Positions 1 to 64,000 of a DNA stretch of 64,000 nucleotides are shown here, piece after piece; position 1 is the first letter of the stretch, and the number at the start of each line of letters is the position of its first letter. Under the pieces are notes generated by a model. That model made no database searches and had not been told where the DNA came from. It worked only from the letters and a program-made list of their open reading frames with translations. The position numbers and the translations under genes are program-made. The DNA comes from Candidatus Binatia bacterium (GTDB taxonomy: Bacteria; Desulfobacterota; Binatia; Bin18): positions 1-64,000 of the forward strand of contig CAXXHG010000007.1 of NCBI GenBank assembly GCA_963666315.2. Direction: 5' to 3'.

Positions 1-1352
<1,352 letters not shown>

Positions 1353-1359
<7 letters not shown>

Positions 1360-3245
1360 AGATAATACCCCAAAATCACAATCGCCCCACAGCTCAATGA
1401 CAGTGCATACGTCTGGACGTTGCCCGTTTGCCAGAAACGGAAGAACAAACCGTTGGCTTGCACCACCTGTGCCGTGCCGTTCACCAGCCCATCAATGACA
1501 ACCGCATCCCAGACCTTCCACAGCCAATCGGAAGCCGCCAGAATGGGCTGAACAATCATCGCTTCGTATATCTCATCAATATAATATTTATTGAGCAGTA
1601 ACTGATGCAGGCCGGAGAACCGCTGGCTGAGGCGGTCTGCCAGACCAGGATCTTGGACATACAGACGATAGGCCAGACCAATGCCGCCGAGTCCAAGCAT
1701 CGTTGGCAGATATTTCACAAGCGCCGGTACGTGGGGATGATCGTGACCATACAGCGGGCTGAGGAGTTCCGGGAGGGTAAAATATCCGCCGATCAAGGAG
1801 AAAATGGCCAGCACGACGAGCGGCATGGTCATTGCCTGGGGGGATTCATGGATATGATGGGCGATCTCAGGATCTGCTCTATTTTCTCCCCAGAAGGTAA
1901 CAAACAGCAAGCGAAACATGTAAAAGGCGGTTAAGCCTGCGCCGACCGTTCCGACAATCCACAATGCAGAAGACCCGTGCGGGCTGCCAAAGGCGTATTC
2001 GAGAATCAGGTCTTTACTAAAGAAGCCGGACAGTAGCGGAAAGCCGGCAATAGCCAGACAACCAACGGCAAAGGTACCGTACGTCGTTGGCATCTTTGTC
2101 CTGAGCCCGCCCATTTTAGTGATGTCCTGCTCGTCACTCATGCCGTGGATGACACTGCCTGCGCCCAAGAAGAGCAGGGCTTTGAAGAAGGCGTGAGTCA
2201 TGACGTGAAAAACGCCGGCGGTGTAGGCGCCCACGCCGAGACCCAGAAACATATAACCGAGCTGACTCACTGTAGAGTACGCTAGAATCTTCTTAATATC
2301 GGTTTGGACCAGGGCAATCGTGGCGGCGAATAGTGCGGTGCCTGCACCCACTGTTGCGACAACGGCTAGGGCCGTTGGTGAGAGGGAATACAGGAAGTGC
2401 ATGCGAGCAATTAAGTAGATGCCGGCTGTCACCATGGTTGCTGCGTGAATTAAAGCACTGACTGGGGTCGGACCGGCCATGGCATCAGGCAGCCAGACAT
2501 AGAGCGGGATCTGCGCGGACTTTCCAGCCGCGCCAACAAAGAACAATAGGCAGATGATCGTCACGGTGCCAACTGGGAGGACGGATACATGTGCTTCTAT
2601 TTCGCTGAAGGTGAGTGTCCAGACCTCGTGCGCCCCTAGGCTCCAAAACAAGAGGAAGAGACCCAGGAGAAAACCCGCGTCACCAATACGATTGACGATA
2701 AAGGCCTTCTTCCCTGCACTGGCCTTTTCAGCGTCCGTATACCAAAAGCCAATGAGCAAATAAGAACACAGGCCGACGCCTTCCCAACCGACGAAGAGTA
2801 ACAAAATATTATCGCCCAGTACCAGCAGCAGCATGGCTGTGGTGAAGAGATTGAGATAGGCAAAATAGCGCACCACGTCTTCATCGTGGGCCATATAGCC
2901 GACTGAATAGACGTGAATGAGAAAGCCGACCCCGGTGATGACCATAATCATCACGCCGGACAGCGGGTCGACCCGTAGGGCAATATCAACGTGCAGTGCG
3001 CCGGAATAAATCCAGGGATAAACCGTATCGATCAGAGCACCTCCGTCCGGCAGTTGGACAAAGGCCGCAAAGGCGAAGCAGAACGCCAGGAAGATCATGC
3101 CCGGCGAAACCCAGTTGACGACGCGCCTGCCGTAACGGGGGCCGAAAAACAAGTTGAACAATACCCCAAGAAAGGGAAATAGCACGATATAGCGGAGATA
3201 CGAGACGGTGTAGACGGCGACCTCAGCCGCGTGGGCGTGTTCCAT
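1353..3245 (-). CDS. nuoL: NADH-quinone oxidoreductase subunit L
   Basis: GWEGVG, GKSAQIPLYVWLPDAMAGPTPVSALIHAATMV, HAFFKALLFL, GFFSKD, NKYYIDE lateral helix. Confidence 0.96.
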
Positions 3246-3322
3246 AGCTAAAGAACCAATCCAATCAGCTCAATCAATGCCGCCAATCTTGTCCGTGTTC
3301 GTGCTGCGGTCATGAGTGGTTC

Positions 3323-3625
3323 TTACCACCGCATCAGATTGAGTTCGTCAGCATTCACTGTTGCTTTGCCACGGAAGACAAGCAAGATAATGGCGAGTCC
3401 TACCGCAACTTCAGCTGCAGCCACAGACATGACAAAGAAGACAATGATCTGCCCGTCCATGGACCCAAAATGGCGGGCCAGGGCAACAAAAGACAAATTG
3501 ACGGCGTTGAGCATAAGCTCGATAGACATGAAAATGATAATGATATTGCGGCGCAAGAGAACGCCTGTCACGCCTATCGTAAACAGAATGCCGCTCAGAA
3601 TAAGATGGTAACTTATCGGGACCAT
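3323..3625 (-). CDS. nuoK: NADH-quinone oxidoreductase subunit K
   Basis: [25 protein letters not shown]. Confidence 0.96.
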
Positions 3626-3645
3626 GTTTTCGTTCTTTGCTCTCT

Positions 3646-4134
3646 TTATCGTTTCGCCAATACCACCGCTCCAACAACGGCAACTAGAAGAAGAATTCCA
3701 GTGACCTCGAAGGGCAGTAAATACGTGGTAAACAGCTGTGTTCCCAAGGCTTCAACCGTGCCGAATTTGTCGGGCAAGGGAGTGTCTGCCGCACCAGAGG
3801 ATGAACGCTGAAGGAGCAGGAGAAGCTCGGCAACCAGAACGACTCCACCAATAATAGCGATTCTGCCCAATCCTTGTTGATGTAAGCGCTGCGGATCACT
3901 CTGCAAATTGAGCAGCATGATAACAAAGAGGAAGAGGACCATGATGGCGCCAGCGTACACAATGATCTGCAGCGCAGCCACCAGATGGGCATCGAGAAAA
4001 AGAAAGTAGACCGCCAGCAGGAAGAGGGTCAGTACCAGGAAGAGGGCGCTGTAGATCGGACTCGGATGGGCAATGACCATGGCCGCAATAATGACCAGGG
4101 GAATGGCGAGCGCGAAGAATGTAACAAAATCCAT
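3646..4134 (-). CDS. nuoJ: NADH-quinone oxidoreductase subunit J
   Basis: [27 protein letters not shown]. Confidence 0.95.
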
Positions 4135-4139
4135 GCGAC

Positions 4140-5231
4140 CTACTCGAAAAGTATAATAACCAGCGCTGTTGCCATGACATTAAAAAGGGAAAGCGGCAGT
4201 AAAATTTTCCAGCCCAAATTGATGAGTTGATCATACCGGAAGCGCGGCAGCGTCCAGCGGATCATGATTTGTAGCCAGCAAAAGAAGATGACTTTGATGC
4301 TAAAAGAGCCGACCTGAAGCAAAGTCACCAGGAGCGAAGGTAAAGCGAGGGTGCCTCCCCAGGGGAAGTGGAATCCATCCCGCAGGAGGAACGGCACCTG
4401 CCAGCCACCAAAAAAGAGGGTGGTGATTAAGCCGGCGACAATAATGGCTTCGATAAAGTCGCCCAGCATGAACATGGACTGCTTAGACCCGGAGTATTCC
4501 GTGAAATAGCCGGAAATCAACTCGGATTCTGCTTCGGGCAGGTCAAACGGAATGCGTTTGCTCTCAGCAATCCCAGCAGCCAGGAAGATCAGAAAAGCCA
4601 AAGGCTGATAGAAAATGCCCCAGGCAGGAATCCAGCCGCCGATGAGCTGACCCTGGGCGCGTGCAATTTCCTGTAAATCAAGGGAGCCAAAGGTCAAAAC
4701 AATGCCGATGAGCGAGAGTCCTAACGGGATTTCATATGAGATCATTTGGGCTGCGCCGCGAATGCCACCCAGCAGCGACCAACGATTGTTAGATGCCCAG
4801 CCGCCGAGCACAACGCCGTACACGCTCAGCGAGACCATGGCCAAGACGTACAGAATGCCGACATTTAGGTTGGCCGCCTGCAGCCTGATTTCCCGTCCGC
4901 CAATAACGAGGATGTCGCCGAATGGAATGACGATAAAGGTCACTAACAGCGGCAGCAGACCGATCACTGGTGCGAGAGTATGCAGGAGTTTATCCGCACC
5001 TAGAGGAACAAAATCTTCTTTGGTGAACAGCTTAATGGGATCGGCAATCATGGTGTTCACAATGCCGAGGTTAAAGGGCAGTTTGCCGAAAATCGCTGCT
5101 CGATTTGCACCAATCCGATCTTGCAGAATCGCGCTACCTTTTCGCTCGACCCACAGCAGCATAACACCGAGATTGAGAACCATCACAATGGTTAGAATGG
5201 TCAGGGTCAAGGTAATGATGAAATCCGTCAT
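4140..5231 (-). CDS. nuoH: NADH-quinone oxidoreductase subunit H
   Basis: ERK..QDRIG.NR, ADPIKLFTKED, RIPFDLPEAESEL..GYFTEYSG, RWTLPRFRYDQL. Confidence 0.96.
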   Translation of the reverse strand: MTDFIITLTLTILTIVMVLNLGVMLLWVERKGSAILQDRIGANRAAIFGKLPFNLGIVNTMIADPIKLFTKEDFVPLGADKLLHTLAPVIGLLPLLVTFIVIPFGDILVIGGREIRLQAANLNVGILYVLAMVSLSVYGVVLGGWASNNRWSLLGGIRGAAQMISYEIPLGLSLIGIVLTFGSLDLQEIARAQGQLIGGWIPAWGIFYQPLAFLIFLAAGIAESKRIPFDLPEAESELISGYFTEYSGSKQSMFMLGDFIEAIIVAGLITTLFFGGWQVPFLLRDGFHFPWGGTLALPSLLVTLLQVGSFSIKVIFFCWLQIMIRWTLPRFRYDQLINLGWKILLPLSLFNVMATALVIILFE

Positions 5232-5236
5232 AGCGG

Positions 5237-5719
5237 CTACGACTGTTCCGCCAGCTTGTCGATGAGGGTGCGCATGCCGTCTGGAGTCTGGTTTTCATGA
5301 TAGTCGTCATTAATCTGGACGACCGGAGCCGTTCCGCATGAGCCCAAGCACTCGACTTCACTCAATGAAAAGACCGCATCTTCGGTCGTCTGCCCGACTT
5401 TGACGCGGAGCTTGCTTTCCAGACTATGCACGATCTCCTCTGCACCCAGCAGGGTGCAGGACAAATTCGTACAGACCTGTACGTGAAATTTTCCCATCGG
5501 CTCCATGTAAAACATGGTGTAGAAGGTCGCTACTCCGCGGACATTGGCAGGCGAGAGGTCCAGCAGCCCGGCAACATACTCCATCACCTCAGGGCTCAGA
5601 TAGCCGAATTCTGTCTGGGCCAACCAGAAGGTGGGGAGCAGCGCGGCCTGTTTGGTTGGATAACGGGTCAGCACCTGTTCGAATTTTTTATAGGTCTCGT
5701 CTGAGAATTGTACCGCCAT
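5237..5719 (-). CDS. nuoE: NADH-quinone oxidoreductase subunit E (2Fe-2S)
   Basis: VATFYTMF, CTNLSC, ECLGSCGTAP. Confidence 0.94.
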   Translation of the reverse strand: MAVQFSDETYKKFEQVLTRYPTKQAALLPTFWLAQTEFGYLSPEVMEYVAGLLDLSPANVRGVATFYTMFYMEPMGKFHVQVCTNLSCTLLGAEEIVHSLESKLRVKVGQTTEDAVFSLSEVECLGSCGTAPVVQINDDYHENQTPDGMRTLIDKLAEQS

Positions 5720-5781
5720 AGTCCTAGCAATCAGCCTTCAACAATCAGTTTTCCAGGTTTCTCCAGCCCCCAGCCCCTCCC

Positions 5782-6990
5782 CTACCGATCGCACTCCCCC
5801 CCAATCATATTGACCATGCCGAAGGTCGTAATGATATCGGAGATCAGATGGCCCTGTAACATGTCGCCCATGGCCGCCATGCCGAAAAAGGATGGTCCAC
5901 GAACCCGGACCCGATACGGACGGCCACTCCCATCACTGACCAGGTAAAAACTGAGTTCCCCATTCGCTCCTTCGACACTCCGAAAGGCTTCGCCGGGCGG
6001 AATTTTGACTCCCTCAATGACAAGTTTGAAGTGGTTCATCAGACCTTCGATATTCCCATACACGTCCTTTTTCTCAGGCAGTGTAATCTGCGGATCGTCA
6101 ATGCGGATCGGGCCGCTGGGAATGCCGTTCAGCGCCTGTTCAATGATGCGCATGCTCTGCTTGAGTTCTTCAAAACGAATAGAAAAGCGGTCGTAATTAT
6201 CACCCTGGGTGCCTGTCGGGACATCAAAGTCAAAGTGGTCATAGACTAAATACGGTTGAGCCTTACGCACATCATACGGGACGCCGGTTGCTCGCAGGAG
6301 TGGACCGGTCAGGCTGTATGAAATGGCATCCTCTTGAGAAATCGCCCCAACCCCGGACATGCGATCAATAAAAATGCGATTTTTGGACAGCAACTTGTCG
6401 CAGTCATCGAGAATGCGGCGCATGTCAGCGAATGCCGCGCGAACTTGAGCGGCGAAATCGTTGGGAAGATCTTGTGTCACCCCCCCGACCCGGGCGTAGC
6501 TCACGGTCAGGCGCGCGCCAGTCACGGCTGCGATCAAATCGTACAGGGTCTCACGCGACTCCATCATATAGAAACCGACCGACACCGCACCGGCTTCTAC
6601 GGCTGCCATGGCTAAGCAGGTCAGATGGTCAGTAATCCGTGATATTTCACTCATAATCACCCGGATGTACTGGCAGCGTTCCGGGACTTCTACGTCGAGC
6701 AGTTGTTCCGCCGTCAGGGCAAACGCCACATTATTGATGAGCGGAGATGCATAATTCAGCCGGTCGGTATACGGGACACAGTGGTTCCAGGTCCGTTGTT
6801 CACACATCTTCTCGAATCCGCGATGGAGATAGCCTATCTCCACATCGCAGTTGAGAATTCGTTCGCCGTCGAGGGTGAGCGTGAACTTAATCGTACCATG
6901 CGTCGCCGGATGGGACGGACCCATTTGCAGCGTCATGATTTCGGAAGTCGGATCGTGTTCTGCAACTATTGGGGCTGCGGCTTCCGCCAT
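5782..6990 (-). CDS. nuoD: NADH-quinone oxidoreductase subunit D
   Basis: MGPSHPATHG, GYLHRGFEK, DRLNY, terminal GECDR. Confidence 0.96.
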   Translation of the reverse strand: MAEAAAPIVAEHDPTSEIMTLQMGPSHPATHGTIKFTLTLDGERILNCDVEIGYLHRGFEKMCEQRTWNHCVPYTDRLNYASPLINNVAFALTAEQLLDVEVPERCQYIRVIMSEISRITDHLTCLAMAAVEAGAVSVGFYMMESRETLYDLIAAVTGARLTVSYARVGGVTQDLPNDFAAQVRAAFADMRRILDDCDKLLSKNRIFIDRMSGVGAISQEDAISYSLTGPLLRATGVPYDVRKAQPYLVYDHFDFDVPTGTQGDNYDRFSIRFEELKQSMRIIEQALNGIPSGPIRIDDPQITLPEKKDVYGNIEGLMNHFKLVIEGVKIPPGEAFRSVEGANGELSFYLVSDGSGRPYRVRVRGPSFFGMAAMGDMLQGHLISDIITTFGMVNMIGGECDR

Positions 6991-6995
6991 AGTTG

Positions 6996-7505
6996 TTAGC
7001 CTTTATTCCACGGATTGGTGATCGGATCGCGTTCTTCGACCAAGGGTTGGCGTTTATTCACCGGATAATCTTTTCGGAGCGGATAGCCGCGGAATTCCTC
7101 ATACATCAGGATGCGACGCAGATCCGGGTGGCCGGAGAAGCTGATGCCAAACATGTCCCAGACTTCGCGTTCGAGCCAGTTCGCGGATTTCCACAGCGCG
7201 GAAATCGACGGGGTTTGGGCGTCGTCTTCGGGAAGTCGAATTTTTACTCGAATACGATGATTATGCGTAAGCGAATGGAAGTGATAGACGACCTCGAATC
7301 GGGGCTCCTTGCCAAAGAAATCTGCTGCAGTGAGATCAATCAGCAGGTTGAAAGCGAGATCCGCATTCTCCTTGAGTCCCCCCAAGACCTCAAGCGCGTC
7401 CGCCCGGTCGATCACAATCGTAGCATTCCCATGCAGGGAGTGCTGCTGTTGTATCTTACCGGGAAAAGCTGTTTCGATCTGAGAGAGAATGTCTGCTTCG
7501 GCCAT
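6996..7505 (-). CDS. nuoC: NADH-quinone oxidoreductase subunit C
   Basis: ANWLEREVWDMFGI.FSGHPDLRRILM...PLRKDYP. Confidence 0.95.
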   Translation of the reverse strand: MAEADILSQIETAFPGKIQQQHSLHGNATIVIDRADALEVLGGLKENADLAFNLLIDLTAADFFGKEPRFEVVYHFHSLTHNHRIRVKIRLPEDDAQTPSISALWKSANWLEREVWDMFGISFSGHPDLRRILMYEEFRGYPLRKDYPVNKRQPLVEERDPITNPWNKG

Positions 7506-7522
7506 TTCCGCCTAAGTGCTGG

Positions 7523-7876
7523 TCAGGTAGACTCCAGCCCCCCCTTTTTCACCTCGTAGATCAGACCGACAACCAGAACCAGGACAAAGAGCAGCATAGC
7601 CATGAATCCGAACAGCCCTAATTGGCGGAAGACCACGGCCCAGGGGTACAGGAAGACGACTTCTACATCGAAGACGATGAAGAGGATGGCGGCCAAATAG
7701 AACTTTACGGAAAAACGTCCCCAGGCCGAACCGCTTGGCGGATTGCCGCACTCAAAGGCTTCATCCTTTACCGGCGAGTGTGTCTTGATGCCCAGTACCG
7801 TGCTCGCAAAGGTCATGGCCAAGGCGATCACTCCACCAAGAATCAACGCAATGAGAACGGGGACGTATTGTTCCAT
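7523..7876 (-). CDS. nuoA: NADH-quinone oxidoreductase subunit A (start moved to ATG 7876)
   Basis: FECG, FYLAAILFIVFDVEVVFLYPWA; the longer ORF-track start would overlap the tRNA. Confidence 0.94.
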   Translation of the reverse strand: MEQYVPVLIALILGGVIALAMTFASTVLGIKTHSPVKDEAFECGNPPSGSAWGRFSVKFYLAAILFIVFDVEVVFLYPWAVVFRQLGLFGFMAMLLFVLVLVVGLIYEVKKGGLEST

Positions 7877-7932
7877 ACGAAAAACATTTTGCAGCGTAAC
7901 AGGTATGAGGGGCAGAGTGCTATCTTCGGCAC

Positions 7933-7960
7933 AAGATACAGAGGCCCGGCATAGTGTCAA
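7933..7960 (-). promoter_or_regulatory. Putative sigma70 promoter of the nuo operon
   Basis: TTGACA-16 nt-TATCTT on the minus strand, about 57 nt upstream of nuoA. Confidence 0.45.
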
Positions 7961-8066
7961 CGACCCCGAATCAGGCCTCTTCCCTTCCTTGCGGGAGGAA
8001 TGCGGAGGTGGTAAACCTCTTGCACGAATACTAACCCCGAGTATGCGTGGATGTTTTATTTTCTCG

Positions 8067-8157
8067 GGAGAGGTGCCAGAGCTGGCCGATTGGGCACGAT
8101 TGGAAATCGTGTGTACCCCTAACACGGGTACCGAGGGTTCGAATCCCTCCCTCTCCG
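8067..8157 (+). tRNA. tRNA-Ser(GGA), CCA not encoded
   Basis: Acceptor GGAGAGG/CCTCTCC, anticodon arm CACGA-TTGGAAA-TCGTG, long variable arm, GGTTCGAATCC; followed by TCA. Confidence 0.96.
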
Positions 8158-8161
8158 TCAG

Positions 8162-8270
8162 TGGTGATAGCTAGGTCCTGCGCAAGGGAAGCTGGGAAAT
8201 CCGTCAGGTCCGGAAGGAAGCAGCGGTACCGGAATTCTCCCTGTGCCGCAGGGTAGCCTAGCTATCACCA
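8162..8270 (+). ncRNA. ffs: Signal recognition particle RNA (small bacterial type)
   Basis: Domain IV motif TCAGGTCCGGAAGGAAGCAGC, terminal stem TGGTGATAGCTAGG/CCTAGCTATCACCA, usual position upstream of dnaX. Confidence 0.95.
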
Positions 8271-8307
8271 GTGGCGGACTTTTGGACACCTTCTAAAACG
8301 TAATTGT

Positions 8308-10071
8308 ATGAGCTACCTGGTCCTTGCCCGTAAGTGGCGTCCCCAGACTTTCGATGAAGTGGTGGGGCAAGAGCATGTGACGCGCACCTTGCGTAATGCG
8401 ATCCGCAGTAACCGCGTCGCGCATGCCTTTCTCTTCACCGGCCCCCGTGGTGTGGGCAAAACAACAACCGCCCGGCTCCTAGCCAAGGCCCTTAACTGTG
8501 AAAACGGGCCGACCCCAGATCCGTGTAACGCTTGTATCCATTGCACGGAAATTACCAACGGGAGCGCTATCGATGTGCTGGAGATCGATGGCGCCTCCCA
8601 TACGGGAGTGGACAATGTTCGGGATCTCAACGAAGGGGTGCAGTACCGACCGGCGAAAAGCCGCTTTCGGATTGTCATTATTGACGAAGTCCACATGCTG
8701 TCTAATGCAGCCTTCAACGCTCTTCTCAAGACCCTGGAGGAGCCTCCAGAGCATGTGAAATTTATCTTTGCAACGACCGAATCGCACAAGATTTTGCAGA
8801 CCATTCTCTCCCGCTGCCAGCGCTATGATTTTAAACGCATCCCGTTGCGTGACCTGATGCAGCAACTGCGACTGTTGGCAGAAAAGGAAGATTTTCAGTT
8901 TGATGAGGCTGGACTCGCTCTCCTTGCACGCGAAGCGGATGGCAGCCTGCGAGATGCAGAATCTCTACTCGATCAAGTTGTTGCCTGGGGTAATGGGAAA
9001 GTCGATGAGCAGACTGTGAGAGATGCGCTCGGTGTTGCCGATCGTCAAGCCCTATTCCGCGTGGTGGATGCCGTGCTGGCTGAAGATCCGGCCCAAGCGC
9101 TACGGCTGACTGGCGACCTCTACCAGTATGGCTATGACCCACGTCGATTGTGCCGAGATCTGCTTGAGCACTTTCATCATCTGGTGATCGTGAAAGTGAG
9201 TGCCGATCCGTCTTTGCTGGCCGACCTGCCGGATCATGAGGCTGCGGTGGTGCAAAAGCAGGCCGCCGCCCGCACACGTGAAGACCTGCAACGGTTTTTC
9301 TCGCTTATACTTGAAGCCGAAGAAGATGTGAGAAAATCCGCCTATACCCAACTCGTTATGGAGATGGTCCTCGTCAAACTGGCCAGTCAACCGCCGGTTC
9401 TGCCTATCGCGGAGGCATTGGCAAAACTGGAAGCTCTGCAACGTCAGTTGGGAGGTGGGACTGCCGCGCAGGCCGTAGCAGCACAGCCAACAAATCCTTT
9501 GTCGTCTCCGTCTTCTACGTCCGCGGCTCCAGTGCAACCTGCCGCCTTGGTTCCGAACAGACAAGAAGCGCCCACATCCGAGCGGTCTCAGAAATATAAT
9601 CCTCGCCCGCCTGTATCGCCTCAGTCCCCAGCCCTGTCTTCCACAGATCCTATAACTGAGTCCGCTCCAGCTGTAGTGAGCAGCGCACTGGAACAAGGCG
9701 AACAGTGGGACGGGTTTCTCGCTACCGTTCAGAAACAGAAAATCTCCCTCTTTTTTGCCCTGAAGTCAGGACATTTACTTGACTTGACGCAGACAACTTT
9801 GCAGATTGGAGTGGATAAGGACCCATATCTGAAGGAGCTCGTTCGCAAAGAAAATCGGACGGTCCTGGAATCTGCGGCGCAGCAGTTTTTCGGACGTCAG
9901 CTGACAGTGGAAGTGCAAAAAGGTGGCCGGCCGTCTGCCCTCCAAGAACTTTCCGCGTCGTCAGGGGTGAAGGATCAAAAACATGAAACAGCCGAAGACC
10001 CGTTAGTCAAAACCGCATTGGACATCCTTGGTGGAGAAGTCCAGGAACGGCGGTCGCACCGAACACATTAG
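8308..10071 (+). CDS. dnaX: DNA polymerase III subunit gamma/tau
   Basis: MSYLVLARKWRPQTF, GPRGVGKTT, IIDEVHML, FNALLKTLEEPP, SRC. Confidence 0.97.
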   Translation: MSYLVLARKWRPQTFDEVVGQEHVTRTLRNAIRSNRVAHAFLFTGPRGVGKTTTARLLAKALNCENGPTPDPCNACIHCTEITNGSAIDVLEIDGASHTGVDNVRDLNEGVQYRPAKSRFRIVIIDEVHMLSNAAFNALLKTLEEPPEHVKFIFATTESHKILQTILSRCQRYDFKRIPLRDLMQQLRLLAEKEDFQFDEAGLALLAREADGSLRDAESLLDQVVAWGNGKVDEQTVRDALGVADRQALFRVVDAVLAEDPAQALRLTGDLYQYGYDPRRLCRDLLEHFHHLVIVKVSADPSLLADLPDHEAAVVQKQAAARTREDLQRFFSLILEAEEDVRKSAYTQLVMEMVLVKLASQPPVLPIAEALAKLEALQRQLGGGTAAQAVAAQPTNPLSSPSSTSAAPVQPAALVPNRQEAPTSERSQKYNPRPPVSPQSPALSSTDPITESAPAVVSSALEQGEQWDGFLATVQKQKISLFFALKSGHLLDLTQTTLQIGVDKDPYLKELVRKENRTVLESAAQQFFGRQLTVEVQKGGRPSALQELSASSGVKDQKHETAEDPLVKTALDILGGEVQERRSHRTH

Positions 10072-10139
10072 GGCTGGTTAGGCATTGCTAGACATTCCAG
10101 CAATCACTTATGCCAGCGATCACTTATGGAGGATACAGC

Positions 10140-10454
10140 ATGGCAAATATGGGGGATATGATGAAGCAAGCCCAGCAGCTTCAGTCAAAATTGGCCCAGA
10201 TTCAGGAGGGCGCTGGGAAAAAAACTGTCGAAGCATCCGCTGGTGGCAATATGGTCACTGCGGTTGTCAACGGCAGGCTGGAGCTCGTTTCACTACGCAT
10301 TGATCCTACTGTCACTTCTGCTGATGATGTCGAAATGCTGCAAGACCTCGTTATGGCGGCCGTCAATGAGGGTATTCGTCAAGCGCAACAAATGATGGCG
10401 AATGAAATGGGCAAAGTCACTGGCGGCCTGAAGATTCCCGGGCTGAACGCGTAG
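10140..10454 (+). CDS. ybaB: YbaB/EbfC nucleoid-associated protein
   Basis: MMKQAQQLQ...DVEMLQDLVMAAVNE; dnaX-ybaB-recR synteny. Confidence 0.93.
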   Translation: MANMGDMMKQAQQLQSKLAQIQEGAGKKTVEASAGGNMVTAVVNGRLELVSLRIDPTVTSADDVEMLQDLVMAAVNEGIRQAQQMMANEMGKVTGGLKIPGLNA

Positions 10455-10481
10455 GGCAGGGCGGTATACAGCGAGTTGTGT

Positions 10482-11078
10482 ATGATGCTGACACCTGCGC
10501 TGGCTCGTCTTGTCCAAGAACTGGGCAGGCTGCCTGGCATTGGAGAAAAGACCGCCACTCGTCTCGCCATGTTTATTCTTGGCGCTGGGCGGGAGTACGT
10601 GGAAGGTCTAGCCGAGGCGATCTGGGCAGTCAAAACAGAGACAACGCTGTGCAAAGAGTGCTTTGGGCTGGCCGAGGGCGACCTGTGCGTTATTTGCAGT
10701 GATCCCCAGCGCAGCGTTGAGTCTATTTGTATTGTTGAGGACCCGGCCGATTTGATGGCGGTTGAACGGTCGCATGAATATAAGGGCCTCTACCATGTGC
10801 TGCATGGAGTCTTAGCGCCGCTTGACGGTATAGGTCCTGAGGACTTGAAGATTGCACCGCTGTTAGAGCGGCTCCGACGTGACGGAACCAAAGAAGTCAT
10901 TGTCGCCACGAACCCTAATGTTGAAGGAGAAGCGACTGCATTGTATCTAGCCAAGGTCATCAAACCGTTGGGGATCCAGGTCAGCCGTATTGCTTACGGT
11001 ATTCCCATGGGCGGTGATGTAGAATATACAGATGCGGTGACGCTCGGCCGAGCGATTGAAGGCCGGCGGGAGATGTAA
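10482..11078 (+). CDS. recR: Recombination mediator RecR
   Basis: LPGIGEKTA.RLA, C4 zinc finger, YHVLHG, EGEATA.Y. Confidence 0.96.
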   Translation: MMLTPALARLVQELGRLPGIGEKTATRLAMFILGAGREYVEGLAEAIWAVKTETTLCKECFGLAEGDLCVICSDPQRSVESICIVEDPADLMAVERSHEYKGLYHVLHGVLAPLDGIGPEDLKIAPLLERLRRDGTKEVIVATNPNVEGEATALYLAKVIKPLGIQVSRIAYGIPMGGDVEYTDAVTLGRAIEGRREM

Positions 11079-11085
11079 TCTCGAC

Positions 11086-11114
11086 TTTACACTCGCATTC
11101 CCCTTTGCTACAAC
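11086..11114 (+). promoter_or_regulatory. Putative sigma70 promoter for tRNA-Asn
   Basis: TTTACA-17 nt-TACAAC with an extended -10 TG. Confidence 0.5.
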
Positions 11115-11155
11115 GCCCTGCTAATATTGTTCTTGTGTCATTCTCAGTTGCTCGA

Positions 11156-11228
11156 TCCTCGGTAGCTCAATTGGCAGAGCGATCGGCTGTTAACCGATAG
11201 GTTGTTGGTTCGAGTCCAACCCGAGGAG
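11156..11228 (+). tRNA. tRNA-Asn(GTT), CCA not encoded
   Basis: Acceptor TCCTCGG/CCGAGGA, anticodon arm ATCGG-CTGTTAA-CCGAT, GGTTCGAGTCC. Confidence 0.96.
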
Positions 11229-11235
11229 CTTCGAC

Positions 11236-11276
11236 AAAAGAGGGTCGCTCTATTCTGAGCGACCCTCTTCTTTTTA
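11236..11276. terminator. Bidirectional rho-independent terminator
   Basis: AAAAGAGGGTCGCTC-loop-GAGCGACCCTCTTCTTTTT between the convergent tRNA-Asn and PPIase genes. Confidence 0.85.
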
Positions 11277-11294
11277 AACGATGTTTTATGTAGA

Positions 11295-11756
11295 TCAAGC
11301 GATCTTAACCAACTCGAGATCAAAAGTCAGATCTTTTCCCGCCAGCGGATGGTTTACGTCTAGGGTAGCGGTCGAGTCAGAAAGATCGAGCACAGTGACG
11401 GCAACTGATTGTCCACCGCGCTGTTTAAGTTTCAGACGCTGCCCGACTTTTAACTCGGCAGTGTCAGCGGGAAAGCGGCTACGAGGGACTCGAGCAATCC
11501 TATCTTTTCGGTGCGGCCCATAGGCTGCATCTACTGGAATAACAACAGTTTTGGACTCGTTGAGGCTCATCCCAATGACGGCTTGTTCAAATCCTGCGAT
11601 AACCTGCTTCTGGCCAATCGTAAACTCAAGTAATTCTTTATTAACCGATGAATCAAAGACCGACCCATCCTCCAGTTTCCCCGTATAATGCACCCAAACC
11701 GTATCGCCGTTTTTTACTTGAGCTGCATTGCTCTTCTTTGCGGCCCTTTTTCGCAC
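11295..11756 (-). CDS. FKBP-type peptidyl-prolyl isomerase (SlyD/FkpB-like)
   Basis: VHYTGKLEDGSVFDSS, AYG, D.NHPLAGKDLTFD. Confidence 0.92.
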   Translation of the reverse strand: MRKRAAKKSNAAQVKNGDTVWVHYTGKLEDGSVFDSSVNKELLEFTIGQKQVIAGFEQAVIGMSLNESKTVVIPVDAAYGPHRKDRIARVPRSRFPADTAELKVGQRLKLKQRGGQSVAVTVLDLSDSTATLDVNHPLAGKDLTFDLELVKIA

Positions 11757-11859
11757 TTCTACCTCTCGCTAGCAGGCTAGTGTCGCCCATTTTATGCTGC
11801 CGGGTGCATGTTGGTGCATTTTAGTACATTCGTCCGTTTCGCCTCATTCCCTGCATTCC

Positions 11860-12144
11860 CTACCAACGACGATCGTCGTCTCTTCTGGGCGAGCGTTCTC
11901 TCTGAGGTCGAGCTTCATTCACAGTGAGCGGGCGGCCTTGGAACTCATTTCCATTGAGGCGCTCTATGGCGGCCTGGGCTTCTTCTTCACTTTCCATTTC
12001 GACAAAGCCGAACCCGCGAGATTTGCCTGACAATCTATCGGTAATAATATTGACCGAGGCGACTGTTCCGGATTCACCAAAGAGCGTTTCAAGTTCGGCG
12101 GTCGTTGCTGCAAAGGGCAAGTTGCCAATAAAGAGTTTCGTCAC
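11860..12144 (-). CDS. RRM RNA-binding protein
   Basis: RNP2 LFIGNL, RNP1 [18 protein letters not shown]. Confidence 0.93.
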
Positions 12145-12526
12145 GTCCAGACCTCCTGAAAAATAAGAAGAGCTCTGAGGGAATCAACTGAGGGGGTCCC
12201 CAGGGCTTATGATTTTGTGAACCAGCCCAAAACACCAATCAAACAATGTCGTTTGGAATAGACACTATCCTCTGTAAACCCTATTTCTTTTTTGTGCGAA
12301 ACGCAACTGGGTGAAGCTCGTCGGGGCTCAGCGGGTAAAGCCAAAAGTGTCCGATCGGGCCTGTATGAGAGCCTCCAAGTCCGCACAGGAAGTCTGGGAT
12401 AATACGGCGCCCCATCATTCCGGGTCGCTTCTTCTCACCAGGTTTGGCCGCTCTTCCATCCCTGCAGCGACTATCTTACCATGGAAAAAAGACGAAGAGG
12501 TTTTTCTGAGCAGAGGAGGACTGACT

Positions 12527-12883
12527 ATGTTTATTGTGACGAATCGTATTCCGGTTGCTGCAGGGATGGAAGAAGAGTTTGAAGATCGTTTTCGAAACCG
12601 AGCCCACCTTATCGATAAGTCTCCTGGGTTTATTAGAAATCTTGTCCTACGACCTGTTCAGCGTCGGTTCAATCACCAAACCGGCGAGTGGGAAGAGAAA
12701 GAAGAGCAGGGGTATTACCTGGTGCAGACCTATTGGGAAAGTGAACAGGTTTTCTGGGACTGGACCAAGAGTGAGTCCTTTCGTATCGCTCATAGCAACC
12801 GTCCACCGGCAGAAATGTTTGCCGGACCCAATGTGCTGGAAATTCATGAAGTCATTTTGAATACTGAAAGAAGTGATGGATAA
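12527..12883 (+). CDS. Antibiotic biosynthesis monooxygenase family, IsdG/MhuD-like heme-degrading type
   Basis: MFIVTNRIPV...FE.RF..R...PGF...WES...W..SESFRIAH; GAGGAGG RBS before ATG 12527. Confidence 0.8.
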   Translation: MFIVTNRIPVAAGMEEEFEDRFRNRAHLIDKSPGFIRNLVLRPVQRRFNHQTGEWEEKEEQGYYLVQTYWESEQVFWDWTKSESFRIAHSNRPPAEMFAGPNVLEIHEVILNTERSDG

Positions 12884-14318
12884 GCAGCACAGCCAGATAG
12901 CGGAACGGTTCCAGCTTGTTATGCCGCAGGTGGATTTTTGCTCCTTACGGGTGGTGCAGGAACGCTCGGAGTCCCTGTCCGTACGTCAGAATATTTTACA
13001 ACCGGTCTCGAACGGGGACGATATCGGCGCGATGGTCACGATTGTCGATAACGGGGGCTTGGGGTATGCGGGCAGCAGCGATGTGACTGAAGCGGGACTG
13101 CGCCGTGCGGTCGAGCAGGCGTTGGACTGGGCTCGGCGGAGTGCTACTTGCAGTGTGACGGATTTCTCCCACATTGCTTTTGATCATCCACGGGGAGAGT
13201 ATGAAACGCTGGTGACCACGGCCTGGAATACGCTGCCTCTCCAAGACAAGATTGGCCTACTGCAGACCGAGAGTGCCCGACTGAAGACGGACGAGCGGAT
13301 CGTGGATTGGGAAGCCGACGTGTGGTATGCGGAGTGTGATACGCTCTTTATCACAAATGGTGGAGGCCGTGCGCACCAGCGGCTTTGCTACACCGTGCCG
13401 ATGTTAAGCGTCACAGCAAATGCCGGAACGGAAACCCACACCCGGACATTCGGCGGGCGCGGCTATTGTCGCCAAGGTGGCCTTGAGGTGCTGGATCAAA
13501 CAGGCTTTCGTGAGGCTGCGCCACAGCTGAGCGCTGAGGCACTCCAGCTGCTCAGCGCTCCAGATTGTCCGCACGGGGTGATGGACGTCCTATTGGCAGC
13601 GGATCAAATGATGCTCCAGATCCACGAGTCCATCGGCCATCCGCTTGAGCTGGATCGTATTCTGGGTGATGAACGCAACTATGCGGGAACCAGTTTTGTG
13701 ACACCGGAGATGTTTGGGTCGTACCAGTATGGCTCCGCGTTGCTGAATATCACCTTTGATCCAACTCGGCCGGAGCAGTTTGCCAGCTATCAGTTTGATG
13801 ACGAGGGCCAGCGCGCGCACAAAGAATATCTCATTCGGCAGGGTCTGTTACTGCGCGGTCTCGGCGGGGTGACGTCCCAGGCCCGTTCGGGCCTGCCCGG
13901 CGTGGCAAACTCCCGCTCGACAACGTGGAACCGACCGCCGATTGATCGCATGGCAAATTTAAACCTTGAGCCTGGACAGTCGGATTTCGACGCCATGGTT
14001 GCTGCGATAGAGCGCGGAGTGTATATGCGAACAAATTGTTCGTGGTCCATTGATGACTCTCGGAACAAATTCCAATTCGGCTGTGAATGGGCCCAGCTCA
14101 TCGAAAATGGCAAGCTGACTACTGTCGTCAAGAAACCGAATTACCGTGGGATTTCCGCCACGTTCTGGCACAATCTAAAAATGGTCGGAAACATGGATAG
14201 CTTTGAGGTCCTTGGGACGCCCTTTTGTGGTAAGGGCGAGCCGAATCAAATCGTTCGCGTTGGCCACGCCGCTCCGGCCTGTGTGTTTACCGACGTTGAG
14301 GTTTTTGGCGGGGCCTAA
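12873..14318 (+). CDS. tldD: TldD family metalloprotease
   Basis: QIHESIGHPLELDRILG (HExxxH), PIDRMANL, SWSIDD, CGKGEP. Confidence 0.9.
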   Translation: MMDKQHSQIAERFQLVMPQVDFCSLRVVQERSESLSVRQNILQPVSNGDDIGAMVTIVDNGGLGYAGSSDVTEAGLRRAVEQALDWARRSATCSVTDFSHIAFDHPRGEYETLVTTAWNTLPLQDKIGLLQTESARLKTDERIVDWEADVWYAECDTLFITNGGGRAHQRLCYTVPMLSVTANAGTETHTRTFGGRGYCRQGGLEVLDQTGFREAAPQLSAEALQLLSAPDCPHGVMDVLLAADQMMLQIHESIGHPLELDRILGDERNYAGTSFVTPEMFGSYQYGSALLNITFDPTRPEQFASYQFDDEGQRAHKEYLIRQGLLLRGLGGVTSQARSGLPGVANSRSTTWNRPPIDRMANLNLEPGQSDFDAMVAAIERGVYMRTNCSWSIDDSRNKFQFGCEWAQLIENGKLTTVVKKPNYRGISATFWHNLKMVGNMDSFEVLGTPFCGKGEPNQIVRVGHAAPACVFTDVEVFGGA

Positions 14319-14321
14319 GCC

Positions 14322-15647
14322 ATGCAGGACTACTTCTATCGGCTGGTCGATTTCGTCACAGAAGACCTCAGCGCTGAGGAAATAGTGCTGTATAATTTTT
14401 CTGCTGAAGATTCGGACTTTGTGCGTTTCAACCGAAGCGCCATACGCCAAGCCGGCACTGTTGCGCAGCGGTCATTGGACATCAAACTCATTGTCGCACA
14501 GCGCCAGGCCGACGGAGACATTGCGCTGTGCGGCGACTTTAGCGTTGATCGTGAACGAGCAGCCATATTGGTCGAGAGGCTGCGTGCTCAGTTGCCGTAT
14601 CTCCCCGACGATCCGCATCTACTCTACGCCTCTGAGGTGGAGTCAAGTGAACACCTTGGAGAGAATCGGCTGCCTGAAGAACGTGGGGCCATTGTCGAGG
14701 CCATCTTGCAGGCCGGATGCGGGCGAGATCTGGTGGGGATGTATGCAGCTGGGGGTATCCATACCGGTTTTGCGAATTCCTTCGGCCAGCGCAACTGGTT
14801 TTCTACTTATACGTATAACGTGGACTGGAGCTTCTACCTGAGCGGCGATAAGGCGGTGAAAGCGGCGCACGCCGGATTTGTCTGGGATCCCAAAGAATTC
14901 CAACGCAAAGTGGACCAGACGGTCCAGCAACTTGATAGTCTCTCATTTCCGGCAAAGACGATTTCCCCCGGTCAATACCGAGTCTATCTTGCGCCGGCTG
15001 CCGTGGGTGAAGTCATTGAACTACTGAACTGGGGAGGGTTTGGTCTCAAAGAGCAGCGCACCAAGCAAACGCCGCTTATCAAAATGATTGAAGAAGGTGT
15101 GCGACTGCACTCTGGTATTACGCTGCTCGAAAATACACGCGCTGGTGTGGCCCCGAACTTTCAGGAAGATGGCTTTCGCAAACCCGATCAAGTCCGACTG
15201 ATAGAAAACGGGACGCTGGGCGACTGCCTTGTGTCTCCTCGGTCAGCCAAGGAATATGGGGTACCCACGAACGGATCGTCCGGCTGGGAAGCCCCCGAGT
15301 CGGTTGAGATGGCATCGGGCGAGTTGACGCAAGACGCACTGCTCGAACGTCTCGACACAGGTGTGTATATCAATAATTTGTGGTATCTGAACTACTCTGA
15401 TCGAGAGGCGTGCCGGATGACCGGAATGACGCGCTTTGCAACGTTTTGGGTGGAAAACGGCGAGATCCAGGCACCACTCAACGTGATGCGGTTTGATGAA
15501 TCCGTATACCGCTTTCTTGGCACTGAGGTGATCGGAATCACAGCTGAGCGGGAGTTTCTGCTCGACCCAAATACATATCACGCCCGGTCAACCGGTAGCA
15601 GCCGGTTGCCGGGGATATTGATCCAAGATTTTACCTTTACCTTATAG
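14322..15647 (+). CDS. TldE/PmbA family partner subunit
   Basis: RFN, NLWYLN.SDR...TGMTR.ATFWVENGEI; no HExxxH; follows tldD. Confidence 0.85.
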   Translation: MQDYFYRLVDFVTEDLSAEEIVLYNFSAEDSDFVRFNRSAIRQAGTVAQRSLDIKLIVAQRQADGDIALCGDFSVDRERAAILVERLRAQLPYLPDDPHLLYASEVESSEHLGENRLPEERGAIVEAILQAGCGRDLVGMYAAGGIHTGFANSFGQRNWFSTYTYNVDWSFYLSGDKAVKAAHAGFVWDPKEFQRKVDQTVQQLDSLSFPAKTISPGQYRVYLAPAAVGEVIELLNWGGFGLKEQRTKQTPLIKMIEEGVRLHSGITLLENTRAGVAPNFQEDGFRKPDQVRLIENGTLGDCLVSPRSAKEYGVPTNGSSGWEAPESVEMASGELTQDALLERLDTGVYINNLWYLNYSDREACRMTGMTRFATFWVENGEIQAPLNVMRFDESVYRFLGTEVIGITAEREFLLDPNTYHARSTGSSRLPGILIQDFTFTL

Positions 15648-15734
15648 GAACGCTGCACCGAGGGAGTGGGGGGGATGGAGGCTGGTTTGTCAGGGCTTCC
15701 CGTTCGTGACATCGGCTGTAATTCGGGAGGCGTG

Positions 15735-16070
15735 TTACAGCCCTTGCGGTTTGAGCCATTCCTTAACATGGTCTGCGGTCGAGCTTGGGTGGCAGGTGTG
15801 ACACACAGGAATATACTGCAGGTTGATCCACCAGACTCTCTGGCCGCAGTGAGGACATGGGTCGGGATCAGTGTGGTGGACAACCGTATACTCCTGCTTT
15901 GTCACGTGGGCCATACGCAGGCTGCGTAAAATTTCGCTTTTGTGTGCTTTGAGTAATGCGGTCAGCTCCGGGGTCAACTTGCTCGCTGGGGCGACCGCGA
16001 GCTTGTCGCCCCGAGGGGTGAGCTGAAAGCCGCGCCGCTTGAGATCTGAAATCAAAGCATCGATATTCAT
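15735..16070 (-). CDS. Small protein: TubC N-terminal docking-domain-like module plus CxxC...CxxC zinc ribbon
   Basis: LKRRGFQLTPRGDKLAVAPASKLTPELTALLKAHKSEIL then CPHC...CHTC; GGAAGGA RBS before ATG 16070. Confidence 0.6.
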   Translation of the reverse strand: MNIDALISDLKRRGFQLTPRGDKLAVAPASKLTPELTALLKAHKSEILRSLRMAHVTKQEYTVVHHTDPDPCPHCGQRVWWINLQYIPVCHTCHPSSTADHVKEWLKPQGL

Positions 16071-16110
16071 GCGATATCCTTCCTTCCTACGCACAGCGTG
16101 CAAAGTTGCT

Positions 16111-16374
16111 TTATCCTCCGGTATTGGCGGTATTTGATGGGTCGAATGCCTGTAGGTGTAGATCCGCTGGGGGCTGGCGTCCAGCCCGGGTTGTGTCTGA
16201 GCGAGTGAGATGTAGCGGGGAAAGCGCGAAGAGCAAAACGATCAATAAAAGTGAGACCATCAATGCAAAGCGCATCTCCGCCCTGCCTCTACTTGCCACG
16301 TAAGCCAGCCCAGCGATGGCGATAATGCCGATCGAACAGGTCATAAAAAACAGCGTGGTGAATGGGGCGAGCAT
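16111..16374 (-). CDS. Small hypothetical membrane protein (two TM segments)
   Basis: Two hydrophobic stretches; co-oriented with the downstream small gene. Confidence 0.45.
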   Translation of the reverse strand: MLAPFTTLFFMTCSIGIIAIAGLAYVASRGRAEMRFALMVSLLLIVLLFALSPLHLTRSDTTRAGRQPPADLHLQAFDPSNTANTGG

Positions 16375-16584
16375 GGGTCTTTTCTACGTGCGTATCTATG
16401 ACTCTGACAGAAAGCAAGTCAGGTGCCAGCATGTAAAATGTACCAGGGGAAGTACTATCATATTGAAAAGATAAGAGTTTTTCGGATTACGAGTCTGAAG
16501 ATCCCAAATCTTTTCGGGCGGGTCAAGCAACATCAGGCGCAGACGCCTGACCTTGTCTGAAGTGGGCTTGCCTGAAACGGGCCC

Positions 16585-17796
16585 TTATTGAAACGGGGCG
16601 TTGTTTTCCACACCGAGGAGATGTTTCCCAACTAGTTCGGTCACACGGTCCGGATGAGCATTAATATGCAGCGGCATGGCCTGAAAGTCGCGATAGCGTC
16701 GCTCAAAAGAGCCGCCCTCGCGTAAACCATTCCCACCCTGAACGCGCAGTAGCAGGCGCATGGCCTCATCACATAAGCGGATGGCGGTCATACTATAGCT
16801 GAGTTGGCGCAGGTAATCGGTTTCCGTTGGGGTGATCTCGGCTTCAATGCGGGCGTCAGTTTCAGCACAGCCGGTCAGCACAGCCGCGCGCGCGCAGGCA
16901 ATGGCGGCGCCGGCCTGACCGATATTGAGTTGAACAGCCGGCCGGTCGGCGACTTTGACCCCGAATATAGCCACTCGGTCATGGAGGTCTCGACACGCTT
17001 CGTCAAGCGCAGCCGCAGCCACACCAACAGTCTGGGCACCAAGCCACAGATCGGATAGCGCAATCCAGTCCTCGCGATAGCGCTGCGCGACCATAGGCCG
17101 ATCGGGGTCTCGGAATTGCACCCGAAAGTCCAGATGAAAAGTCCGTGTCAAGGAGGCAGGGACGGAGACTTCTTCGTAGTCAATGTGATCGGTTGCCGAT
17201 GCGCGTAGGCTCATTGAGAGCCATGTCGGGTCAATCGATACGCCTGGTGCATCAGTCCGGACAACGGTAAAGCGCAAGTCCGGCTTTTCTGCAGGTGGAT
17301 GTGTAGCGTGAGCCATGGCAAACAGACAGCCTGCCCAATCGCCATACCGCGCGCCCGAGGCGAAGCTGGCCCGTCCGTTAATGACGACCCGGTCTCCGTC
17401 CGTCGTGCCATGCACGTTGGTCCCGGCGCCGGCAGGAAAACTGACCCATTGCCGGTTCATAACGATCTGTGTGAGTGTGTCGATCCCATCCGGGCCGAGC
17501 TGACCACAAAAGAAATGAAACACACACAAGTGGTTCCACAAGCACCAGGCGGTTGAGGCGCACGCCCCGGCCATTACCTCAAGCTCTGTGGCAATTGTTC
17601 CGACGCTGGCTTCCACACCGCCAATATTGCACGTGGCTGAGGCGCGAATGAGATCGGTCTGTTTAATGGCTTGGATAACAGCCGGGTCAATACTACGCGT
17701 TGCATCCGCTTGTGCCGCCTGCTCGGCCACAAGGGGCAGAATGGAGTTACATATCAGATCTTGGCTATTGTTGAGAAAGGTTTGCACCGTATTCAT
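16585..17796 (-). CDS. Acyl-CoA dehydrogenase-fold flavin-dependent monooxygenase (HsaA-like oxygenase component)
   Basis: ACASTAW, NGRASFASG...DW, W..MSLRASAT, GGNG......FERRYRD. Confidence 0.8.
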   Translation of the reverse strand: MNTVQTFLNNSQDLICNSILPLVAEQAAQADATRSIDPAVIQAIKQTDLIRASATCNIGGVEASVGTIATELEVMAGACASTAWCLWNHLCVFHFFCGQLGPDGIDTLTQIVMNRQWVSFPAGAGTNVHGTTDGDRVVINGRASFASGARYGDWAGCLFAMAHATHPPAEKPDLRFTVVRTDAPGVSIDPTWLSMSLRASATDHIDYEEVSVPASLTRTFHLDFRVQFRDPDRPMVAQRYREDWIALSDLWLGAQTVGVAAAALDEACRDLHDRVAIFGVKVADRPAVQLNIGQAGAAIACARAAVLTGCAETDARIEAEITPTETDYLRQLSYSMTAIRLCDEAMRLLLRVQGGNGLREGGSFERRYRDFQAMPLHINAHPDRVTELVGKHLLGVENNAPFQ

Positions 17797-17959
17797 AGGA
17801 ACTCCCCATTTCCGGTGCCGGGCATGGTTACAGCCGCCAGTAACGCTGTCAAGCAGCCAAGCATCTAAATAGAAGGCAGATCAAAGCAAAGGGCCTTTTT
17901 GGGGAGGGCATCAAGACTTTCCAAAAAATTTCGTCCCTTTTGCGAAAAGGAGATCGCAT

Positions 17960-18661
17960 ATGAAACAAGTGTGTCTATCGCTCACCACAGCAGTAGTGTT
18001 TCTTAGCAGCGTCTTGACCACGGGCGCGTCCCCGGCGTGGGCAAGACCATTCTCCGTGACCATCACAAATCTGACGAAAGGCCAGACCTTTACCCCACCG
18101 ATTATAGTCAGCCATAAGGCGGGCTTTCAGGTTTTTGAGGCGGGTACCCCGGCAAGCGTAGAACTCGAATCCATCGCGGAAGGCGGGGATACGAATCCTT
18201 TAGCAATGTTCCTCCAAGGGGCAGCTGATGTGAGAGATATCGTGCAGGGAGATGCTCTCATCGGACCGGGCATGTCTGCAACGTTCACCATCGATGTGCG
18301 GTTTTCGAGCAGTTCGGACAAAAGGTTCAACCGTGTCAGTGTGGTGACTATGTTGATCCCCACCAATGATACTTTTATCGCGCTTGATGGCTTCAAAGTC
18401 AGACACGACCGGGCGGAAACGGTCTTCCTGCGCGCCTATGATGCCGGCACAGAAGTCAATGATGAGGACTGCGACAATATCCCCGGTCCTCAATGCGCGG
18501 CAATCGATACGGCAAGTGCGGGGGAAGGCTTTAATGCCGACCGATCCGGTGCAGAGGGTGTCATTTATGTCGGGAACGGCATCAATGGAATAGGGGATCT
18601 TTCTCAGGCCACCTATACGTGGAACAACCCGGTCGCAGGGATTGTTCTAGGCCAGCCTTAA
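17960..18661 (+). CDS. Secreted spondin-domain protein
   Basis: Signal peptide, VTITNLT.GQ.FTP, AEGG, MLIPTND.F, YDAGTE.NDE. Confidence 0.8.
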   Translation: MKQVCLSLTTAVVFLSSVLTTGASPAWARPFSVTITNLTKGQTFTPPIIVSHKAGFQVFEAGTPASVELESIAEGGDTNPLAMFLQGAADVRDIVQGDALIGPGMSATFTIDVRFSSSSDKRFNRVSVVTMLIPTNDTFIALDGFKVRHDRAETVFLRAYDAGTEVNDEDCDNIPGPQCAAIDTASAGEGFNADRSGAEGVIYVGNGINGIGDLSQATYTWNNPVAGIVLGQP

Positions 18662-18689
18662 AAGGCTGGCGAGAGAAGCGCATGAATAT

Positions 18690-18746
18690 CTGGTCGGTCG
18701 GGTCGCCCGACCTGACCGATCGGGGCGCCGGACTCGACCTGACCAG
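18690..18746. repeat. Intergenic REP-like imperfect hairpin
   Basis: TCGGTCGGGTCG-CC-CGACCTGACCGA plus a second CGACCTGACC copy, between convergent genes. Confidence 0.45.
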
Positions 18747-18751
18747 CATGC

Positions 18752-19465
18752 TCAGGTCTTGCCTATAGCGTGGTCTTCATTCTGTTCATCTAGGATGACC
18801 AGGCCGTCGCGAAACACAATGCGCCGCTTAGCAAACCGAGCAATATCCGGCTCATGGGTGACGACCAGTACGGTGATACCTTGTTGATGCAGTGTGGTGA
18901 AAATATCCATGACCTCTGCACTGGTTACGCTATCCAAATTGCCGGTTGGTTCTTCAGCCAAAATCACGGTGGGATTATTCACCAAGGCCCGGGCTATGGC
19001 CACCCGTTGTTGTTCTCCACCCGATAACTGGCTGGGTTGATGATGTTCGCGTCCTTCCAGTCCGACCGACCGCAGGGCAGCAAACGCTTGCTCTGACTGA
19101 TCTTCTGGGGGAAACGAGCGGTAGACCAAAGGCAGTTCTACGTTTTCTAAAGCACTCGTACGGGACAAGAGATTAAAATTCTGAAAAACAAATCCAAGCT
19201 TGGCGCTGCGTAACTCTGCCCGTTCATCAGCCGTGAGTGTGGCTACATCAATCCCATCGAGCCGATAGCGGCCGGCGGTGGGTCGATCCAGGCAACCCAG
19301 AATATTCATAAACGTAGATTTTCCCGAACCGGAGGCCCCCATCATGGCGACAAACTTTCCTTGTGTAATGGAAAGAGAGACGCAGCGCAGCGCATGCACC
19401 CCGACCTCACCAAGCTGGTAAACCTTGGCAAGATTTTCAACGACGAGAAAGTTTGCTTGCCGCAC
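18752..19465 (-). CDS. MacB/LolD-type ABC ATPase, possibly inactive
   Basis: [24 protein letters not shown]; Walker B reads [11 protein letters not shown] instead of ILADEPT. Confidence 0.85.
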
Positions 19466-19507
19466 GTATTGATTTGCCCGGGCGCCTATTTTTTGAAGCT
19501 ATTTCTT

Positions 19508-20172
19508 TTAGGTCCGACGCCAACGCATCCCAAGGCCGGGTAAGGTTGTGCGCTCGTCGTCTCCAGTGTGGCGCTGTATACCAATGACAACCTGATCGCC
19601 CTCACTCAGGCTGCCATTCAGCAGCTCGAAATCGGTTTCGTCACTCACCCTAGGTTGGACCCGAACGGGCTGGAGAGAGGGGTCATTCGCCTGAATCCAT
19701 ATCTGGGGGTCGTCCAGTCTTGGAGCCAGTCCGTCACGCTCACGAGACGGACCGGCTCCATTTGTGTCAGGCGGTCGAAACCGTAGGGCGGCAAGTGGGA
19801 CTTTCAGGACCCCCTCGCGGTGGGCGCTGATAATCGAGATATAGGCCGTCATGCCGGGCTTGAGCGCAAAGTCCGCATTTTTGACCGTTACAACGACATC
19901 ATAGGTCACCACATTCTGGACCGTCTGAGGTGCGTTGCGGACTTGAGCAACCTGGCCCCAAAATTGGCGGTCTGGATAGGCGTCAACAGAAAAAAGGCGC
20001 GCTGGCCTTCTACCACCCCCCCAATATCGGACTCGCTGACATTGGCATTGACCTGCATTTTGGTCAGGTACTGGATCTGAGGCGGGTCACTGTCCAGATA
20101 CCACCACGTCCCCAGTGCGAGACTGGCACTGAGCAGCAAAAGGAGTGTGAGCGGGCGGGTCAGAACACGCAT
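19508..20172 (-). pseudogene. MacA-like efflux periplasmic adaptor, internally deleted and frameshifted
   Basis: N-terminal TM joined directly to LTKMQVNANVSESDIG; adding one base near 19989 restores AFF-TVDAYPDRQF...VQNVVTYDVV...LKPGMTA. Confidence 0.85.
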
Positions 20173-20173
20173 T

Positions 20174-21511
20174 TTATTCCAAGGCTTTGCCGATGGCGCG
20201 TTCCAGATCCGCCCGCGCGGTCTTAAAGGTGTAGAGCGCCTGAATCTGATTCGCTCGTGCTGATGTGAGTGACACCTGGGCGTCCGTTACTTCGATAATA
20301 TTGCCGACCCCGGTTGTATAGCGTCCCTCAGCAAGCCCCATATTCTCCTGTGCCTGGAGGACGGTTTGTGCATTCACCCGGATGCTCTCCTCGGCTTGGC
20401 CCAGAGTCAGTAAACTTTGGCGTACCTGAAGCGTAATCTCAAGTCGCAAATTTTCTTCTTGGGCCTTGAGCCTACGCAGGTTGGCTTGGACTTCGCCAAC
20501 CTGCGCAATCGTGCGAATATCGTCGAATAGCGGAAACGTTAACGTCACGCCCAGCTGCCAGCCGTCTTGCAATGGATGCTCTCGCCCGGTCCAATTGTAC
20601 TGGGCATCACCAGAGACTAAGGGCAGGTATTGTTTCTGTAAGGATGCTACACGCTCCGCTGTCATGCGTTGTTGGGCTTGAATGCTCTGGAGTTCTGAGC
20701 GGCTGGCGTATGCCAGCGTAAGGATCTTTTCAGCGTCGAATGTGCAGGATCGCCGATCAAGTGTATCCTCAACAGTAAAAGTAAACGGCTGCGGACTGCC
20801 CAAGGCCGTGCGCAGAGTTTCGTGGGATAAGGAGACATTGTTTTTGGCGATGAGTAGATCGAGCTGGGCATTGGACAATTGGACCTGAGGTTGGGTTACG
20901 TCGAATCGCGGCGCTAATCCAACCTCAAGTCGGGCTTGGGCCTCTTCGAGCAATTGTGTATTTTGCCGAACGGTTTCTTCAGCGACCTTGAGCAAGCGCT
21001 GGGTGGACAGCAGGCTATAATACGCCTGCTTGGTATTGAAAATAACGGTTTGCTTTAAGGTTTCCAGATCCGAGCGACTGGCATCAACGTCTGCTACTGC
21101 TGAGCGTATGGCGTGCAAGGTTCGACCAAAGTCAAACAATAGCTGGCTCATCCCGAAATTTGTTCTGTGGAAATTGAATTTTTGTGACGTTGTGCGTTGT
21201 CGAATACTATCGTCTGTCTCGATTCCGCCCACAGCGGTGGTGACAGGAATCTCCTCGAGGATAAGTCGATACGTATACGCGCCGCGGGGTAGATAGCCTG
21301 CGGTTTTCTGCCATACACGTTGCTGAGCTGCCTCAATATCCGCTTGTCCGATCCGTAAGAGCGGGTGCTGTTGCAGCGCGATGTCCAGCGCATCCTGTAG
21401 GGAGAGCGGTGTGTCGGCAACTGTTTCGCTTTGGACGGTTCCAGCTAAAGACATGCATATGAGCAAGCTCAGCAGTCCGTCCCGCACCGTACTCCCCCAA
21501 CATAGATTCAT
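20174..21511 (-). CDS. TolC family outer membrane efflux protein (start uncertain)
   Basis: LSLQDALDIALQQHP, LLFDFG, AYY, RY..GVG..IEV.DAQ. Confidence 0.85.
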   Translation of the reverse strand: MNLCWGSTVRDGLLSLLICMSLAGTVQSETVADTPLSLQDALDIALQQHPLLRIGQADIEAAQQRVWQKTAGYLPRGAYTYRLILEEIPVTTAVGGIETDDSIRQRTTSQKFNFHRTNFGMSQLLFDFGRTLHAIRSAVADVDASRSDLETLKQTVIFNTKQAYYSLLSTQRLLKVAEETVRQNTQLLEEAQARLEVGLAPRFDVTQPQVQLSNAQLDLLIAKNNVSLSHETLRTALGSPQPFTFTVEDTLDRRSCTFDAEKILTLAYASRSELQSIQAQQRMTAERVASLQKQYLPLVSGDAQYNWTGREHPLQDGWQLGVTLTFPLFDDIRTIAQVGEVQANLRRLKAQEENLRLEITLQVRQSLLTLGQAEESIRVNAQTVLQAQENMGLAEGRYTTGVGNIIEVTDAQVSLTSARANQIQALYTFKTARADLERAIGKALE

Positions 21512-21583
21512 AGAAATATTGTCACCCATCCGGGCGGGGGATGCTACATCCCCTGTCGGCGCAGATAGGACATAGCACGAACT

Positions 21584-21610
21584 GTCATTCTCGTGGAAAC
21601 CGGAATCCAG
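21584..21610. repeat. GTCATTCCCG...GGAATCCAG-type palindromic repeat element
   Basis: GTCATTCTCGTGGAAACCGGAATCCAG; accounts for the spurious LDSGFHEND N-terminus of the long TolC ORF. Confidence 0.6.
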
Positions 21611-21668
21611 GCGGGAGGGCCCGGGGCGCTGATACCGCACTCCTGGCAGTTTTGTTATGCGTTCTTAG

Positions 21669-22292
21669 CTACGCCGTATGTTCCAACGCCCACATGATGA
21701 GATCGACGCTGCCCTCGTCGCCCCAGCGGCTGGAATCGATCAATAGATTATAATGGCTCGGGTTGCGCCAGTCGTCGTGGTAAAAGGTGTGGGCGTAATC
21801 CGCACGAATCTTGTCCATGCCGGCGATACGTTCCTTGGCTTTGTCTTGGTCCAGATCTTCGGCTTGCATGACCCGCTCAAGGCGCGTTGCTAAAGGCGCA
21901 TGCACAAATATATGCAGGGCGTCGGGATGGTTTTCAAGGATGCGGTTCCCGCCTCGGCCAATCAATATCGCCTTACCCTTCTGAGCAACGTCTTCCACAA
22001 TGGTCTTGGTCATACGGACAAGTTGGGCGTCGTTCAGCCACAGCGGTGGCGGAACGTCGTAGGCGGACTCAAAGCCGCCTAAGCCGAACAGCCCGACCAT
22101 GCGTTCGATAAACGAATCGACGCGCTCGTCTTTGGCCTCGATATACTCTTCGGACACTTTATACTGTGAGGCGATCTGGCGTACGATCTCTTTTTCCCAG
22201 ACCGTCCAATCCAAGCGGCGCCCGAGATCGCGAGCAATGACACTGCCGCCGCTGCCGTACAAATGGGACAAGGTCAGGATAGACTTCCCCAT
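21669..22292 (-). CDS. Cytidylate kinase-like family protein
   Basis: TLSHLYGSGG..IA..L, ILIGRGG, D..R..Y...FY..DW..P..Y.L.IDS. Confidence 0.85.
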   Translation of the reverse strand: MGKSILTLSHLYGSGGSVIARDLGRRLDWTVWEKEIVRQIASQYKVSEEYIEAKDERVDSFIERMVGLFGLGGFESAYDVPPPLWLNDAQLVRMTKTIVEDVAQKGKAILIGRGGNRILENHPDALHIFVHAPLATRLERVMQAEDLDQDKAKERIAGMDKIRADYAHTFYHDDWRNPSHYNLLIDSSRWGDEGSVDLIMWALEHTA

Positions 22293-22385
22293 AGTCGCCT
22301 CCTTTTGTTCACGCTGCGGGGAGTGGGCGCATTCTAGAAATCTTGTCCCACGTGTATCAATTCTCCCAAATTCTCCATAGTAGCC

Positions 22386-23788
22386 CTATCGGTTGGAGAC
22401 AAACATATATACGCGGCCCGCAGCCGGTTTGCCCATAATGTGCTGGCCCGGCGTACCAAAGACAAACTCCGGGGTTCGATCGTCATTGATATCCCCCGGC
22501 GAAGCAAACGTATACCCAAACATCGAACCCTGGTGGGGGTGGGGATTGTCAAAGGTAGTCAAATGCCGTCCGTCTCGGCCATTATACAAAAAGACCTCGC
22601 CTTGGACGTGATACTCATCAACAGTTTGAAATGGTGCGCCGACCAGGATTTCAGGTATCTCATCCGCATTGGTATCTACGGTTGCTGAGACTATCAAGCC
22701 AAATCCCGCATACGGTCGCGGCACCGGATCGTGTAAGGTCATGAGCAGTGAGCCGTCTTTCCCACTGAAGGCAAAGGCCACCCCCTGTGCAGCCTGGCTG
22801 CCGACATCCTGATACGGCCCCCAACGAGCAAATCGGGGATGTTGTCTTTATTGAGATCTCCGGCTGATGTGACGTGCAAGCCGAATGCCGCACCTGCCTG
22901 GGGCAGGGGGTTATCGATGACGGACAGCAAACCGCCGTTTTTGCCGCTAAAAATGTAGACGCGGCCTTGAACGGTCCTTCCCTCGACTGTGGAGTAGGGT
23001 GCGCCGACCACAATATCCGGGATGCCGTCTTGATTGAGATCGCCGCCGGTGGAGTCAACCACCCAGCAAAATCCTGCTGCGCCGGAAACCGGCGGTGGAG
23101 CAAGGGTCCGGAGCATGGTTCCGTCTCTGCCGTTGAACACAAAGGCTCGGCCTTCGCCGGCTTGACCGTGGGCGCCGACAATGAGTTCGGGCATGGCGTC
23201 CCCGGTCAGATCGCCAACCGACGCAACGGACCAACCGAATCCTGCCCCGGCGCGGAGTTGGGGAGCTTCGAGGGAATACAATAAGTGCCCATCGTGACTA
23301 CTAAAGACAAAGGCTTGTCCATTTCCGACGCGTTTCCTCATCCCGTGCTCGCCACATTGCTCATCTTTCCAGCCAAAAACTATGGATTCGGCACTATCCG
23401 CCTCGCCTTGGCCAAAGGCTCCGACAACGATATCCGGGATCCCGTCCTGATCGATATCGCCCGCTGCAGCACCAGAAAATCCGAATGCTGCGTCTGCCTG
23501 GGGATGGGGGTTGTCAAATTCTAGCAGGAGCTTACCGTTCTGGCCGTTGAACACAAAGGCTCGCCAATGGTGATCGTTACCGTCCCAGGCCTGATTGTAT
23601 GAACCCGCAACATAGTCGGGAATGCTGTCGTCATTCACATCCCCAATCGTCGCCAAAGCAGACGAGAAACCGGAAAAGAGTAACCTATTGGGGTTGTCCA
23701 TGATCCGAATATCAGGGCCCGGGAGAAACACTAGACTGATCAAAACACTGAAACAGAGAAACCGACCTGTATGAATACGTCGCTGCAT
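22386..23788 (-). pseudogene. FG-GAP/integrin-alpha repeat beta-propeller protein, split by a 1-nt frameshift near 22818
   Basis: Repeated FG..V...GD.N.DG.PD..VGA units across ORFs 22739..23902 and 22386..22781; one added base restores VGAPYQDVGSQAAQGVAFAFSG. Confidence 0.8.
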
Positions 23789-23922
23789 AACCGCTGTCCT
23801 TTGCATTATTATTTGACAGTATTGTTTGAATAGACCAATGAAGAGTAAGGGCTGGAGTAAGGCTTTTCTACCGACACTCCTCAAGAAGCGCTCGCAACTC
23901 ATATCTCAGCCCCTATGGGCTG

Positions 23923-24522
23923 TCAAACCATATTTTTCTTATCGGTTGCAAGGAGGTAGACTTCAGTTGAGCCCTTACGGGTGGCTTGCGGGCGGGAGGT
24001 TTTGACGTGGCCGAAAGCCGAGCGCAATTCAGCCACGAGAGGCTGATATTCGTCGTTCATAAAAGCTTTAAGCAAGAGGTTGCCACCCGTTTTGAGCAGG
24101 GCATGGGAGCAGGCGAGTGCCGTGCGGCACAGGGCTGTTGCGCGGGCTTCATCCGCCTCGCGCACGCCGCTCAGTTTTGGAGCCATATCGGACAAGATCG
24201 CGTCGGCGCGTTGTCCTAATAATGAAAGGAGCGATTGCTGTTGATTCGGATCTGTAGCGTCGCCTTGGACCAAAGTCACGTGGGCGAGGGGTAAGGGATC
24301 GAGCTTGACCAAGTCGATGCCGATCACTCGTCCGGTTTGCCCAACGATCTCGGCAGCCACCTGAACCCAGCCGCCCGGCCAGGAGCCGAGATCAATGACG
24401 CGGGCACCCGAGCGCAGAAAGTGCCAGGAGCGGTTGAGTTCAAGCAGCTTATACGCTGCGCGTGAACGATAGCCTTCCTTTTTAGCCTTTTTGTAGAAGG
24501 CGTCCTTACGATTATATGCCAC
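23923..24522 (-). CDS. rlmE: 23S rRNA U2552 2'-O-methyltransferase
   Basis: AKKEGYRSRAAYKL, DLG..PGGW, LSDMAP, P.A.R..S.E.Y. Confidence 0.94.
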   Translation of the reverse strand: MAYNRKDAFYKKAKKEGYRSRAAYKLLELNRSWHFLRSGARVIDLGSWPGGWVQVAAEIVGQTGRVIGIDLVKLDPLPLAHVTLVQGDATDPNQQQSLLSLLGQRADAILSDMAPKLSGVREADEARATALCRTALACSHALLKTGGNLLLKAFMNDEYQPLVAELRSAFGHVKTSRPQATRKGSTEVYLLATDKKNMV

Positions 24523-24549
24523 GAGCGCACTAAGAGTGTTCGGATATGC

Positions 24550-25320
24550 TTATTTCGGCGCCATGCGAATGGCGCCATCAAGCCGAATGGTTTCGCCGTT
24601 TAACATGGTGTTCTCGATAATCTGACAGGCCAGGGCGGCATACTCCGAAGGACGGCCTAACCGTTGCGGAAAGGGCACGCTGGCACCCAGCGCTTGACGC
24701 GCCGCTTCCGGCAGCCCCAGCAGCATCGGCGTCTCAAAGATTCCCGGCGCGATGGTGCAGCACCGAATGCCGTCACGAGACAGGTCCCGAGCGACCGGCA
24801 ACGTCAAGCCGACCACGCCGCCTTTTGAGGCAGCGTAGGCTGCCTGACCGATTTGCCCATCAAACGCGGCAACTGAGGCGGTGTTGACAATAACGCCGCG
24901 CTCGCCGTCGTCACCTGGCGCGTTTTTGGCCATGTGTGCGGCGACTAAACGAATAACATTAAACGTGCCGATGAGATTGACCTCGATCGTCTTGCGAAAC
25001 GGACCCAAGTCTAGCGGCAGGCTCCCCTTGCCGAGGGTCTTGCCTGCGGTGGCAATACCCGCACAATTGACCGTCACATGAATGGCCCCAAAGGTCTCGG
25101 CCGCCTGCGCGATGGCGGCTGCCAGCTGGTCGTCATTGGTCACGTCGGCTTCTACAAAAATCGCATTGGCGCCCAGTGCTTTGGTAACAGCGGCACCCCT
25201 GGATTTGCCCAAATCCAAAACGGCTACCTGCGCACCTTTGGCTGAAAGCATCTGCGCGGTTGCTTCGCCCAGGCCTGACCCCCCGCCAGTCACAACAGCG
25301 GCACTATTTTTAATATCCAT
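24550..25320 (-). CDS. SDR, 3-hydroxyacyl-CoA dehydrogenase type II-like
   Basis: [51 protein letters not shown]. Confidence 0.92.
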
Positions 25321-25354
25321 GTCTTTCCTCCATCATTAGCGTGATATTCTCTCC

Positions 25355-28300
25355 TTATGCCCGCCACGGCCGAATGTACCGTTGATATACTTTTGGCAGT
25401 TCCGTGGGAAGGGACGCCACGTCTTCAAGCACCATATACCGGGACGGCTCGCACATCTCGCGTAAATAGTCGTGGCCGGCTTTATCAACGGTGAGACAAA
25501 ATGTCAGTACTCCGGCCTGATCGGCCTCGCGCAGCGCCATCATGGTGTCTCGAATGCCATACGTGGTCGAGCGCCGGTCGGTGCCGTAATCCATATCTTG
25601 CGGAAAACCGTCACTTAGGAGCACTAAGAGTTTGACCCGACAGGCAATATTTTTGAGCTTTTCAAGCGAATGGCGGATGGCTGCGCCCATGCGGGTTGAG
25701 CGCTTGGGCTCAATCGCGCCAATCCGGCCCTTGATGGTCGGCGAGAGCGACTCGGTAAACGCTTTGATATGGTAGTATTCGACATTGTCCCGGCCTTGAC
25801 CGGAAAAGCCGTATACGGCGTAAGTATCGCCGATCTCTTCCAGGGCTTCGGTCATCAAGACCAGCGCCTCTTTGGTCACATCGATAATCCGGCGTGGCTT
25901 AGGCTGGGGTGCAGCGGGCCTTTTCTTCCATGCTGCCAGCCAGTCGTCGGTGTCGTCGTCACTATAGTGAGTTTCGAGAGGGACAATGGGTTCGTCGGTT
26001 GAGGCGCTCATATCGAGCAAAAACAACGCGGCTACGTCGCGTTCGGTTTGGCGCTTAGTCGTATACACCTTGGGCGAAGGCGCAAGCCGCGCACGGCGGT
26101 CACTCACAGCGGTAATCACGGCATTGAGGTCAAAGTCTTCCCCATCCTCAAGCCCACGTATGAGGCGATATTGCTCGGGCCGAATACGCTGAAACTCGGC
26201 TTTGATAGCGGGGGTCAGGGCAACATAGTCCTCCAGCGTCTGGGCAAAGAATTCGCCGGCGTCGCCACTAAGGGTTATTTCACGCAGCCGGCACCAACGC
26301 GAGCGGTAATCGGCAATGTTATAGTCCCATTCGTCATAGAAGAAGGTGAGCGCCTCTTCCCGATCGTGACGGCGTCGGCCACCGACCACGGTGCCATTCT
26401 CAGGCAGAAGAGTATCCGGGTCGGCTTGGGCGGGCAGCTTGCCCGCTAAATCGGTGATATAGAGCCCCTGCGGGGTGAGACTGTTCGGTTTACCTTGGCG
26501 GAGTTGGAGTTCTACACCGGCATCGATCAGGGCTTTCAGCTCTTCCGCCGAGAGAGGCGACCCACCGGAGTCGTCGTCGGCTTCAGGTTCGAGTGCTAAC
26601 TTGGCCAATTCCGGCGCATCCGGGGGTGGCGGGCTGTCGTCGTCCATATCCGGATCAATGAGTGCGTCGCCCGTCATTTTTTCAAACAGAGCAGCCTCAA
26701 ACGCGGCGGTGTCTTGGTCCTGGCGTTGCACCCTGACTAGTGAAGAAAGCATGCGCTCATACATTTCGGCCGCCCACTGGGCGGTGTCGTACACGGTGTC
26801 GTGCGCTTGTGTAGGGATGGCAAGCGTCGAAAAGACCGTGCGCAGTGCGTCGGGCAAGAGCGAGGGTAAAGACAACGTGTTCAGCCATTCGATATCACAC
26901 TGCAGCCCCCGGTATGCCCGTCCGACACGATGCGCTATCCGTTGCGTTTCCGTCAACAGAAAGAGGGCTTCCACAACATTGGGATGCGGAAAGCAACAGA
27001 AGAAATCGTACAATCCGCCGGACGGTTGCGTCTCGCCGTCTTTGCATGGCCTGAGTTGCCGGATCTGCTCAGATAGCTGGGGCCACAAGTGCTCAAGGCT
27101 GAAGGCGTAGGTGCCGAACTCCCGGCGACCTGCCTGCAGCATGGCCAAAGCACGAAACAGCCGAAAGTTTTCCTCATAGGTCGAAAAAAGGTCAATCCGG
27201 GCGGGCAGCGGAATCGCGTCTCCAAGCACCGGGAATTCTTCTAACGGCGGCGGATAGGAGAAAAATTCCTGGCGCTCGATGCCGGCAGCTAAGCCGGACA
27301 GCATCTGAATATATTTGCGCAGGACTTCTTGTATTTCCTCTAAATCAACGCTGGTAGCATCACGGCGTAGTACGCGCAGACTTGTGCGGGATTGGAGCGC
27401 GAAAAATGCGACGCCGGCCTCCGTGTTGTCTCGGCCAATATCCGCTCCTATAGTGATCCACTCTAAGAGACGTTGTTCTCCCGCCTCCTCAAACGCCCTG
27501 GGTAAGGTCCGAATCAGCGGCGGAATCCCCGGCGTAAAGTCCTGGGCGAGGGTAGCCAGCGCGTCGCGCAGGGCCGGGCGCTGTTCGATTTCAAGTGTTT
27601 TGACACACGGTGCAATGAGAGGAAAGAGCGCTGGTAGTACTTCCGGGTCAGCCCGAATGACGGGCGACAGCATGGAAAAAAGAAAAGTTTGCAGTAGTTT
27701 TGGAAACATCGCCACAACGGCCGGGAGTTGCACAAAGATAGCTTCAGCAGCCTGGGCCGAACGGCGTACGGCAGTCTGGCAGTCCAGCAATAAACCGAGA
27801 CGCATTTTGCCCGTCAACTCGGCAAAGCCGTTCGGCAGCGTCGCATAAAACTTCCATGGTCCGGAATCTTGAACCAAGACACCTAAGGCTGCCCATTCCT
27901 GCATTTCTTCCGGATGTAGTACCGACAGGGCTGTCGGAGCAGCTGAAAAATATGAGACCGCCAGAAATTCACCCTTCCAGCCCTTTTTATTCAGCAATGC
28001 GCTGCCCTGCACTGCCCAGGCGCGCAGACGCGGTGCCAGGGGCGGAGGCAAGGAGGAAAGCAAGGGCGCTGAGGTTTGTAAAAACTGAGAACCCAAACGG
28101 CGCGAGACCTGTAGGATCTCTCGCCCAATGGCGGCCCAGTCTTCGGCCTGATCGAGTCCCAGCCGGGCAAGATCGGGTGGCGGAATGGAAAAATATGCAG
28201 CCGCGCCATCGCGCGAAGTCGGCTCTTCACGCACCAATCGTCCGCCTATGTCCGCCCAACGAGAAAACGTTGCTACTCCAAAGACTTGCCAAGCTGTGGG

Positions 28301-28480
28301 TGCGTTGCGGCAAAAGACTTGGGCCAGAGTCAGTGAGGTTTCCGCCAGCTCATCTCCTGCAGCCAAAATGGTTGCACGCGCTAACTGTGGCAAGGCATCC
28401 AGTTCGGCCCGCAAGGCCAGGCCCTGGCCGTCACCCAACAAATGGTGCGTATCAAACCAGAGGTTCCGAATGGATGACAT
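25355..28480 (-). CDS. Large NorD/CbbO-like vWA domain protein
   Basis: YDEWDY...Y, EDGEDFDL, MIDAS LLDMSAST, TRMGAAIRH, LSDG.PQD. Confidence 0.85.
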   Translation of the reverse strand: MSSIRNLWFDTHHLLGDGQGLALRAELDALPQLARATILAAGDELAETSLTLAQVFCRNAPTAWQVFGVATFSRWADIGGRLVREEPTSRDGAAAYFSIPPPDLARLGLDQAEDWAAIGREILQVSRRLGSQFLQTSAPLLSSLPPPLAPRLRAWAVQGSALLNKKGWKGEFLAVSYFSAAPTALSVLHPEEMQEWAALGVLVQDSGPWKFYATLPNGFAELTGKMRLGLLLDCQTAVRRSAQAAEAIFVQLPAVVAMFPKLLQTFLFSMLSPVIRADPEVLPALFPLIAPCVKTLEIEQRPALRDALATLAQDFTPGIPPLIRTLPRAFEEAGEQRLLEWITIGADIGRDNTEAGVAFFALQSRTSLRVLRRDATSVDLEEIQEVLRKYIQMLSGLAAGIERQEFFSYPPPLEEFPVLGDAIPLPARIDLFSTYEENFRLFRALAMLQAGRREFGTYAFSLEHLWPQLSEQIRQLRPCKDGETQPSGGLYDFFCCFPHPNVVEALFLLTETQRIAHRVGRAYRGLQCDIEWLNTLSLPSLLPDALRTVFSTLAIPTQAHDTVYDTAQWAAEMYERMLSSLVRVQRQDQDTAAFEAALFEKMTGDALIDPDMDDDSPPPPDAPELAKLALEPEADDDSGGSPLSAEELKALIDAGVELQLRQGKPNSLTPQGLYITDLAGKLPAQADPDTLLPENGTVVGGRRRHDREEALTFFYDEWDYNIADYRSRWCRLREITLSGDAGEFFAQTLEDYVALTPAIKAEFQRIRPEQYRLIRGLEDGEDFDLNAVITAVSDRRARLAPSPKVYTTKRQTERDVAALFLLDMSASTDEPIVPLETHYSDDDTDDWLAAWKKRPAAPQPKPRRIIDVTKEALVLMTEALEEIGDTYAVYGFSGQGRDNVEYYHIKAFTESLSPTIKGRIGAIEPKRSTRMGAAIRHSLEKLKNIACRVKLLVLLSDGFPQDMDYGTDRRSTTYGIRDTMMALREADQAGVLTFCLTVDKAGHDYLREMCEPSRYMVLEDVASLPTELPKVYQRYIRPWRA

Positions 28481-28490
28481 GGAATGGCGA

Positions 28491-28598
28491 TTAGGGGTTA
28501 GGGATTAGGGGTTAGGGATTAGGGGGTAGGAATGGGTGGAAGAAGCATAGCAAGAAAAATAGTAAGACCCCAACCCCGATCCCCCAAGCCCTAGTCCC
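28491..28598. repeat. Heptamer tandem repeat TTAGGG(G/A) x5 with a degenerate complementary C-rich arm
   Basis: TTAGGGG TTAGGGA TTAGGGG TTAGGGA TTAGGGG at 28491-28525; ACCCCAACCCCGATCCCCCAAGCCCTAGTCCC at about 28567-28598. Confidence 0.85.
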
Positions 28599-28606
28599 GG
28601 AATTTT

Positions 28607-29521
28607 TTAGACGTAGGTCAGCCAATGAGTATACTTCGGGTCAGCACCCTTGATGACGGCCTCAAAACGCTCTTTGAGCGCCTGTGTTATTTTTCCAGGC
28701 GTCTCCCCTCGGATTTGACGGTCATCTACCTCACGGATCGGGGTGACCTCTGCCGCTGTGCCAGTAAAAAAGACCTCATCTGCGAGATAGACTTCGTCGC
28801 GTGTGATGCGATCTTCTTCTACAAGCATATCCATATCGTGTAAGAGGCTGATTGCCGTGTCGCGCGTGATGCCGGGCAGAAGCGAGGAGGAGAGCGGCGG
28901 AGTTTTTATTTTCCCTCTCCGGATAATAAAGATATTTTCGCCCGGACCTTCGGCCACATAGCCATCGGTGTCGAGCAGCAGCGCTTCATCATAACCGAGC
29001 GCCCAGACTTCCTGGCCGGCCAGGATGGAGTTGAGATAAGTACCGACCGCCTTGGCCTTCGTCATCAGCGAATTGACGTGGAAACGTTGAAAGGAGGACG
29101 TCTTGACCCGGATACCCTTGAGCAAACCTTCTTCGCCCAAATACGCGCCCCACGGCCATGAGGCAATCGCAACCCGAATGGGATTTGTCCGGGCGTGGAG
29201 GCCACGATCCCCTTCGCCCACAAAGACCAGAGGCCGGATATAGCATTCCTTGAGCTGATTGGTCCGGACGGTTTCCAGACACGCGTTCCGGATCTCGTCT
29301 TGTGAGAACGGAATCTTGAGATTCAGAATATGGGCAGAGTCGAACAGCCGTTCAATATGTTCGGTTAAACGGAAAACGGCCGACCGCCCATCTTGTCCGA
29401 CGTAGCAGCGGATGCCCTCAAATACACCTACGCCATAGTGGAGGGTATGGGTGAGGACGTGGACTTTTGCCTCGTCCCAGGGAACGAGTTCGCCGTCCAT
29501 CCAAATTTTGCCATTTTCCAC
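28607..29521 (-). CDS. ilvE: Branched-chain amino acid aminotransferase
   Basis: [38 protein letters not shown]. Confidence 0.95.
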
Positions 29522-29710
29522 AGCAGCCTCCTTGCCAAAAGACGTTTCTGCAAATCAGAAGCCCTGAGGAAAGTCAACTAGTGGAACTCTCACTTGCATA
29601 GACTCTTTGTGTACACGGACCCTTCTCGGGTTTTCCTCACCCCTCCGTTCCCCGCAGTGTTGGGAAAAACTGTACGCATCCTTATTCTGCCCTGATGTCA
29701 AGAGAAAAAA

Positions 29711-30949
29711 CTAAAATGGAAAGTCCATGCTAATAAACTCTTCGCTGTCGAGCACGATAGCTGCGGCCGTCGTCCCTTTTTTAAGCACGGCAGCCTCGGT
29801 TGGGCCGATGACCAAGCTCTCACCAAGAGAGAGGGAACTCAGTACCCCCGAACTCTGGGTGCCCGTAGAATGGGCCTCATAGCCCGTACCGGTGTGAGTT
29901 AACCGGCAACGGACGAATTCGGTCAGACCCCGGGCCTTAGGAATGTCTTCCCCAATAGTAACCTGGACGATGGGGAAAAAGAGCTTGCGATGGCCGGCCA
30001 TGCGGCGTAGCGCCGGCCATGTGTACAGATAGAAGCAGACCAGGGCAGACACCGGATTGCCGGGTAGACCGAAATAGGGCCGATCGCGGAGTAAGCCGAA
30101 TGTCAGCGGCTTGCCCGGCTTTTGAGCGACCTTCCAAAACAAGCGCTGAATCCCGAGTTCATCCATGGCTGCTCTGACAAAATCAAATTCGCCGACAGAC
30201 ACCCCGCCTGTGGATAGCACGACATCGTGGCGTACGGTTTCCTCAAGCGCGGTCCGCGTTTCTTCGAGCGTATCGCGTGCAATAGCGAGGGGAACGGGAT
30301 AGCCGCCTGCCTCACGAACTGCTGCGGCCAATGTGTACGCGTTCGAGTTGACGATCTGACCCGGTTGCAGCGGCATGTCAACTTCGACCAGCTCGTTCCC
30401 AGTACTCAAGATGGCCACTCGCGGGCGCTGGTGCACGAGGACAAACCCCCGCCCGACCGAAGCCAGGAGGCCAATGTCTGCAGATCGCAGGACACGGCCT
30501 TGTTTGAGAATGAGCTGTCCACGCTGAATATCCTCGCCGCTCAGACGAATATTATTCCCGTGTGGACCCGACTGCTTGACGAACACCTGTCCGTCGCGTT
30601 CTTCGGTATCCTCGACCTTAATGACAGTGTCCGCCCCTGGTGGTAGGACTGCGCCGGTCATGATTTTGCTCGCTGTCTTTTTCTCAACGGTACGGGTTGG
30701 GACTGCGCCGGCTTGAATCACCTCTAAAACCGCCAAAGAAACCGGCTGGTCAGCCTGGGCGTGCTGTATGTCGTCATGGCGGACGGCATAGCCATCCATA
30801 GCCGAGTTGGTAAACGGGGGAACCTCGCGTTCCGAATGGACGTCTTCGGCCAGAACCCGTCCTGTCGCCTCAAGCAGGCTGATGCGTTCTCCGGCCAGAG
30901 GAGAGACCGTCTCTAAAACTGTTGCCAATGCGTCATGGACCGAAATCAT
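29711..30949 (-). CDS. moeA: Molybdopterin molybdenumtransferase
   Basis: PPFTNSAMDGYA, IMTGA, STGNEL, GGVSVG, KPGKP, GLPGNPVS. Confidence 0.95.
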   Translation of the reverse strand: MISVHDALATVLETVSPLAGERISLLEATGRVLAEDVHSEREVPPFTNSAMDGYAVRHDDIQHAQADQPVSLAVLEVIQAGAVPTRTVEKKTASKIMTGAVLPPGADTVIKVEDTEERDGQVFVKQSGPHGNNIRLSGEDIQRGQLILKQGRVLRSADIGLLASVGRGFVLVHQRPRVAILSTGNELVEVDMPLQPGQIVNSNAYTLAAAVREAGGYPVPLAIARDTLEETRTALEETVRHDVVLSTGGVSVGEFDFVRAAMDELGIQRLFWKVAQKPGKPLTFGLLRDRPYFGLPGNPVSALVCFYLYTWPALRRMAGHRKLFFPIVQVTIGEDIPKARGLTEFVRCRLTHTGTGYEAHSTGTQSSGVLSSLSLGESLVIGPTEAAVLKKGTTAAAIVLDSEEFISMDFPF

Positions 30950-30979
30950 ACGAGTATACTCCAGGAGTTCACTGCTGAG

Positions 30980-31504
30980 TCACGTGAACAGTTCTCCGGC
31001 TGAGACACGTTCCTGCAGGCGACGGTCTTTGTCGTGCGTTTTCTGTACGAGCGCTGCTTTAAATACCTGAAAACGATCCAGCAGTCCGGCATCGCCGGTT
31101 GCCAGGATTTGGATAGCCAGCAGACCAGCATTGCGCGCGCCATCTATGGCCACTGTGGCAACCGGAACTCCCGCCGGCATTTGGACGATGGAAAGCAACG
31201 AGTCTTGTCCACTGAGCGCCGCACTTTTGATGGGCACGCCAATAACCGGAAGGGGCGTATGAGCGGCTATAACGCCAGCCAGATGGGCGGCCCCACCTGC
31301 TCCGGCAATAATAACTTTCACCCCCCGCTCATGGGCTCGACTGGCATAGTCGGTGGTATCGTGTGGGCTGCGGTGGGCTGATAGGATCCGAATTTCACAC
31401 CCGATGTCAAATTCTTCGCAGACCTCGGCCGCTGTCTTCATGATGTCAAGGTCTGAGTCACTACCCATGACGATGCCGATGACAATGCCGACTTGAGGGG
31501 CCAT
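30980..31504 (-). CDS. purE: N5-CAIR mutase
   Basis: MGSDSD, SAHR.P, AGGAAHL.G, SIVQMP.GVPVATV. Confidence 0.96.
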   Translation of the reverse strand: MAPQVGIVIGIVMGSDSDLDIMKTAAEVCEEFDIGCEIRILSAHRSPHDTTDYASRAHERGVKVIIAGAGGAAHLAGVIAAHTPLPVIGVPIKSAALSGQDSLLSIVQMPAGVPVATVAIDGARNAGLLAIQILATGDAGLLDRFQVFKAALVQKTHDKDRRLQERVSAGELFT

Positions 31505-31549
31505 GTGATCTCCTTACTCTAGCGTATCTCTAGCGTATCTATTCCGTGT

Positions 31550-32971
31550 CTATGCCTGCTTATGCCTAGGGGGCTGCTCAACAAGAGATTCTACAATCTG
31601 CTCCAAATGGACGCCGCGTGATCCCTTGACGAGCATAAGTTGAGGACTTTCCGTTTGCAGTACAAGGGAAAGGACCATGGGTGTCGCAGCTTGCGCGTCA
31701 GGAAAGACGTGGACTGGAATGTTAGCCTGTGCAGCGCATTCCGCGAGTGGCTGCGCGTATTGACCTATTGTCACAACAGCGTCTGGTGGCGGGGTGAGCT
31801 TGGCCACATATGCGCCGATCTCTTGATGCCGCTGTTGGCTTATGTCACCCAACTCCAGCATATCACCTAGGACGAAGATGAGGCGTTCGTCCGCTGCCCG
31901 AATGGTGTGTGCGGTCAGGATAGCATGGTACATGGAGGCTGGATTGGCATTATAGAAGTCGTCGAGGACAGTGAGCTGGTGGGCCGGTACCTCCACGACC
32001 GCCAGCCGATGCGGGGCACCGTGCGCGGCTTGGAGGACGGTGCAGGCGGTGTCTAGGTCCAGACCAGTCTCTACTGCTGCAGCAATCGTGGCAAGCGCGG
32101 CCAGAACGAAATGACTACCGATGAGTCTCAGCTGTACAGGTCGAGGCTGACCACAAGTACAGAGTTGGAAACTCGTCCCTTGCCGTGTAACCTGAATATT
32201 TGACGCCCGGAAATGATTGTTCGCGTTTTCACCAAAGGTAACGATCCGACTGTGGGTTCGGCGGCGGACGGCTGTCAGCAAGGCCGGATCGTCTCCATTG
32301 ACTATGGCAATCCCAACTGCCGGGAGTGCGGCGATCAATTCGGTTTCTGCCGCCAAAACACCGTCGAGATCTTTCAGTGTCTCCGTATGCTCTTCTGCAA
32401 TAGTGGTAATGACGCCGATATGCGGCTGGGCAAAGCGACACAGGGTGGCGAGTTCCCCGGGTCTACTCGTTCCCATCTCCAAGATCAGGAAAACATCTTC
32501 CGGGCTGGCACGCAGGACGGTGAGCGGCAGTCCGATATGATTATTCAGATTGCCCTGGGTGGCCAAGGTTGGGCGCTGGTCGGTGAAGACCTGCGCCATG
32601 AACTCTTTGGTGGTTGTTTTGCCGTTGCTACCGGCAATGCCGATCACTGTGGCTGGCAGCTGTTGGCGGTACCAAGTCGCCAAGTCTTGGAGCGCAGTCA
32701 GGGGATCGTCGACGCTAATACCGACTGCCCCGTTGGGCGGCGCGATGCGCAAGTTCTTTGAAAACAAGAATCCCGCCGCACCGTGCTCAATGGCGGCTGA
32801 GATATGGGCATGTCCGTTGGTTCGTACGCCTGGAAGTGGGACGAACAGCGTATGTGGAGTGACCTGCCGAGAATCAATACAGACGGAGGTAAAGACCGTA
32901 TCCGGGCGACCCCACGTCAGGGTGCCCTTGGTTGCGGTGCAGATGTCCTGCGCACTTAGTTGAACTCCCAC
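31550..32971 (-). CDS. murF: UDP-MurNAc-tripeptide--D-Ala-D-Ala ligase
   Basis: DSR, GSNGKTTTKE, NLNNHIGLP.T, LEMG, DD.YNANP.SM, LGDMLELG, KGSRG. Confidence 0.88.
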   Translation of the reverse strand: MGVQLSAQDICTATKGTLTWGRPDTVFTSVCIDSRQVTPHTLFVPLPGVRTNGHAHISAAIEHGAAGFLFSKNLRIAPPNGAVGISVDDPLTALQDLATWYRQQLPATVIGIAGSNGKTTTKEFMAQVFTDQRPTLATQGNLNNHIGLPLTVLRASPEDVFLILEMGTSRPGELATLCRFAQPHIGVITTIAEEHTETLKDLDGVLAAETELIAALPAVGIAIVNGDDPALLTAVRRRTHSRIVTFGENANNHFRASNIQVTRQGTSFQLCTCGQPRPVQLRLIGSHFVLAALATIAAAVETGLDLDTACTVLQAAHGAPHRLAVVEVPAHQLTVLDDFYNANPASMYHAILTAHTIRAADERLIFVLGDMLELGDISQQRHQEIGAYVAKLTPPPDAVVTIGQYAQPLAECAAQANIPVHVFPDAQAATPMVLSLVLQTESPQLMLVKGSRGVHLEQIVESLVEQPPRHKQA

Positions 32972-33061
32972 GGTCCCAACTCTATCGAGGCTCTAGGCTG
33001 GTCGCAAGCGCTCACGCTACGCTCCATTGCTCCGCCCCGCGCTGCGTGTCACCATAACAAT

Positions 33062-34444
33062 GTGACCCAGAAAGAGCGACACGCCAGGACGATTATTCAG
33101 ACTTTGCGTCAACGTGGCTACACCGCGTATTTGGCTGGTGGCTGTGTGCGTGATCGGCTGCTCGGGATAGAGGCCCGGGATTTTGATGTTGCGACCAATG
33201 CCCGCAGCATGGATGTCCAAGCCCTCTTTCCTCATACCATTCCAATCGGAATCCAGTTTGGTGTCGTCGTTGTCTTGCTTGACGGCATTCCATACGAGGT
33301 GGCGACGTTTCGGGCCGATGGGACGTATCATGATGGTCGTCATCCGGTTGCCGTCCGCTTTAGTGACGCACGTGAAGATGCTCTGCGGCGTGATTTTACT
33401 ATTAATGGCATGTTCCTTGATCCTCTAACGGACGAGATCATTGACTATGTTGGCGGGCAGCAGGATCTCAAAAATCGAACGATCCGTGCTATTGGTGACC
33501 CTACGGCGCGGTTTCGGGAAGATCGCTTACGCATGATCCGCGCTGTACGCTTTGCTGCTCGGCTTGATTTTCAGATCGCTCCGGAGACTTTCTCCGCAAT
33601 TCAGCATTTCGCTCCGTCTATCTGCGATATTGCCTGGGAGCGCATTGGGGATGAGGTTGTCAAAATTCTTACTGAAGGCGGGGCTCGTCGGGCCTTTGGA
33701 CTGCTTGCCGAATCTGGATTGTTACAGATTATCTTGCCTGAGATTGCGGCTATGCGGGGAGTGCAGCAATCGCCCGATTTTCACCCTGAAGGTGATGTGT
33801 TCGTGCATACCTTGTTGCTCCTCAGTCAGTTGGACGAACATGATCCGCCCAGTGAGACATTAGCTCTCGGGGCATTACTCCATGATGTGGCAAAGCCACT
33901 GAGTCAGGGCCGTAAGGGAGAACGCATTACGTTTTACGGCCATTGTGAGCGAGGCGCTGATATGGCGGTCGAGATCTGCCAACGTTTGAAACGCTCTCGT
34001 GCAACCTGGGAGCGTGTGGCTTTTTTGGTGAAAAACCATTTGCGCCTCCTGGATGCGCCCCGTATGCGCACGGCTACGCTCAAACGCTTTCTACGACTTG
34101 ATGGAATTGAAGAACTCTTGGCGTTAGCCCGACTAGACGCATTGGCTTCAAACGGCGATCTGAGTCCGTATGAGTTCTGCCGGAAAAAACTCAAAGAGCT
34201 GGGGCCGGAGGGGATAGCTCCAGCCTGCCTACTGAGCGGACGAGATCTCATCCAACTTGGTTTTCAACCCAGCCCGCAGTTTACCGTCATCCTTGACGCC
34301 GTTGAAGAGGCACAGCTTGAGGGGCAGGTCCGAACGTATGAAGACGCCGTCTCCTGGGTCGGACAGCATTGGCAGCCAGAAACGCAGGACGCGGTCGAGA
34401 CTAAGGCGTACCTGCCGAGAGCGAGGAATCGGTCGGATGGGTAG
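33062..34444 (+). CDS. cca: CCA tRNA nucleotidyltransferase with HD domain
   Basis: GGCVRD, DFDVAT, DGRHP loop, RRDFTIN, EDRLR..RA.RF, HPEGDV..HT, LLHDVAK; likely GTG start at 33062. Confidence 0.9.
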   Translation: MTQKERHARTIIQTLRQRGYTAYLAGGCVRDRLLGIEARDFDVATNARSMDVQALFPHTIPIGIQFGVVVVLLDGIPYEVATFRADGTYHDGRHPVAVRFSDAREDALRRDFTINGMFLDPLTDEIIDYVGGQQDLKNRTIRAIGDPTARFREDRLRMIRAVRFAARLDFQIAPETFSAIQHFAPSICDIAWERIGDEVVKILTEGGARRAFGLLAESGLLQIILPEIAAMRGVQQSPDFHPEGDVFVHTLLLLSQLDEHDPPSETLALGALLHDVAKPLSQGRKGERITFYGHCERGADMAVEICQRLKRSRATWERVAFLVKNHLRLLDAPRMRTATLKRFLRLDGIEELLALARLDALASNGDLSPYEFCRKKLKELGPEGIAPACLLSGRDLIQLGFQPSPQFTVILDAVEEAQLEGQVRTYEDAVSWVGQHWQPETQDAVETKAYLPRARNRSDG

Positions 34445-36002
34445 GCTGACGTGGATTGGCCATATGGGCTTGATGAGGCATAGGCGTTGGGGACGTGAGG
34501 GGCAGCGTGACACGTACGGTTGTGCCGTGGTCGAGTCGGCTTTCGATCTGCAGCGAACCGCCATGCGCGAGGACGATGTGCTTCACAATAGCCAAGCCCA
34601 GCCCTGTTCCCCCCAGTTCGCGAGAACGGGCTTTATCCACCCGGTAAAAGCGCTGCGTTAGGCGTGGAATGTCCGTCTCTGGAATCCCGCAGCCCGTGTC
34701 TGAGACTGCGATTTCGAGCCAGCCTGGCTGTGCGGTCGTCTCAGTACTGGCCTGGCCCGTAGAGCTGGATGTTTCTCCCAATTCTCTTAATTCGTTCCGT
34801 CCATCCTGTCCGTCCTGTCCCGCGTGTTGAGGCAGGACCTGAACGGACACTGTCACCTGCCCCTGAGCGGGCGTATATTTGACCGCGTTATCAATAAGAT
34901 TAATCAGCACTTGGTGGAGGCGATCACGATCGCCGTTCATCATTGGTAGAGAAGGCGGGAGATGCCGGGAGAGTCTGACTGTCCCCCGCTGGGCTTTCTC
35001 CCGCACAACGTCAAAGGCTGCATCGACCAGTTCGGAGAGATATAACTCCTCGCGTTGCAGTTCCGTCCGCCCCAGTTCCAAGTTGGACAAGGTGAGCAAG
35101 TCGTCAATGAGGCGACTCAGGCGTTCAGAGTGACGGTCAATAATCGTCAAAAACCGTGTCGAATGTTCAGGATCCTTGGCCGCGCCGTTTAAGAGAGTTT
35201 CTGCATAGCCTTTGATCGCCGTCAGCGGTGTACGGAGTTCATGTGAGACATTGGCCACAAAGTCTGCCCGAATGGATTCGAGCTGTTTCATTGGCGTAAG
35301 GTCATGACAGTCCAACACGTAGCCACTGGCTGGGGCGCCCCGTGTTCCGCTTTGCGACAGGCGCATAACGCTGACGGCAAGCTGGCGCGTTTCTTTCCCT
35401 TCAATCTCAATTTCTTGGGTTATAGCCTCGGCTGAGGTCGGTGATTCAGCACCAAGCCCTTGCTCAGATAACAACTGGTGTAGGACGGGATGGCGAGAAA
35501 ACTCGTGAAACGGTCTGCCCAGCCAATCTTTAGCCGGGTCGAGACCAAACAGGTGTAAGGCTGCAGGATTACAGCGTACGATATTCCCGTCCAGATCGAT
35601 CACGACAATGCCCTCGGTCATGCTCTGTAAGATGGCTTCGAGTTCTTTGTTTTCGTCCTGGAGCTGTTGGAGCTGCTGGGCTCGAAAAGCGACAAATCGG
35701 TGCAGATAGTGCTCCACCGTTCCCAGCTCGTCGTCTTTTCTGACCGGGAGGGTGGGGAGGGTATCTCGGTCCGGGGCAGTAGCCAGAAAGGCGCCGAGTT
35801 CTTGCAAGCGACGTTGGAGTCGAGCATTCTGGCGGAGCGCACTGCCGATAGCGGCAATGCCACACCCAAGAGCGATAAACCAGACCCAGACGGGACGCGC
35901 GGAGGCGGGGAAGAGAAAGAAGAGCTGGAGGCTCAGCAGCGCCAGGATGGCAAGGCCGACTGGAAAGAGTATGGAAAAAGCGATGCTGCTCTTCGCGTGC
36001 AT
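34401..36002 (-). CDS. phoR: Phosphate regulon sensor histidine kinase
   Basis: PAS region, DFVANVSHELRTPLT, NL.DNA.KY, RFYRVDKARSRE.GGTGLGLAIVKH. Confidence 0.92.
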   Translation of the reverse strand: MHAKSSIAFSILFPVGLAILALLSLQLFFLFPASARPVWVWFIALGCGIAAIGSALRQNARLQRRLQELGAFLATAPDRDTLPTLPVRKDDELGTVEHYLHRFVAFRAQQLQQLQDENKELEAILQSMTEGIVVIDLDGNIVRCNPAALHLFGLDPAKDWLGRPFHEFSRHPVLHQLLSEQGLGAESPTSAEAITQEIEIEGKETRQLAVSVMRLSQSGTRGAPASGYVLDCHDLTPMKQLESIRADFVANVSHELRTPLTAIKGYAETLLNGAAKDPEHSTRFLTIIDRHSERLSRLIDDLLTLSNLELGRTELQREELYLSELVDAAFDVVREKAQRGTVRLSRHLPPSLPMMNGDRDRLHQVLINLIDNAVKYTPAQGQVTVSVQVLPQHAGQDGQDGRNELRELGETSSSTGQASTETTAQPGWLEIAVSDTGCGIPETDIPRLTQRFYRVDKARSRELGGTGLGLAIVKHIVLAHGGSLQIESRLDHGTTVRVTLPLTSPTPMPHQAHMANPRQPTHPTDSSLSAGTP

Positions 36003-36008
36003 GCGATA

Positions 36009-36764
36009 CTACTCTTCGAGTGCGTCGGGGTTGAATTTATAGCCTACACCCCGGACAGTGAGGAGCAGGGTCGGGTTCGCGTCGTCTTGCTCAATACGCT
36101 GGCGCAAACGGCGAATATGGACGTCAACAGTACGGGGCTCAACGTAGACATTATGCCCCCACACCAGATCGAGGATTTGCGTCCGGCTAAAGACGCGGTT
36201 CGGGGACTGGACAAAAAATTTGAGCAGCTCAAACTCGCGCAGACCAAGCGCAGTGGGTTTCCCGTCAAGGACTACTTCATAGGTGTCGTAATCAATCCGC
36301 AGCCGACCCCGCCCATACATGTGATGCGGCCGGTCCAAGGGTGGTCCAGCGGTGCGACGCAAGACGGCTTTCACCCGGGCCACCAGCTCGCGCGGGCTGA
36401 ACGGCTTGGTGACGTAATCGTCTGCGCCCATCTCGAGTCCTAACACTTTGTCGACCTCTGATGCGCGTGCGGTCAGGATCAGAATGGGCAGACTGCGAGT
36501 TTCGTCTCTAGCCCGTAGCAGCCGGCACACTTCAAGACCGGACAGGCCGGGCAACATGAGGTCAAGAATGACGAGGGCGGGCTGTTCTGCAGAAGCCAGC
36601 TTCAGGCTGACTTCACCATCATCTGCTTCGAGAACGATAAAGCCTTCGGTCTCCAGGTTGTAGCGCAGCAGGTCTCGAATATCTTTTTCATCTTCGACGA
36701 TCAGGATTTTGCGTTTGGGCTCCACCGCAACCGCAGGGGCATGTTGGGCATATTGGGCCGCCAT
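36009..36764 (-). CDS. phoB: Phosphate regulon response regulator (OmpR family)
   Basis: ILIVEDE, LDLMLPG, GADDYVTKPFS, RTVDVHIRRLR, TVRG.GY; lies between phoU and phoR. Confidence 0.9.
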   Translation of the reverse strand: MAAQYAQHAPAVAVEPKRKILIVEDEKDIRDLLRYNLETEGFIVLEADDGEVSLKLASAEQPALVILDLMLPGLSGLEVCRLLRARDETRSLPILILTARASEVDKVLGLEMGADDYVTKPFSPRELVARVKAVLRRTAGPPLDRPHHMYGRGRLRIDYDTYEVVLDGKPTALGLREFELLKFFVQSPNRVFSRTQILDLVWGHNVYVEPRTVDVHIRRLRQRIEQDDANPTLLLTVRGVGYKFNPDALEE

Positions 36765-36777
36765 AACATCCTGGTCC

Positions 36778-37461
36778 TCAGACCGAAGTAGGCAGGGGCG
36801 ACATATGCCGGATGCTTTTCCCCTTCGCCATATAAATAACCATCTCAGCAATATTTGTGGCGTGGTCGGCGACCCGCTCAAGATATTTTGCAACAAACAG
36901 GGTACGGGTTGCGCGGCTGGCATACTCCGGTTCGTGTTGCATTCGAGACAGCAGGTCATCAAAGATTTTGGCGGTCAGGGCATCAATCCGGTCATCGCGC
37001 TGGCAGACACTCAGCGCGAGATCGGGATCCGCACGCACAAAGGCATCTAGGCTATCACGGACCATAGACCGTGCGCCCTCGGCCATTTCCGGTAGTTCAT
37101 GTTGCGATTTGAGCGGCGTTTCTTGGTTCAGTTCGATAGCACGCTCGCAGATGTTTTCAGCGATATCGCCCAGGCGCTCCAGGTCAGTCGAAATACGTAG
37201 ACTGGTAGTAATAAAACGGAGATCTTTTGCCGCTGGTTGGTGCAGGGCGAGTAGTCGAATGCACGCCTCATCAATCGTTACGTCGAGATAATTGACCATA
37301 TGGTCTTGTTTAATGACTTTTTGAGCCAGGGTTGAATTACGCTCAATGAGTGAGGCCACCGCATCCCCGATTTGTTTTTCGACAAGGCCGCCCATTTCCA
37401 ACACCTTGGCGCGCAGCTGTTGGAGTTCTTCCTCATATTGTCGATCAGTGTGTAGCGGCAT
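36778..37461 (-). CDS. phoU: Phosphate signalling protein PhoU
   Basis: QPAAKDLR, DLER.GD, LERVADHATNIAE. Confidence 0.96.
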   Translation of the reverse strand: MPLHTDRQYEEELQQLRAKVLEMGGLVEKQIGDAVASLIERNSTLAQKVIKQDHMVNYLDVTIDEACIRLLALHQPAAKDLRFITTSLRISTDLERLGDIAENICERAIELNQETPLKSQHELPEMAEGARSMVRDSLDAFVRADPDLALSVCQRDDRIDALTAKIFDDLLSRMQHEPEYASRATRTLFVAKYLERVADHATNIAEMVIYMAKGKSIRHMSPLPTSV

Positions 37462-37493
37462 GGCGTCCCCCGTTTTCAGCCGATTCGGCCGAT

Positions 37494-38357
37494 TTAGCCG
37501 AATCGGCCCGTAATATAGTCCTCTGTACCTTGTTTGTCGGGTGCTGTGAACACTTTTTCGGTCCGCCCGAATTCTATCAACTCACCCAAATATAAAAAAG
37601 CCGTATAGTCTGATACACGTGCGGCTTGTTGCATATTGTGGGTCACGATGACAATGGTGTACTGCTCTTTGAGTTCATGAATGAGTTCTTCGATCTTTGC
37701 CGTCGCAATGGGGTCGAGGGCCGAGCACGGTTCGTCCATCAGCACAACTTCGGGTTCTACTGCAATGGTCCGCGCAATACAGACGCGCTGATGCTGCCCA
37801 CCGGACAGCGCGAGGGCACTGTCGTGCAGGCGGTCTTTGACCTCATCCCACAAGGCTGCCGCCCTCAGGCTGCTCTCGACAAGTTCATCCAAGCGAACCC
37901 GGTTCTTAATGCCGAGTACGCGCGGGCCGTAGGCAACATTCTCATAGATTGATTTGGGAAACGGATTGGGTTTTTGAAACACCATGCCGACCCGTTTGCG
38001 CAGGGCCGTGACATCAAGGGTGGGATCGAGAATTTCTACACCGCCCATGGTGATACTGCCACTTGTAGTGCAGTTATCGATCAAATCATTGAGCCGATTT
38101 AAACAGCGCAACAAGGTCGATTTACCGCAGCCTGATGGACCAATAAAGGCGGTCGCCTGGCTGCGAGGAATGTCCATAGTGATGTGCTTGAGCGCAGGGG
38201 CGTTGCCATAGCTGAGGCACAAATCTGTAATTCTGACCTCCGGCGTCTGGTTTGATGCCGATACAGGCGAGACGCGGCTGTTGCCGGTCTCCGGACGGCG
38301 GGGGAACGTCACGGCATGGCCGGATGAAGCAGCGGTCGATTTTTCTCGATCTTCCAT
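37494..38357 (-). CDS. pstB: Phosphate ABC transporter ATPase
   Basis: [50 protein letters not shown]. Confidence 0.96.
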
Positions 38358-38367
38358 ACCAGGCTCT

Positions 38368-39999
38368 CTAAAACACACCAAAGCGCAACCGGCTGCGTAG
38401 CCGGTTGCGTATGGCAATGGCCACAAGATTCAATGCTATCACTATCACAATTAACAACAAAGCGGTCATAAATACCATGGGTTTTGCCGCTTCAACGTTG
38501 GGCGACTGAAAACCGACATCGTAAATATGAAACCCGAGATGCATGAATTTACGCTCCAAATGGAAAAACGGCCAGTGACCGTCGATGGGCAGCGTTGGAG
38601 CAAGTTTTACGACTCCGGTGATCATAAGCGGGGCCACTTCTCCGGCTCCGCGCGCCATAGCTAGAATAGTACCGGTGAGAATGCCTGGCAATGCGCCCGG
38701 AATAACAATTTTCCGCAGGGTCTCCCATTTGGTCGCCCCGAGTGCTAACGACCCCTCGCGCCACTCTCTGGGAATGGAGGAGAGTGCTTCTTCGGTTGCC
38801 ACAATGACAACCGGTACAGTCAGGAGAGCAAGGGTGAGCGAGGCCCACAGGATCCCGCCGGTGCCATAGGTCGGCGTTGGCAATACATCTTGATAGAAAA
38901 GCTGATCAAGCGTCCCGCCCACACCATAGACAAAAAATCCTAAGCCAAAGATGCCGAAGACGATAGCAGGTACCCCAGCCAAATTGTTCACCGCAATCCG
39001 TACCGCTCGGACGAGTGGCCCTTGCTTGGCATAGTCGCCCAGATATAGGGCCGCGACCACGCCGAAGGGTACGACCACAATACTCATGATGATCACCATC
39101 AAGACCGTCCCGAAAATGGCAGGAAAAACCCCGCCCTCGGTATTCGCCTCACGCGGATCTTCCCAGAAAAATTCCCAGAATCGAGTAATATACAAAGCAA
39201 AGCGCTCAAGTCGGCTCATAGTATTAGGCAAGTAGGCACGCACAACGCCGGCGATAGCAAGCTCTTTTTGCTTGCCGTTGATATCCTGCACGACGATGTG
39301 ATAGCGCGCGTTTTCTTTGTATAAAGCGGCCAGCTCTTGGGCTTTTGTCTCATAGGTTTGTTGCCAAGAGGCTATTTTTTTCTCTAATGCAGTAATTTCT
39401 TCAGCTGCCCGGATTGGATCGGTCTCTTTGCGTTGGGTACTCTTTACTGCGATGCGGAGCTGCTCGAGTTCATAGTTGATACTGCCGATATCCTTCTTTT
39501 CGATGGCGTGAATTTTGTCCAGGGTTGCCTGGGTACGGGTGTGGAGCTCCTGAAATTTCGGCCAGGCCTGCACAAATCCCTGGGCGACGCTTTGGCCATC
39601 TTGCCGAACTGTGGTGAGGAAACCAAAGAACGGTCCCCACTCCAAACGCTCAAAGTAGACGACATCTTCTGGAAAGACATGAGCTGTCATGCGGCGGTCA
39701 TCTACCCAGCGAAAATCCGAGCCATACAAATCGCGGTTCGCAACCTGGAACTGGGTCCGGTACTGCGCAGGCGCGTCCGATCCGTCTTGCTGAGGGATTG
39801 CTTCTGTCGCGCGGACTATACCCAGGAGCTTTTGCCCATCCTGTAAATCAACGGCTCTGAGTTGATCAGGCCAGAAGAAGCCAAGCGCGTTTGCCGCAAC
39901 GATCCAGATAAGAGCCGCGATCATAAGCAGGCTAAAGGCCAGCGCCCCGCCGGTTAGCCAGATGAATGGATCGCCACTGTGCAAAAGCCTTTTGAGCAT
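38368..39999 (-). CDS. pstA: Phosphate ABC permease PstA (long form with periplasmic domain)
   Basis: [35 protein letters not shown]. Confidence 0.93.
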
Positions 40000-40039
40000 G
40001 CTGCCTCCCGATTGGCACGGTGTTGAAAGTTGTGACGAT

Positions 40040-42340
40040 CTAGATGCAGCCATAGCGTTTACTCAGGCGTTGGCGCACAACCTCAGCGGCCGTATTGACT
40101 AGGAAGGTCAAAACAAAAAGCAGAAGTGCAGCCAAGAACAGGATCCGGTAGAGTGTTCCGCCGTGAGGAGCCTCAGGGATTTCCACGGCAATATTGGCTG
40201 AGAGCGCGCGAAAGCCTGTAAATGGATCAAAGTCCATGATTGGCGTGTTGCCGGTCGCCATCAGCACGATCATGGTCTCACCCACCGCCCGCCCGAACCC
40301 AATCATAATCGCAGAAAAAACACCTGGACTTGCGGTTGGTATCACCACCCGTAGAGCGGTTTGCCAGCGTGTCGCACCCAGGGCTAAGGAACCAGAGATG
40401 AGATGTTGTGGTACGTTGGAGAAGGCATCTTCACATATGGTATAGATAATGGGGATAACGGCAAACCCCATAGCAAAACCCACAATAAGGGAGTTGCGTG
40501 GGTCATAGCGTACGCGGGTTGTGTCAAACAACCATTGCGGAAAATCGCCGCCAAAAAAAGCGGCTTCGATTGGGCCGTTCAGGACAATACAACCGTAGAC
40601 GGTAAACATGATGACCGGCGTCAAAAACAGTAGCTCTACGCCCGGTTTGAGATGGCTGCGGACTGCAACAGGAATCCCCTGCCAAGCCACGGATGCAATC
40701 AGAGTCACAAGCGGTAGGGCGATACACATCAGGACCAGAGCCGGGACCATGTCGGCCACGAGTGGGGCGAGCCACAGAGCAGCAAAAAACCCCAACACCA
40801 CGCTCGGCAGTGCTGCCATCACCTCGACCGACGGCTTGACGATATTGCGCAAGCGTGGATGCATGAATTGCGAAGTATATAGTGCAGCGCATAGACTCAG
40901 CGGGATGGCGAACAGCAGGGCGTAAAATGTGCCCTTCAAGGTGCCGTAGGCAAGCGGCATGAGACTGAATTTCGGCTCGAAATCGTCGGTTCCACTACTG
41001 GACTGCCAGGTGTAATCTGGCGCGCTATAACCTTCGTACCAGATCTTTCCGAACAGGGCTGAGAAGGTGATTTCGGGGTGCGGGTTTTCGACTGCCCAGT
41101 TATACATCCGACCGTGTTGGTTAAGGGCAAGAATGCCGTTTGCGCGCGGCGCATAGGTGATGAATGTAATCGGGCTCTGAGCGCTATCGAGCGTGAGCAG
41201 GGTTGTCTCGGTCGTGGCATACTGCAGGCGAACAGCACCCGTGGCATCCGCGCTGACAAAACCTTTATTTCGAGGCGAGGCAGAAATAGCTGTCACCGCT
41301 GCTTGGTGCGATTGCAGGACGTGGATTTTGCGAAAAGGTAACTCAGCTGGATTGTCTTGGTCTCGCACTTGGAACCAGACACTCACGCCGCCCGCGTCGT
41401 CACCCATAACCAAAGAGCGGTCGCCAATCAGCCAGGCCATTACGCGAATGGGCGTGTTCTCTTGACTACTGCCGAGAAAACGACGTGCGACCTGAGGCTC
41501 CTCCCCGTCACTAATGTCCCAATGGATGACTTCGCCCGTTTCGAGTGCGGCAAATAAATTTCTTTGTTCAGCGTCCAGTGCAAGCGCTGTTACCTCGGCG
41601 GTGAGAGCCGTAGAGAGATCAATCGTATATTCTTCGACTTCCGCCTCACCCAGAAAAGATTCTCGTGCGCGTTGGGTCAGAAAGATAAGCGTGCGAGGGC
41701 CGACGAGAGCAGCCAGCGACATTATTTCTTCCTCTTCGTCCGTATACTGATACACGAGTGCGCTAATCGCCCGGCCTTCCCGGTCGAGGGAAATGGGCTC
41801 TCCTTCGGTAACTCGTGGCGTAGTAATACGCTGCTTGCCTTCAAATGAAATAGGGAAAGAGATGACGAGCGGAATAACAACACCGTCGGCCGTCCCTATT
41901 GCAGCCGTGTGGGTGAGGTTGTGAAAATACACCGCAGTTGGCCGGCGTCCCTGAAGAGCCTGGATCTCGTGGCGCTGCAGCAGCTGATTATTTGTTAAGG
42001 AAATAAAGTCTACTGTTCCCGCCTGTGTAATCGTGTATGCAATCTCCCGATACTCATCGATGCCAAGAGCCAAGGGTGAGGGCGAGCCTTCAATCGAAAC
42101 AAGATCGGTGAGCGGAGTCACAGGAGTCTCAAGTTCCGCACTCGGTGCGCTCCAGAGAGGGAGGGTCTCCGCCACGATAACAAAGAGCAGGGCTGTAATG
42201 CTGAGAATAACTGCAAAGCCACCAAAAGTGATGATTATCGTCGCAGCCTTGTCGGCCAACTTCTTGCGCTTAGCGCGGCGTTTGTCTTCAAGTGTAGAGA
42301 GGCGGCCGTTAACGGGCTGTGAGGCCGGGGGTTGGGTCAT
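40040..42340 (-). CDS. pstC: Phosphate ABC permease PstC (long form with WD40-like propeller)
   Basis: WYEGY..P...WQSSS...FEPKFSL.PL, ALPSVVLGF, GRAVGETMIVLMATGN. Confidence 0.93.
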   Translation of the reverse strand: MTQPPASQPVNGRLSTLEDKRRAKRKKLADKAATIIITFGGFAVILSITALLFVIVAETLPLWSAPSAELETPVTPLTDLVSIEGSPSPLALGIDEYREIAYTITQAGTVDFISLTNNQLLQRHEIQALQGRRPTAVYFHNLTHTAAIGTADGVVIPLVISFPISFEGKQRITTPRVTEGEPISLDREGRAISALVYQYTDEEEEIMSLAALVGPRTLIFLTQRARESFLGEAEVEEYTIDLSTALTAEVTALALDAEQRNLFAALETGEVIHWDISDGEEPQVARRFLGSSQENTPIRVMAWLIGDRSLVMGDDAGGVSVWFQVRDQDNPAELPFRKIHVLQSHQAAVTAISASPRNKGFVSADATGAVRLQYATTETTLLTLDSAQSPITFITYAPRANGILALNQHGRMYNWAVENPHPEITFSALFGKIWYEGYSAPDYTWQSSSGTDDFEPKFSLMPLAYGTLKGTFYALLFAIPLSLCAALYTSQFMHPRLRNIVKPSVEVMAALPSVVLGFFAALWLAPLVADMVPALVLMCIALPLVTLIASVAWQGIPVAVRSHLKPGVELLFLTPVIMFTVYGCIVLNGPIEAAFFGGDFPQWLFDTTRVRYDPRNSLIVGFAMGFAVIPIIYTICEDAFSNVPQHLISGSLALGATRWQTALRVVIPTASPGVFSAIMIGFGRAVGETMIVLMATGNTPIMDFDPFTGFRALSANIAVEIPEAPHGGTLYRILFLAALLLFVLTFLVNTAAEVVRQRLSKRYGCI

Positions 42341-42374
42341 TATTTGTGGTGTCTCTCGTCTTTCCGAATAGGTC

Positions 42375-43343
42375 CTATTCTAATTGAGTTCGATCAGCTG
42401 CGACCAGCGTGGCCGACATTGGATAGTAGCCGTCTTTGACCACAATCTCTTGGCCTTCTTTACTCAAGACAAACTTGAGGAATTCCCGGACCAATGGATC
42501 AAGGGGCTTATTGGGTTCCTTATTGACGTAGACGTACAGGAAACGGGCGAGAGGATATTTGCCGCCCAGTACGTTTTCGTAGGTTGGCTCAACATAGCGC
42601 ATGCCTCTTTTAGCTAAGGGAACCGTCCGAACGCCAGAAGTTGTGTAGCCGATACCACTATAGCCAACGCCATTCTTGTCTTCGCTAATGCCCTGTACGA
42701 CCGAAGCTGATCCAGGTTGCTCCTTGACGGTGTCTTTGTAGTCGCCTCTGCACAGCGCCTTCTTCTTAAAGAAACCATACGTGCCCGAGGCCGAGTTGCG
42801 ACCATACAGACTGATAGGCGAAGAAGCCCAGGCTCCATCTAGGCCTAGGTCGCCCCACGTAGCTGCGTCAGCTATCGCACCACAGCTGCGGTTCTTTGAG
42901 AAAAGGGCATCCACTTGCTGGACGTTCAGGCCCTGAATCGGATTATCTTTGTCGACAAAGACCGCCAAGGCATCGAGTGCAGTAGGGATCGGCGTGGACT
43001 TGTAGCCGAACTTGCTCTCAAAGGCATCTTGTTCTTTATTCTTCATTTTGCGCGACATGGGGCCGAGCTGGGCAGTCGCTTCGATCAACGCGGGTGGGGC
43101 CGTGCTCGAGCCTTTGCCTTCAATCTGAATATTCACGTTTGGATATATTTTCTTAAATCCCTCCGCCCACAGGGTCATCAGGTTGTTCAAGGTGTCAGAG
43201 CCAATACTATTGAGATTACCGGAGATGCCGCTGACCTTTTCGTACGCGGGGAGATTGGCATCAACTGGGATGGTTTGGGCGGTAGCCAGAGAAGCACTCA
43301 GCACTACTGCCCCGCATGTTGCCAAATTTTTTTTTATTTGCAT
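42375..43343 (-). CDS. pstS: Phosphate-binding protein PstS
   Basis: [48 protein letters not shown]. Confidence 0.95.
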
Positions 43344-43458
43344 AGTGTTTCCTTTGGGCCGCATTGTAGACGCTGCGAGCGCTTTTTGTGCCAAAAACTG
43401 CTCTGGATGTAATATTTTCCAAACTCCTGGTTCGATGGGCTCGGGATTGCACAGGCCG

Positions 43459-44844
43459 TTAGTAGAAGACCATGAACCTGCTCTGGAGGATGTTCGCTGC
43501 TCCGGAATCCTTGAGATCTGCATGGATATAATTAAACGCAACGCGCATATTGGGATTCAAATACCAGTTGATGCCAAAGGTAAGATTCCCTAACTCGCCT
43601 CCCTGAATATTATTATCGCTAAGATCGAGGGTGGAGTACCGACCCGCTAGTTGCCAGGCGCCCCAGCCGCCATTCCAGTCGAGGTTTCTTAACGGGGTAA
43701 TTTTATCAAATGAGCCAACTGTTGGTCTGTATGAACGATGCTCACCGGTGAGGAAGTAGGTGCCAAGAACATAGAAACCGTGAAAGTGGGCATCAGTCTG
43801 CTCGGGACGGTTAACGAAGGCGCTTATCCATTCAAATTGCATCGAGGCGGGCCCGTATTGGAAGCCGAGCTCTGGATTGAAGATATTGACACCTTCCGCA
43901 GCAAATGTGTCGGTGTCAACAAAACGAGGGCTGAGGTGGGCTTCGGGCCGGGCACGGTAGCGTATGCCCCGTCCATCGCGAAATTGATGACTGTACGACA
44001 AACCAAGGTGCAGGAGCTTCCGGCCTTTTTCTTCATACCACGGCACGCCGGAAAAACGAGCCGTGATGTTGTAATTGCTGTCCGGACCGAAGGAGTTGCC
44101 AGAATCGTCAGCGTCGCGAAAGACGCCGACGCCCCATAAGGCGCGTTTGTCGAAAGCTGTGTTGTGGAGCATGAAACCCGTATTCCGTTCGGGGGAAAAC
44201 GTATTTGGCAGACCTCGCTCCATAAACGTAAAATGTGTCCGGCTATTGGCCTGTTCGAGCGAGAACGGCTCTTTGTAATGGCCGACCCGCAGATTGCCAA
44301 AGTAGGGGATCTTGGTGATTTCTATATACACATCTTTAAAATCGGTGTCCGTGCCCTCAAAATCGAGCTGAGATTTATACTTCATATTATTGTAGACTAA
44401 TCCGGAGATCATGATTCGGGCCTGTCGAAATTCGGTCCCGTCGCCAATCGCTCTGCCGCCGTTCACATCGCGATCGGTGTCAAAGAGTGCCCAATCACTC
44501 AAGATCCGGCCCCCAATTTTGAGCTTAAAGTTCCCGTCAAGCGAATCGAGTCGCAAACCACCTTTCCAGTATGGCATCAGATAATTTTTGGGTCGGTCGT
44601 TGACGTTCTCCTCCAGGTGGGAAACGGTATCCCGGAGGTCCGATACTGCTTGCGATTGTTCTTCCTCGGCTCGAGCCTTATTTAGTAAGTCTTTATACTG
44701 CTGGTCACTGATCTGGCCGCTGGCTTGAAGAATGTCGAGAATATCTTCCGCTACACTCTTCCTGGCCTGTGCCGTCGTGATGCTCCACGGTCCAGCCAGT
44801 AATAGCCCTATACACAGGGCCGTCCCTAGTACCTTCATGTACAT
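43459..44844 (-). CDS. OprO/OprP family phosphate-selective porin
   Basis: Signal peptide, FRQAR, G..KEPFSLE, FMER, WQLA.RYS.LDL, G.NWYLN, terminal aromatic residue. Confidence 0.88.
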
Positions 44845-44893
44845 CCTTTCCTTCCTCCTATGGGATTTCTCCGATCGAAGGTAAGTCGAGGAT

Positions 44894-44933
44894 GTTACAA
44901 GAAGATGACAAAGCAATGATATATCGATGACAG
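44894..44933 (-). promoter_or_regulatory. Pho box array (four heptamers, 11-bp period)
   Basis: Minus strand CTGTCAT-4-ATATCAT-4-TTGTCAT-4-TTGTAAC, about 50 nt upstream of the porin-pstSCAB-phoUBR operon. Confidence 0.85.
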
Positions 44934-44937
44934 ATGG

Positions 44938-44966
44938 CGCCCCTGCCTATGCCGAGGCAGGGGGCG
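44938..44966. terminator. GC-rich hairpin after the second porin gene
   Basis: CGCCCCTGCCT...AGGCAGGGGGCG; no clear U-tract on the minus strand. Confidence 0.4.
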
Positions 44967-44997
44967 TAGTTTTCATTCGGATGTGTTCAGTCGCTTT

Positions 44998-46323
44998 TTA
45001 AAACACTAGCTGCAGCTGAATACGCGCTTCGAGTTCATCTCTGGCTCGTCGTTTCTTGCGGGCAGTGCTGATCGTGCCAATATCCGTCTGTAATTTGATA
45101 TTCTGACCGTAGAAGTAGTAGTTCAGCGCACCACGAATTTCATCTCGTAACGTAAAATCAAGGGCGTTGTTGTTTGGATTAACAAAGGAGTACCGAAATG
45201 CGGCTTCCAGGTGGTGGGGAATGAGGAAGTAGCCGGCTTGACCATACCAACCGTGAGCATCAAACGTGCGATTTGGGCTGCCGCTGCCGAAGTCGAAGGC
45301 CCGATCCACCGTAATTTTACCGAAGTAATATTCACTGACAAGACTAAAGCCGCGCCATTTAAAGGCCGCATCCGCCGTGGATGTCCAAATATCGATATTA
45401 TCACCGCTGAACCCTGGACGAATGATAATGTTTTCTAACGCATCGTTGTCGGCGTTGAGGCGGGGGATGTCTTTTTTACCCACTTTGTTGAACTGACTTG
45501 ATAGGCCGAACGACACGCGTGGATGTTGAAGATCGTGGATCTCTGGCTCCCCGGCTGGAAAACGGCCGAGCGGGTCAAATTGGAGGCGTCCCGTATATAA
45601 ATAATCGGTCGAGCGCTGACGCTGGTTCAGGCCATTCCCGTTAAAGATACCAAACCGATAGTGCAGCCGCTTTTCCCACAGGCTACCCATCAGCTCCGCC
45701 CCGGTATCGCGGCCGACATTGAAGAAGTCATTGGCAATGGACCGTTCGGTGAACTGTAAAACGCCTATCGGTGTGATCTCCTGGCGCGACTGACCGGGCC
45801 AAAACTGGCCAAGGCGGAGCCCCAGCCAGGGCTGATATTGATAATGGAATATATAATCGATCAGCCTGACATCACCATTGAGCATCTCGGTTTGGAAAAA
45901 GTACCGCAGCTTTGGGGAGAAGGCTTGCCCTTGCCACCACAGTCGAGCCGCCGCGATCCGAAACCCACTTTCGTCTGACTGGCCAGTCGCACTCCCATCG
46001 CGGTTGGTATACCCCCACCGCGCGAGTACGCGCCCGCCAATAGCCAGTGAGTGGTTGCCATCTGCCGATTCAAACTGAAACCCTCGGCCAGGTTTGTAGC
46101 CGACCTTGGCGCGAGCCGGCGAGGTCGGCGAAGCCTGAGAAGAGTCGGAGGTGTCAGCTTTCCCTTGCAGCTCTTGATATTGCTGTTCAGTAATCTGCCC
46201 ATTGATTCGTAAGACCTTTAACAGCTCTTCGACCGTGGGATTGTCGTGGGCCAGCCCAGATGCGTGCCACGCACTGCACAGAGTCAACACAATCAGAACA
46301 ATGAGTTGTTTTTGCCACTTCAT
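44998..46323 (-). CDS. Second porin (phosphate-selective porin O/P-like)
   Basis: Signal peptide, LQFTERS...F..GRD.G, G.FNG.G, YGQAGYFL, R.QLQL.F C-terminus. Confidence 0.8.
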   Translation of the reverse strand: MKWQKQLIVLIVLTLCSAWHASGLAHDNPTVEELLKVLRINGQITEQQYQELQGKADTSDSSQASPTSPARAKVGYKPGRGFQFESADGNHSLAIGGRVLARWGYTNRDGSATGQSDESGFRIAAARLWWQGQAFSPKLRYFFQTEMLNGDVRLIDYIFHYQYQPWLGLRLGQFWPGQSRQEITPIGVLQFTERSIANDFFNVGRDTGAELMGSLWEKRLHYRFGIFNGNGLNQRQRSTDYLYTGRLQFDPLGRFPAGEPEIHDLQHPRVSFGLSSQFNKVGKKDIPRLNADNDALENIIIRPGFSGDNIDIWTSTADAAFKWRGFSLVSEYYFGKITVDRAFDFGSGSPNRTFDAHGWYGQAGYFLIPHHLEAAFRYSFVNPNNNALDFTLRDEIRGALNYYFYGQNIKLQTDIGTISTARKKRRARDELEARIQLQLVF

Positions 46324-46508
46324 TCTTCACCCTTCTCCTCATTAGAAACTCGCTCATTATGCCTTAAAGTCATCGCCCGACAAACTCTTTTGAAAATAGA
46401 CAGGGCATACATTGACTTTTAGCTGGACAAGTGGCGAATCCGTTTGACACTGCTGCTAAAATGTCATAGTAGTTCGCAAGCCATCCAGATCCAATTATCG
46501 TTTTATAG

Positions 46509-46865
46509 GTGTTAATGACACTCAAAGCACGATCAACAACATGGCTGACTTTCTCACGATTCGTATGTGTGTCGATCTGCCTTTGTGTCTTCGCCGTCCT
46601 ATCAGCTCCTCAGCTTGCAGTGCTGACATACGCAGCGCCGGCTGAGGCGGAACCTCCCAGACACGAGGGCTCAGAGAGCTCTAAGGAAGAATCGGTGGTT
46701 CACGTTGCGGCGCGTCGCAACGTGAACCACCGATTCGGCAGTCATCTCAGTCGGTCTTATGATACCTGCGACCTGCTCCGCCAAGTCGCGTCGTACGCCG
46801 GTCATTTCCCAGCGATCGTTGGCCATCAGCTTCCCAAGGGCTTCCACGCGCCTTTGCTGATTTAA
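46509..46865 (+). CDS. Small exported His-rich hypothetical protein, possible leader ORF
   Basis: Hydrophobic N-terminal segment, low-complexity acidic linker, C-terminus GHQLPKGFHAPLLI; first ORF before sulP. Confidence 0.55.
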   Translation: MLMTLKARSTTWLTFSRFVCVSICLCVFAVLSAPQLAVLTYAAPAEAEPPRHEGSESSKEESVVHVAARRNVNHRFGSHLSRSYDTCDLLRQVASYAGHFPAIVGHQLPKGFHAPLLI

Positions 46866-47025
46866 GCGTCGCGCACTCTCTGGGCGTCGTGTCTCTAGGG
46901 ATTCTTTGCAGAATTCTAATCAGAATATTGCGGCCGAACTAGCCAAGAAACTTGTGGCTGGACTGACTGTTACTTTCGTGGCGATCAGTCAGTTCGTGGT
47001 ACAGGATGGATGAGGGTCCACATCA

Positions 47026-48654
47026 ATGACTCAAGAAGCAAACCAGGTGCCGAGAGGGACACTCGAAGGACTTCGTGACGTTTGGAAGTTCGACATCCTT
47101 TCGGGTTTTCTTGTCTTTCTGATTGCGCTGCCCCTTTGTCTTGGAATCGCCCTGGCGTGCGGATACCCGGCTATTGCTGGTATCTTCACTGCGATTATAG
47201 GTGGAATGCTGGCGACCTTTTTCAGTAATTCAGAACTCACTATCAAGGGGCCGGCAGCGGGCCTTATTGTTATAGCGATTGGCTGTGTCACTGAATTTGG
47301 TTTTACCGGGGGGACGGATCCGGTTGCCGACATGCAAGCCTATCGACTCGCCCTTGGAGTCGGTGTAGCCGCCGGTATTCTTCAAATTCTCATTGGCGTG
47401 TTTCGAGCTGGGATCCTTGGCGAGTTCTTCCCTACTTCGGCAATTCACGGGTTGCTTGCCTCAATTGGCGTGATCATCATGGCTAAGCAATTCCCGGTTA
47501 CCTTGGGCTTGGGACCGGAAGGCGCGCCGTTGGAACTGCTTGCAAGGATCCCACAATTCATCATGGATATGAACCCCATTGTAGCGCTCATTGGGATCAT
47601 CAGCCTGGTCATTATGTTCGGCTGGGAACATATTAGGATTCCGCGTCTTCAGGTGATTCCTGCCCCTGTGGTGGTCCTTCTTATTGCCGTCCCGATCGGA
47701 TTATATTTCGATCTTGGTCAAGAGCACACCTATTCGTTCGGCGGCCGCGAGTATCCTCTTGGAGGAAAATTTCTCGTCAATGTCCCCGACAATATAGTCA
47801 GCGCCATCGCATTTCCAGACTTTTCTGGCGTGGCCACTACCACAGGGCTGAAGTACATATTGATGTTTGCGTTGATTGGGAGTTTGGAATCTCTGCTGAG
47901 TGCGAAAGCAATCGACGAGATTGATCCATGGCGCAGAAAAACCAACCAGGACCGTGATCTGTTTGCCGTCGGGGTGGGGAATACCGTCTCCGCTCTCGTT
48001 GGTGGGTTGCCAATGATCTCGGAAATCGTGCGGAGCAAAGCCAATATCGATAACGGGGCGAGGACGCGATTCGCCAACGTGTTCCATGGGCTCTTTTTGC
48101 TCATCTTTGTCGCGCTCTTGCCGGGATTGATCAATCAAATTCCACTTGCTGCATTGGGCGCGATGTTGGTCCGCGTTGGTTTTCGTTTAGCGGCACCGCA
48201 AGAATTTCTCCATATGTACAAAGTCGGGCGCGAACAGTTGGTCATCTTTGTCTCAACGATTATCGGTGTCTTGGCAACGGATTTGCTCAGCGGGATTGCC
48301 ATTGGCATAGGCGTCAAGGCAGCCTTCCACATTTTTAATGGCGCGCCCTGGATTTCTCTTTTTCGACTAAGAGTCAACGTCGAGCGGGGAGAGAATGACG
48401 GGGTAACGGTTGCCGTGAAAGACTCTGCAATATTCAGCACGTGGATCGGATTAAAGAAAAGATTGGAGCACTTGAAGGGGGAGCCCAAGGTGGTTCTCGA
48501 CTTATCGGAGACCTCCTTTGTTGACCACACCGTGATGGAACGGCTGAAGGAGATGCAAAATGAATTCAAGGAGAATGACTCTATATTGATCATAACCGGA
48601 TTAGACCAACACCGAAAGCTCTCGGATTATCCCACTGCCGCCCGGAAAATGTAA
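47026..48654 (+). CDS. SulP/SLC26 anion (probably bicarbonate) transporter with STAS-like C-terminus
   Basis: SG..VFLIALPLCLGIALA, GPAAGL, LESLLSA.A.D, GGLPMISEIVRS.AN, DHT.ME. Confidence 0.9.
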   Translation: MTQEANQVPRGTLEGLRDVWKFDILSGFLVFLIALPLCLGIALACGYPAIAGIFTAIIGGMLATFFSNSELTIKGPAAGLIVIAIGCVTEFGFTGGTDPVADMQAYRLALGVGVAAGILQILIGVFRAGILGEFFPTSAIHGLLASIGVIIMAKQFPVTLGLGPEGAPLELLARIPQFIMDMNPIVALIGIISLVIMFGWEHIRIPRLQVIPAPVVVLLIAVPIGLYFDLGQEHTYSFGGREYPLGGKFLVNVPDNIVSAIAFPDFSGVATTTGLKYILMFALIGSLESLLSAKAIDEIDPWRRKTNQDRDLFAVGVGNTVSALVGGLPMISEIVRSKANIDNGARTRFANVFHGLFLLIFVALLPGLINQIPLAALGAMLVRVGFRLAAPQEFLHMYKVGREQLVIFVSTIIGVLATDLLSGIAIGIGVKAAFHIFNGAPWISLFRLRVNVERGENDGVTVAVKDSAIFSTWIGLKKRLEHLKGEPKVVLDLSETSFVDHTVMERLKEMQNEFKENDSILIITGLDQHRKLSDYPTAARKM

Positions 48655-48662
48655 GGAAGGTC

Positions 48663-51659
48663 TTGACACAAGTAATAGAGTCGGAACGGATTTCATTTGA
48701 ACCGACTTCAAAGCGGTTTCGATCGCTTTCCTCGGGAGAGCGAGGGCGAGTGCGCGATGCGGTCGCTGAGGCGTGTAAGCCGATTGCCCAGTCATGGCCG
48801 ATGAAGACGTTTGCTTATCGCAATCCTCTTCGCGGCTGGGAACACTTGCCGTTTGACGAGGCCATTCGCGAAGCCAAATATCTGCTGGGAGGAAACGGTT
48901 ACATCCCGAACGACGACTACCGTCAACTGTATCGGGAAGGACGTGTTACGGAGGATGCCGTCAAGCAGGCTCTGCAGGTGGTCGCCTCAAGCGTCGGTGT
49001 GCAGACTGTCACCGTAGGCCATCGTCAAGTCGTGACATCGGAAGTGTTGCGCCTGCATCTTGTGTTCGGATTCGATTCGCTGGACCCGACCCTGTTAACC
49101 TGGCAGTTTGGCGGCGGATGCGCAACAGAGCAGTTTCGAGATGATCTGCCGCCGGAGTCTAGGAAGCCACAAAACGGCGACGCGTCTTATTTGTCGAAAC
49201 TGTGGAAGAGCACGTTATCCGCGCTCGGCCTTTCTGTTGGGACCGACGATCCGCGGGCACAGGTCAGCGAGGAAGGAACGAGTCCCAGCGTTGATTTGCC
49301 TTCCGGAAGAACGCTCAGTGATTGGCTGGGATTACTGGCCGGAGCTTCTTTGGTCGATGAGATCAACGATCAGATGATAAAGTGGACCGGAGCCTTTCTT
49401 GATGAAGGAATGGCCGATTGGGAGATGCCCGGCCGGAAGGCTGGGTTTTATCGCGCGTGGCGAACGCTCGCGGCAAGGGACTTTTCTGGACGTTTCCTTG
49501 GCATCAAACAGTTCGCGACGAAGGTCCGCGATTTGCCGGACTCACCGGAAGATGCAATCGCTCGCAGCCTCCAGGGGCTTGGGATTCCCGAACAGGGATG
49601 GGCGGATTACCTGTCACGCCAGTTAGCCCAGTTGCCGGGTTGGGCCGGATTCATTCGCTGGCTGGGCGAAAACCCTGGTTATGCTGCTCAAAAACAGCAT
49701 CCGATCGACCCGCTTCAATATCTGGCAGTTCGCCTCTTCTATGAAGTCGAACTCGTCGATACGTGCTGCCGCCAAGAGTGGGGTATTGACGGGACGCTGC
49801 CGGCCCTCGTCTCCTCTTGGGAGGGGCGCAGGGATGAGTACCAGAAGCTCGGAGGGCGTGATTCGCGTGCGACCGGCCGCTATGTTCAATCCGTGTGTGA
49901 CGATGCGTGGCGCCTCTTTCATCTGGCGCAGTTTCTGCAACTGTCTCCCGACGATGTGGACACGCTTTCCCCCGCCGATGCGCGGACTCTGCTGTCTTGG
50001 TTGGACGCACTTCCCAGCGATGAGCACGGTCGGGTGTGGTTAGATGCGCTGGAGTCGAGCTATCGCAAGCAACTGATCGAGCGGCTCGCCAACCATAATG
50101 CCGAGCCAGGCACCAATGAAGACCGGACCGAAAACCGTCCGCGGGCCCAGCTTGTCTTGTGTATCGACGTGCGCTCGGAGTCGTTCCGCCGTCACATTGA
50201 GGCCCAAGGGCTCTATGTGACATTCGGCTATGCGGGCTTCTTCGGCATTCCCATCAGCTTTCAAGCGTTCGACAGCTCGGCACGGGCCGCTTTGTGTCCG
50301 GTCATCGTGCCGCCGGGGTTCAACGTCGATGAGGTTCCGCGTGGCGGCGAAGAAGGGCCACTCAACCATTACGCGGTGGGATCGAGGTGGAACCAACTCG
50401 GCGAGCACCTGTTTCATGCCTTAAAGAGCAATCCAGTCTCGTCGTTGATGTTGATAGACGTGCTGGGCCTGTTTTTTAGCGCGCGGCTGTTCGGAAAAAC
50501 GTTTTTGCGCATGCCGTACGAAGCGATCAAGGCGCGTGTACATGACTGGTTTATTGGTTCGGTGGCGACCCAGATCCCCGTCGATCGCACGGAAGATGGA
50601 CAAGACGGACACGCTGAACCGCCCGCCGGACCGCCGCACGGTTTCACACCAGAGGAACAGGCGACGTTTGTTGAAAAAGGACTGCGGGCGATTGGACTGA
50701 CACGGAACTTCGGCCGGTTCATCGTGCTGTGCGGCCACGGTAGCACGTCAGACAATAATCCCTTTTTCGCCGCGTATAACTGCGGCGCGTGTGGCGGCGG
50801 TCATGGCGATCCGAATGCGCGGGTGTTCGCGGCGATGGGGAATCGGGGGCACGTCCGGCGCGCTCTTAAAGAGCATGGACTGGATATTCCGGACGACACA
50901 CGGTTCCTTGCCGCCAAACATAACACAGCGACCGACCGAGTCTCGTTTTATGACGTACAAGATGTGCCGACGAGCCACGCCGACGACCTCCGTCGGCTCA
51001 CCGAGGACTTGGAAGAGGCCGGCCGCCATCAGGCGCTCGAACGATGCCATCGCATACCGCAAGCGCCCACGGACATTTCGCCGCAAGCCGCCACGGACCA
51101 CATGCTGTCGCGTACGGTCGACTGGACGAATGTTCGGCCCGAATGGGGCTTGTCCAGCAACGCTGCTTTCATTCTAGGACGCCGTTCGCTCACCAAAGAC
51201 CTTGATTTGGGTGGGCGGGTCTTTCTGCACTCCTACGATCCGGACGCTGATACTGAGGGGGCTATCCTCGAAGCGCTCATGAATGCACCAGTGGTCGTTG
51301 CGCAGTGGATTAGCATGGAATACTACTTCTCGGCCGTTGATCCGGTCGTCTACGGAAGCGGCAGCAAAGTGACGCACAATGTGGTCGTTGGTGTCGGTGT
51401 GATGCACGGCAGCCACGGTGACTTACAATCGGGCTTGCCGTTGCAGAGCGTCAACAACGGCCCGCGGCACTATCACGAACCGGTCCGTCTGTTGGTCATC
51501 GTCGATGCACCCAGGAGCCGTATTGCCGCTGTCATCGCCAAGCACACTCAGTTACAACACTTGTTCCAAAACCAATGGATCGGCCTGGTGGCGATGGATC
51601 CGGTGACTCGAGATTTTCACCGATTTCGCCCAGACGCGACGTGGGAGGTGTGCCAGTGA
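48663..51659 (+). CDS. dabA: DUF2309 / DabA (MpsB) inorganic carbon pump subunit, beta-carbonic-anhydrase-like
   Basis: WP...F...NPL.G, LPGWAG, CIDVRSE, GYAGFFG, CGHGS...NNP, CGACGG, HNTATD, RPEWGL, R.FLHSYD, GSGSK..HN, HEPVRL. Confidence 0.93.
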   Translation: MTQVIESERISFEPTSKRFRSLSSGERGRVRDAVAEACKPIAQSWPMKTFAYRNPLRGWEHLPFDEAIREAKYLLGGNGYIPNDDYRQLYREGRVTEDAVKQALQVVASSVGVQTVTVGHRQVVTSEVLRLHLVFGFDSLDPTLLTWQFGGGCATEQFRDDLPPESRKPQNGDASYLSKLWKSTLSALGLSVGTDDPRAQVSEEGTSPSVDLPSGRTLSDWLGLLAGASLVDEINDQMIKWTGAFLDEGMADWEMPGRKAGFYRAWRTLAARDFSGRFLGIKQFATKVRDLPDSPEDAIARSLQGLGIPEQGWADYLSRQLAQLPGWAGFIRWLGENPGYAAQKQHPIDPLQYLAVRLFYEVELVDTCCRQEWGIDGTLPALVSSWEGRRDEYQKLGGRDSRATGRYVQSVCDDAWRLFHLAQFLQLSPDDVDTLSPADARTLLSWLDALPSDEHGRVWLDALESSYRKQLIERLANHNAEPGTNEDRTENRPRAQLVLCIDVRSESFRRHIEAQGLYVTFGYAGFFGIPISFQAFDSSARAALCPVIVPPGFNVDEVPRGGEEGPLNHYAVGSRWNQLGEHLFHALKSNPVSSLMLIDVLGLFFSARLFGKTFLRMPYEAIKARVHDWFIGSVATQIPVDRTEDGQDGHAEPPAGPPHGFTPEEQATFVEKGLRAIGLTRNFGRFIVLCGHGSTSDNNPFFAAYNCGACGGGHGDPNARVFAAMGNRGHVRRALKEHGLDIPDDTRFLAAKHNTATDRVSFYDVQDVPTSHADDLRRLTEDLEEAGRHQALERCHRIPQAPTDISPQAATDHMLSRTVDWTNVRPEWGLSSNAAFILGRRSLTKDLDLGGRVFLHSYDPDADTEGAILEALMNAPVVVAQWISMEYYFSAVDPVVYGSGSKVTHNVVVGVGVMHGSHGDLQSGLPLQSVNNGPRHYHEPVRLLVIVDAPRSRIAAVIAKHTQLQHLFQNQWIGLVAMDPVTRDFHRFRPDATWEVCQ

Positions 51660-52144
51660 AATCGAGCCGCAACTCTACGCTGACGATCAAGACCTGTACC
51701 TTTTTCCTCATCTGGCTGCTCTTGTCTGAGAGCTTTGCCGGACTGCATGTAGTATTGGGGGTCGTCGTGGCCTTCGGTGTCGCCTGGTTGAACACCGACC
51801 GCTCCTCAACTTGCTCGTCTATCCGCGGCTGGCGCATGTTGTGGTACTTCCCCTGGTTGGTGGGCCGCATTCTGCAGAGTGGTTGCCATCTTTCTATGCT
51901 CATTCTGAATCCGGCTCTCCCCATCGACCCGAAGATGATTCGTCACCGGACCGAGTTGCAAGACGACGATCACATTGTGCTGCTCGGCAATTCCATCACG
52001 TTGACACCTGGCACGATCACCGTCGAGGTCGATTCTCAGGATTTGGTCATCCACGCCATGGACGACAGTTCCGCCGCCGACGTTACGAGCCGGCGAATCG
52101 AGCAGCGGATTGACAGCGTATTTATCGCGAGAGGTACAAAATGA
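51656..52144 (+). CDS. mrpE: Mrp/Mnh antiporter subunit E
   Basis: LGNSITLTPGTITV, L.IHA; GTG overlaps the dabA stop. Confidence 0.9.
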   Translation: MKSSRNSTLTIKTCTFFLIWLLLSESFAGLHVVLGVVVAFGVAWLNTDRSSTCSSIRGWRMLWYFPWLVGRILQSGCHLSMLILNPALPIDPKMIRHRTELQDDDHIVLLGNSITLTPGTITVEVDSQDLVIHAMDDSSAADVTSRRIEQRIDSVFIARGTK

Positions 52145-52410
52145 ACGCTTTTTTCCTGTTCGTGCTGATGACCATCACCCTTCTGATTGCCATCTACTTA
52201 TACCGCGTTCTTCGTGGACCGACGGTGTTTGACCGGGTGTTGGGTCTGAACGGAATCTCGACCAAGGCGATCATCCTGCTGGTCGTGATCGGCACCTTCT
52301 ACGAACGCGTCGACATGTTTGTGGATATTTCAACCGGCTATGCTTTGTTGAACTTGGTTGGCTCGCTAGCCATCGTCAAGTATCTGGAAGAACGGAAGGA
52401 GATCTTTTAA
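52141..52410 (+). CDS. mrpF: Mrp/Mnh antiporter subunit F
   Basis: YR...GPTVFDRV, DI...YALLN..G.LA..KY. Confidence 0.9.
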   Translation: MNAFFLFVLMTITLLIAIYLYRVLRGPTVFDRVLGLNGISTKAIILLVVIGTFYERVDMFVDISTGYALLNLVGSLAIVKYLEERKEIF

Positions 52411-52748
52411 TGTCTCTGAATAAACTATCTGAAGCAGCACAATGGGTCATCACGCCGGTGTCGATCGGCTTGATTCTGGTTGGCTTGTTCTTTCTGTTCG
52501 TGGCGGCAATCGGAGTACTGCGCTTTCCGGACGTCTATACGCGGTCGCACGCCGTCTCGCTGACCGATTCATTGGGTGCGTTTTTTCTGCTGGGCGGATT
52601 GGCACTGTATGAAGGTTTGAGTACCAACCTGGTCAAGATCCTGGTCGTACTCGTCCTGTTGTACTTGCTGAATCCGGTTATCACCCACGCCACGGTTCGA
52701 TCGGCGTATCGTTGCGGCCTTCAACCTTGGAGCAAAGACGACGCATGA
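52410..52748 (+). CDS. mrpG: Mrp/Mnh antiporter subunit G
   Basis: G.LRFPDVYTR.HA....D.LG, NPV..HA. Confidence 0.92.
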   Translation: MSLNKLSEAAQWVITPVSIGLILVGLFFLFVAAIGVLRFPDVYTRSHAVSLTDSLGAFFLLGGLALYEGLSTNLVKILVVLVLLYLLNPVITHATVRSAYRCGLQPWSKDDA

Positions 52749-53275
52749 TCTATTCGATCGAGATCCCGCTCTTGATTCTGCTGCTTATGACCGCTGCAGG
52801 TGCGATCATTGTAAAGGACTTGATCAGCTCGGTTTTTATTTTGGGGACATATAGCTTTCTGCTCGCCCTTGTGTGGGCGTGGCTGGGGGCGGTGGATGTG
52901 GCTTTTGTTGAAGCCGTGGTGGGAGCTGGTTTGGCGACGGTGTTCTTTTTATTGACGCTTTTCGGAACGGCGCCGAAAGACATACGCATTCGGCGATCCG
53001 CACCGCCGCTAACTGCCTTTGTCGGGCTGCCTGTGCTCGGACTGTTGTTGTTATACGCGGCGGAAGATCTTCCTAAATTCGCGGACCCGCATTCGCCGGC
53101 CAGCCTCCATGTGTCCCCTGCGTACCTTACAAACAGCCTGAAAGAGATGGACACACCAAACGTCGTGACGGCGGTGCTGATGGATTATCGGGCGTTCGAC
53201 ACGCTGATTGAAACCGCAGTGATCTTTATCGCCGGCCTCGCCTGCGCTTTGCTGTTGCGGAGGAATCAAGAATGA
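52745..53275 (+). CDS. DUF4040 plus MnhB-like subunit (MbhD/E-like, equivalent to the MrpA C-terminus)
   Basis: AVDVAFVEAVVGAG, PNVVTAVL.DYRAFDTL.E. Confidence 0.88.
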   Translation: MIYSIEIPLLILLLMTAAGAIIVKDLISSVFILGTYSFLLALVWAWLGAVDVAFVEAVVGAGLATVFFLLTLFGTAPKDIRIRRSAPPLTAFVGLPVLGLLLLYAAEDLPKFADPHSPASLHVSPAYLTNSLKEMDTPNVVTAVLMDYRAFDTLIETAVIFIAGLACALLLRRNQE

Positions 53276-53721
53276 TCCACGCACACGACAGCATCATAGT
53301 CCGGACGACGAGCCGGATACTGATTCCGTTGATCCAGTTGTTTGGGCTGTACGTCCTGTTCTTTGGCCAATTGGGACCGGGTGGCGGGTTCGCCGGCGGA
53401 GTCATACTGGGCACGAGCCTCATTTTGGGGATCCTCGTATTTGGTCCGGATGCTCCCGTGTGTCGCTTGGCGAGCAAGGTCATTCATGGTGAGGGGGTTG
53501 GACTGATGATCTTTGTCGGCGTCGGAGGATTGTGCTTGATCGGAGGTGGCGAATTTTTGAACTACGGGAACCTGGACATCCCTTGGATCGATTCCGCCGC
53601 GCGGCGACGTTCCCTGGGTATTGTGTTGACCCAAATTGGGGTCGCCGTAGATATCGCCGTCACGGCAATCTCGATTGTTATAAGTTTGTCGCTCATTAAC
53701 AGCGAGGAATCTCATGATTGA
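53272..53721 (+). CDS. mrpB: Mrp/Mnh antiporter subunit B
   Basis: GPGGGFAGG, G..FL.Y. Confidence 0.88.
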   Translation: MIHAHDSIIVRTTSRILIPLIQLFGLYVLFFGQLGPGGGFAGGVILGTSLILGILVFGPDAPVCRLASKVIHGEGVGLMIFVGVGGLCLIGGGEFLNYGNLDIPWIDSAARRRSLGIVLTQIGVAVDIAVTAISIVISLSLINSEESHD

Positions 53722-54109
53722 GTTTATCGAAGCGGCCCTGCAAAGACCCAACTTCATCGCCTTTGTGGTGCTGTTTCTTTGGGGTCTTTTCATCATGAAC
53801 ACCCATCCAAACCTGGTGAAGAAACTGATCGGCATGTACATTGTCCAGACAAGCATCCTGCTTTTGATCGTCACAATTGGTGTCAAGCAGGAGGCAACCG
53901 TTCCCATCCTGCAGGGAAGCGACGCGGTGCTGTCCACAGCGGACCAGATGTCCCCGCCCAATTACACCAATCCCTTGCCACACGTTTTGACCTTAACGGC
54001 AATCGTGGTGCAAGTCGCGACCTTGGGCGTCTCGCTGGCTTTGGTCACCGCACTCTACCGGAAATACGGCAGCCTGGATGAAGACGAGATTCTGCAGAAG
54101 ATTGAATGA
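53714..54109 (+). CDS. mrpC: Mrp/Mnh antiporter subunit C
   Basis: NLVKK.IG, NPLPHVL.LTAIVV. Confidence 0.92.
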   Translation: MIEFIEAALQRPNFIAFVVLFLWGLFIMNTHPNLVKKLIGMYIVQTSILLLIVTIGVKQEATVPILQGSDAVLSTADQMSPPNYTNPLPHVLTLTAIVVQVATLGVSLALVTALYRKYGSLDEDEILQKIE

Positions 54110-55602
54110 GCGACCATCTTCCTGTGATCCTGTTTTTGCTGCCCTTTGCGACGGCCATCTGCCTGCCGATGGTTGGTGCGAGACGGTCCGCTTGGTGTCG
54201 TCCAATGGCGTTGACGGCCTTGCTTGCCATGTGCGTCGTGGCAGTGATCAATGTTTGGATCGTTGTCGAGCATGGGGATACGCGGTACGCATTTGGCGGC
54301 TGGCCCATCAGTACAAGTCTGCCAGATCACCCGCTTGGCATCGAATGGGTCAACGATGGTTTGGCGAGTGCGATGCTCGTCGTGCTCAGCTTCCTGGCCT
54401 GGTTGTGTTTGTTCTATAGCGGACCTCTCACGCCACGGTCACTGGGTGCGCGCGAGGTCCTGTACTACGCCTTGCTGCTGCTCTTGATTTCTGGTTTGAC
54501 CGGGATTGTGCTGGCTGGGGATATCTTTAATGTCTTCGTGTTTCTGGAAGTTGCGGCACTGTCTGCCTATGGGCTGGTCGGGATTCCCGGCGGTCGAGCG
54601 CTGATTGTTGCGTTTCGATATCTCATCCTGGGAACGCTCGGTGCTTCGTTTTACCTGCTGGGGGTCGTTTTCTTTTATGCATCAACAGGCACCTTGAATA
54701 TGGCGGATCTCGCGCAGCAAATGGCCGCCAAGCCGGAATTGATGGCCTCGAAAGCGGTCATCGGCGGGACCACGTTTATGCTCATCGGTCTCGGAATCAA
54801 GATGGCGCTGTTTCCACTTCATGGTTGGCTACCCGGCGCCTATACCCGCGCTCCAGACTCGATTTCGCCGCTGCTCGCTTCCCTGATGACAAAAGTTGCC
54901 CTGTATGGATGGGTCCGCATCATGTTTTGGGTGCTTGGCGCTCGTGCGGAAATTGGGCAAGTCCACTTGCTGACATTACTAAGCGGACTGGGTTCCCTGG
55001 CGGCCGTGGCTGGTGCCCTGTTGGCATTACGCCAACAGGACGTGAAGCGGATGTTTGCGTATGGCGGCATTTCCCACGTCGGCTTGATCCTGATTGGAGT
55101 GAGTCAGGGGAACCAAACCGGCTTTGCGGGGAGCATGTTCTACCTGATCAACGACGCCGTCATGCAAGCTGGACTGTTCTTCATCGCAGGGGCGGCAATT
55201 CACCAGTATGGAGCGCGAACGGTGGAAGACCTGTCGCGTTTGCGGCGATCACCCTGGATGATCGGTGCGATCATTGTATTGGCAATGTCCATGATTGGCA
55301 TTCCACCAACCGGCGGGTTCTTTGGGAAATGGTACATTATCCTGGGTGCCATCGAAGCGGGCAACTATCTGGCTGTTGCAGCCGTCGTTGTCGCTACGTT
55401 GTTGACGATGGCGTATTTTCAACGCGTGTTCGTCCGCATTTTTGACGACACTCAAGAGTCGTCAACCACGGACGATGCTGACATGCATCCGGCCCTGAAA
55501 CTGAGTATGGGACTGACCGCGGGAGCGGTCATTGCCTTGGGGTTCTGGAGCGACCCCATAATCAGGTTTTTCCGGGAAGTGGCTGCAACCGCTGGCCTGT
55601 GA
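54106..55602 (+). CDS. mrpD: Mrp/Mnh antiporter subunit D
   Basis: GDIFN.FVFLEV, TGTLNMADL, IKMALFPLHGWLP.AY, TKV, GIPP..GFFGKW. Confidence 0.92.
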   Translation: MSDHLPVILFLLPFATAICLPMVGARRSAWCRPMALTALLAMCVVAVINVWIVVEHGDTRYAFGGWPISTSLPDHPLGIEWVNDGLASAMLVVLSFLAWLCLFYSGPLTPRSLGAREVLYYALLLLLISGLTGIVLAGDIFNVFVFLEVAALSAYGLVGIPGGRALIVAFRYLILGTLGASFYLLGVVFFYASTGTLNMADLAQQMAAKPELMASKAVIGGTTFMLIGLGIKMALFPLHGWLPGAYTRAPDSISPLLASLMTKVALYGWVRIMFWVLGARAEIGQVHLLTLLSGLGSLAAVAGALLALRQQDVKRMFAYGGISHVGLILIGVSQGNQTGFAGSMFYLINDAVMQAGLFFIAGAAIHQYGARTVEDLSRLRRSPWMIGAIIVLAMSMIGIPPTGGFFGKWYIILGAIEAGNYLAVAAVVVATLLTMAYFQRVFVRIFDDTQESSTTDDADMHPALKLSMGLTAGAVIALGFWSDPIIRFFREVAATAGL

Positions 55603-55641
55603 CAAATTTTTATATCGAATTATATTAATGGAACAATTTTA

Positions 55642-57861
55642 ATGTCGGTTGTGTATGTCCTGATACCCCTTTTACCCTTGCTTGCCAGCATCATTATCGC
55701 GTTCGCCGGGCGGCGCTTGGGGCAAGACAGTGGTAAGCTCGGTGTGCTCGCGATCGGCATCTCATTTGCTTTGTCGGTCGCAGCCTTCGTTCAGGTCGTC
55801 CTCCAAAGTGACCCAATTGTCATCAGTCTGTACGAACTGCTTCGGTCTGGAAATCTGAGTGTCGAACTGGGCTTGTATGTTGACCAACTTGCTGTATTGC
55901 TGCTGCTGTTAGTGACCGGCGTGAGCCTTGTGGTTCACGTGTACTCCTCCCGCTACATGATCGGGGACGCGCGCTACAGCCGGTTCTTCGCTGTGATGGC
56001 CCTGTTTACTTTTGGCATGCTGACGCTAGTCATGAGTAGCAACCTGCTCATGATGTTCATGTGCTGGGAAGTCATGGGCATCTGCTCCTATCTGCTGATC
56101 TCCCACCAATCCGATCGAAAGGCGGCTTGCAACGCGGCGACAAAGGCCTTTCTCGTCAACGCCGTGGCCGACATTGGTCTGTTGTTCGGCATCATTCTGA
56201 CCTTTGCCACGTTCGAGACGCTGGATGTCCGGCAGATCCTCAGTCAGTCCGCGAGCGTCAGCGGACAGACCATCAACCTGCTGGCATGGGTTGGCTTTGA
56301 ATGGCACGTTCGTACGGTCACGTTGATCACGCTCTTGCTGTTTATGGGATGCTTGGGTAAATCGGCTCAGGTTCCATTCCATGTGTGGTTGCCTAACGCA
56401 ATGGAGGCCCCAACCCCCGTCTCGGCACTGATTCACGCTGCCACGATGGTCAATGCCGGGCCTTATTTGTTGGTTCGATTCAGCGACTTGGTACTACTGT
56501 CGCCTGCGGCGATGATGGTGATCGCCATTATCGGTGCAACGACCGCGCTGTTCGCCGCGATGGTCGCTCTGACGCAGAGCGATATCAAGAAGATCCTCGC
56601 CTATTCCACGATCAGCCAAATCGGTTTCATGATCATGACATGTGGCCTGGGGGCGTTTATGGTGGCTATCTTTCATATGTTGGCTCACGGATTCTTGAAG
56701 GGCTTCCTGTTTTTATCGACAGGCAACGAGCTCGCATCAGCCGGCTCGCACGCACACCACGTACCCACACGACCGAAACTGTTGTCGCCGGTATCCCTCG
56801 GGGCGTTGATCCTGGCCTGTGCTCCGCCCGCGCTGATCTTCTCGGGTCCATATGGGGCACTGTGGACGGTCCACAATTCGAGCGCCGCTCAGATCGCTTT
56901 CTGGGTGATCGGCTTGCTGACCGTCTTCTTCACGGCCATGTATCTTTTTCGCGGACTTACCTCGTTGTTTCAGCCAGCCACATCCGCGCTCGTTCAGCCG
57001 CGGTTCTTTTCCCCTTTGCATCTCGTGGCTATCATCGTCGGATCGCTCGGGTTGATCAGCACTTTGTTGGCGCTCTGGGTGTGGTTTGTACCGTTCCTGG
57101 CACCGGCAATAGCGACGCCATATCCACTCGTCGAGGGCTTCTGGCAGACGAGTCACGTGCCGTTGCTCGTATTGGCCCTGGTGGCGGCGCTGGCTGGCTG
57201 GGGCTTGGCGGCGCTGCTTCAGGCAAGACCCATGCTGTCCGCCGTTCCTCGCTTGCACTTCGCACAAACGATGTACGTGCTGTTTCTCAACAAATTCTAT
57301 TTCGATGAGGCGTATAGCCTGTACATCGTTCAGCCCATGGTCCGAATGGTCAAGTGGCTGTGGCGTGAGATCGACGTTGGCGTCATCAACGGTCTGATCC
57401 ATGGGATGGCTGCGAGGTTGGTTCGCTTTGGCCAGTGGCTGTGGGAGACAGTCGACGTTCGCGGTATTGATGACGTGGTTCGTCGTCTTGCAAGGAATAC
57501 TGTCCTTTTTGGCCGGTGGCTGTGGGAGACAGTCGACGTTCGCGGTATTGATGACGTGGTTCGTCGTCTTGCAAGGAATACTGTCCTTTTTGGCCGGTGG
57601 CTGTGGGAGACAGTCGACGTTCGCGGTATTGATCGCATGGTCGTCGAAGGTGGTCAACAGAGTGCGGGGCTATCCCAGTGGCTGTGGGAGGCAGTCGACG
57701 TTCGCCGAATCGAGAAAGGCGCGGACCAAGTAGATCGTGCAGCCGAAGCCAGCGGGAAGAAACTGAACGAAGTCGAACCACGGCCGATTCAAGACCACTT
57801 GGGTGTGTTGATCGCATGGTTAGTCGCGGTCATCCTGTTTTTCTATTGGCTCGTATTATAA
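55642..57861 (+). CDS. NuoL/DabB-like proton-translocating subunit with expanded lateral helix
   Basis: WEVMG, GKSAQVPFHVWLP.AMEAPTPVSALIHAATMVNAG, HGFLK..LFL, NKFYFDE; lacks GFFSKD. Confidence 0.9.
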   Translation: MSVVYVLIPLLPLLASIIIAFAGRRLGQDSGKLGVLAIGISFALSVAAFVQVVLQSDPIVISLYELLRSGNLSVELGLYVDQLAVLLLLLVTGVSLVVHVYSSRYMIGDARYSRFFAVMALFTFGMLTLVMSSNLLMMFMCWEVMGICSYLLISHQSDRKAACNAATKAFLVNAVADIGLLFGIILTFATFETLDVRQILSQSASVSGQTINLLAWVGFEWHVRTVTLITLLLFMGCLGKSAQVPFHVWLPNAMEAPTPVSALIHAATMVNAGPYLLVRFSDLVLLSPAAMMVIAIIGATTALFAAMVALTQSDIKKILAYSTISQIGFMIMTCGLGAFMVAIFHMLAHGFLKGFLFLSTGNELASAGSHAHHVPTRPKLLSPVSLGALILACAPPALIFSGPYGALWTVHNSSAAQIAFWVIGLLTVFFTAMYLFRGLTSLFQPATSALVQPRFFSPLHLVAIIVGSLGLISTLLALWVWFVPFLAPAIATPYPLVEGFWQTSHVPLLVLALVAALAGWGLAALLQARPMLSAVPRLHFAQTMYVLFLNKFYFDEAYSLYIVQPMVRMVKWLWREIDVGVINGLIHGMAARLVRFGQWLWETVDVRGIDDVVRRLARNTVLFGRWLWETVDVRGIDDVVRRLARNTVLFGRWLWETVDVRGIDRMVVEGGQQSAGLSQWLWEAVDVRRIEKGADQVDRAAEASGKKLNEVEPRPIQDHLGVLIAWLVAVILFFYWLVL
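57355..57759 (+). repeat. Five in-frame 81-bp (27-aa) tandem units in the L-like gene
   Basis: TGGCTGTGG unit starts at 57355, 57436, 57517, 57598, 57679; units 2 and 3 are identical, the others diverged. Confidence 0.95.
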
Positions 57862-57896
57862 CAATTTATAACAAGGCGCCCTGAAGAGTTGATGCT

Positions 57897-59387
57897 ATGA
57901 ATGAACACCTGCTGTCTTTGATTATTTCCGTTCCTTTTGTTGGCATTGTGGTCCTGGCATTCGCGCCAAGCGAGCCGTGGATGCGGCGAATTGCGCTTGG
58001 CTGCACGCTGCTGGCCTTCGGGCTCTTCCTGATTCTCTGGTCCGGGTTCGACCCCAATGAGCAGGGCATGCAGTTTGTGGAGCGTATGCAGTGGATGCCG
58101 ACATTCAACATTCAATATGCGGTTGGCGTAGATGGCATCAGCATCCTCTTGGTGTTGCTCACAACACTGCTGTCCCCTCTGTGCGTGTTGTGTTCGTGGA
58201 CTTCGATCACCTCGCACGTGCGGGCCTTCATGATGCTGATTCTCCTGGTCGAAGGCGCCATGCTGGTGGTTTTTACGGCCCTGGACCTGTTCCTGTTCTT
58301 TATGATGTGGGAAGTCACGATGATTCCTATGTACTTTATGATCATCCTCTGGGGCGGACCCGGACGGATTGCCGCGGGGTTGAAGTTCATCCTGTATAGT
58401 TTGACGGGAAGCCTACTGCTGCTCGTGGGGATTCTGGGACTTTACGTCCAAGGCGGACATACTTTTGACATGATTGCCCTGGCGGAGCAGACCTATTCTT
58501 CCACATCCCAGTTTTGGATGTTTCTAGCTTTCATGTTGGCCTTTGCCATCAAGCTTCCGATGTTTCCGTTTCACACCTGGCTGCCTGACGCCCACGCTGA
58601 GGCGCCCACGGCCGGCAGTGTCATTTTGGCCGGCGTGCTTTTGAAAATGGGCGGATATGGATTCTTGCGGATTTGTCTGCCGATCCTTCCCGATGCGTCA
58701 GCGAGCTTTGCTCCCTTTATGCTCTGGTTGTCGGTTGTGGCGATTCTGTACGGCGGGTTTATGGCCCTCGCCCAGGACGACATCAAAAAGCTTGTCGCCT
58801 ATTCGTCGATCTCTCACATGGGGTTCGTTACGCTGGGTATCTTCGTTTTCAATAGCCAGGGGATCCAAGGCGCGATTCTCCAAATGTTCAACCACGGGAT
58901 CGTCACCGGGGCGATGTTCCTTGCGGTCGGCGTGTTATACGACCGCACGCACAGCCGACTGATCGGGGACTACGGCGGGCTGCACAAACAGATGCCACGG
59001 TTTGTCGCCCTGTTTTGTGTTTTCTCGGTGGCATCTTTCGGGCTGCCGGGGACGTGCGGTTTTATTGGCGAGGTCCTGGTATTGCTTGGCACCTCAGAGG
59101 AGAGTTTCGTTCTGGTCTTACTCGCCATGGGAGGCATCGTACTGGCGGCGTCTTACATTCTATGGATGTTCCAACGAGTGGCGTTGGGACAGGCTGGCAC
59201 GCAAGTCGCCTCGCAGCTTTCTGACATCACCGTCCGTGAAACGGTAACTCTCGCGCCGCTCGCCCTGGTGGTGTTTGCTGTCGGCGTCTATCCACGCCCA
59301 CTTATGGAATTGATCGACGCCGGCGTCACCAAACTCGTGGAACTGACTCGTCAGGGACTGCCGCCCGAGATAACGGGCCTTTTCTAG
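57897..59387 (+). CDS. NuoM-like proton-translocating subunit
   Basis: GVDGIS, MWE...IPMY, IKLPMFPFHTWLPDAHAEAPTAGSVILAGVLLKMGGYG, FIGE. Confidence 0.93.
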   Translation: MNEHLLSLIISVPFVGIVVLAFAPSEPWMRRIALGCTLLAFGLFLILWSGFDPNEQGMQFVERMQWMPTFNIQYAVGVDGISILLVLLTTLLSPLCVLCSWTSITSHVRAFMMLILLVEGAMLVVFTALDLFLFFMMWEVTMIPMYFMIILWGGPGRIAAGLKFILYSLTGSLLLLVGILGLYVQGGHTFDMIALAEQTYSSTSQFWMFLAFMLAFAIKLPMFPFHTWLPDAHAEAPTAGSVILAGVLLKMGGYGFLRICLPILPDASASFAPFMLWLSVVAILYGGFMALAQDDIKKLVAYSSISHMGFVTLGIFVFNSQGIQGAILQMFNHGIVTGAMFLAVGVLYDRTHSRLIGDYGGLHKQMPRFVALFCVFSVASFGLPGTCGFIGEVLVLLGTSEESFVLVLLAMGGIVLAASYILWMFQRVALGQAGTQVASQLSDITVRETVTLAPLALVVFAVGVYPRPLMELIDAGVTKLVELTRQGLPPEITGLF

Positions 59388-59745
59388 TTGGCCAGCTCAC
59401 TCGTCAACAAAGACCAACTACACGGTGAAGCCATGCAGCGGAGAGATTGGGAGCGGCTGTGTGAACTGAACGCGGTCCAACAGGTTAACGAGGATCTTTC
59501 ATATCCTGTCTGAATGGGCCCCCTGAATCCGCCCAGAGCAGGAGTGCGAGAGAATCTGTCAAGTGTCACGCGTAAATCACATGCCTGTCAGTTCCCCCGC
59601 AACATTGTGTTCTATGTCCTTGCTGCCAGGCGGCTTGACATGGTCTGATTAGCCGCTCTTCTGCGTGAATCTCAACAGCTATTAGCAAGGGTATGGGTCA
59701 CTCTCCCCGCAGGCAGGTAAGACAGCGTTGAGATAAAACAGCCCT

Positions 59746-59774
59746 GTTACAAGACAATGGCAGTATTATGATGT
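59746..59774 (-). promoter_or_regulatory. Degenerate orphan Pho box array
   Basis: Minus strand ACATCAT-4-CTGCCAT-4-TTGTAAC, 11-bp period. Confidence 0.45.
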
Positions 59775-59949
59775 ATGTGAAAATCCCGGGCTGGATTTCT
59801 ATTCAAATCCGAGGATGCAGCCCGGTAGGGAGCTCTAGCCTGTTGCCTGAAGAGCCTCAGCGGCAGGAGGGAAGAAGGCTTGCTGCACGAGCAGTAACAG
59901 TTCCGCAACGGAAAAAATTTTGCTTAGTCAGTGCTAGACGGGAGGTGTT

Positions 59950-60235
59950 TGAGTTCCTGTTGCTGCTTTTGCGAAGCCAAGACACCGACAACAATGATTG
60001 GGACATCACGGATACGGGCATTTTGATGGGTACGGATCTATTCGAATATCTTCTAGCCGCTTTTGAGGGGCAGCCGTGGTTCGAGGGTCGCCAGGTCGGG
60101 CACAAATGATTCGATGAGCAAGCAGGCCTGTCCCCCGTCTCCGGCCGCTTTAAAACAATAGCCGGCTTGCTCAAAGTTGTAGGTGATCAGGCTGGCAATA
60201 CTTACCTCATTCTCCATCACAAGAATCTTCTTCAA
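59950..60235 (-). pseudogene. Degraded response-regulator receiver domain (PhoB-like)
   Basis: KKILVMENE...LITYNFEQAGY....DG.....PDL..L...LP..SG then in-frame stops; similarity continues (RDVPIIVV); acidic catalytic residues altered; left boundary approximate. Confidence 0.7.
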
Positions 60236-60306
60236 TGGTGCGATCCCTTCTAATGTGATCCAAAAACAAAAAGATCAATTCGAGACCGCCAAAAGATTTC
60301 ATTGAG

Positions 60307-60377
60307 GTGACGGGTCTATGAAGAAATTATGACCATGGCTTGTCGGCTGTTTCACAAGACCGTCATACTCTTTTCAT
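60307..60377. promoter_or_regulatory. Back-to-back Pho-box-like arrays
   Basis: Minus TGGTCAT-4-TCTTCAT-4-CCGTCAC (60307-60335) and plus GTTTCAC-4-CCGTCAT-4-TTTTCAT (60349-60377). Confidence 0.55.
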
Positions 60378-60689
60378 CTATGTGAAGGAGTCAAGGCATA
60401 TAGTTCCAAGAAAAATGTATAGAGGAGAATATGCGCAACAGGACCGTTTACCCTGCGGGCGGTGTTCTTGAGTCCTGAGTGGCATGAGCGTGTGCAACGT
60501 GTTGCTGGAGCCCGTGGTCCCCCACCCCATGAATTTATGCGTGAGGCCATTGAGCCTGAGATCGTCAGACGTGAGATCCTGATCGGCAAACAGAAGACCG
60601 GGAAAGCTAAAGAATCGCTGCCGATCATTCTTCACTAAAGAAGTTGAAGGCTCCACTAGCATAGCCTGGACAACAACTCTTTCCTTCCT

Positions 60690-61052
60690 TCACCTGAGGC
60701 TCGACGAGGTGTACGCACATTTCGCACCTCGAACAGTAGAGGGCGGTTCATTGAAAATGACTTCTTGAACAAGCCCTGCAAGGTTTTCACGAGTTGCGGG
60801 GAGGCTTTCTTTCCCGCAACTCGTCAGTTCACAATAACGTCTAATCCGGCCACGGATGATCGTGGCCGGACTTCTCAATAATGTTGCCTGCTCTAACGAG
60901 TGGAGCAGAGGATACAGGCTGCCTGGGCTAATACGGTAGCCCAACCGGTCAAGGGTTTTGCTGAGCAGTCCACCATATGTCTCGCCCGGGCCCGCTTTGT
61001 AAAGGACGAATACCTTGACCATGCCCGAGTGTAGATATACAGCACGACCCAC
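60690..61052 (-). CDS. PadR family transcriptional regulator (possibly degenerating)
   Basis: VL......TYG..L...L...GY.ISPGSLYPLLH.LE...LL......GR.RRY..LT..G. Confidence 0.8.
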   Translation of the reverse strand: MGRAVYLHSGMVKVFVLYKAGPGETYGGLLSKTLDRLGYRISPGSLYPLLHSLEQATLLRSPATIIRGRIRRYCELTSCGKESLPATRENLAGLVQEVIFNEPPSTVRGAKCAYTSSSLR

Positions 61053-61080
61053 ATTTTGATGAAGGAAAAATCAATTCTGT

Positions 61081-61098
61081 GTGACAGTTGTGTTACGG
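61081..61098 (-). promoter_or_regulatory. Pho-box-like pair upstream of padR
   Basis: Minus strand CCGTAAC-4-CTGTCAC. Confidence 0.45.
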
Positions 61099-61134
61099 AG
61101 AGCTTGTATGATGGGAAGGAAACGCCCATCAGTG

Positions 61135-61308
61135 CTAGCAGCTACTGGCCAGCGGCTTGGTCTTCTTGCGCGGCGCCTCCAAGAGCGGAGGAATGCGCGC
61201 AAATTCCTCGCGCGTGAGTTCACTCGGGTACTGATGCTTCACGCTTCCCTCCTCTTCAATCCGGAAGGACTACCACATCACCCAAAATTCATCTTGAACA
61301 GGTTCTTA
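61135..61308 (-). mobile_element. IS5-family insertion sequence remnant (left end and first ~30 transposase codons)
   Basis: End sequence TAAGAACCTGTTCAAGAT, RBS GAGGAGG, GTG 61242: MKHQYPSELTREEFARIPPLLEAPRKKTKP then stop; resembles IS5-family YPSDISREQF..I.PLLE.ARK.TKP N-termini. Confidence 0.72.
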
Positions 61309-61347
61309 GATATCGGTGAAAAATTTATAGAAAAGGGATGGGCTGGA

Positions 61348-61584
61348 TTATTGAGCCGTTGTGACCGTTGCCTGCTGTTCGAGATGTTGAAGTGCCTTTT
61401 GCACATCTTCCGCCGATGCCTGAAAGCGTATCATGAGGGTACGGACATCGATCAAGTCATGCGGCTGGTGGCTAAGGTGTTGGATGAGACGTTGCGTCGG
61501 TTCGGAAGGACTATCAGAGCATACGGTCTGTTTCGGATCTTTATGTGGCATGTGTTTCAGGGCTCTCCTGTCTATTTTATCCAT
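61348..61584 (-). CDS. Small hypothetical protein downstream of a Pho box array
   Basis: 78-aa ORF starting about 37 nt after the array; helical C-terminal half. Confidence 0.5.
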   Translation of the reverse strand: MDKIDRRALKHMPHKDPKQTVCSDSPSEPTQRLIQHLSHQPHDLIDVRTLMIRFQASAEDVQKALQHLEQQATVTTAQ

Positions 61585-61621
61585 TCTATCTGAAATAGTT
61601 GTGGCGGAGAATAAGCGGCTT

Positions 61622-61661
61622 GTTACAAGAGTGTTACAAGATGGTGAAATCTATGTGACGT
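61622..61661 (-). promoter_or_regulatory. Pho box array (four heptamers, 11-bp period)
   Basis: Minus strand ACGTCAC-4-ATTTCAC-4-TTGTAAC-4-TTGTAAC. Confidence 0.7.
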
Positions 61662-61674
61662 AGAAAGATCGCAA

Positions 61675-61721
61675 ATAAAAGAAAGGCCCGTGGGGTAAAG
61701 GAGGGGAAACCCACGGGCCTT
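61675..61721 (-). terminator. Rho-independent terminator downstream of mgtE
   Basis: AAGGCCCGTGGG/CCCACGGGCCTT stem followed on the minus strand by TCTTTTATTT. Confidence 0.65.
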
Positions 61722-61895
61722 GATACACGCTGAGTCGGGGAGACTCAACCGTGTAAACGTTCATGACAAGATTCTTATAGCATGTGAATATGATGTATGG
61801 AAGATAAGTCATACTAAATTATTTATTTTTTTATTATTAGATATATTTATAGTTCGAGCAGTCCGTACTACGAGGAATCTTTGTATCATCGCGAT

Positions 61896-63272
61896 TCACA
61901 CAAAACGCAAGAAGAGAGTCAAAATTCCCAGAAAGGACAGAAAGCCGCAGATATCGGTACAGGCCGTCACAAACACGTTTGATGCCACGGCTGGATCAAT
62001 TCCCACGCGTCGCAGGGTGAGAGGGACGATACTGCCGACGAACGCGGCGACTATTAAGTTGACCATCAATGCCAGGGCCAAGACTATGCCGAGCGTTGGA
62101 TTGCCCTTCCACAAATAGGCTACGAATCCTGCAGCACAGCCGAGGGCCAGCCCGTTGCCCAGCGCAATCGTCAATTCTTTGACTAACACCCGTTTGGTCT
62201 GGGTCAGGGGCACTTCGCCTAACGCAATACCGCGCACAATGATGGTCAGCGTTTGAACCCCGGCATTACCGCCCTGGGCGGCAACAATTGTCATAAAGGC
62301 GGCGGCAATAGCGACTTGCTGAATCGTGCCTTCAAAAAAGGAAATGACTACAGCGCTCAGCGTGGTTGTGACCAGATTCAGGGCAAGCCACGGGAGGCGT
62401 AGGCGGATGGACTGCCAGGCCGAGTCAAGAACCTCTTCTTCTTCGTCAAGACCTGCCAGCTTGAAAATATCTTCGGTTGCTTCTTCTTCGAGTACATCAA
62501 CCACATCGTCAACGGTAATGCGTCCCAGCAGCAGGCCTTCGACGTCGACCACGGGCAGAGAAATAAGGTCGTATTTTTTGAACATGAGCGCGACCTGTTC
62601 CTGGTCGAGATCAGCACGGACCGAAATGACCTGTTGGTCCATGACGCTTTCAACCACATCACTCGGACGGGCGAGGATGAATTTACGCAGGGGCAGAACG
62701 CCGACAAGATGACGGGTTTGATTCACAATAAAAACGATATTGATGTCAGGGATGTCGTCGATACGACTGCGGATCATTTCAATGGCCTGGTCTATGCGGG
62801 TGCCTTGCGGCACGGCCATATACTCGACCTGCATAATCCCGCCTGCCGTATCGGGTGGATACTGCAAGAGCTGGGAGACTTCCTCAGACAGGTCCTGGGG
62901 CACCTCATCGAGGACGGCCTTGGCTCGTCGGGCAGAGAGTGAGGCGAGTAGATCTGCCGCGTCGTCGGAGTCAAGATATTCGACTAAATCGCCCAGTATG
63001 TCGTCAGACAGTCGCTCAACCAGCGTGTTTTTGGTGTGGGGGGAAACCAGGCTGAGGGCTGCTGCCGCATGGCGTAACTCCAGAAAAGCAAAGACTTTGT
63101 GTTTGACTTCGGGCTCTTCCAGAACGTTCAGCAGCTCCGCCGTATCCGCCGGATGCAGGCTCGCGACTCCGGTCCGCACGATCTCGTCTTGACCCAGCTC
63201 GGCTTGGATAACGAGGTGTTCCAAGGACGTGGGACGATCCGGAATTGGTGAGGAGGTCACTTGAATCGCCAT
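61896..63272 (-). CDS. mgtE: Magnesium transporter MgtE
   Basis: HPAD.A, DSDDAAD, TAGG.M, CBS pair, G.ITVDD, RLPWL, GGNAG.Q, DPA.AS..FVT..TD. Confidence 0.95.
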   Translation of the reverse strand: MAIQVTSSPIPDRPTSLEHLVIQAELGQDEIVRTGVASLHPADTAELLNVLEEPEVKHKVFAFLELRHAAAALSLVSPHTKNTLVERLSDDILGDLVEYLDSDDAADLLASLSARRAKAVLDEVPQDLSEEVSQLLQYPPDTAGGIMQVEYMAVPQGTRIDQAIEMIRSRIDDIPDINIVFIVNQTRHLVGVLPLRKFILARPSDVVESVMDQQVISVRADLDQEQVALMFKKYDLISLPVVDVEGLLLGRITVDDVVDVLEEEATEDIFKLAGLDEEEEVLDSAWQSIRLRLPWLALNLVTTTLSAVVISFFEGTIQQVAIAAAFMTIVAAQGGNAGVQTLTIIVRGIALGEVPLTQTKRVLVKELTIALGNGLALGCAAGFVAYLWKGNPTLGIVLALALMVNLIVAAFVGSIVPLTLRRVGIDPAVASNVFVTACTDICGFLSFLGILTLFLRFV

Positions 63273-63398
63273 AGCTATGTTCTCGTATAGGAATCGATCC
63301 GATGAGACGAGAGCGTACGTTCTTTTCTGCCGTCTTTGATGCGGGCGTGCAGTTCATACGGGGGTGCAGTGAAAAGAGTGCTCACGGCGGAGACAGGT

Positions 63399-64000
63399 CT
63401 AATACGGACCCCTTTGTATTTGTCCGTTCTCCGCTCTGACATCGGCAACCAAATGCACCGTTCCATCCGCGTGCGGTTGGGTGCGGACAAAGCCGAAATT
63501 GAACAGGTCGCCCTGTGCGTATAGTAGTGTTGGGTTGAGGGTTGGATCAAGTTGGGTTTGGGTCACGGCTGGAGCCATGCCGGCATTCAGTGGTCCAGTG
63601 ATCAGTTCATGAAAAATGAGCAGATCGCCGTCTCCGTCGGCATCAAGTGCGTATCGAATCTGGGCTGCAAAATGAACGTCGGTGGTGATAAAGACAATAT
63701 TGTTCACATTGGCTTCATCTAGGAAGTGTAGGAGATCTAGGAGTTCTCGCTCAAATCCAGTCTGACCCGTCTGGGCAGAAAAGTCCGGACTGTTTCCATT
63801 CGCCCAGCCATCTCGACCCAATATGTGGGCTAGGCTTCCGGTCGGAACAGACAGGGGGACATCGCTACTGACGATTTTCCAGGTCGCTTGTGAATCCTGA
63901 AGTTGCTGTTTCAGCCAAGCGAGTTGCGCCGAACCGAGTAGTGCCTTCTGGTGTGTTTGCGTATCGGCCAGATCGTTCCGGCCTCGATATGAGCGTGCAT
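63399..64000 (-). CDS. phoD: Alkaline phosphatase D family protein, C-terminal part (starts beyond the window)
   Basis: RSYRGRN...LLG.AQLAWLK..L..S.ATWKIV.SDVP, NIVFITTDVH, FHE...GPL.AG. Confidence 0.85.
   Translation of the reverse strand, partial: ARSYRGRNDLADTQTHQKALLGSAQLAWLKQQLQDSQATWKIVSSDVPLSVPTGSLAHILGRDGWANGNSPDFSAQTGQTGFERELLDLLHFLDEANVNNIVFITTDVHFAAQIRYALDADGDGDLLIFHELITGPLNAGMAPAVTQTQLDPTLNPTLLYAQGDLFNFGFVRTQPHADGTVHLVADVRAENGQIQRGPY

Follow-up and report, generated by a model that had tools for sequence, protein, structure and literature searches.

Gene Content and Junctions of the Locus

The operon, from a marine bacterium, occupies positions 47026–59387 of the analysed window (the whole stretch of 64,000 nucleotides), and all its genes lie co-oriented on the + strand. 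It begins with sulP (47026..48654), encoding a SulP-family anion transporter (PF00916, E 5e-57), and dabA (48663..51659), whose 998-aa carbonic-anhydrase-like product matches PF10070 (E 1e-263, profile positions 1–747). Six genes for small subunits follow: mrpE (51656..52144; MrpE/MbhA-like, GTG start, PF01899), mrpF (52141..52410; MrpF/MbhB-like, PF04066), mrpG (52410..52748; MrpG/MbhC-like, PF03334), B' (52745..53275; MbhD and MbhE in one ORF, PF13244 and PF20501), mnhB (53272..53721; MnhB/MbhF-like, PF04039), and mrpC (53714..54109; MrpC/NuoK-like, PF00420). The last three genes encode antiporter-like subunits: mrpD (54106..55602; MrpD/MbhH type, PF00361), L (55642..57861; NuoL type, 739 aa, PF00662 and PF00361), and M (57897..59387; NuoM type, PF00361).

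The ORFs and Pfam matches agree with the operon sulP-dabA-mrpE-F-G-B'-B-C-D-L-M proposed in the sequence-only reading, and the overlapping stop and start codons reported there from dabA through mrpD are the ones read here: GTGA at dabA/mrpE; ATGA at E/F, G/B', B'/B, and C/D; TAATG at F/G; and an 8-nt overlap at B/C. Gaps separate sulP from dabA (8 nt), D from L (39 nt), and L from M (35 nt). Upstream of sulP, on the same strand, lies an ORF of 118 aa (46509..46865) whose N-terminal part includes a hydrophobic segment and whose C-terminal motif is conserved; it has no Pfam match and no assigned function. By tblastn it is found at the same upstream position in eight related loci (33–91% identity), and it is a possible member of the operon.

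Consistent with the earlier statement that hydrogenase, quinone, and Fe-S subunits are missing, the Pfam scan of ORFs in 43459–63272, which covers the operon and its flanks, detects neither hydrogenase nor NuoB/C/D/H/I-like, Fe-S, or MbhI-like genes. The operon likewise contains no NuoH, NuoA, or NuoJ and neither a quinone nor an NADH module; an ordinary complex I operon is located 40 kb away, at the window start.

Contigs from two public runs, X1 and X2, cover 47026–57464 unbroken, from sulP into L. They end inside an 81-bp tandem repeat in L (57427–57633, 2.6 copies, 99% identity), and because they break there, they do not confirm the repeat copy number. Runs holding operon sequence are labelled seawater or marine; they are not independent of the source sample.

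Conservation and Co-occurrence

Forty loci with this DabA type were found, in records of Planctomycetota and Nitrospirota. In 32 of them the genes after dabA match those of the operon in kind and order, with all nine downstream genes at 20 loci and one to eight of the nine, up to the contig end, at 12 more; orthologs of mrpE align from residue 1, directly after dabA. Among 301 Nitrospirota genomes, 17 carry full-length DabA of the operon type (54–60% identity), and all 17 have the operon type of MrpD; conversely, this MrpD (50–66% identity) occurs in 18 genomes, each with the operon type of DabA (one of these as a partial match). The trees of DabA, L, and M, built by quick searches with few outgroups, each divide into a Nitrospira clade and a Planctomycetota-like clade.

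In broken clusters, the disruption is always located between dabA and mrpE, and L and M remain with E–D. In one genome (G525) dabA is isolated, lacking any PF00361 gene within 8 kb, and the set E-F-G-B'-B-C-D-L-M is found together 260 kb away; in three others, dabA and mrpE are separated by an insert of 4–9 kb. At no locus compared is mrpD parted from L. The dabA–mrpE spacing in Nitrospira is 409–573 nt at 15 of 18 loci and reaches kilobases or 260 kb in some genomes; therefore, dabA and mrpE do not always form one transcript.

At the level of gene order and co-occurrence, the comparison confirms that dabA and the nine-gene set form a conserved unit rather than a chance juxtaposition. The sequence-only reading had named lack of conservation elsewhere as grounds for its own refutation, which the 32 loci contradict, and its suggestion of Nitrospira-like clusters is borne out by the Nitrospirota genomes.

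DabA

The operon dabA is the sole DabA gene of the genome. Its product contains the motifs CIDVRSE, GHGS, and CGACGG with the zinc ligands C500, D502, H692, and C707, a Cys/Asp/His/Cys set like that of beta-carbonic anhydrases, and a hydrophobic finger helix at approximately residues 590–614. It aligns with the solved DabA2 (9rd0_A, 388 bits) over both the zinc-ligand stretches and the finger segment, and the ligand motifs, recognised already from the sequence as CxD, H, and C, are intact in 29 of 29 orthologs.

Subunits L and M and the DabA–L Model

L scores 273 bits against complex I NuoL (8qby_L) versus 124 bits against DabB2. Its tree, a quick one with few outgroups and only two complex I NuoL sequences, both from this genome, places L in a DabA-linked clade (support 98), together with canonical DabB and the L of a DabA-NuoM-NuoL operon, and separates it from the complex I NuoL that the genome also encodes. 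Similar to DabB, L lacks the TM12 Lys-Asp that NuoL and MrpA retain, a pattern matched in 23 of 24 orthologs; it keeps TM5 Glu, TM7 Lys, and TM11 His/His/Lys. Its C-terminal part carries a lateral helix and the terminal transmembrane helix. Judged by these sequence features, L is a NuoL-like subunit equivalent to DabB.

The translated lateral-helix region (aa 572–707; 57355..57762, +) comprises five tandem 27-residue units, two of them identical. Orthologs have three, four, or five such units, and this variation among close relatives argues against a strict ruler. The E–D set contains one antiporter-like subunit, without a lateral helix, and the lateral and terminal transmembrane helices are supplied by L only. 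The AlphaFold model of L is of poor quality (mean pLDDT 56.5).

M is similar to complex I NuoM (8qby_M, 431 bits), and its TM5 Glu, TM7 Lys, TM8 Lys, and TM12 Glu are intact in 19 of 19 orthologs; the M tree gives it no clear place among NuoM proteins.

The complex of DabA residues 490–998 with L residues 1–480 was modelled with ipSAE of 0.63, 0.66, and 0.63, the best of three controls scoring 0.00; 58 of 80 solved complexes reach the mark that it passes, as do 2 of 110 mismatched pairs. The runs share at least 90% of contacts, the partner pLDDT is 75–76, and the contact is formed by DabA 575–614 on L 341–365. This result may stem from resemblance to the DAB structures solved in 2026, and the Mrp part lies outside the model. 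The initial proposal had DabA taking the place of the redox module. With L grouping with DabB and the model docking DabA on L, the evidence instead puts DabA on the NuoL-type subunit, in a predicted arrangement more like that of CupA on NdhF3 in NDH-1MS.

Small-Subunit Module and MrpD

Asp38 of MrpF in B. pseudofirmus is regarded as functionally important in the Mrp literature and lies on the proposed Na+ path. At this position the operon MrpF has Asn36, and its orthologs have Asn (22 of 31) or Ala (9 of 31), while both canonical MrpF proteins of the same genome retain Asp. Because the Asp38 equivalent is lost, Na+ coupling, proposed in the sequence-only reading, is not supported, and the small-subunit module may lack canonical Na+ transport.

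B' aligns to MrpA 641–796 (7qru_A) and retains the equivalents of D771, D776, and E780, a motif present in 29 of 30 orthologs. The closest solved relative of MrpF is MbhB (6cfw_B), that of MnhB is MbhF (6cfw_F), and those of MrpD are MbhH (6cfw_H, 188 bits) and MrpD (7qru_D), in line with the Mbh/Mbs-like character first assigned to the small subunits. TM5 Glu and the Lys residues of TM7, TM8, and TM12 of MrpD are intact in 23–24 of 24 orthologs. From the conserved DabA ligands and the charges of M and D, all parts of the operon look functional.

Inorganic-Carbon Context

At six related loci, sulP orthologs (82–98% identical) lie directly upstream of dabA, and by context SulP is a candidate bicarbonate transporter. 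Genes or fragments of beta-carbonic anhydrase adjoin the operon in six relatives; in the host genome, which is 92% complete, neither beta- nor alpha-carbonic anhydrase nor the RuBisCO large subunit was found. A genome of the same genus has a beta-carbonic anhydrase and lacks DabA. The host also carries two canonical Mrp operons (on contigs C30 and C47), of which the C30 one looks broken.

Proposed Machine and Alternative Explanations

The operon suggests that inorganic carbon is taken up by a larger, ion-driven machine of a kind not described before; the literature search found no description of a ten-gene DabA–Mrp machine. We consider it fairly probable that the products form one vectorial carbonic anhydrase of an expanded DAB type, with about ten subunits and driven by an ion gradient; its physical assembly, direction of ion flow, stoichiometry, substrate, and activity are what we infer. 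E-F-G-B'-B-C-D-L-M would make up a membrane arm of the Mrp/Mbh kind, in which three subunits are antiporter-like, namely, D of the Mrp/Mbh type, M of the complex I NuoM type, and L as the NuoL-like equivalent of DabB. Cytoplasmic DabA would sit on L, and probably also on M, and its hydrophobic finger helix would press on TM11 of L in the way seen in DAB complexes of known structure. Inward flow of cations down their gradient through the arm, H+ being the likely cation for L, M, and D, would drive one-way hydration of CO2 to bicarbonate at the buried zinc site of DabA, and the neighbouring SulP would move bicarbonate as well. As the search of the host genome gave neither an alpha- or beta-carbonic anhydrase nor RuBisCO, the bicarbonate would here serve biosynthetic carboxylations; in Nitrospira the machine would feed autotrophy. 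Counting against a single machine, the DabA-NuoM-NuoL operon of genome G197, which has no Mrp genes, indicates that DabA, L, and M evidently can work without the small subunits.

A bolder version, which we hold only tentatively, treats these complexes as non-redox relatives of the respiratory complexes and as the third and largest class of carbonic anhydrases coupled to energy, with DabA on an Mrp/complex-I-type arm of three proton channels, moving several ions (possibly of two kinds) per CO2, and thus building up bicarbonate gradients beyond those of DAB1 or DAB2. The small DABs would in that case have arisen from such a machine by reduction, DabB corresponding to L minus the lateral helix and TM5 Glu, and DabC to a stump of M.

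It seems unlikely that the locus encodes two machines in one regulon, DabA-L-M being a DAB-like CO2 trap and E–D an Mrp-type antiporter that recycles Na+ for a BicA-like SulP. Such a division would fit G197, where dabA-nuoM-nuoL occurs twice and no Mrp gene is present, and the available text of Daebeler et al., 2020 (PMC7784846), which proposes Mrp–BicA cooperation for the Nitrospira locus. A promoter-like site in the 39-nt D–L gap would also fit, although the total of 11 sites versus 7.2 ± 2.9 in shuffles is no excess. However, a DabA-L-M unit should move jointly, whereas L and M stay joined to E–D even with dabA 260 kb off, and in the 301 genomes sampled the operon type of MrpD never occurs without the operon type of DabA. 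Moreover, E–D alone would be a set with one antiporter-like subunit and no lateral helix, seen among solved systems only inside MBH/MBS, where the lateral helix is supplied by MbhI, of which this locus has no counterpart.

Neither do we favour the explanation that the nine-gene unit is mainly a cation/proton antiporter for pH and salt homeostasis, with DabA as an accessory that acidifies the cytoplasm by converting CO2 and H2O to HCO3- and H+, or buffers it, and carbon supply as a by-product; we rate it as improbable. The carriers do include marine and haloalkaline-tolerant lineages, the Nitrospira locus is treated under pH and ion homeostasis in the accessible part of its description (PMC7784846), and M and D retain all proton-path residues. 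On the other hand, the genome already has its two canonical Mrp operons (allowing for the apparently broken one) and no other alpha- or beta-class carbonic anhydrase, the clustering of SulP and beta-carbonic anhydrase genes with the operon in relatives points to inorganic carbon, and the Asp of the putative Na+ path is gone from the operon-type MrpF.

We found no point in favour of an assembly chimera or of a DAB gene and an Mrp operon having come together by chance; both are refuted by the gene order kept at 32 of 40 loci, the contigs of runs X1 and X2 spanning sulP to L, and the strict co-occurrence.

Returning to the single expanded DAB-type machine, the conserved gene unit, the Mbh/Mbs-like arm, and the DabA ligands of the sequence-only reading are retained in it, while DabA at the redox site and the view of all DABs as two-subunit systems are given up, and Na+ coupling is left as a mere possibility.

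Significance

No simpler means of energising CO2 capture is known than DAB pumps, whose structures became available only in 2026. If the proposal is true, DabA on a full multi-channel antiporter arm would show how the long-range charge relay of complex I and Mrp can be linked to a chemical reaction that is not electron transfer. The systems would offer a mechanistic test bed, with the same DabA chemistry on one, two, or three active channels, and the operon bears on the origin of DabB and DabC. In soils, oceans, and wastewater plants, nitrite is oxidised mainly by Nitrospira; they carry this operon type, so far read there as an ordinary Mrp antiporter. A machine working as proposed would be a candidate high-gear inorganic-carbon pump for engineering.

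Comparison With Known Systems

The two-gene DAB2/MpsAB (Halothiobacillus neapolitanus, PDB 9rd0; 10.64898/2026.03.13.711513), as far as its available description goes, shares with the operon the DabA family (with the 388-bit match, ligands, and finger already noted) and a NuoL-like PF00361 partner without the TM12 Lys-Asp. For the operon, our model predicts the finger helix in this partner. DAB2 differs in having two genes versus ten here, the nine membrane genes co-occurring strictly with the operon type of DabA. Canonical DabB has Gln at TM5 and ends just after the first turn of the lateral helix, whereas L has TM5 Glu and continues through a long lateral helix to a last transmembrane segment. 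The original statement that characterised DABs consist of DabA plus one NuoL-like subunit holds for DAB2/MpsAB; it does not hold for DAB1 of Thermocrinis albus, described in the accessible text as a DabA-DabB-DabC heterotrimer with DabC, approximately half a NuoM with hydrophobic residues at the would-be proton path, in the NuoM position (10.64898/2026.05.01.722082). The operon resembles DAB1 in having a third membrane subunit in this position beside the NuoL-like one; however, M is of the full NuoM type with four charged residues, and D and six small subunits are added.

The nearest relatives are the DabA-NuoM-NuoL operons (as in G197), with DabA sister to the Mrp-linked DabA (support 100) and L in the clade with support 98. 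They lack E, F, G, B', B, C, and D, and have the order M-L versus L-M here. In the available text of the COGNAT paper they constitute clade C, and SulP and NuoM were noted there in 2017 as ybcC neighbours (PMC5700660).

With Mrp antiporters (CPA3; PDB 7qru, 6z16, 7d3u), including group 3 Mrp clusters as far as covered by the accessible text (PMC5703873), the operon shares the equivalents of MrpA D771, D776, and E780, and the Lys/Glu pair and further Lys of MrpD. Unlike them, it has separate NuoL-type and NuoM-type genes instead of the MrpA N-terminal domain, its module has lost the MrpF Asp38 equivalent, and it is strictly linked to DabA. The Nitrospira locus was classed as a group 3 Mrp with extra NuoL/M by Daebeler et al., 2020 (PMC7784846), the available part of which contains no mention of DabA that we found.

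MBH/MBS of Pyrococcus (PDB 6cfw, 6u8y) have the same gene order, E-F-G-D/E-B-C-D corresponding to MbhA–H, and carry a catalytic module on an Mrp-like arm, as predicted for the operon machine. The operon differs from them in the absence of hydrogenase, the NuoB/D/H/I-like module, and MbhI, and in a catalytic partner that is a non-redox carbonic anhydrase, predicted on the distal L. Complex I/NDH-1 has in common the NuoL-type and NuoM-type subunits; its NuoH, NuoA, NuoJ, quinone, and NADH modules have no counterpart in the operon.

Cyanobacterial NDH-1MS (CupA on NdhF3/NdhD3; PDB 6tjv) is powered by electron transfer, whereas the operon encodes no redox module, and CupA is unrelated to DabA. It is probably the closest working analogy: in NDH-1MS a vectorial CO2-hydrating protein sits on homologs of NuoL and NuoM, at the distal tip of a complex-I-like arm. 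Among the matches of L and M are 6tjv_F and 6tjv_D.

Gene content and layout of the operon

ORF calling in the window fills the interval 47026–59387 (+) with eleven ORFs, all in the same orientation. Their Pfam matches are, in order, SulP; DabA (PF10070, E 1e-263, covering the entire profile); MnhE, MrpF, and MnhG; MbhD and MbhE, both in a single ORF (B'); MnhB; the NuoK-like MrpC; and PF00361 in three proteins of 498, 739, and 496 residues, i.e., the mrpD product (D), the NuoL-type subunit (L), and the NuoM-type subunit (M). The overlapping stop/start codons that the sequence-only reading had described from dabA through mrpD are confirmed by the sequence (GTGA, ATGA, TAATG, ATGA, ATGA, an 8-nt overlap, and ATGA); sulP is separated from dabA by 8 nt, mrpD from the L gene by 39 nt, and the L gene from the M gene by 35 nt. 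All three zinc-ligand motifs ascribed to DabA in that reading are present, and the protein aligns with the solved DabA2 (9rd0_A) at 388 bits. Equally, the Pfam scan bears out the statement that no redox subunit is encoded within or beside the cluster.

The whole genome contains one DabA gene and three MnhE genes, hence two more Mrp operons, on contigs C30 and C47. The canonical Mrp operon of C30 (~46700–52200) appears to be disrupted: its matches to MrpA and MrpD fall in ORFs of just 182 and 369 aa. Window positions 1–6990 (-), 40 kb from the DabA cluster, hold the last genes of a complex I operon: nuoD, nuoH, nuoL, and a nuoM truncated at the start of the contig.

Neither promoter nor terminator scans yielded more sites than shuffled sequences (11 vs. 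7.2 ± 2.9 and 19 vs. 16.9 ± 3.8, respectively), and an Rfam search produced no hit better than chance either upstream of sulP/dabA in the window or near dabA in the Nitrospira locus L023. Among the sequencing runs listed as containing the sequence, none is of RNA. An ORF of 118 aa at 46509–46865 (+), without a family match, has a hydrophobic N-terminal segment and, at its C-terminus, a motif that is strongly conserved; it is present at the equivalent upstream position in eight related loci. Also upstream, a gene at 40040–42340 (-) fuses a PF00528 ABC-type permease domain to a WD40-like beta-propeller region; it adjoins a second permease gene and two phosphate-selective porin genes (43459–46323).

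Conservation of gene order

The DabA–Mrp cluster is real and conserved. The search with the window DabA returned 40 loci, and scoring these by tblastn with the window proteins, the synteny survey proposed in the sequence-only reading, upheld the gene order: 20 of the 40 loci have all nine downstream genes in colinear order, and 12 more have one to eight of the nine, in order, until the contig ends. Three loci, from Manganitrophaceae, have ample flanks and carry the classical dabB–dabA–PII set instead; five are not judgeable. By name, the carriers belong to Planctomycetota/Pirellulales and Nitrospirota; there are also two near-identical relatives of the window.

In the DabA tree, all Mrp-linked DabA proteins form one clade (100*), which is sister to DabA of the DabA–NuoM–NuoL type and stands apart from canonical DabA. 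The trees of DabA, L, and M all split in the same way, with Nitrospira on one branch and Planctomycetota-like sequences on the other.

Co-occurrence was assessed in 301 evenly drawn Nitrospirota genomes. Full-length DabA of the operon type is found in 17 (54–60% identity), with partial matches in seven more, and operon-type MrpD in 18 (50–66% identity), exactly those 17 plus one of the partial-DabA cases; one other genome has an MrpD of a different kind (42% identity). Four Nitrospirota genomes (G704, G476, G570, and G633) have the N-terminal half only of operon-type DabA (query ~20–479/515), with one in-frame TGA and at 8–9 kb from a canonical DabA; operon-type MrpD is absent from these four at E ≤ 1e-100.

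Interrupted clusters are broken between dabA and mrpE. The spacer between these two genes is 409–573 nt long in 15 of 18 Nitrospira loci, and in three genomes (G672, G676, and G680) it holds an insertion of 4–9 kb, with a canonical dabB–dabA pair in two of them. In genome G525, dabA is isolated, the 8 kb around it containing no PF00361 gene, and mrpE through M lie together 260 kb away. Since the breaks always fall between dabA and mrpE, L and M travel with the Mrp-like genes and not with DabA, which makes it improbable that DabA, L, and M form one machine and the small Mrp subunits a separate one.

In L052 and L053 (the loci of G676 and G680), the inserted dabB–dabA pair lies on the opposite strand, so that each island contains two kinds of DAB. 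The Nitrospira loci also share a recurrent U-rich motif of 16–21 nt, situated ~160–180 nt upstream of dabA and ~40–60 nt upstream of mrpE, where it follows a hairpin-like stretch (e.g., L023 9740–9760 and 13316–13331). The motif matches no Rfam family and was not found in the window; possibly it is a regulatory or terminator-like element that the two genes share.

Antiporter-like subunits

D is of the Mrp/Mbh type, its top solved relatives being MbhH (6cfw_H, 188 bits) and MrpD (7qru_D), and its four charged residues are kept in 23–24 of 24 orthologs. M belongs to the NuoM type of complex I (8qby_M, 431 bits); it shares 52% identity with the complex I NuoM encoded at the window start, and all four of its key charges are kept in 19 of 19 orthologs. 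As the closer relative of M, the M tree favours neither complex I NuoM nor the DAB-linked M of G197, a genome from the host's phylum.

L scores highest with complex I NuoL (273 bits), followed by MrpA (142 bits) and DabB2 (124 bits). In a quick-search tree with few outgroups, rooted on MrpA, it is placed apart from the genome's own two NuoL proteins, in a clade (SH-aLRT 98) that includes every DabA-linked L-type protein in the set, i.e., canonical DabB of four genomes, L of a DabA–NuoM–NuoL operon, and L of the operon type. The residue pattern agrees with this placement: the TM12 motif of NuoL and MrpA is Ser-Lys-Asp/Glu, and its Lys-Asp is absent from all DabA-linked proteins. In TM5 the operon L keeps Glu, whereas canonical DabB has Gln. 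It also keeps TM7 Lys and TM11 His/His/Lys, each in 24 of 24 orthologs.

In the assembled sequence, the lateral-helix region of L (aa 572–707, window 57355–57762) is a tandem array of five 27-residue units. Two units have the same protein sequence, matching a DNA repeat of 81 bp (2.6 copies); read-derived contigs break inside this repeat, and its copy number in L is therefore provisional. Complex I NuoL of this genome, on contig C7, has one such unit; L orthologs have three (Planctomycetota-like) or four or five (Nitrospira), and one L of G197 has three. A longer helix might span M, D, and the small subunits, although the number of units varies and the structure model is poor. The AlphaFold2 model of L (mean pLDDT 56.5, below 50 in the lateral-helix region) was set aside for length and shape.

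Module logic and DabA docking

Taken alone, the segment from mrpE to mrpD provides a single antiporter-like subunit and lacks a lateral helix. This combination is seen, among solved systems, only within MBH/MBS, where the helix comes from MbhI; an MbhI-like gene is absent from the operon. L is predicted to supply the lateral helix as well as the second NuoL-like channel. Together, L and B' amount to a split MrpA, with M as an addition.

Complex prediction for DabA 490–998 with L 1–480, each input as an ortholog alignment, gave ipSAE values of 0.63, 0.66, and 0.63, compared with 0.00 for the best of three controls; 58 of 80 solved complexes attain the ipSAE mark, compared with 2 of 110 mismatched pairs. 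Contacts agree between runs by at least 90%, and the partner pLDDT is 75–76. In the modelled interface, a hydrophobic finger of DabA (575–614) lies against L 341–365, that is, TM11 with its His/His/Lys, and residues adjoining the zinc His of DabA are also near L. This interface matches the descriptions of DAB2 (DabA2–DabB2) and of DAB1 (the DabA–DabB–DabC heterotrimer) in the accessible text of the respective papers. The model supports binding of DabA to L, and its high score may reflect likeness to the solved DAB structures. As all evidence links DabA with L, the reading in which DabA sits where MBH carries its redox module was rejected.

Coupling ion

Comparison with solved structures shows the small subunits to be Mbh-like, and the residues of B' corresponding to MrpA D771, D776, and E780 are conserved. 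Asp38 of MrpF is called conserved and functionally important in the accessible text of PMC9568556. At the equivalent site, the operon MrpF of the window has Asn; among 31 orthologs, Asn occurs in 22 and Ala in nine, whereas Asp is retained in the canonical MrpF proteins of this genome. Due to this replacement, the earlier suggestion of Na+ coupling is not endorsed.

Distribution and inorganic-carbon context

DabA occurs in 4 of 401 genomes sampled from the host's phylum, the other three not being of the operon type, and in 28 of 301 Planctomycetota genomes (E ≤ 1e-90), where the operon type is found only in the sample's centre genome. This difference in DabA frequency suggests that the host is not a planctomycete. 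The operon proteins of the window are 65–90% identical to those of Planctomycetota MAGs, but DnaX just 38–43%; DnaX of the window's genome shows 35–43% identity throughout to Nitrospira, two Pirellulales, and a same-phylum genome, too even a spread to place the host. We infer from these comparisons that the whole unit was probably transferred horizontally.

In G197 (G197:C4:509000–524000, loci L045/L046), there are two tandem copies of dabA–nuoM–nuoL and no Mrp genes; dabA of the second copy is divided between two frames, and the two L proteins differ in having one vs. three lateral-helix units.

A search of the window's genome (92% complete) for alpha- and beta-class carbonic anhydrases (CA) and the RuBisCO large subunit found none of them. 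In the single same-genus genome compared (G110), beta-CA is present and DabA absent. Two related loci have a full beta-CA gene two genes upstream of dabA, ahead of a SulP-like gene (L007 7710–8375 and L013 7722–8384), and in four others (L006, L010, L011, and L014) beta-CA fragments flank the operon; the window contains neither the gene nor a remnant. SulP is encoded immediately upstream of dabA in the window and close relatives. A role of the operon in bicarbonate supply in a heterotroph fits this context; MpsAB of staphylococci is described as bicarbonate supply in the accessible portion of the literature.

Comparison with known systems

Parts of this arrangement have been noted before. In the accessible text of the COGNAT study (PMC5700660, 2017), ybcC adjoins NuoL, with SulP and NuoM in one clade. 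The corresponding text of Daebeler et al. (PMC7784846, 2020) assigns the Nitrospira locus to the group 3 Mrp clusters, noting bicA and two additional NuoL/M-like genes, and does not name DabA. Two DAB structure papers (10.64898/2026.03.13.711513 and 10.64898/2026.05.01.722082) deal, in their accessible parts, with two- and three-subunit systems only. The literature search, in abstracts and text passages, found no paper linking DabA with Mrp small subunits, although COGNAT Fig. S1 and Daebeler Fig. S8 may show the genes; the DabA–Mrp architecture is apparently undescribed.

On balance, the operon is likely to encode a ten-subunit vectorial carbonic anhydrase driven by an ion gradient, for which assembly, ion, and stoichiometry are putative. 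Canonical DabB stops just past the motif that opens the lateral helix, whereas L continues with a long lateral helix and a final transmembrane helix. The DabB equivalent here is best read as still being the NuoL-like subunit of a complete, presumably assembled Mrp/complex-I-type arm.

Follow-up and report, generated by a model that had tools for sequence, protein, structure and literature searches.

The gene row

The window (the whole 64,000-nucleotide stretch of DNA that was analysed) includes a conserved row of eleven genes, arranged in the order SulP-DabA-MrpEFG-A'-B-C-D-L-M. The genes of the row, with the matches on which their assignments rest, are given below.

47026..48654, plus strand: SulP-family transporter, first gene of the row (Pfam)
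48663..51659, plus strand: DabA (PF10070), 998 aa, the beta-carbonic-anhydrase-like subunit (Pfam, E 9.9e-264, 877.7 bits)
51575..54109, plus strand: genes between DabA and the D-like subunit, mostly overlapping by a few bases (Pfam)
54106..55602, plus strand: D-like subunit of MrpD/MbhH type, 498 aa (Pfam; solved MbhH and MrpD chains closest)
55642..57861, plus strand: L-like subunit (NuoL/ND5-type antiporter-like), 739 aa, with a repeat-lengthened lateral helix, HL (PF00361, E 4.3e-62; PF00662, E 1.8e-16)
57897..59387, plus strand: M-like subunit of NuoM type, 496 aa, last gene of the row (PF00361; 431 bits to a solved NuoM chain)

Pfam families of Mrp subunits (PF01899, PF04066, PF03334, PF04039, PF00420 and PF00361) are found along the row, which taken as a whole makes up a putative CO2-uptake gene cluster that would encode a DabA-plus-Mrp-like membrane complex. 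The stretch from DabA to M is complete in 18 of the 26 loci collected; seven end at a contig edge and one (L026) is broken by frame breaks. SulP adjoins DabA in most related loci, and the hosts are marine Planctomycetota, Nitrospirales, Nitrospinota and Gammaproteobacteria. In none of the 26 loci is the D-, L- or M-like gene of the row duplicated, in agreement with the original prediction, which had counted just one M and one D in the operon. Further conserved genes 3' of the M-like gene were considered and rejected, the next two open reading frames being kept only in L001, a related locus from an independent MAG.

The repeat array of the L-like subunit

Both the PF00361 core and the PF00662 N-terminal domain that characterise NuoL/ND5/MrpA-type proteins are present in the L-like subunit (Pfam). 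Among solved chains, those of NuoL match it best (273 bits), ahead of MrpA (142 bits) and DabB2 (124 bits). The sequence and an AlphaFold2 model agree on a C-terminus built from TM15, the amphipathic lateral helix and a terminal TM helix. HL begins at N550 (57289) and runs through 22 aa, four 27-aa units that each open with W-L-W, and a fifth W-L-W unit of 32 aa; an EPRP..DH motif, the last hydrophobic helix and the stop codon (57859-57861) follow. The parts of the array are listed here along with the ordinary NuoL that served as internal comparison.

57289..57354, plus strand: first 22 residues of HL, from the NKFYFDE motif onward, common to ordinary NuoL and MrpA
57355..57435, plus strand: unit 1, 27 aa, the unit closest to NuoL
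57436..57516, plus strand: unit 2, 27 aa, identical to unit 3
57517..57597, plus strand: unit 3, 27 aa, identical to unit 2
57598..57678, plus strand: unit 4, 27 aa, first 12 codons as in units 2 and 3, remainder diverged
57679..57774, plus strand: unit 5, terminal, 32 aa, hydrophilic, of a distinct type kept across the family
57775..57858, plus strand: EPRP..DH motif (QTGN..Y at this place in ordinary NuoL) and final TM helix, equivalent to TM16
57427..57633, plus strand: near-exact 81-nt tandem tract, 2.6 copies, 99% matches (Tandem Repeats Finder)
1353..3245, minus strand: ordinary NuoL of the nuo operon, 630 aa, one W-L-W unit

The array is a real, in-frame 81-nt tandem repeat within the HL of a NuoL-type subunit. 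Its module period in the L-like reading frame is exactly 27 aa, or 81 nt (n = 5), and a repeat search recovers a 39-nt core in five copies, 67-100% identical and spaced by exactly 81 nt. Read in the register that starts at W, units 2 and 3 are the same DNA, as had been claimed; the sole mismatch is in the preceding codon, which encodes Q for unit 2 and R for unit 3. The central HL module of NuoL opens with W-L-W and has an acidic/Ile-Asp signature; both are retained in all five units, and every 27-aa unit is, on sequence comparison, a copy of that module, a match that upholds the earlier assignment of the extended segment to HL.

The NuoL of the window, 36% identical to the L-like protein overall, has a tail of 22 + 32 + 8 + 17 aa with a single W-L-W unit. 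Aligned against it, the four additional units of 27 aa appear as the predicted 108-aa insertion between gapless flanks; the insertion is clean, but the match to ordinary NuoL is not complete, since the L-like protein is also 3 residues longer at its C-terminus. Transmembrane and coiled-coil characters for the units were tried and rejected, as each unit includes several charges, hydrophobicity averages about 0, and a length of 27 does not divide into heptads. The conserved Asp of each unit has a candidate equivalent in Asp563 of E. coli NuoL; the alignment of the L-like protein with a solved NuoL chain ends at chain residue 562, two query residues short of that Asp, and the term "D563" was not found in a literature search.

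Copy number in the window

The copy number given here is based on unitig depth and on L001. No public contig spans the tract, all of them breaking at the repeat, and this circumstance, along with the identity of units 2 and 3 and the one-unit differences seen among some near-identical metagenome sequences, could be explained if the assembler had duplicated one unit. Such an artefact is very improbable, however. In runs X1 and X3, the junction unitig (104 nt) has a depth of 1.7-2.0 times that of the flanks and the core unitig (37 nt) a depth of 2.8-3.0 times, where the window layout predicts 2 and 3; the flank depths in run X4 are unequal (6.45 and 3) and give no clean ratio, and the runs used are possibly the window's own source. 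L001, an independent assembly at 93% identity, likewise has the five-unit layout, with variants of its own, and five units recur in 13 of 93 homologues, mostly with diverged units. Even if one unit were removed, three extra units would be left.

Variation and conservation across the family

The expectation that homologous HLs would be quantised in steps of 27 aa was borne out by 88 of the 93 homologue tails, which fall into four classes of 107-109, 135-136, 162-164 and 189-191 aa, corresponding to 2, 3, 4 and 5 modules. None of 81 library representatives has more than five units. On a tree of 84 protein cores the number of units changed at least 31 times, and proteins with identical cores may have either three units or four. 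Loss strikes different units in near-identical sequences, unit types interchange freely between near-identical strains, and neighbouring units that are 89-100% identical occur at varying positions in many proteins, as would be expected from the repeated expansion that had been proposed. Where near-identical metagenome sequences differ in copy number, faulty assembly could account for some of the cases; all told, comparison of the homologues establishes that unit number is labile and changes by unit-precise gain and loss, which unequal recombination between 81-nt units would probably bring about.

The units themselves are well conserved, with W1 at 95%, W3 at 95%, D7 at 93%, R9 at 83% and I11 at 84% over 322 units. 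Estimates of dN/dS range from 0.13 to 0.37 in the repeat region versus 0.03 to 0.08 in the core, for pairs with unsaturated dS and leaving out three pairs with a misaligned core (core dN > 1.6) as well as those with saturated dS; by this measure purifying selection acts on both repeat region and core.

Module number and pump subunits

The sequences establish a repeat that is homologous to the HL module, is under purifying selection and varies readily in number, in whole steps, while the gene content stays constant. A rule of one module for each extra pump subunit would fit a calibration in which 0, 1 and 2 modules go with 1, 2 and 3 spanned subunits: MrpA of the same genome has no W-L-W module, ordinary NuoL has one (in 19 loci, in three solved chains and in the 56 loci of a complex I survey), and NuoL from loci with a second NuoM gene has two. 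For 2M-type complex I, an insertion of 26 aa in HL is described in the available text of PMC9040806, and the figure of about 26 aa given in the original prediction agrees with it.

By extension of this calibration, the array could act as a ruler, each unit docking one antiporter-like subunit so that n units hold n M-type copies between L and D; repeat number would further determine how many ion channels serve each CO2 hydrated. HL reportedly connects TM7 of successive antiporter-like subunits (PMC7419157, in the portion available). A fourth pump gene without an extra module was found in none of the 56 ordinary complex I loci, so that module number does carry structural meaning, a point that counts against a strap of merely tolerated length. 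The canonical module signature is kept in every unit and unit types swap, as is expected if the partners are repeated and identical. In addition, the M-like gene is the best conserved of the row (68-99% identity over 23 orthologues), and the L and M genes each have their own intergenic spacer, whereas the genes from MrpE to D overlap, making unequal expression possible.

That said, a ruler is an unlikely explanation of the array. The idea that HL length tracks the number of M-like genes failed, in that modules range from 2 to 5 while the row always has one M-like gene. The changes in unit number on the tree, together with the differences between identical cores, would mean under a ruler that pump stoichiometry makes frequent jumps. 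To our knowledge there is no case of homo-oligomeric stacking of an antiporter-like subunit. Complex I gives a mixed picture: among 34 NuoL loci with one extra module, 14 have a third or fourth additional pump gene, but 19 have no extra pump gene at all. The second NuoL of the same genome has a longer HL and no extra gene, and the same is reported for some Manganitrophaceae complexes in the available text of PMC9040806. An ordinary-type NuoL fragment, P0151, has five 26-aa modules; a search of genome and metagenome contigs for its operon context returned best relatives that are at most 49% identical and have at most one extra module.

A proposed segmented strap

The helical geometry of the units also argues against a simple ruler. 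Because 27 residues make 7.5 helical turns, a single straight helix would put successive units on opposite faces, and the hydrophobic moments of identical units 27 aa apart are indeed 180 degrees apart; the extension is not the simple unbroken helix, rising 1.5 A with each residue (27 aa, about 40 A), that was originally envisaged. An AlphaFold2 model of the L-like protein, built with an 84-row alignment, has a confident core and a pLDDT of 30-60 in the extension, with helices at 554-603 and, terminally, at 716-738. At this low confidence, units 2 and 3 each show a break in the helix where they read V-D-V-R-G-I. The model of ordinary NuoL has an unbroken HL helix at 553-605, with a pLDDT of about 56-68.

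The reading that we favour, while holding it at slightly less than an even chance, is that the strap is modular and recombination-prone, its length tolerated from two to five modules without fixing the number of subunits. HL would then lie along the cytoplasmic face of the membrane as an amphipathic strap made of segments, leading from TM15 of the L subunit to the conserved terminal membrane helix. In each unit an amphipathic helix of about 20 residues would end in a conserved V-D-V-R-G break, after which the helical phase starts afresh. Such a strap would exceed the need of the encoded L-M-D row; the surplus may run along the block of Mrp small subunits or lie as slack at the membrane surface, and extra subunit copies would be absent. 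Slack is a poor fit with the terminal helix and the motif that precedes it, which are highly conserved (P713, R714, Q717, L720, L727 and Y735 at 90% or more in alignment A1) and suggest a specific docking site.

A further proposal, which we consider quite doubtful, is that the extra units project away from the membrane and build a multivalent cytoplasmic platform, with DabA, the cytoplasmic domain of the SulP transporter or a second protomer as candidate partners. Multivalent scaffolds typically vary in copy number, the terminal unit is hydrophilic with a high density of charge, and both DabA and SulP are conserved neighbours; a second protomer would be in keeping with the dimerisation of Mrp complexes via MrpE (10.1101/2022.01.24.477492, available text). 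However, the 84-sequence AlphaFold2 model has no confident compact repeat fold, the W-L-W motif kept in the units is one of the membrane interface, and DabA length (955-1032 aa) is unrelated to unit number in the 19 related loci with a near-full-length DabA in the row.

Implications of a natural length series

The role of HL in complex-I-type machines has been much debated, with a piston, a mere strap and a ruler for the number of pump subunits all having been proposed. No description of a tandem HL repeat was found in the literature searched. In the family described here the strap varies naturally from two to five modules while the gene set stays the same, and such a series could reveal whether strap length dictates subunit number. 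If a true molecular ruler were at work, improbable as that is, with the single M product stacked n times between L and D, one for each 27-aa unit, then recombination-driven gain and loss of units would shift the number of ion channels per CO2 hydration, amounting to an evolvable "gear ratio", and the many ordinary complex I variants whose HL has gained a module without a matching gene would carry a doubled subunit.

Comparison with known systems

The start motif, module and terminal helix of the L-like HL are those of the HL of respiratory and photosynthetic complex I (TM15-HL-TM16 in NuoL, Nqo12, ND5 and NdhF). Unlike ordinary NuoL with its one module, the L-like subunit has five in a variable tandem array and lies outside the nuo operon. 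The 2M complex I (Nitrospira NuoL) and MrpD2/NuoL of 'Ca. Manganitrophaceae' have one extra module, about 26-27 aa long, at the corresponding position of HL (PMC9040806, available text). There the insertion is single and fixed, whereas the L-like family has a labile one to four extra modules, four in the window. The additional NuoM-type gene of the 2M complex also has no counterpart: one M-like gene is present in the window and in all related loci that reach it, and the DabA row never has an extra pump gene. The L-like gene is flanked by DabA and the small Mrp subunits, not by the redox module of a nuo operon, which is found elsewhere in the window.

The likeness to Mrp (CPA3) antiporters lies in MrpE, F, G, B and C and an MrpD-type subunit, which both Pfam and solved-chain matches identify in the row. 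The strap of MrpA, of which 6z16_A, 7qru_A and 7d3u_A are solved chains, is anchored by a membrane helix (10.1101/2022.01.24.477492, available text), as is that of the L-like subunit. MrpA of the same genome differs in having a fused C-terminal domain and no W-L-W module. Where an Mrp antiporter has one MrpA that unites a short HL with the C-terminal domain, the DabA row encodes that domain separately, in an MbhD/MbhE-like gene, and has complex I-type subunits as its L and M.

In cyanobacterial NDH-1MS, where CupA sits on NdhF3/NdhD3, a carbonic-anhydrase-like protein is likewise found at the L-type end of an antiporter-like row. Chains 6tjv_F and 6tjv_D, which we take to be from NDH-1MS, are among the solved-chain matches. 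The analogy to the DabA row is one of working principle only, as NDH-1MS is redox-driven, its CupA is unrelated to DabA, and it is not known to have a repeat array.

Finally, the DAB1 and DAB2 inorganic-carbon pumps (DabA-DabB, with DabC in DAB1) resemble the row in that a full-length DabA (PF10070) heads it beside a PF00361 membrane partner, and DabB is also NuoL-like (10.64898/2026.03.13.711513 and 10.64898/2026.05.01.722082, available text). DAB complexes have two or three subunits, with a DabB-type partner of about 550 aa and a short HL; the row has eleven genes, nine of them for further membrane subunits, and a very long HL. No DabA complex of such size is described in the available text of 10.64898/2026.03.13.711513 or 10.64898/2026.05.01.722082. 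The predicted DabA-Mrp complex would be far larger than the DAB pumps solved to date, and may power CO2 hydration by means of a sodium/proton antiporter module.

A tandem array in the lateral helix

The L-like (NuoL-type) subunit combines an antiporter core (PF00361) with an N-terminal domain (PF00662), both assigned by Pfam to NuoL/ND5-type subunits, and among solved structures it matches NuoL chains best (273 bits), with lower scores for MrpA (142) and DabB2 (124). The layout of its tail, read from the translation, is as follows.

55642-57861, plus strand: L-like open reading frame, 739 aa
From base 57289 (residue 550), plus strand: 22-residue stretch opening the tail with the motif NKFYFDE
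Next: four units of 27 residues, each starting with W-L-W
Next: W-L-W unit 5, 32 residues long
End: motif EPRP..DH, followed by the final hydrophobic helix

The window's ordinary NuoL (1353-3245 on the minus strand, 630 aa) is 36% identical to the L-like protein and shares this layout, but with one unit only; besides the insertion, the L-like protein has three additional C-terminal residues. Tandem Repeats Finder reports a period of 81 at 57427-57633 (2.6 copies, 99% matches), and a repeat search of the gene recovers a 39-nt core five times at a spacing of exactly 81 nt. Taken together, layout, period and comparison bear out the original prediction, which had described a clean 108-residue insertion in the lateral helix (HL). 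Two small features lie at the borders of the gene: a 10-nt direct repeat (57856-57874, 1.9 copies) runs across the stop codon and the AT-rich spacer preceding the M-like (NuoM-type) gene, and a 39-nt AT-rich spacer lies upstream, whereas the MrpE-to-D genes overlap.

It is very improbable that an assembly artefact accounts for the fifth unit. An independent MAG (L001; separate assembly, 93% identical) also has five units, two of them identical, with variants of its own. At the read level, the 104-nt junction unitig stands at 1.7-2.0 times flank depth in the public runs X1 and X3 (2 expected from the window layout) and the 37-nt core unitig at 2.8-3.0 times (3 expected); these Logan runs are possibly the window's own source, and the ratios speak to the assembler's repeat resolution, not to biology. 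Flank depths are unequal in X4, leaving its unitig ratio ambiguous, and no Logan contig bridges the repeat, all contigs of four runs ending there.

Conservation and predicted structure of the units

Over 322 units from 87 proteins, conservation is concentrated at positions 1 (W, 95%), 3 (W, 95%), 7 (D, 93%), 9 (R, 83%) and 11 (I, 84%), while positions 13-24 are variable and frequently glycine-rich. The Asp and Ile-Asp signature consists of residues that ordinary NuoLs conserve at the same place, both in an alignment covering them (A3) and in solved chains; the Asp may be the equivalent of E. coli NuoL Asp563, implicated in proton translocation. Purifying selection is acting on the repeat region: among pairs with unsaturated dS, and with three pairs of misaligned cores excluded, dN/dS is 0.13-0.37 there and 0.03-0.08 in stretches of the core. 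The last unit is hydrophilic, and six positions in the terminal helix and the motif before it are at least 90% conserved.

A unit of 27 residues makes 7.5 helical turns, and the identical units 2 and 3 form, on an ideal helix, strongly amphipathic segments with hydrophobic moments 180 degrees apart. This period and these opposed moments exclude a single straight surface helix and call for a break in every unit. AlphaFold2, run on an 84-row alignment, places a helix at residues 554-603 of the L-like protein, close in length to the HL modelled for the window's ordinary NuoL (553-605). This helix is then interrupted in the V-D-V-R-G-I stretch of units 2 and 3, and pLDDT stays below 50 from residue 626 onward. 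The model contains no confident compact fold of the repeats; it may hint, weakly, that the repeats need partners.

Quantised and labile unit number

Taken as everything from the start motif onward, the tail is 79-86 aa long in the 19 motif-bearing ordinary NuoLs from the locus scan described below, and 109, 135-138, 162-163 or 190 aa in the orthologues from that scan. A search with residues 540-739 against a 5.8-billion-protein collection returned 94 proteins (95 with the query), the motif pattern failing in two. The 93 tails measured 107-109 aa (n = 4), 135-136 (n = 33), 162-164 (n = 38) and 189-191 (n = 13), a sample that the five-unit query biases towards long forms; the remaining five (121, 140, 140, 145 and 147 aa) include at least one with a frame-shifted end. 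Lengths are therefore quantised just as predicted, with 88 of the 93 tails corresponding to 2, 3, 4 or 5 units. Exhaustive HMMER searching with the 190-residue tail against 1.84 billion representatives gave 81 matches, many of them fragments and none longer than five units. At six gammaproteobacterial loci (L017, L019-L021, L023 and L024) the middle units measure 25 aa and no longer begin with W-L-W, while keeping the L-D..I-D signature, so the strict 27-aa period is a trait of the Planctomycetota/Nitrospirota branch.

Unit number is also labile. On a maximum-likelihood tree of 84 proteins, built from the core with the repeat region excluded, it changed at least 31 times, and proteins with identical cores carry four units (P0017, P0020) or three (P0049). 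Which units are missing differs between near-identical sequences (first-second-third, first-second and second-third all occur). Identity among their units is just 56-59%, which makes simple assembly collapse unlikely for most such cases and possible in some. Neighbouring units of 89-100% identity occur at differing positions in many proteins, three-unit forms included. Gain and loss are thus recurrent and ongoing, in keeping with the repeated expansion first proposed.

The gene row and its carriers

The L-like gene belongs to an eleven-gene row, SulP-DabA-MrpE-F-G-A'-B-C-D-L-M (47026-59387, plus strand), that is conserved across phyla and links an Mrp small-subunit block with a DabA carbonic-anhydrase-like subunit and with L and M subunits of the complex I type. 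The row may encode a putative antiporter-driven machine for CO2 hydration. Scanning one genome per species yielded 46 loci, 26 with orthologues of the L-like gene and the remainder with ordinary NuoL genes. Among the 26, the DabA-to-M row is complete in 18, truncated at contig ends in seven and disrupted by frame shifts in one (L026); none has a second D-like (MrpD/MbhH-type), L-like or M-like gene within the row. Going by record titles, the carriers are MAGs of Planctomycetota, Nitrospirales, Nitrospinota, Gammaproteobacteria and Acidobacteria. Conservation of the two open reading frames downstream of the M-like gene is confined to L001; the row therefore terminates at M.

The window's genome (G000) also encodes two ordinary Mrp antiporters, on contigs C47 and C30, whose MrpA open frames span 929 and 938 aa and are each accompanied by MrpD; both matches to the C30 copy contain one in-frame TAG. 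A nuo operon occupies 1-8125 of the window (minus strand), the contig beginning within nuoM; it comprises NuoA, C, D, E, H, J, a 400-nt gap (3246-3645), L and M, and its NuoA, at 200 aa, is extended by 100 aa at the N-terminus. The open reading frames scanned there included no nuoB, F, G or I.

Unit number and pump-gene number

The original prediction took HL as a possible ruler, its length matched to stacked copies of M. In its favour is a calibration series: in the ordinary MrpA of this genome the 22-residue stretch leads directly to a QTG-like motif (no module, one spanned subunit), and ordinary NuoL has one module and spans two. The docking signature is conserved in every unit, the units are interchangeable and the anchor is conserved. 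Against it, unit number varies between near-identical strains, and many NuoLs have one extra module without an extra gene. In a survey of 92 complex-I-type NuoL loci (those with 5 kb or more of downstream sequence and an identifiable end motif), two other pump genes accompanied NuoL at 49 of 56 loci without an extra module and three at none; with one extra module, three were present at 13 of 34 loci, four at one, two at 19 and one at one. From the 0/56 and 19/34 counts, a fourth pump gene appears to require the extra module, but the module does not predict the gene. An example is a second nuo operon of G000 (L047, contig C10, 8109-10286, minus strand): its 725-aa NuoL has one extra 26-aa HL module and an additional C-terminal hydrophobic helix, yet just a single nuoM (519 aa) and a single nuoN (504 aa) lie downstream. 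A 26-aa insertion is reported for Nitrospira 2M complex I and Manganitrophaceae in PMC9040806, which also mentions insertions in complexes lacking extra subunits. At the DabA-Mrp loci HL length does not track M-like gene number, two to five units occurring at identical gene content. The repeat and its quantised lengths stand, and extend to the family, so that the original interpretation has partial support; the ruler itself we consider unlikely.

Outside the row, a 338-aa metagenome fragment (P0151) of an ordinary-type NuoL, with the usual TGN..Y end, carries about five 26-aa F-D-x-R-x-I-D-G modules, so multi-unit lateral helices arise beyond the DabA-Mrp family too; searches of genome and metagenome contigs did not find its operon.

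Within a conserved DabA-Mrp-like complex, the L subunit carries in its HL an array that is real, selected, modular and recombination-prone; its copy number is quantised and labile while gene content is constant. That the extra units build a cytoplasmic docking array is distinctly unlikely. The leading but tentative reading, quite possible though short of probable, is that of a segmented strap, longer than the L-M-D row requires. Its surplus would continue along the Mrp small-subunit block or rest as slack on the membrane surface, and two to five units would thereby be tolerated.

Comparison with known systems

A multi-unit or variable HL appeared in no title or abstract found by literature searches; supplementary figures might show such operons. 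Excerpts of the COGNAT paper (PMC5700660) describe a clade in which a DabA homologue precedes a NuoL homologue, SulP and NuoM genes lying close by, and those of Daebeler et al. (PMC7784846) a Nitrospira whose Mrp locus includes BicA and NuoL/NuoM-like genes. In the available text of the Desmarais preprint (10.1101/476713) Mrp is named only as a PF00361 family member. The MrpA lateral helix is described in passages of two Mrp structure papers, and DabB, in those of the DAB2 and DAB1 structure papers, has just a short HL. Through the array the strap helix comes in a natural series of lengths, which is of real interest for the complex I/Mrp field. Solved DAB pumps have two or three subunits, whereas the DabA-Mrp row, known here from its genes, is far larger.
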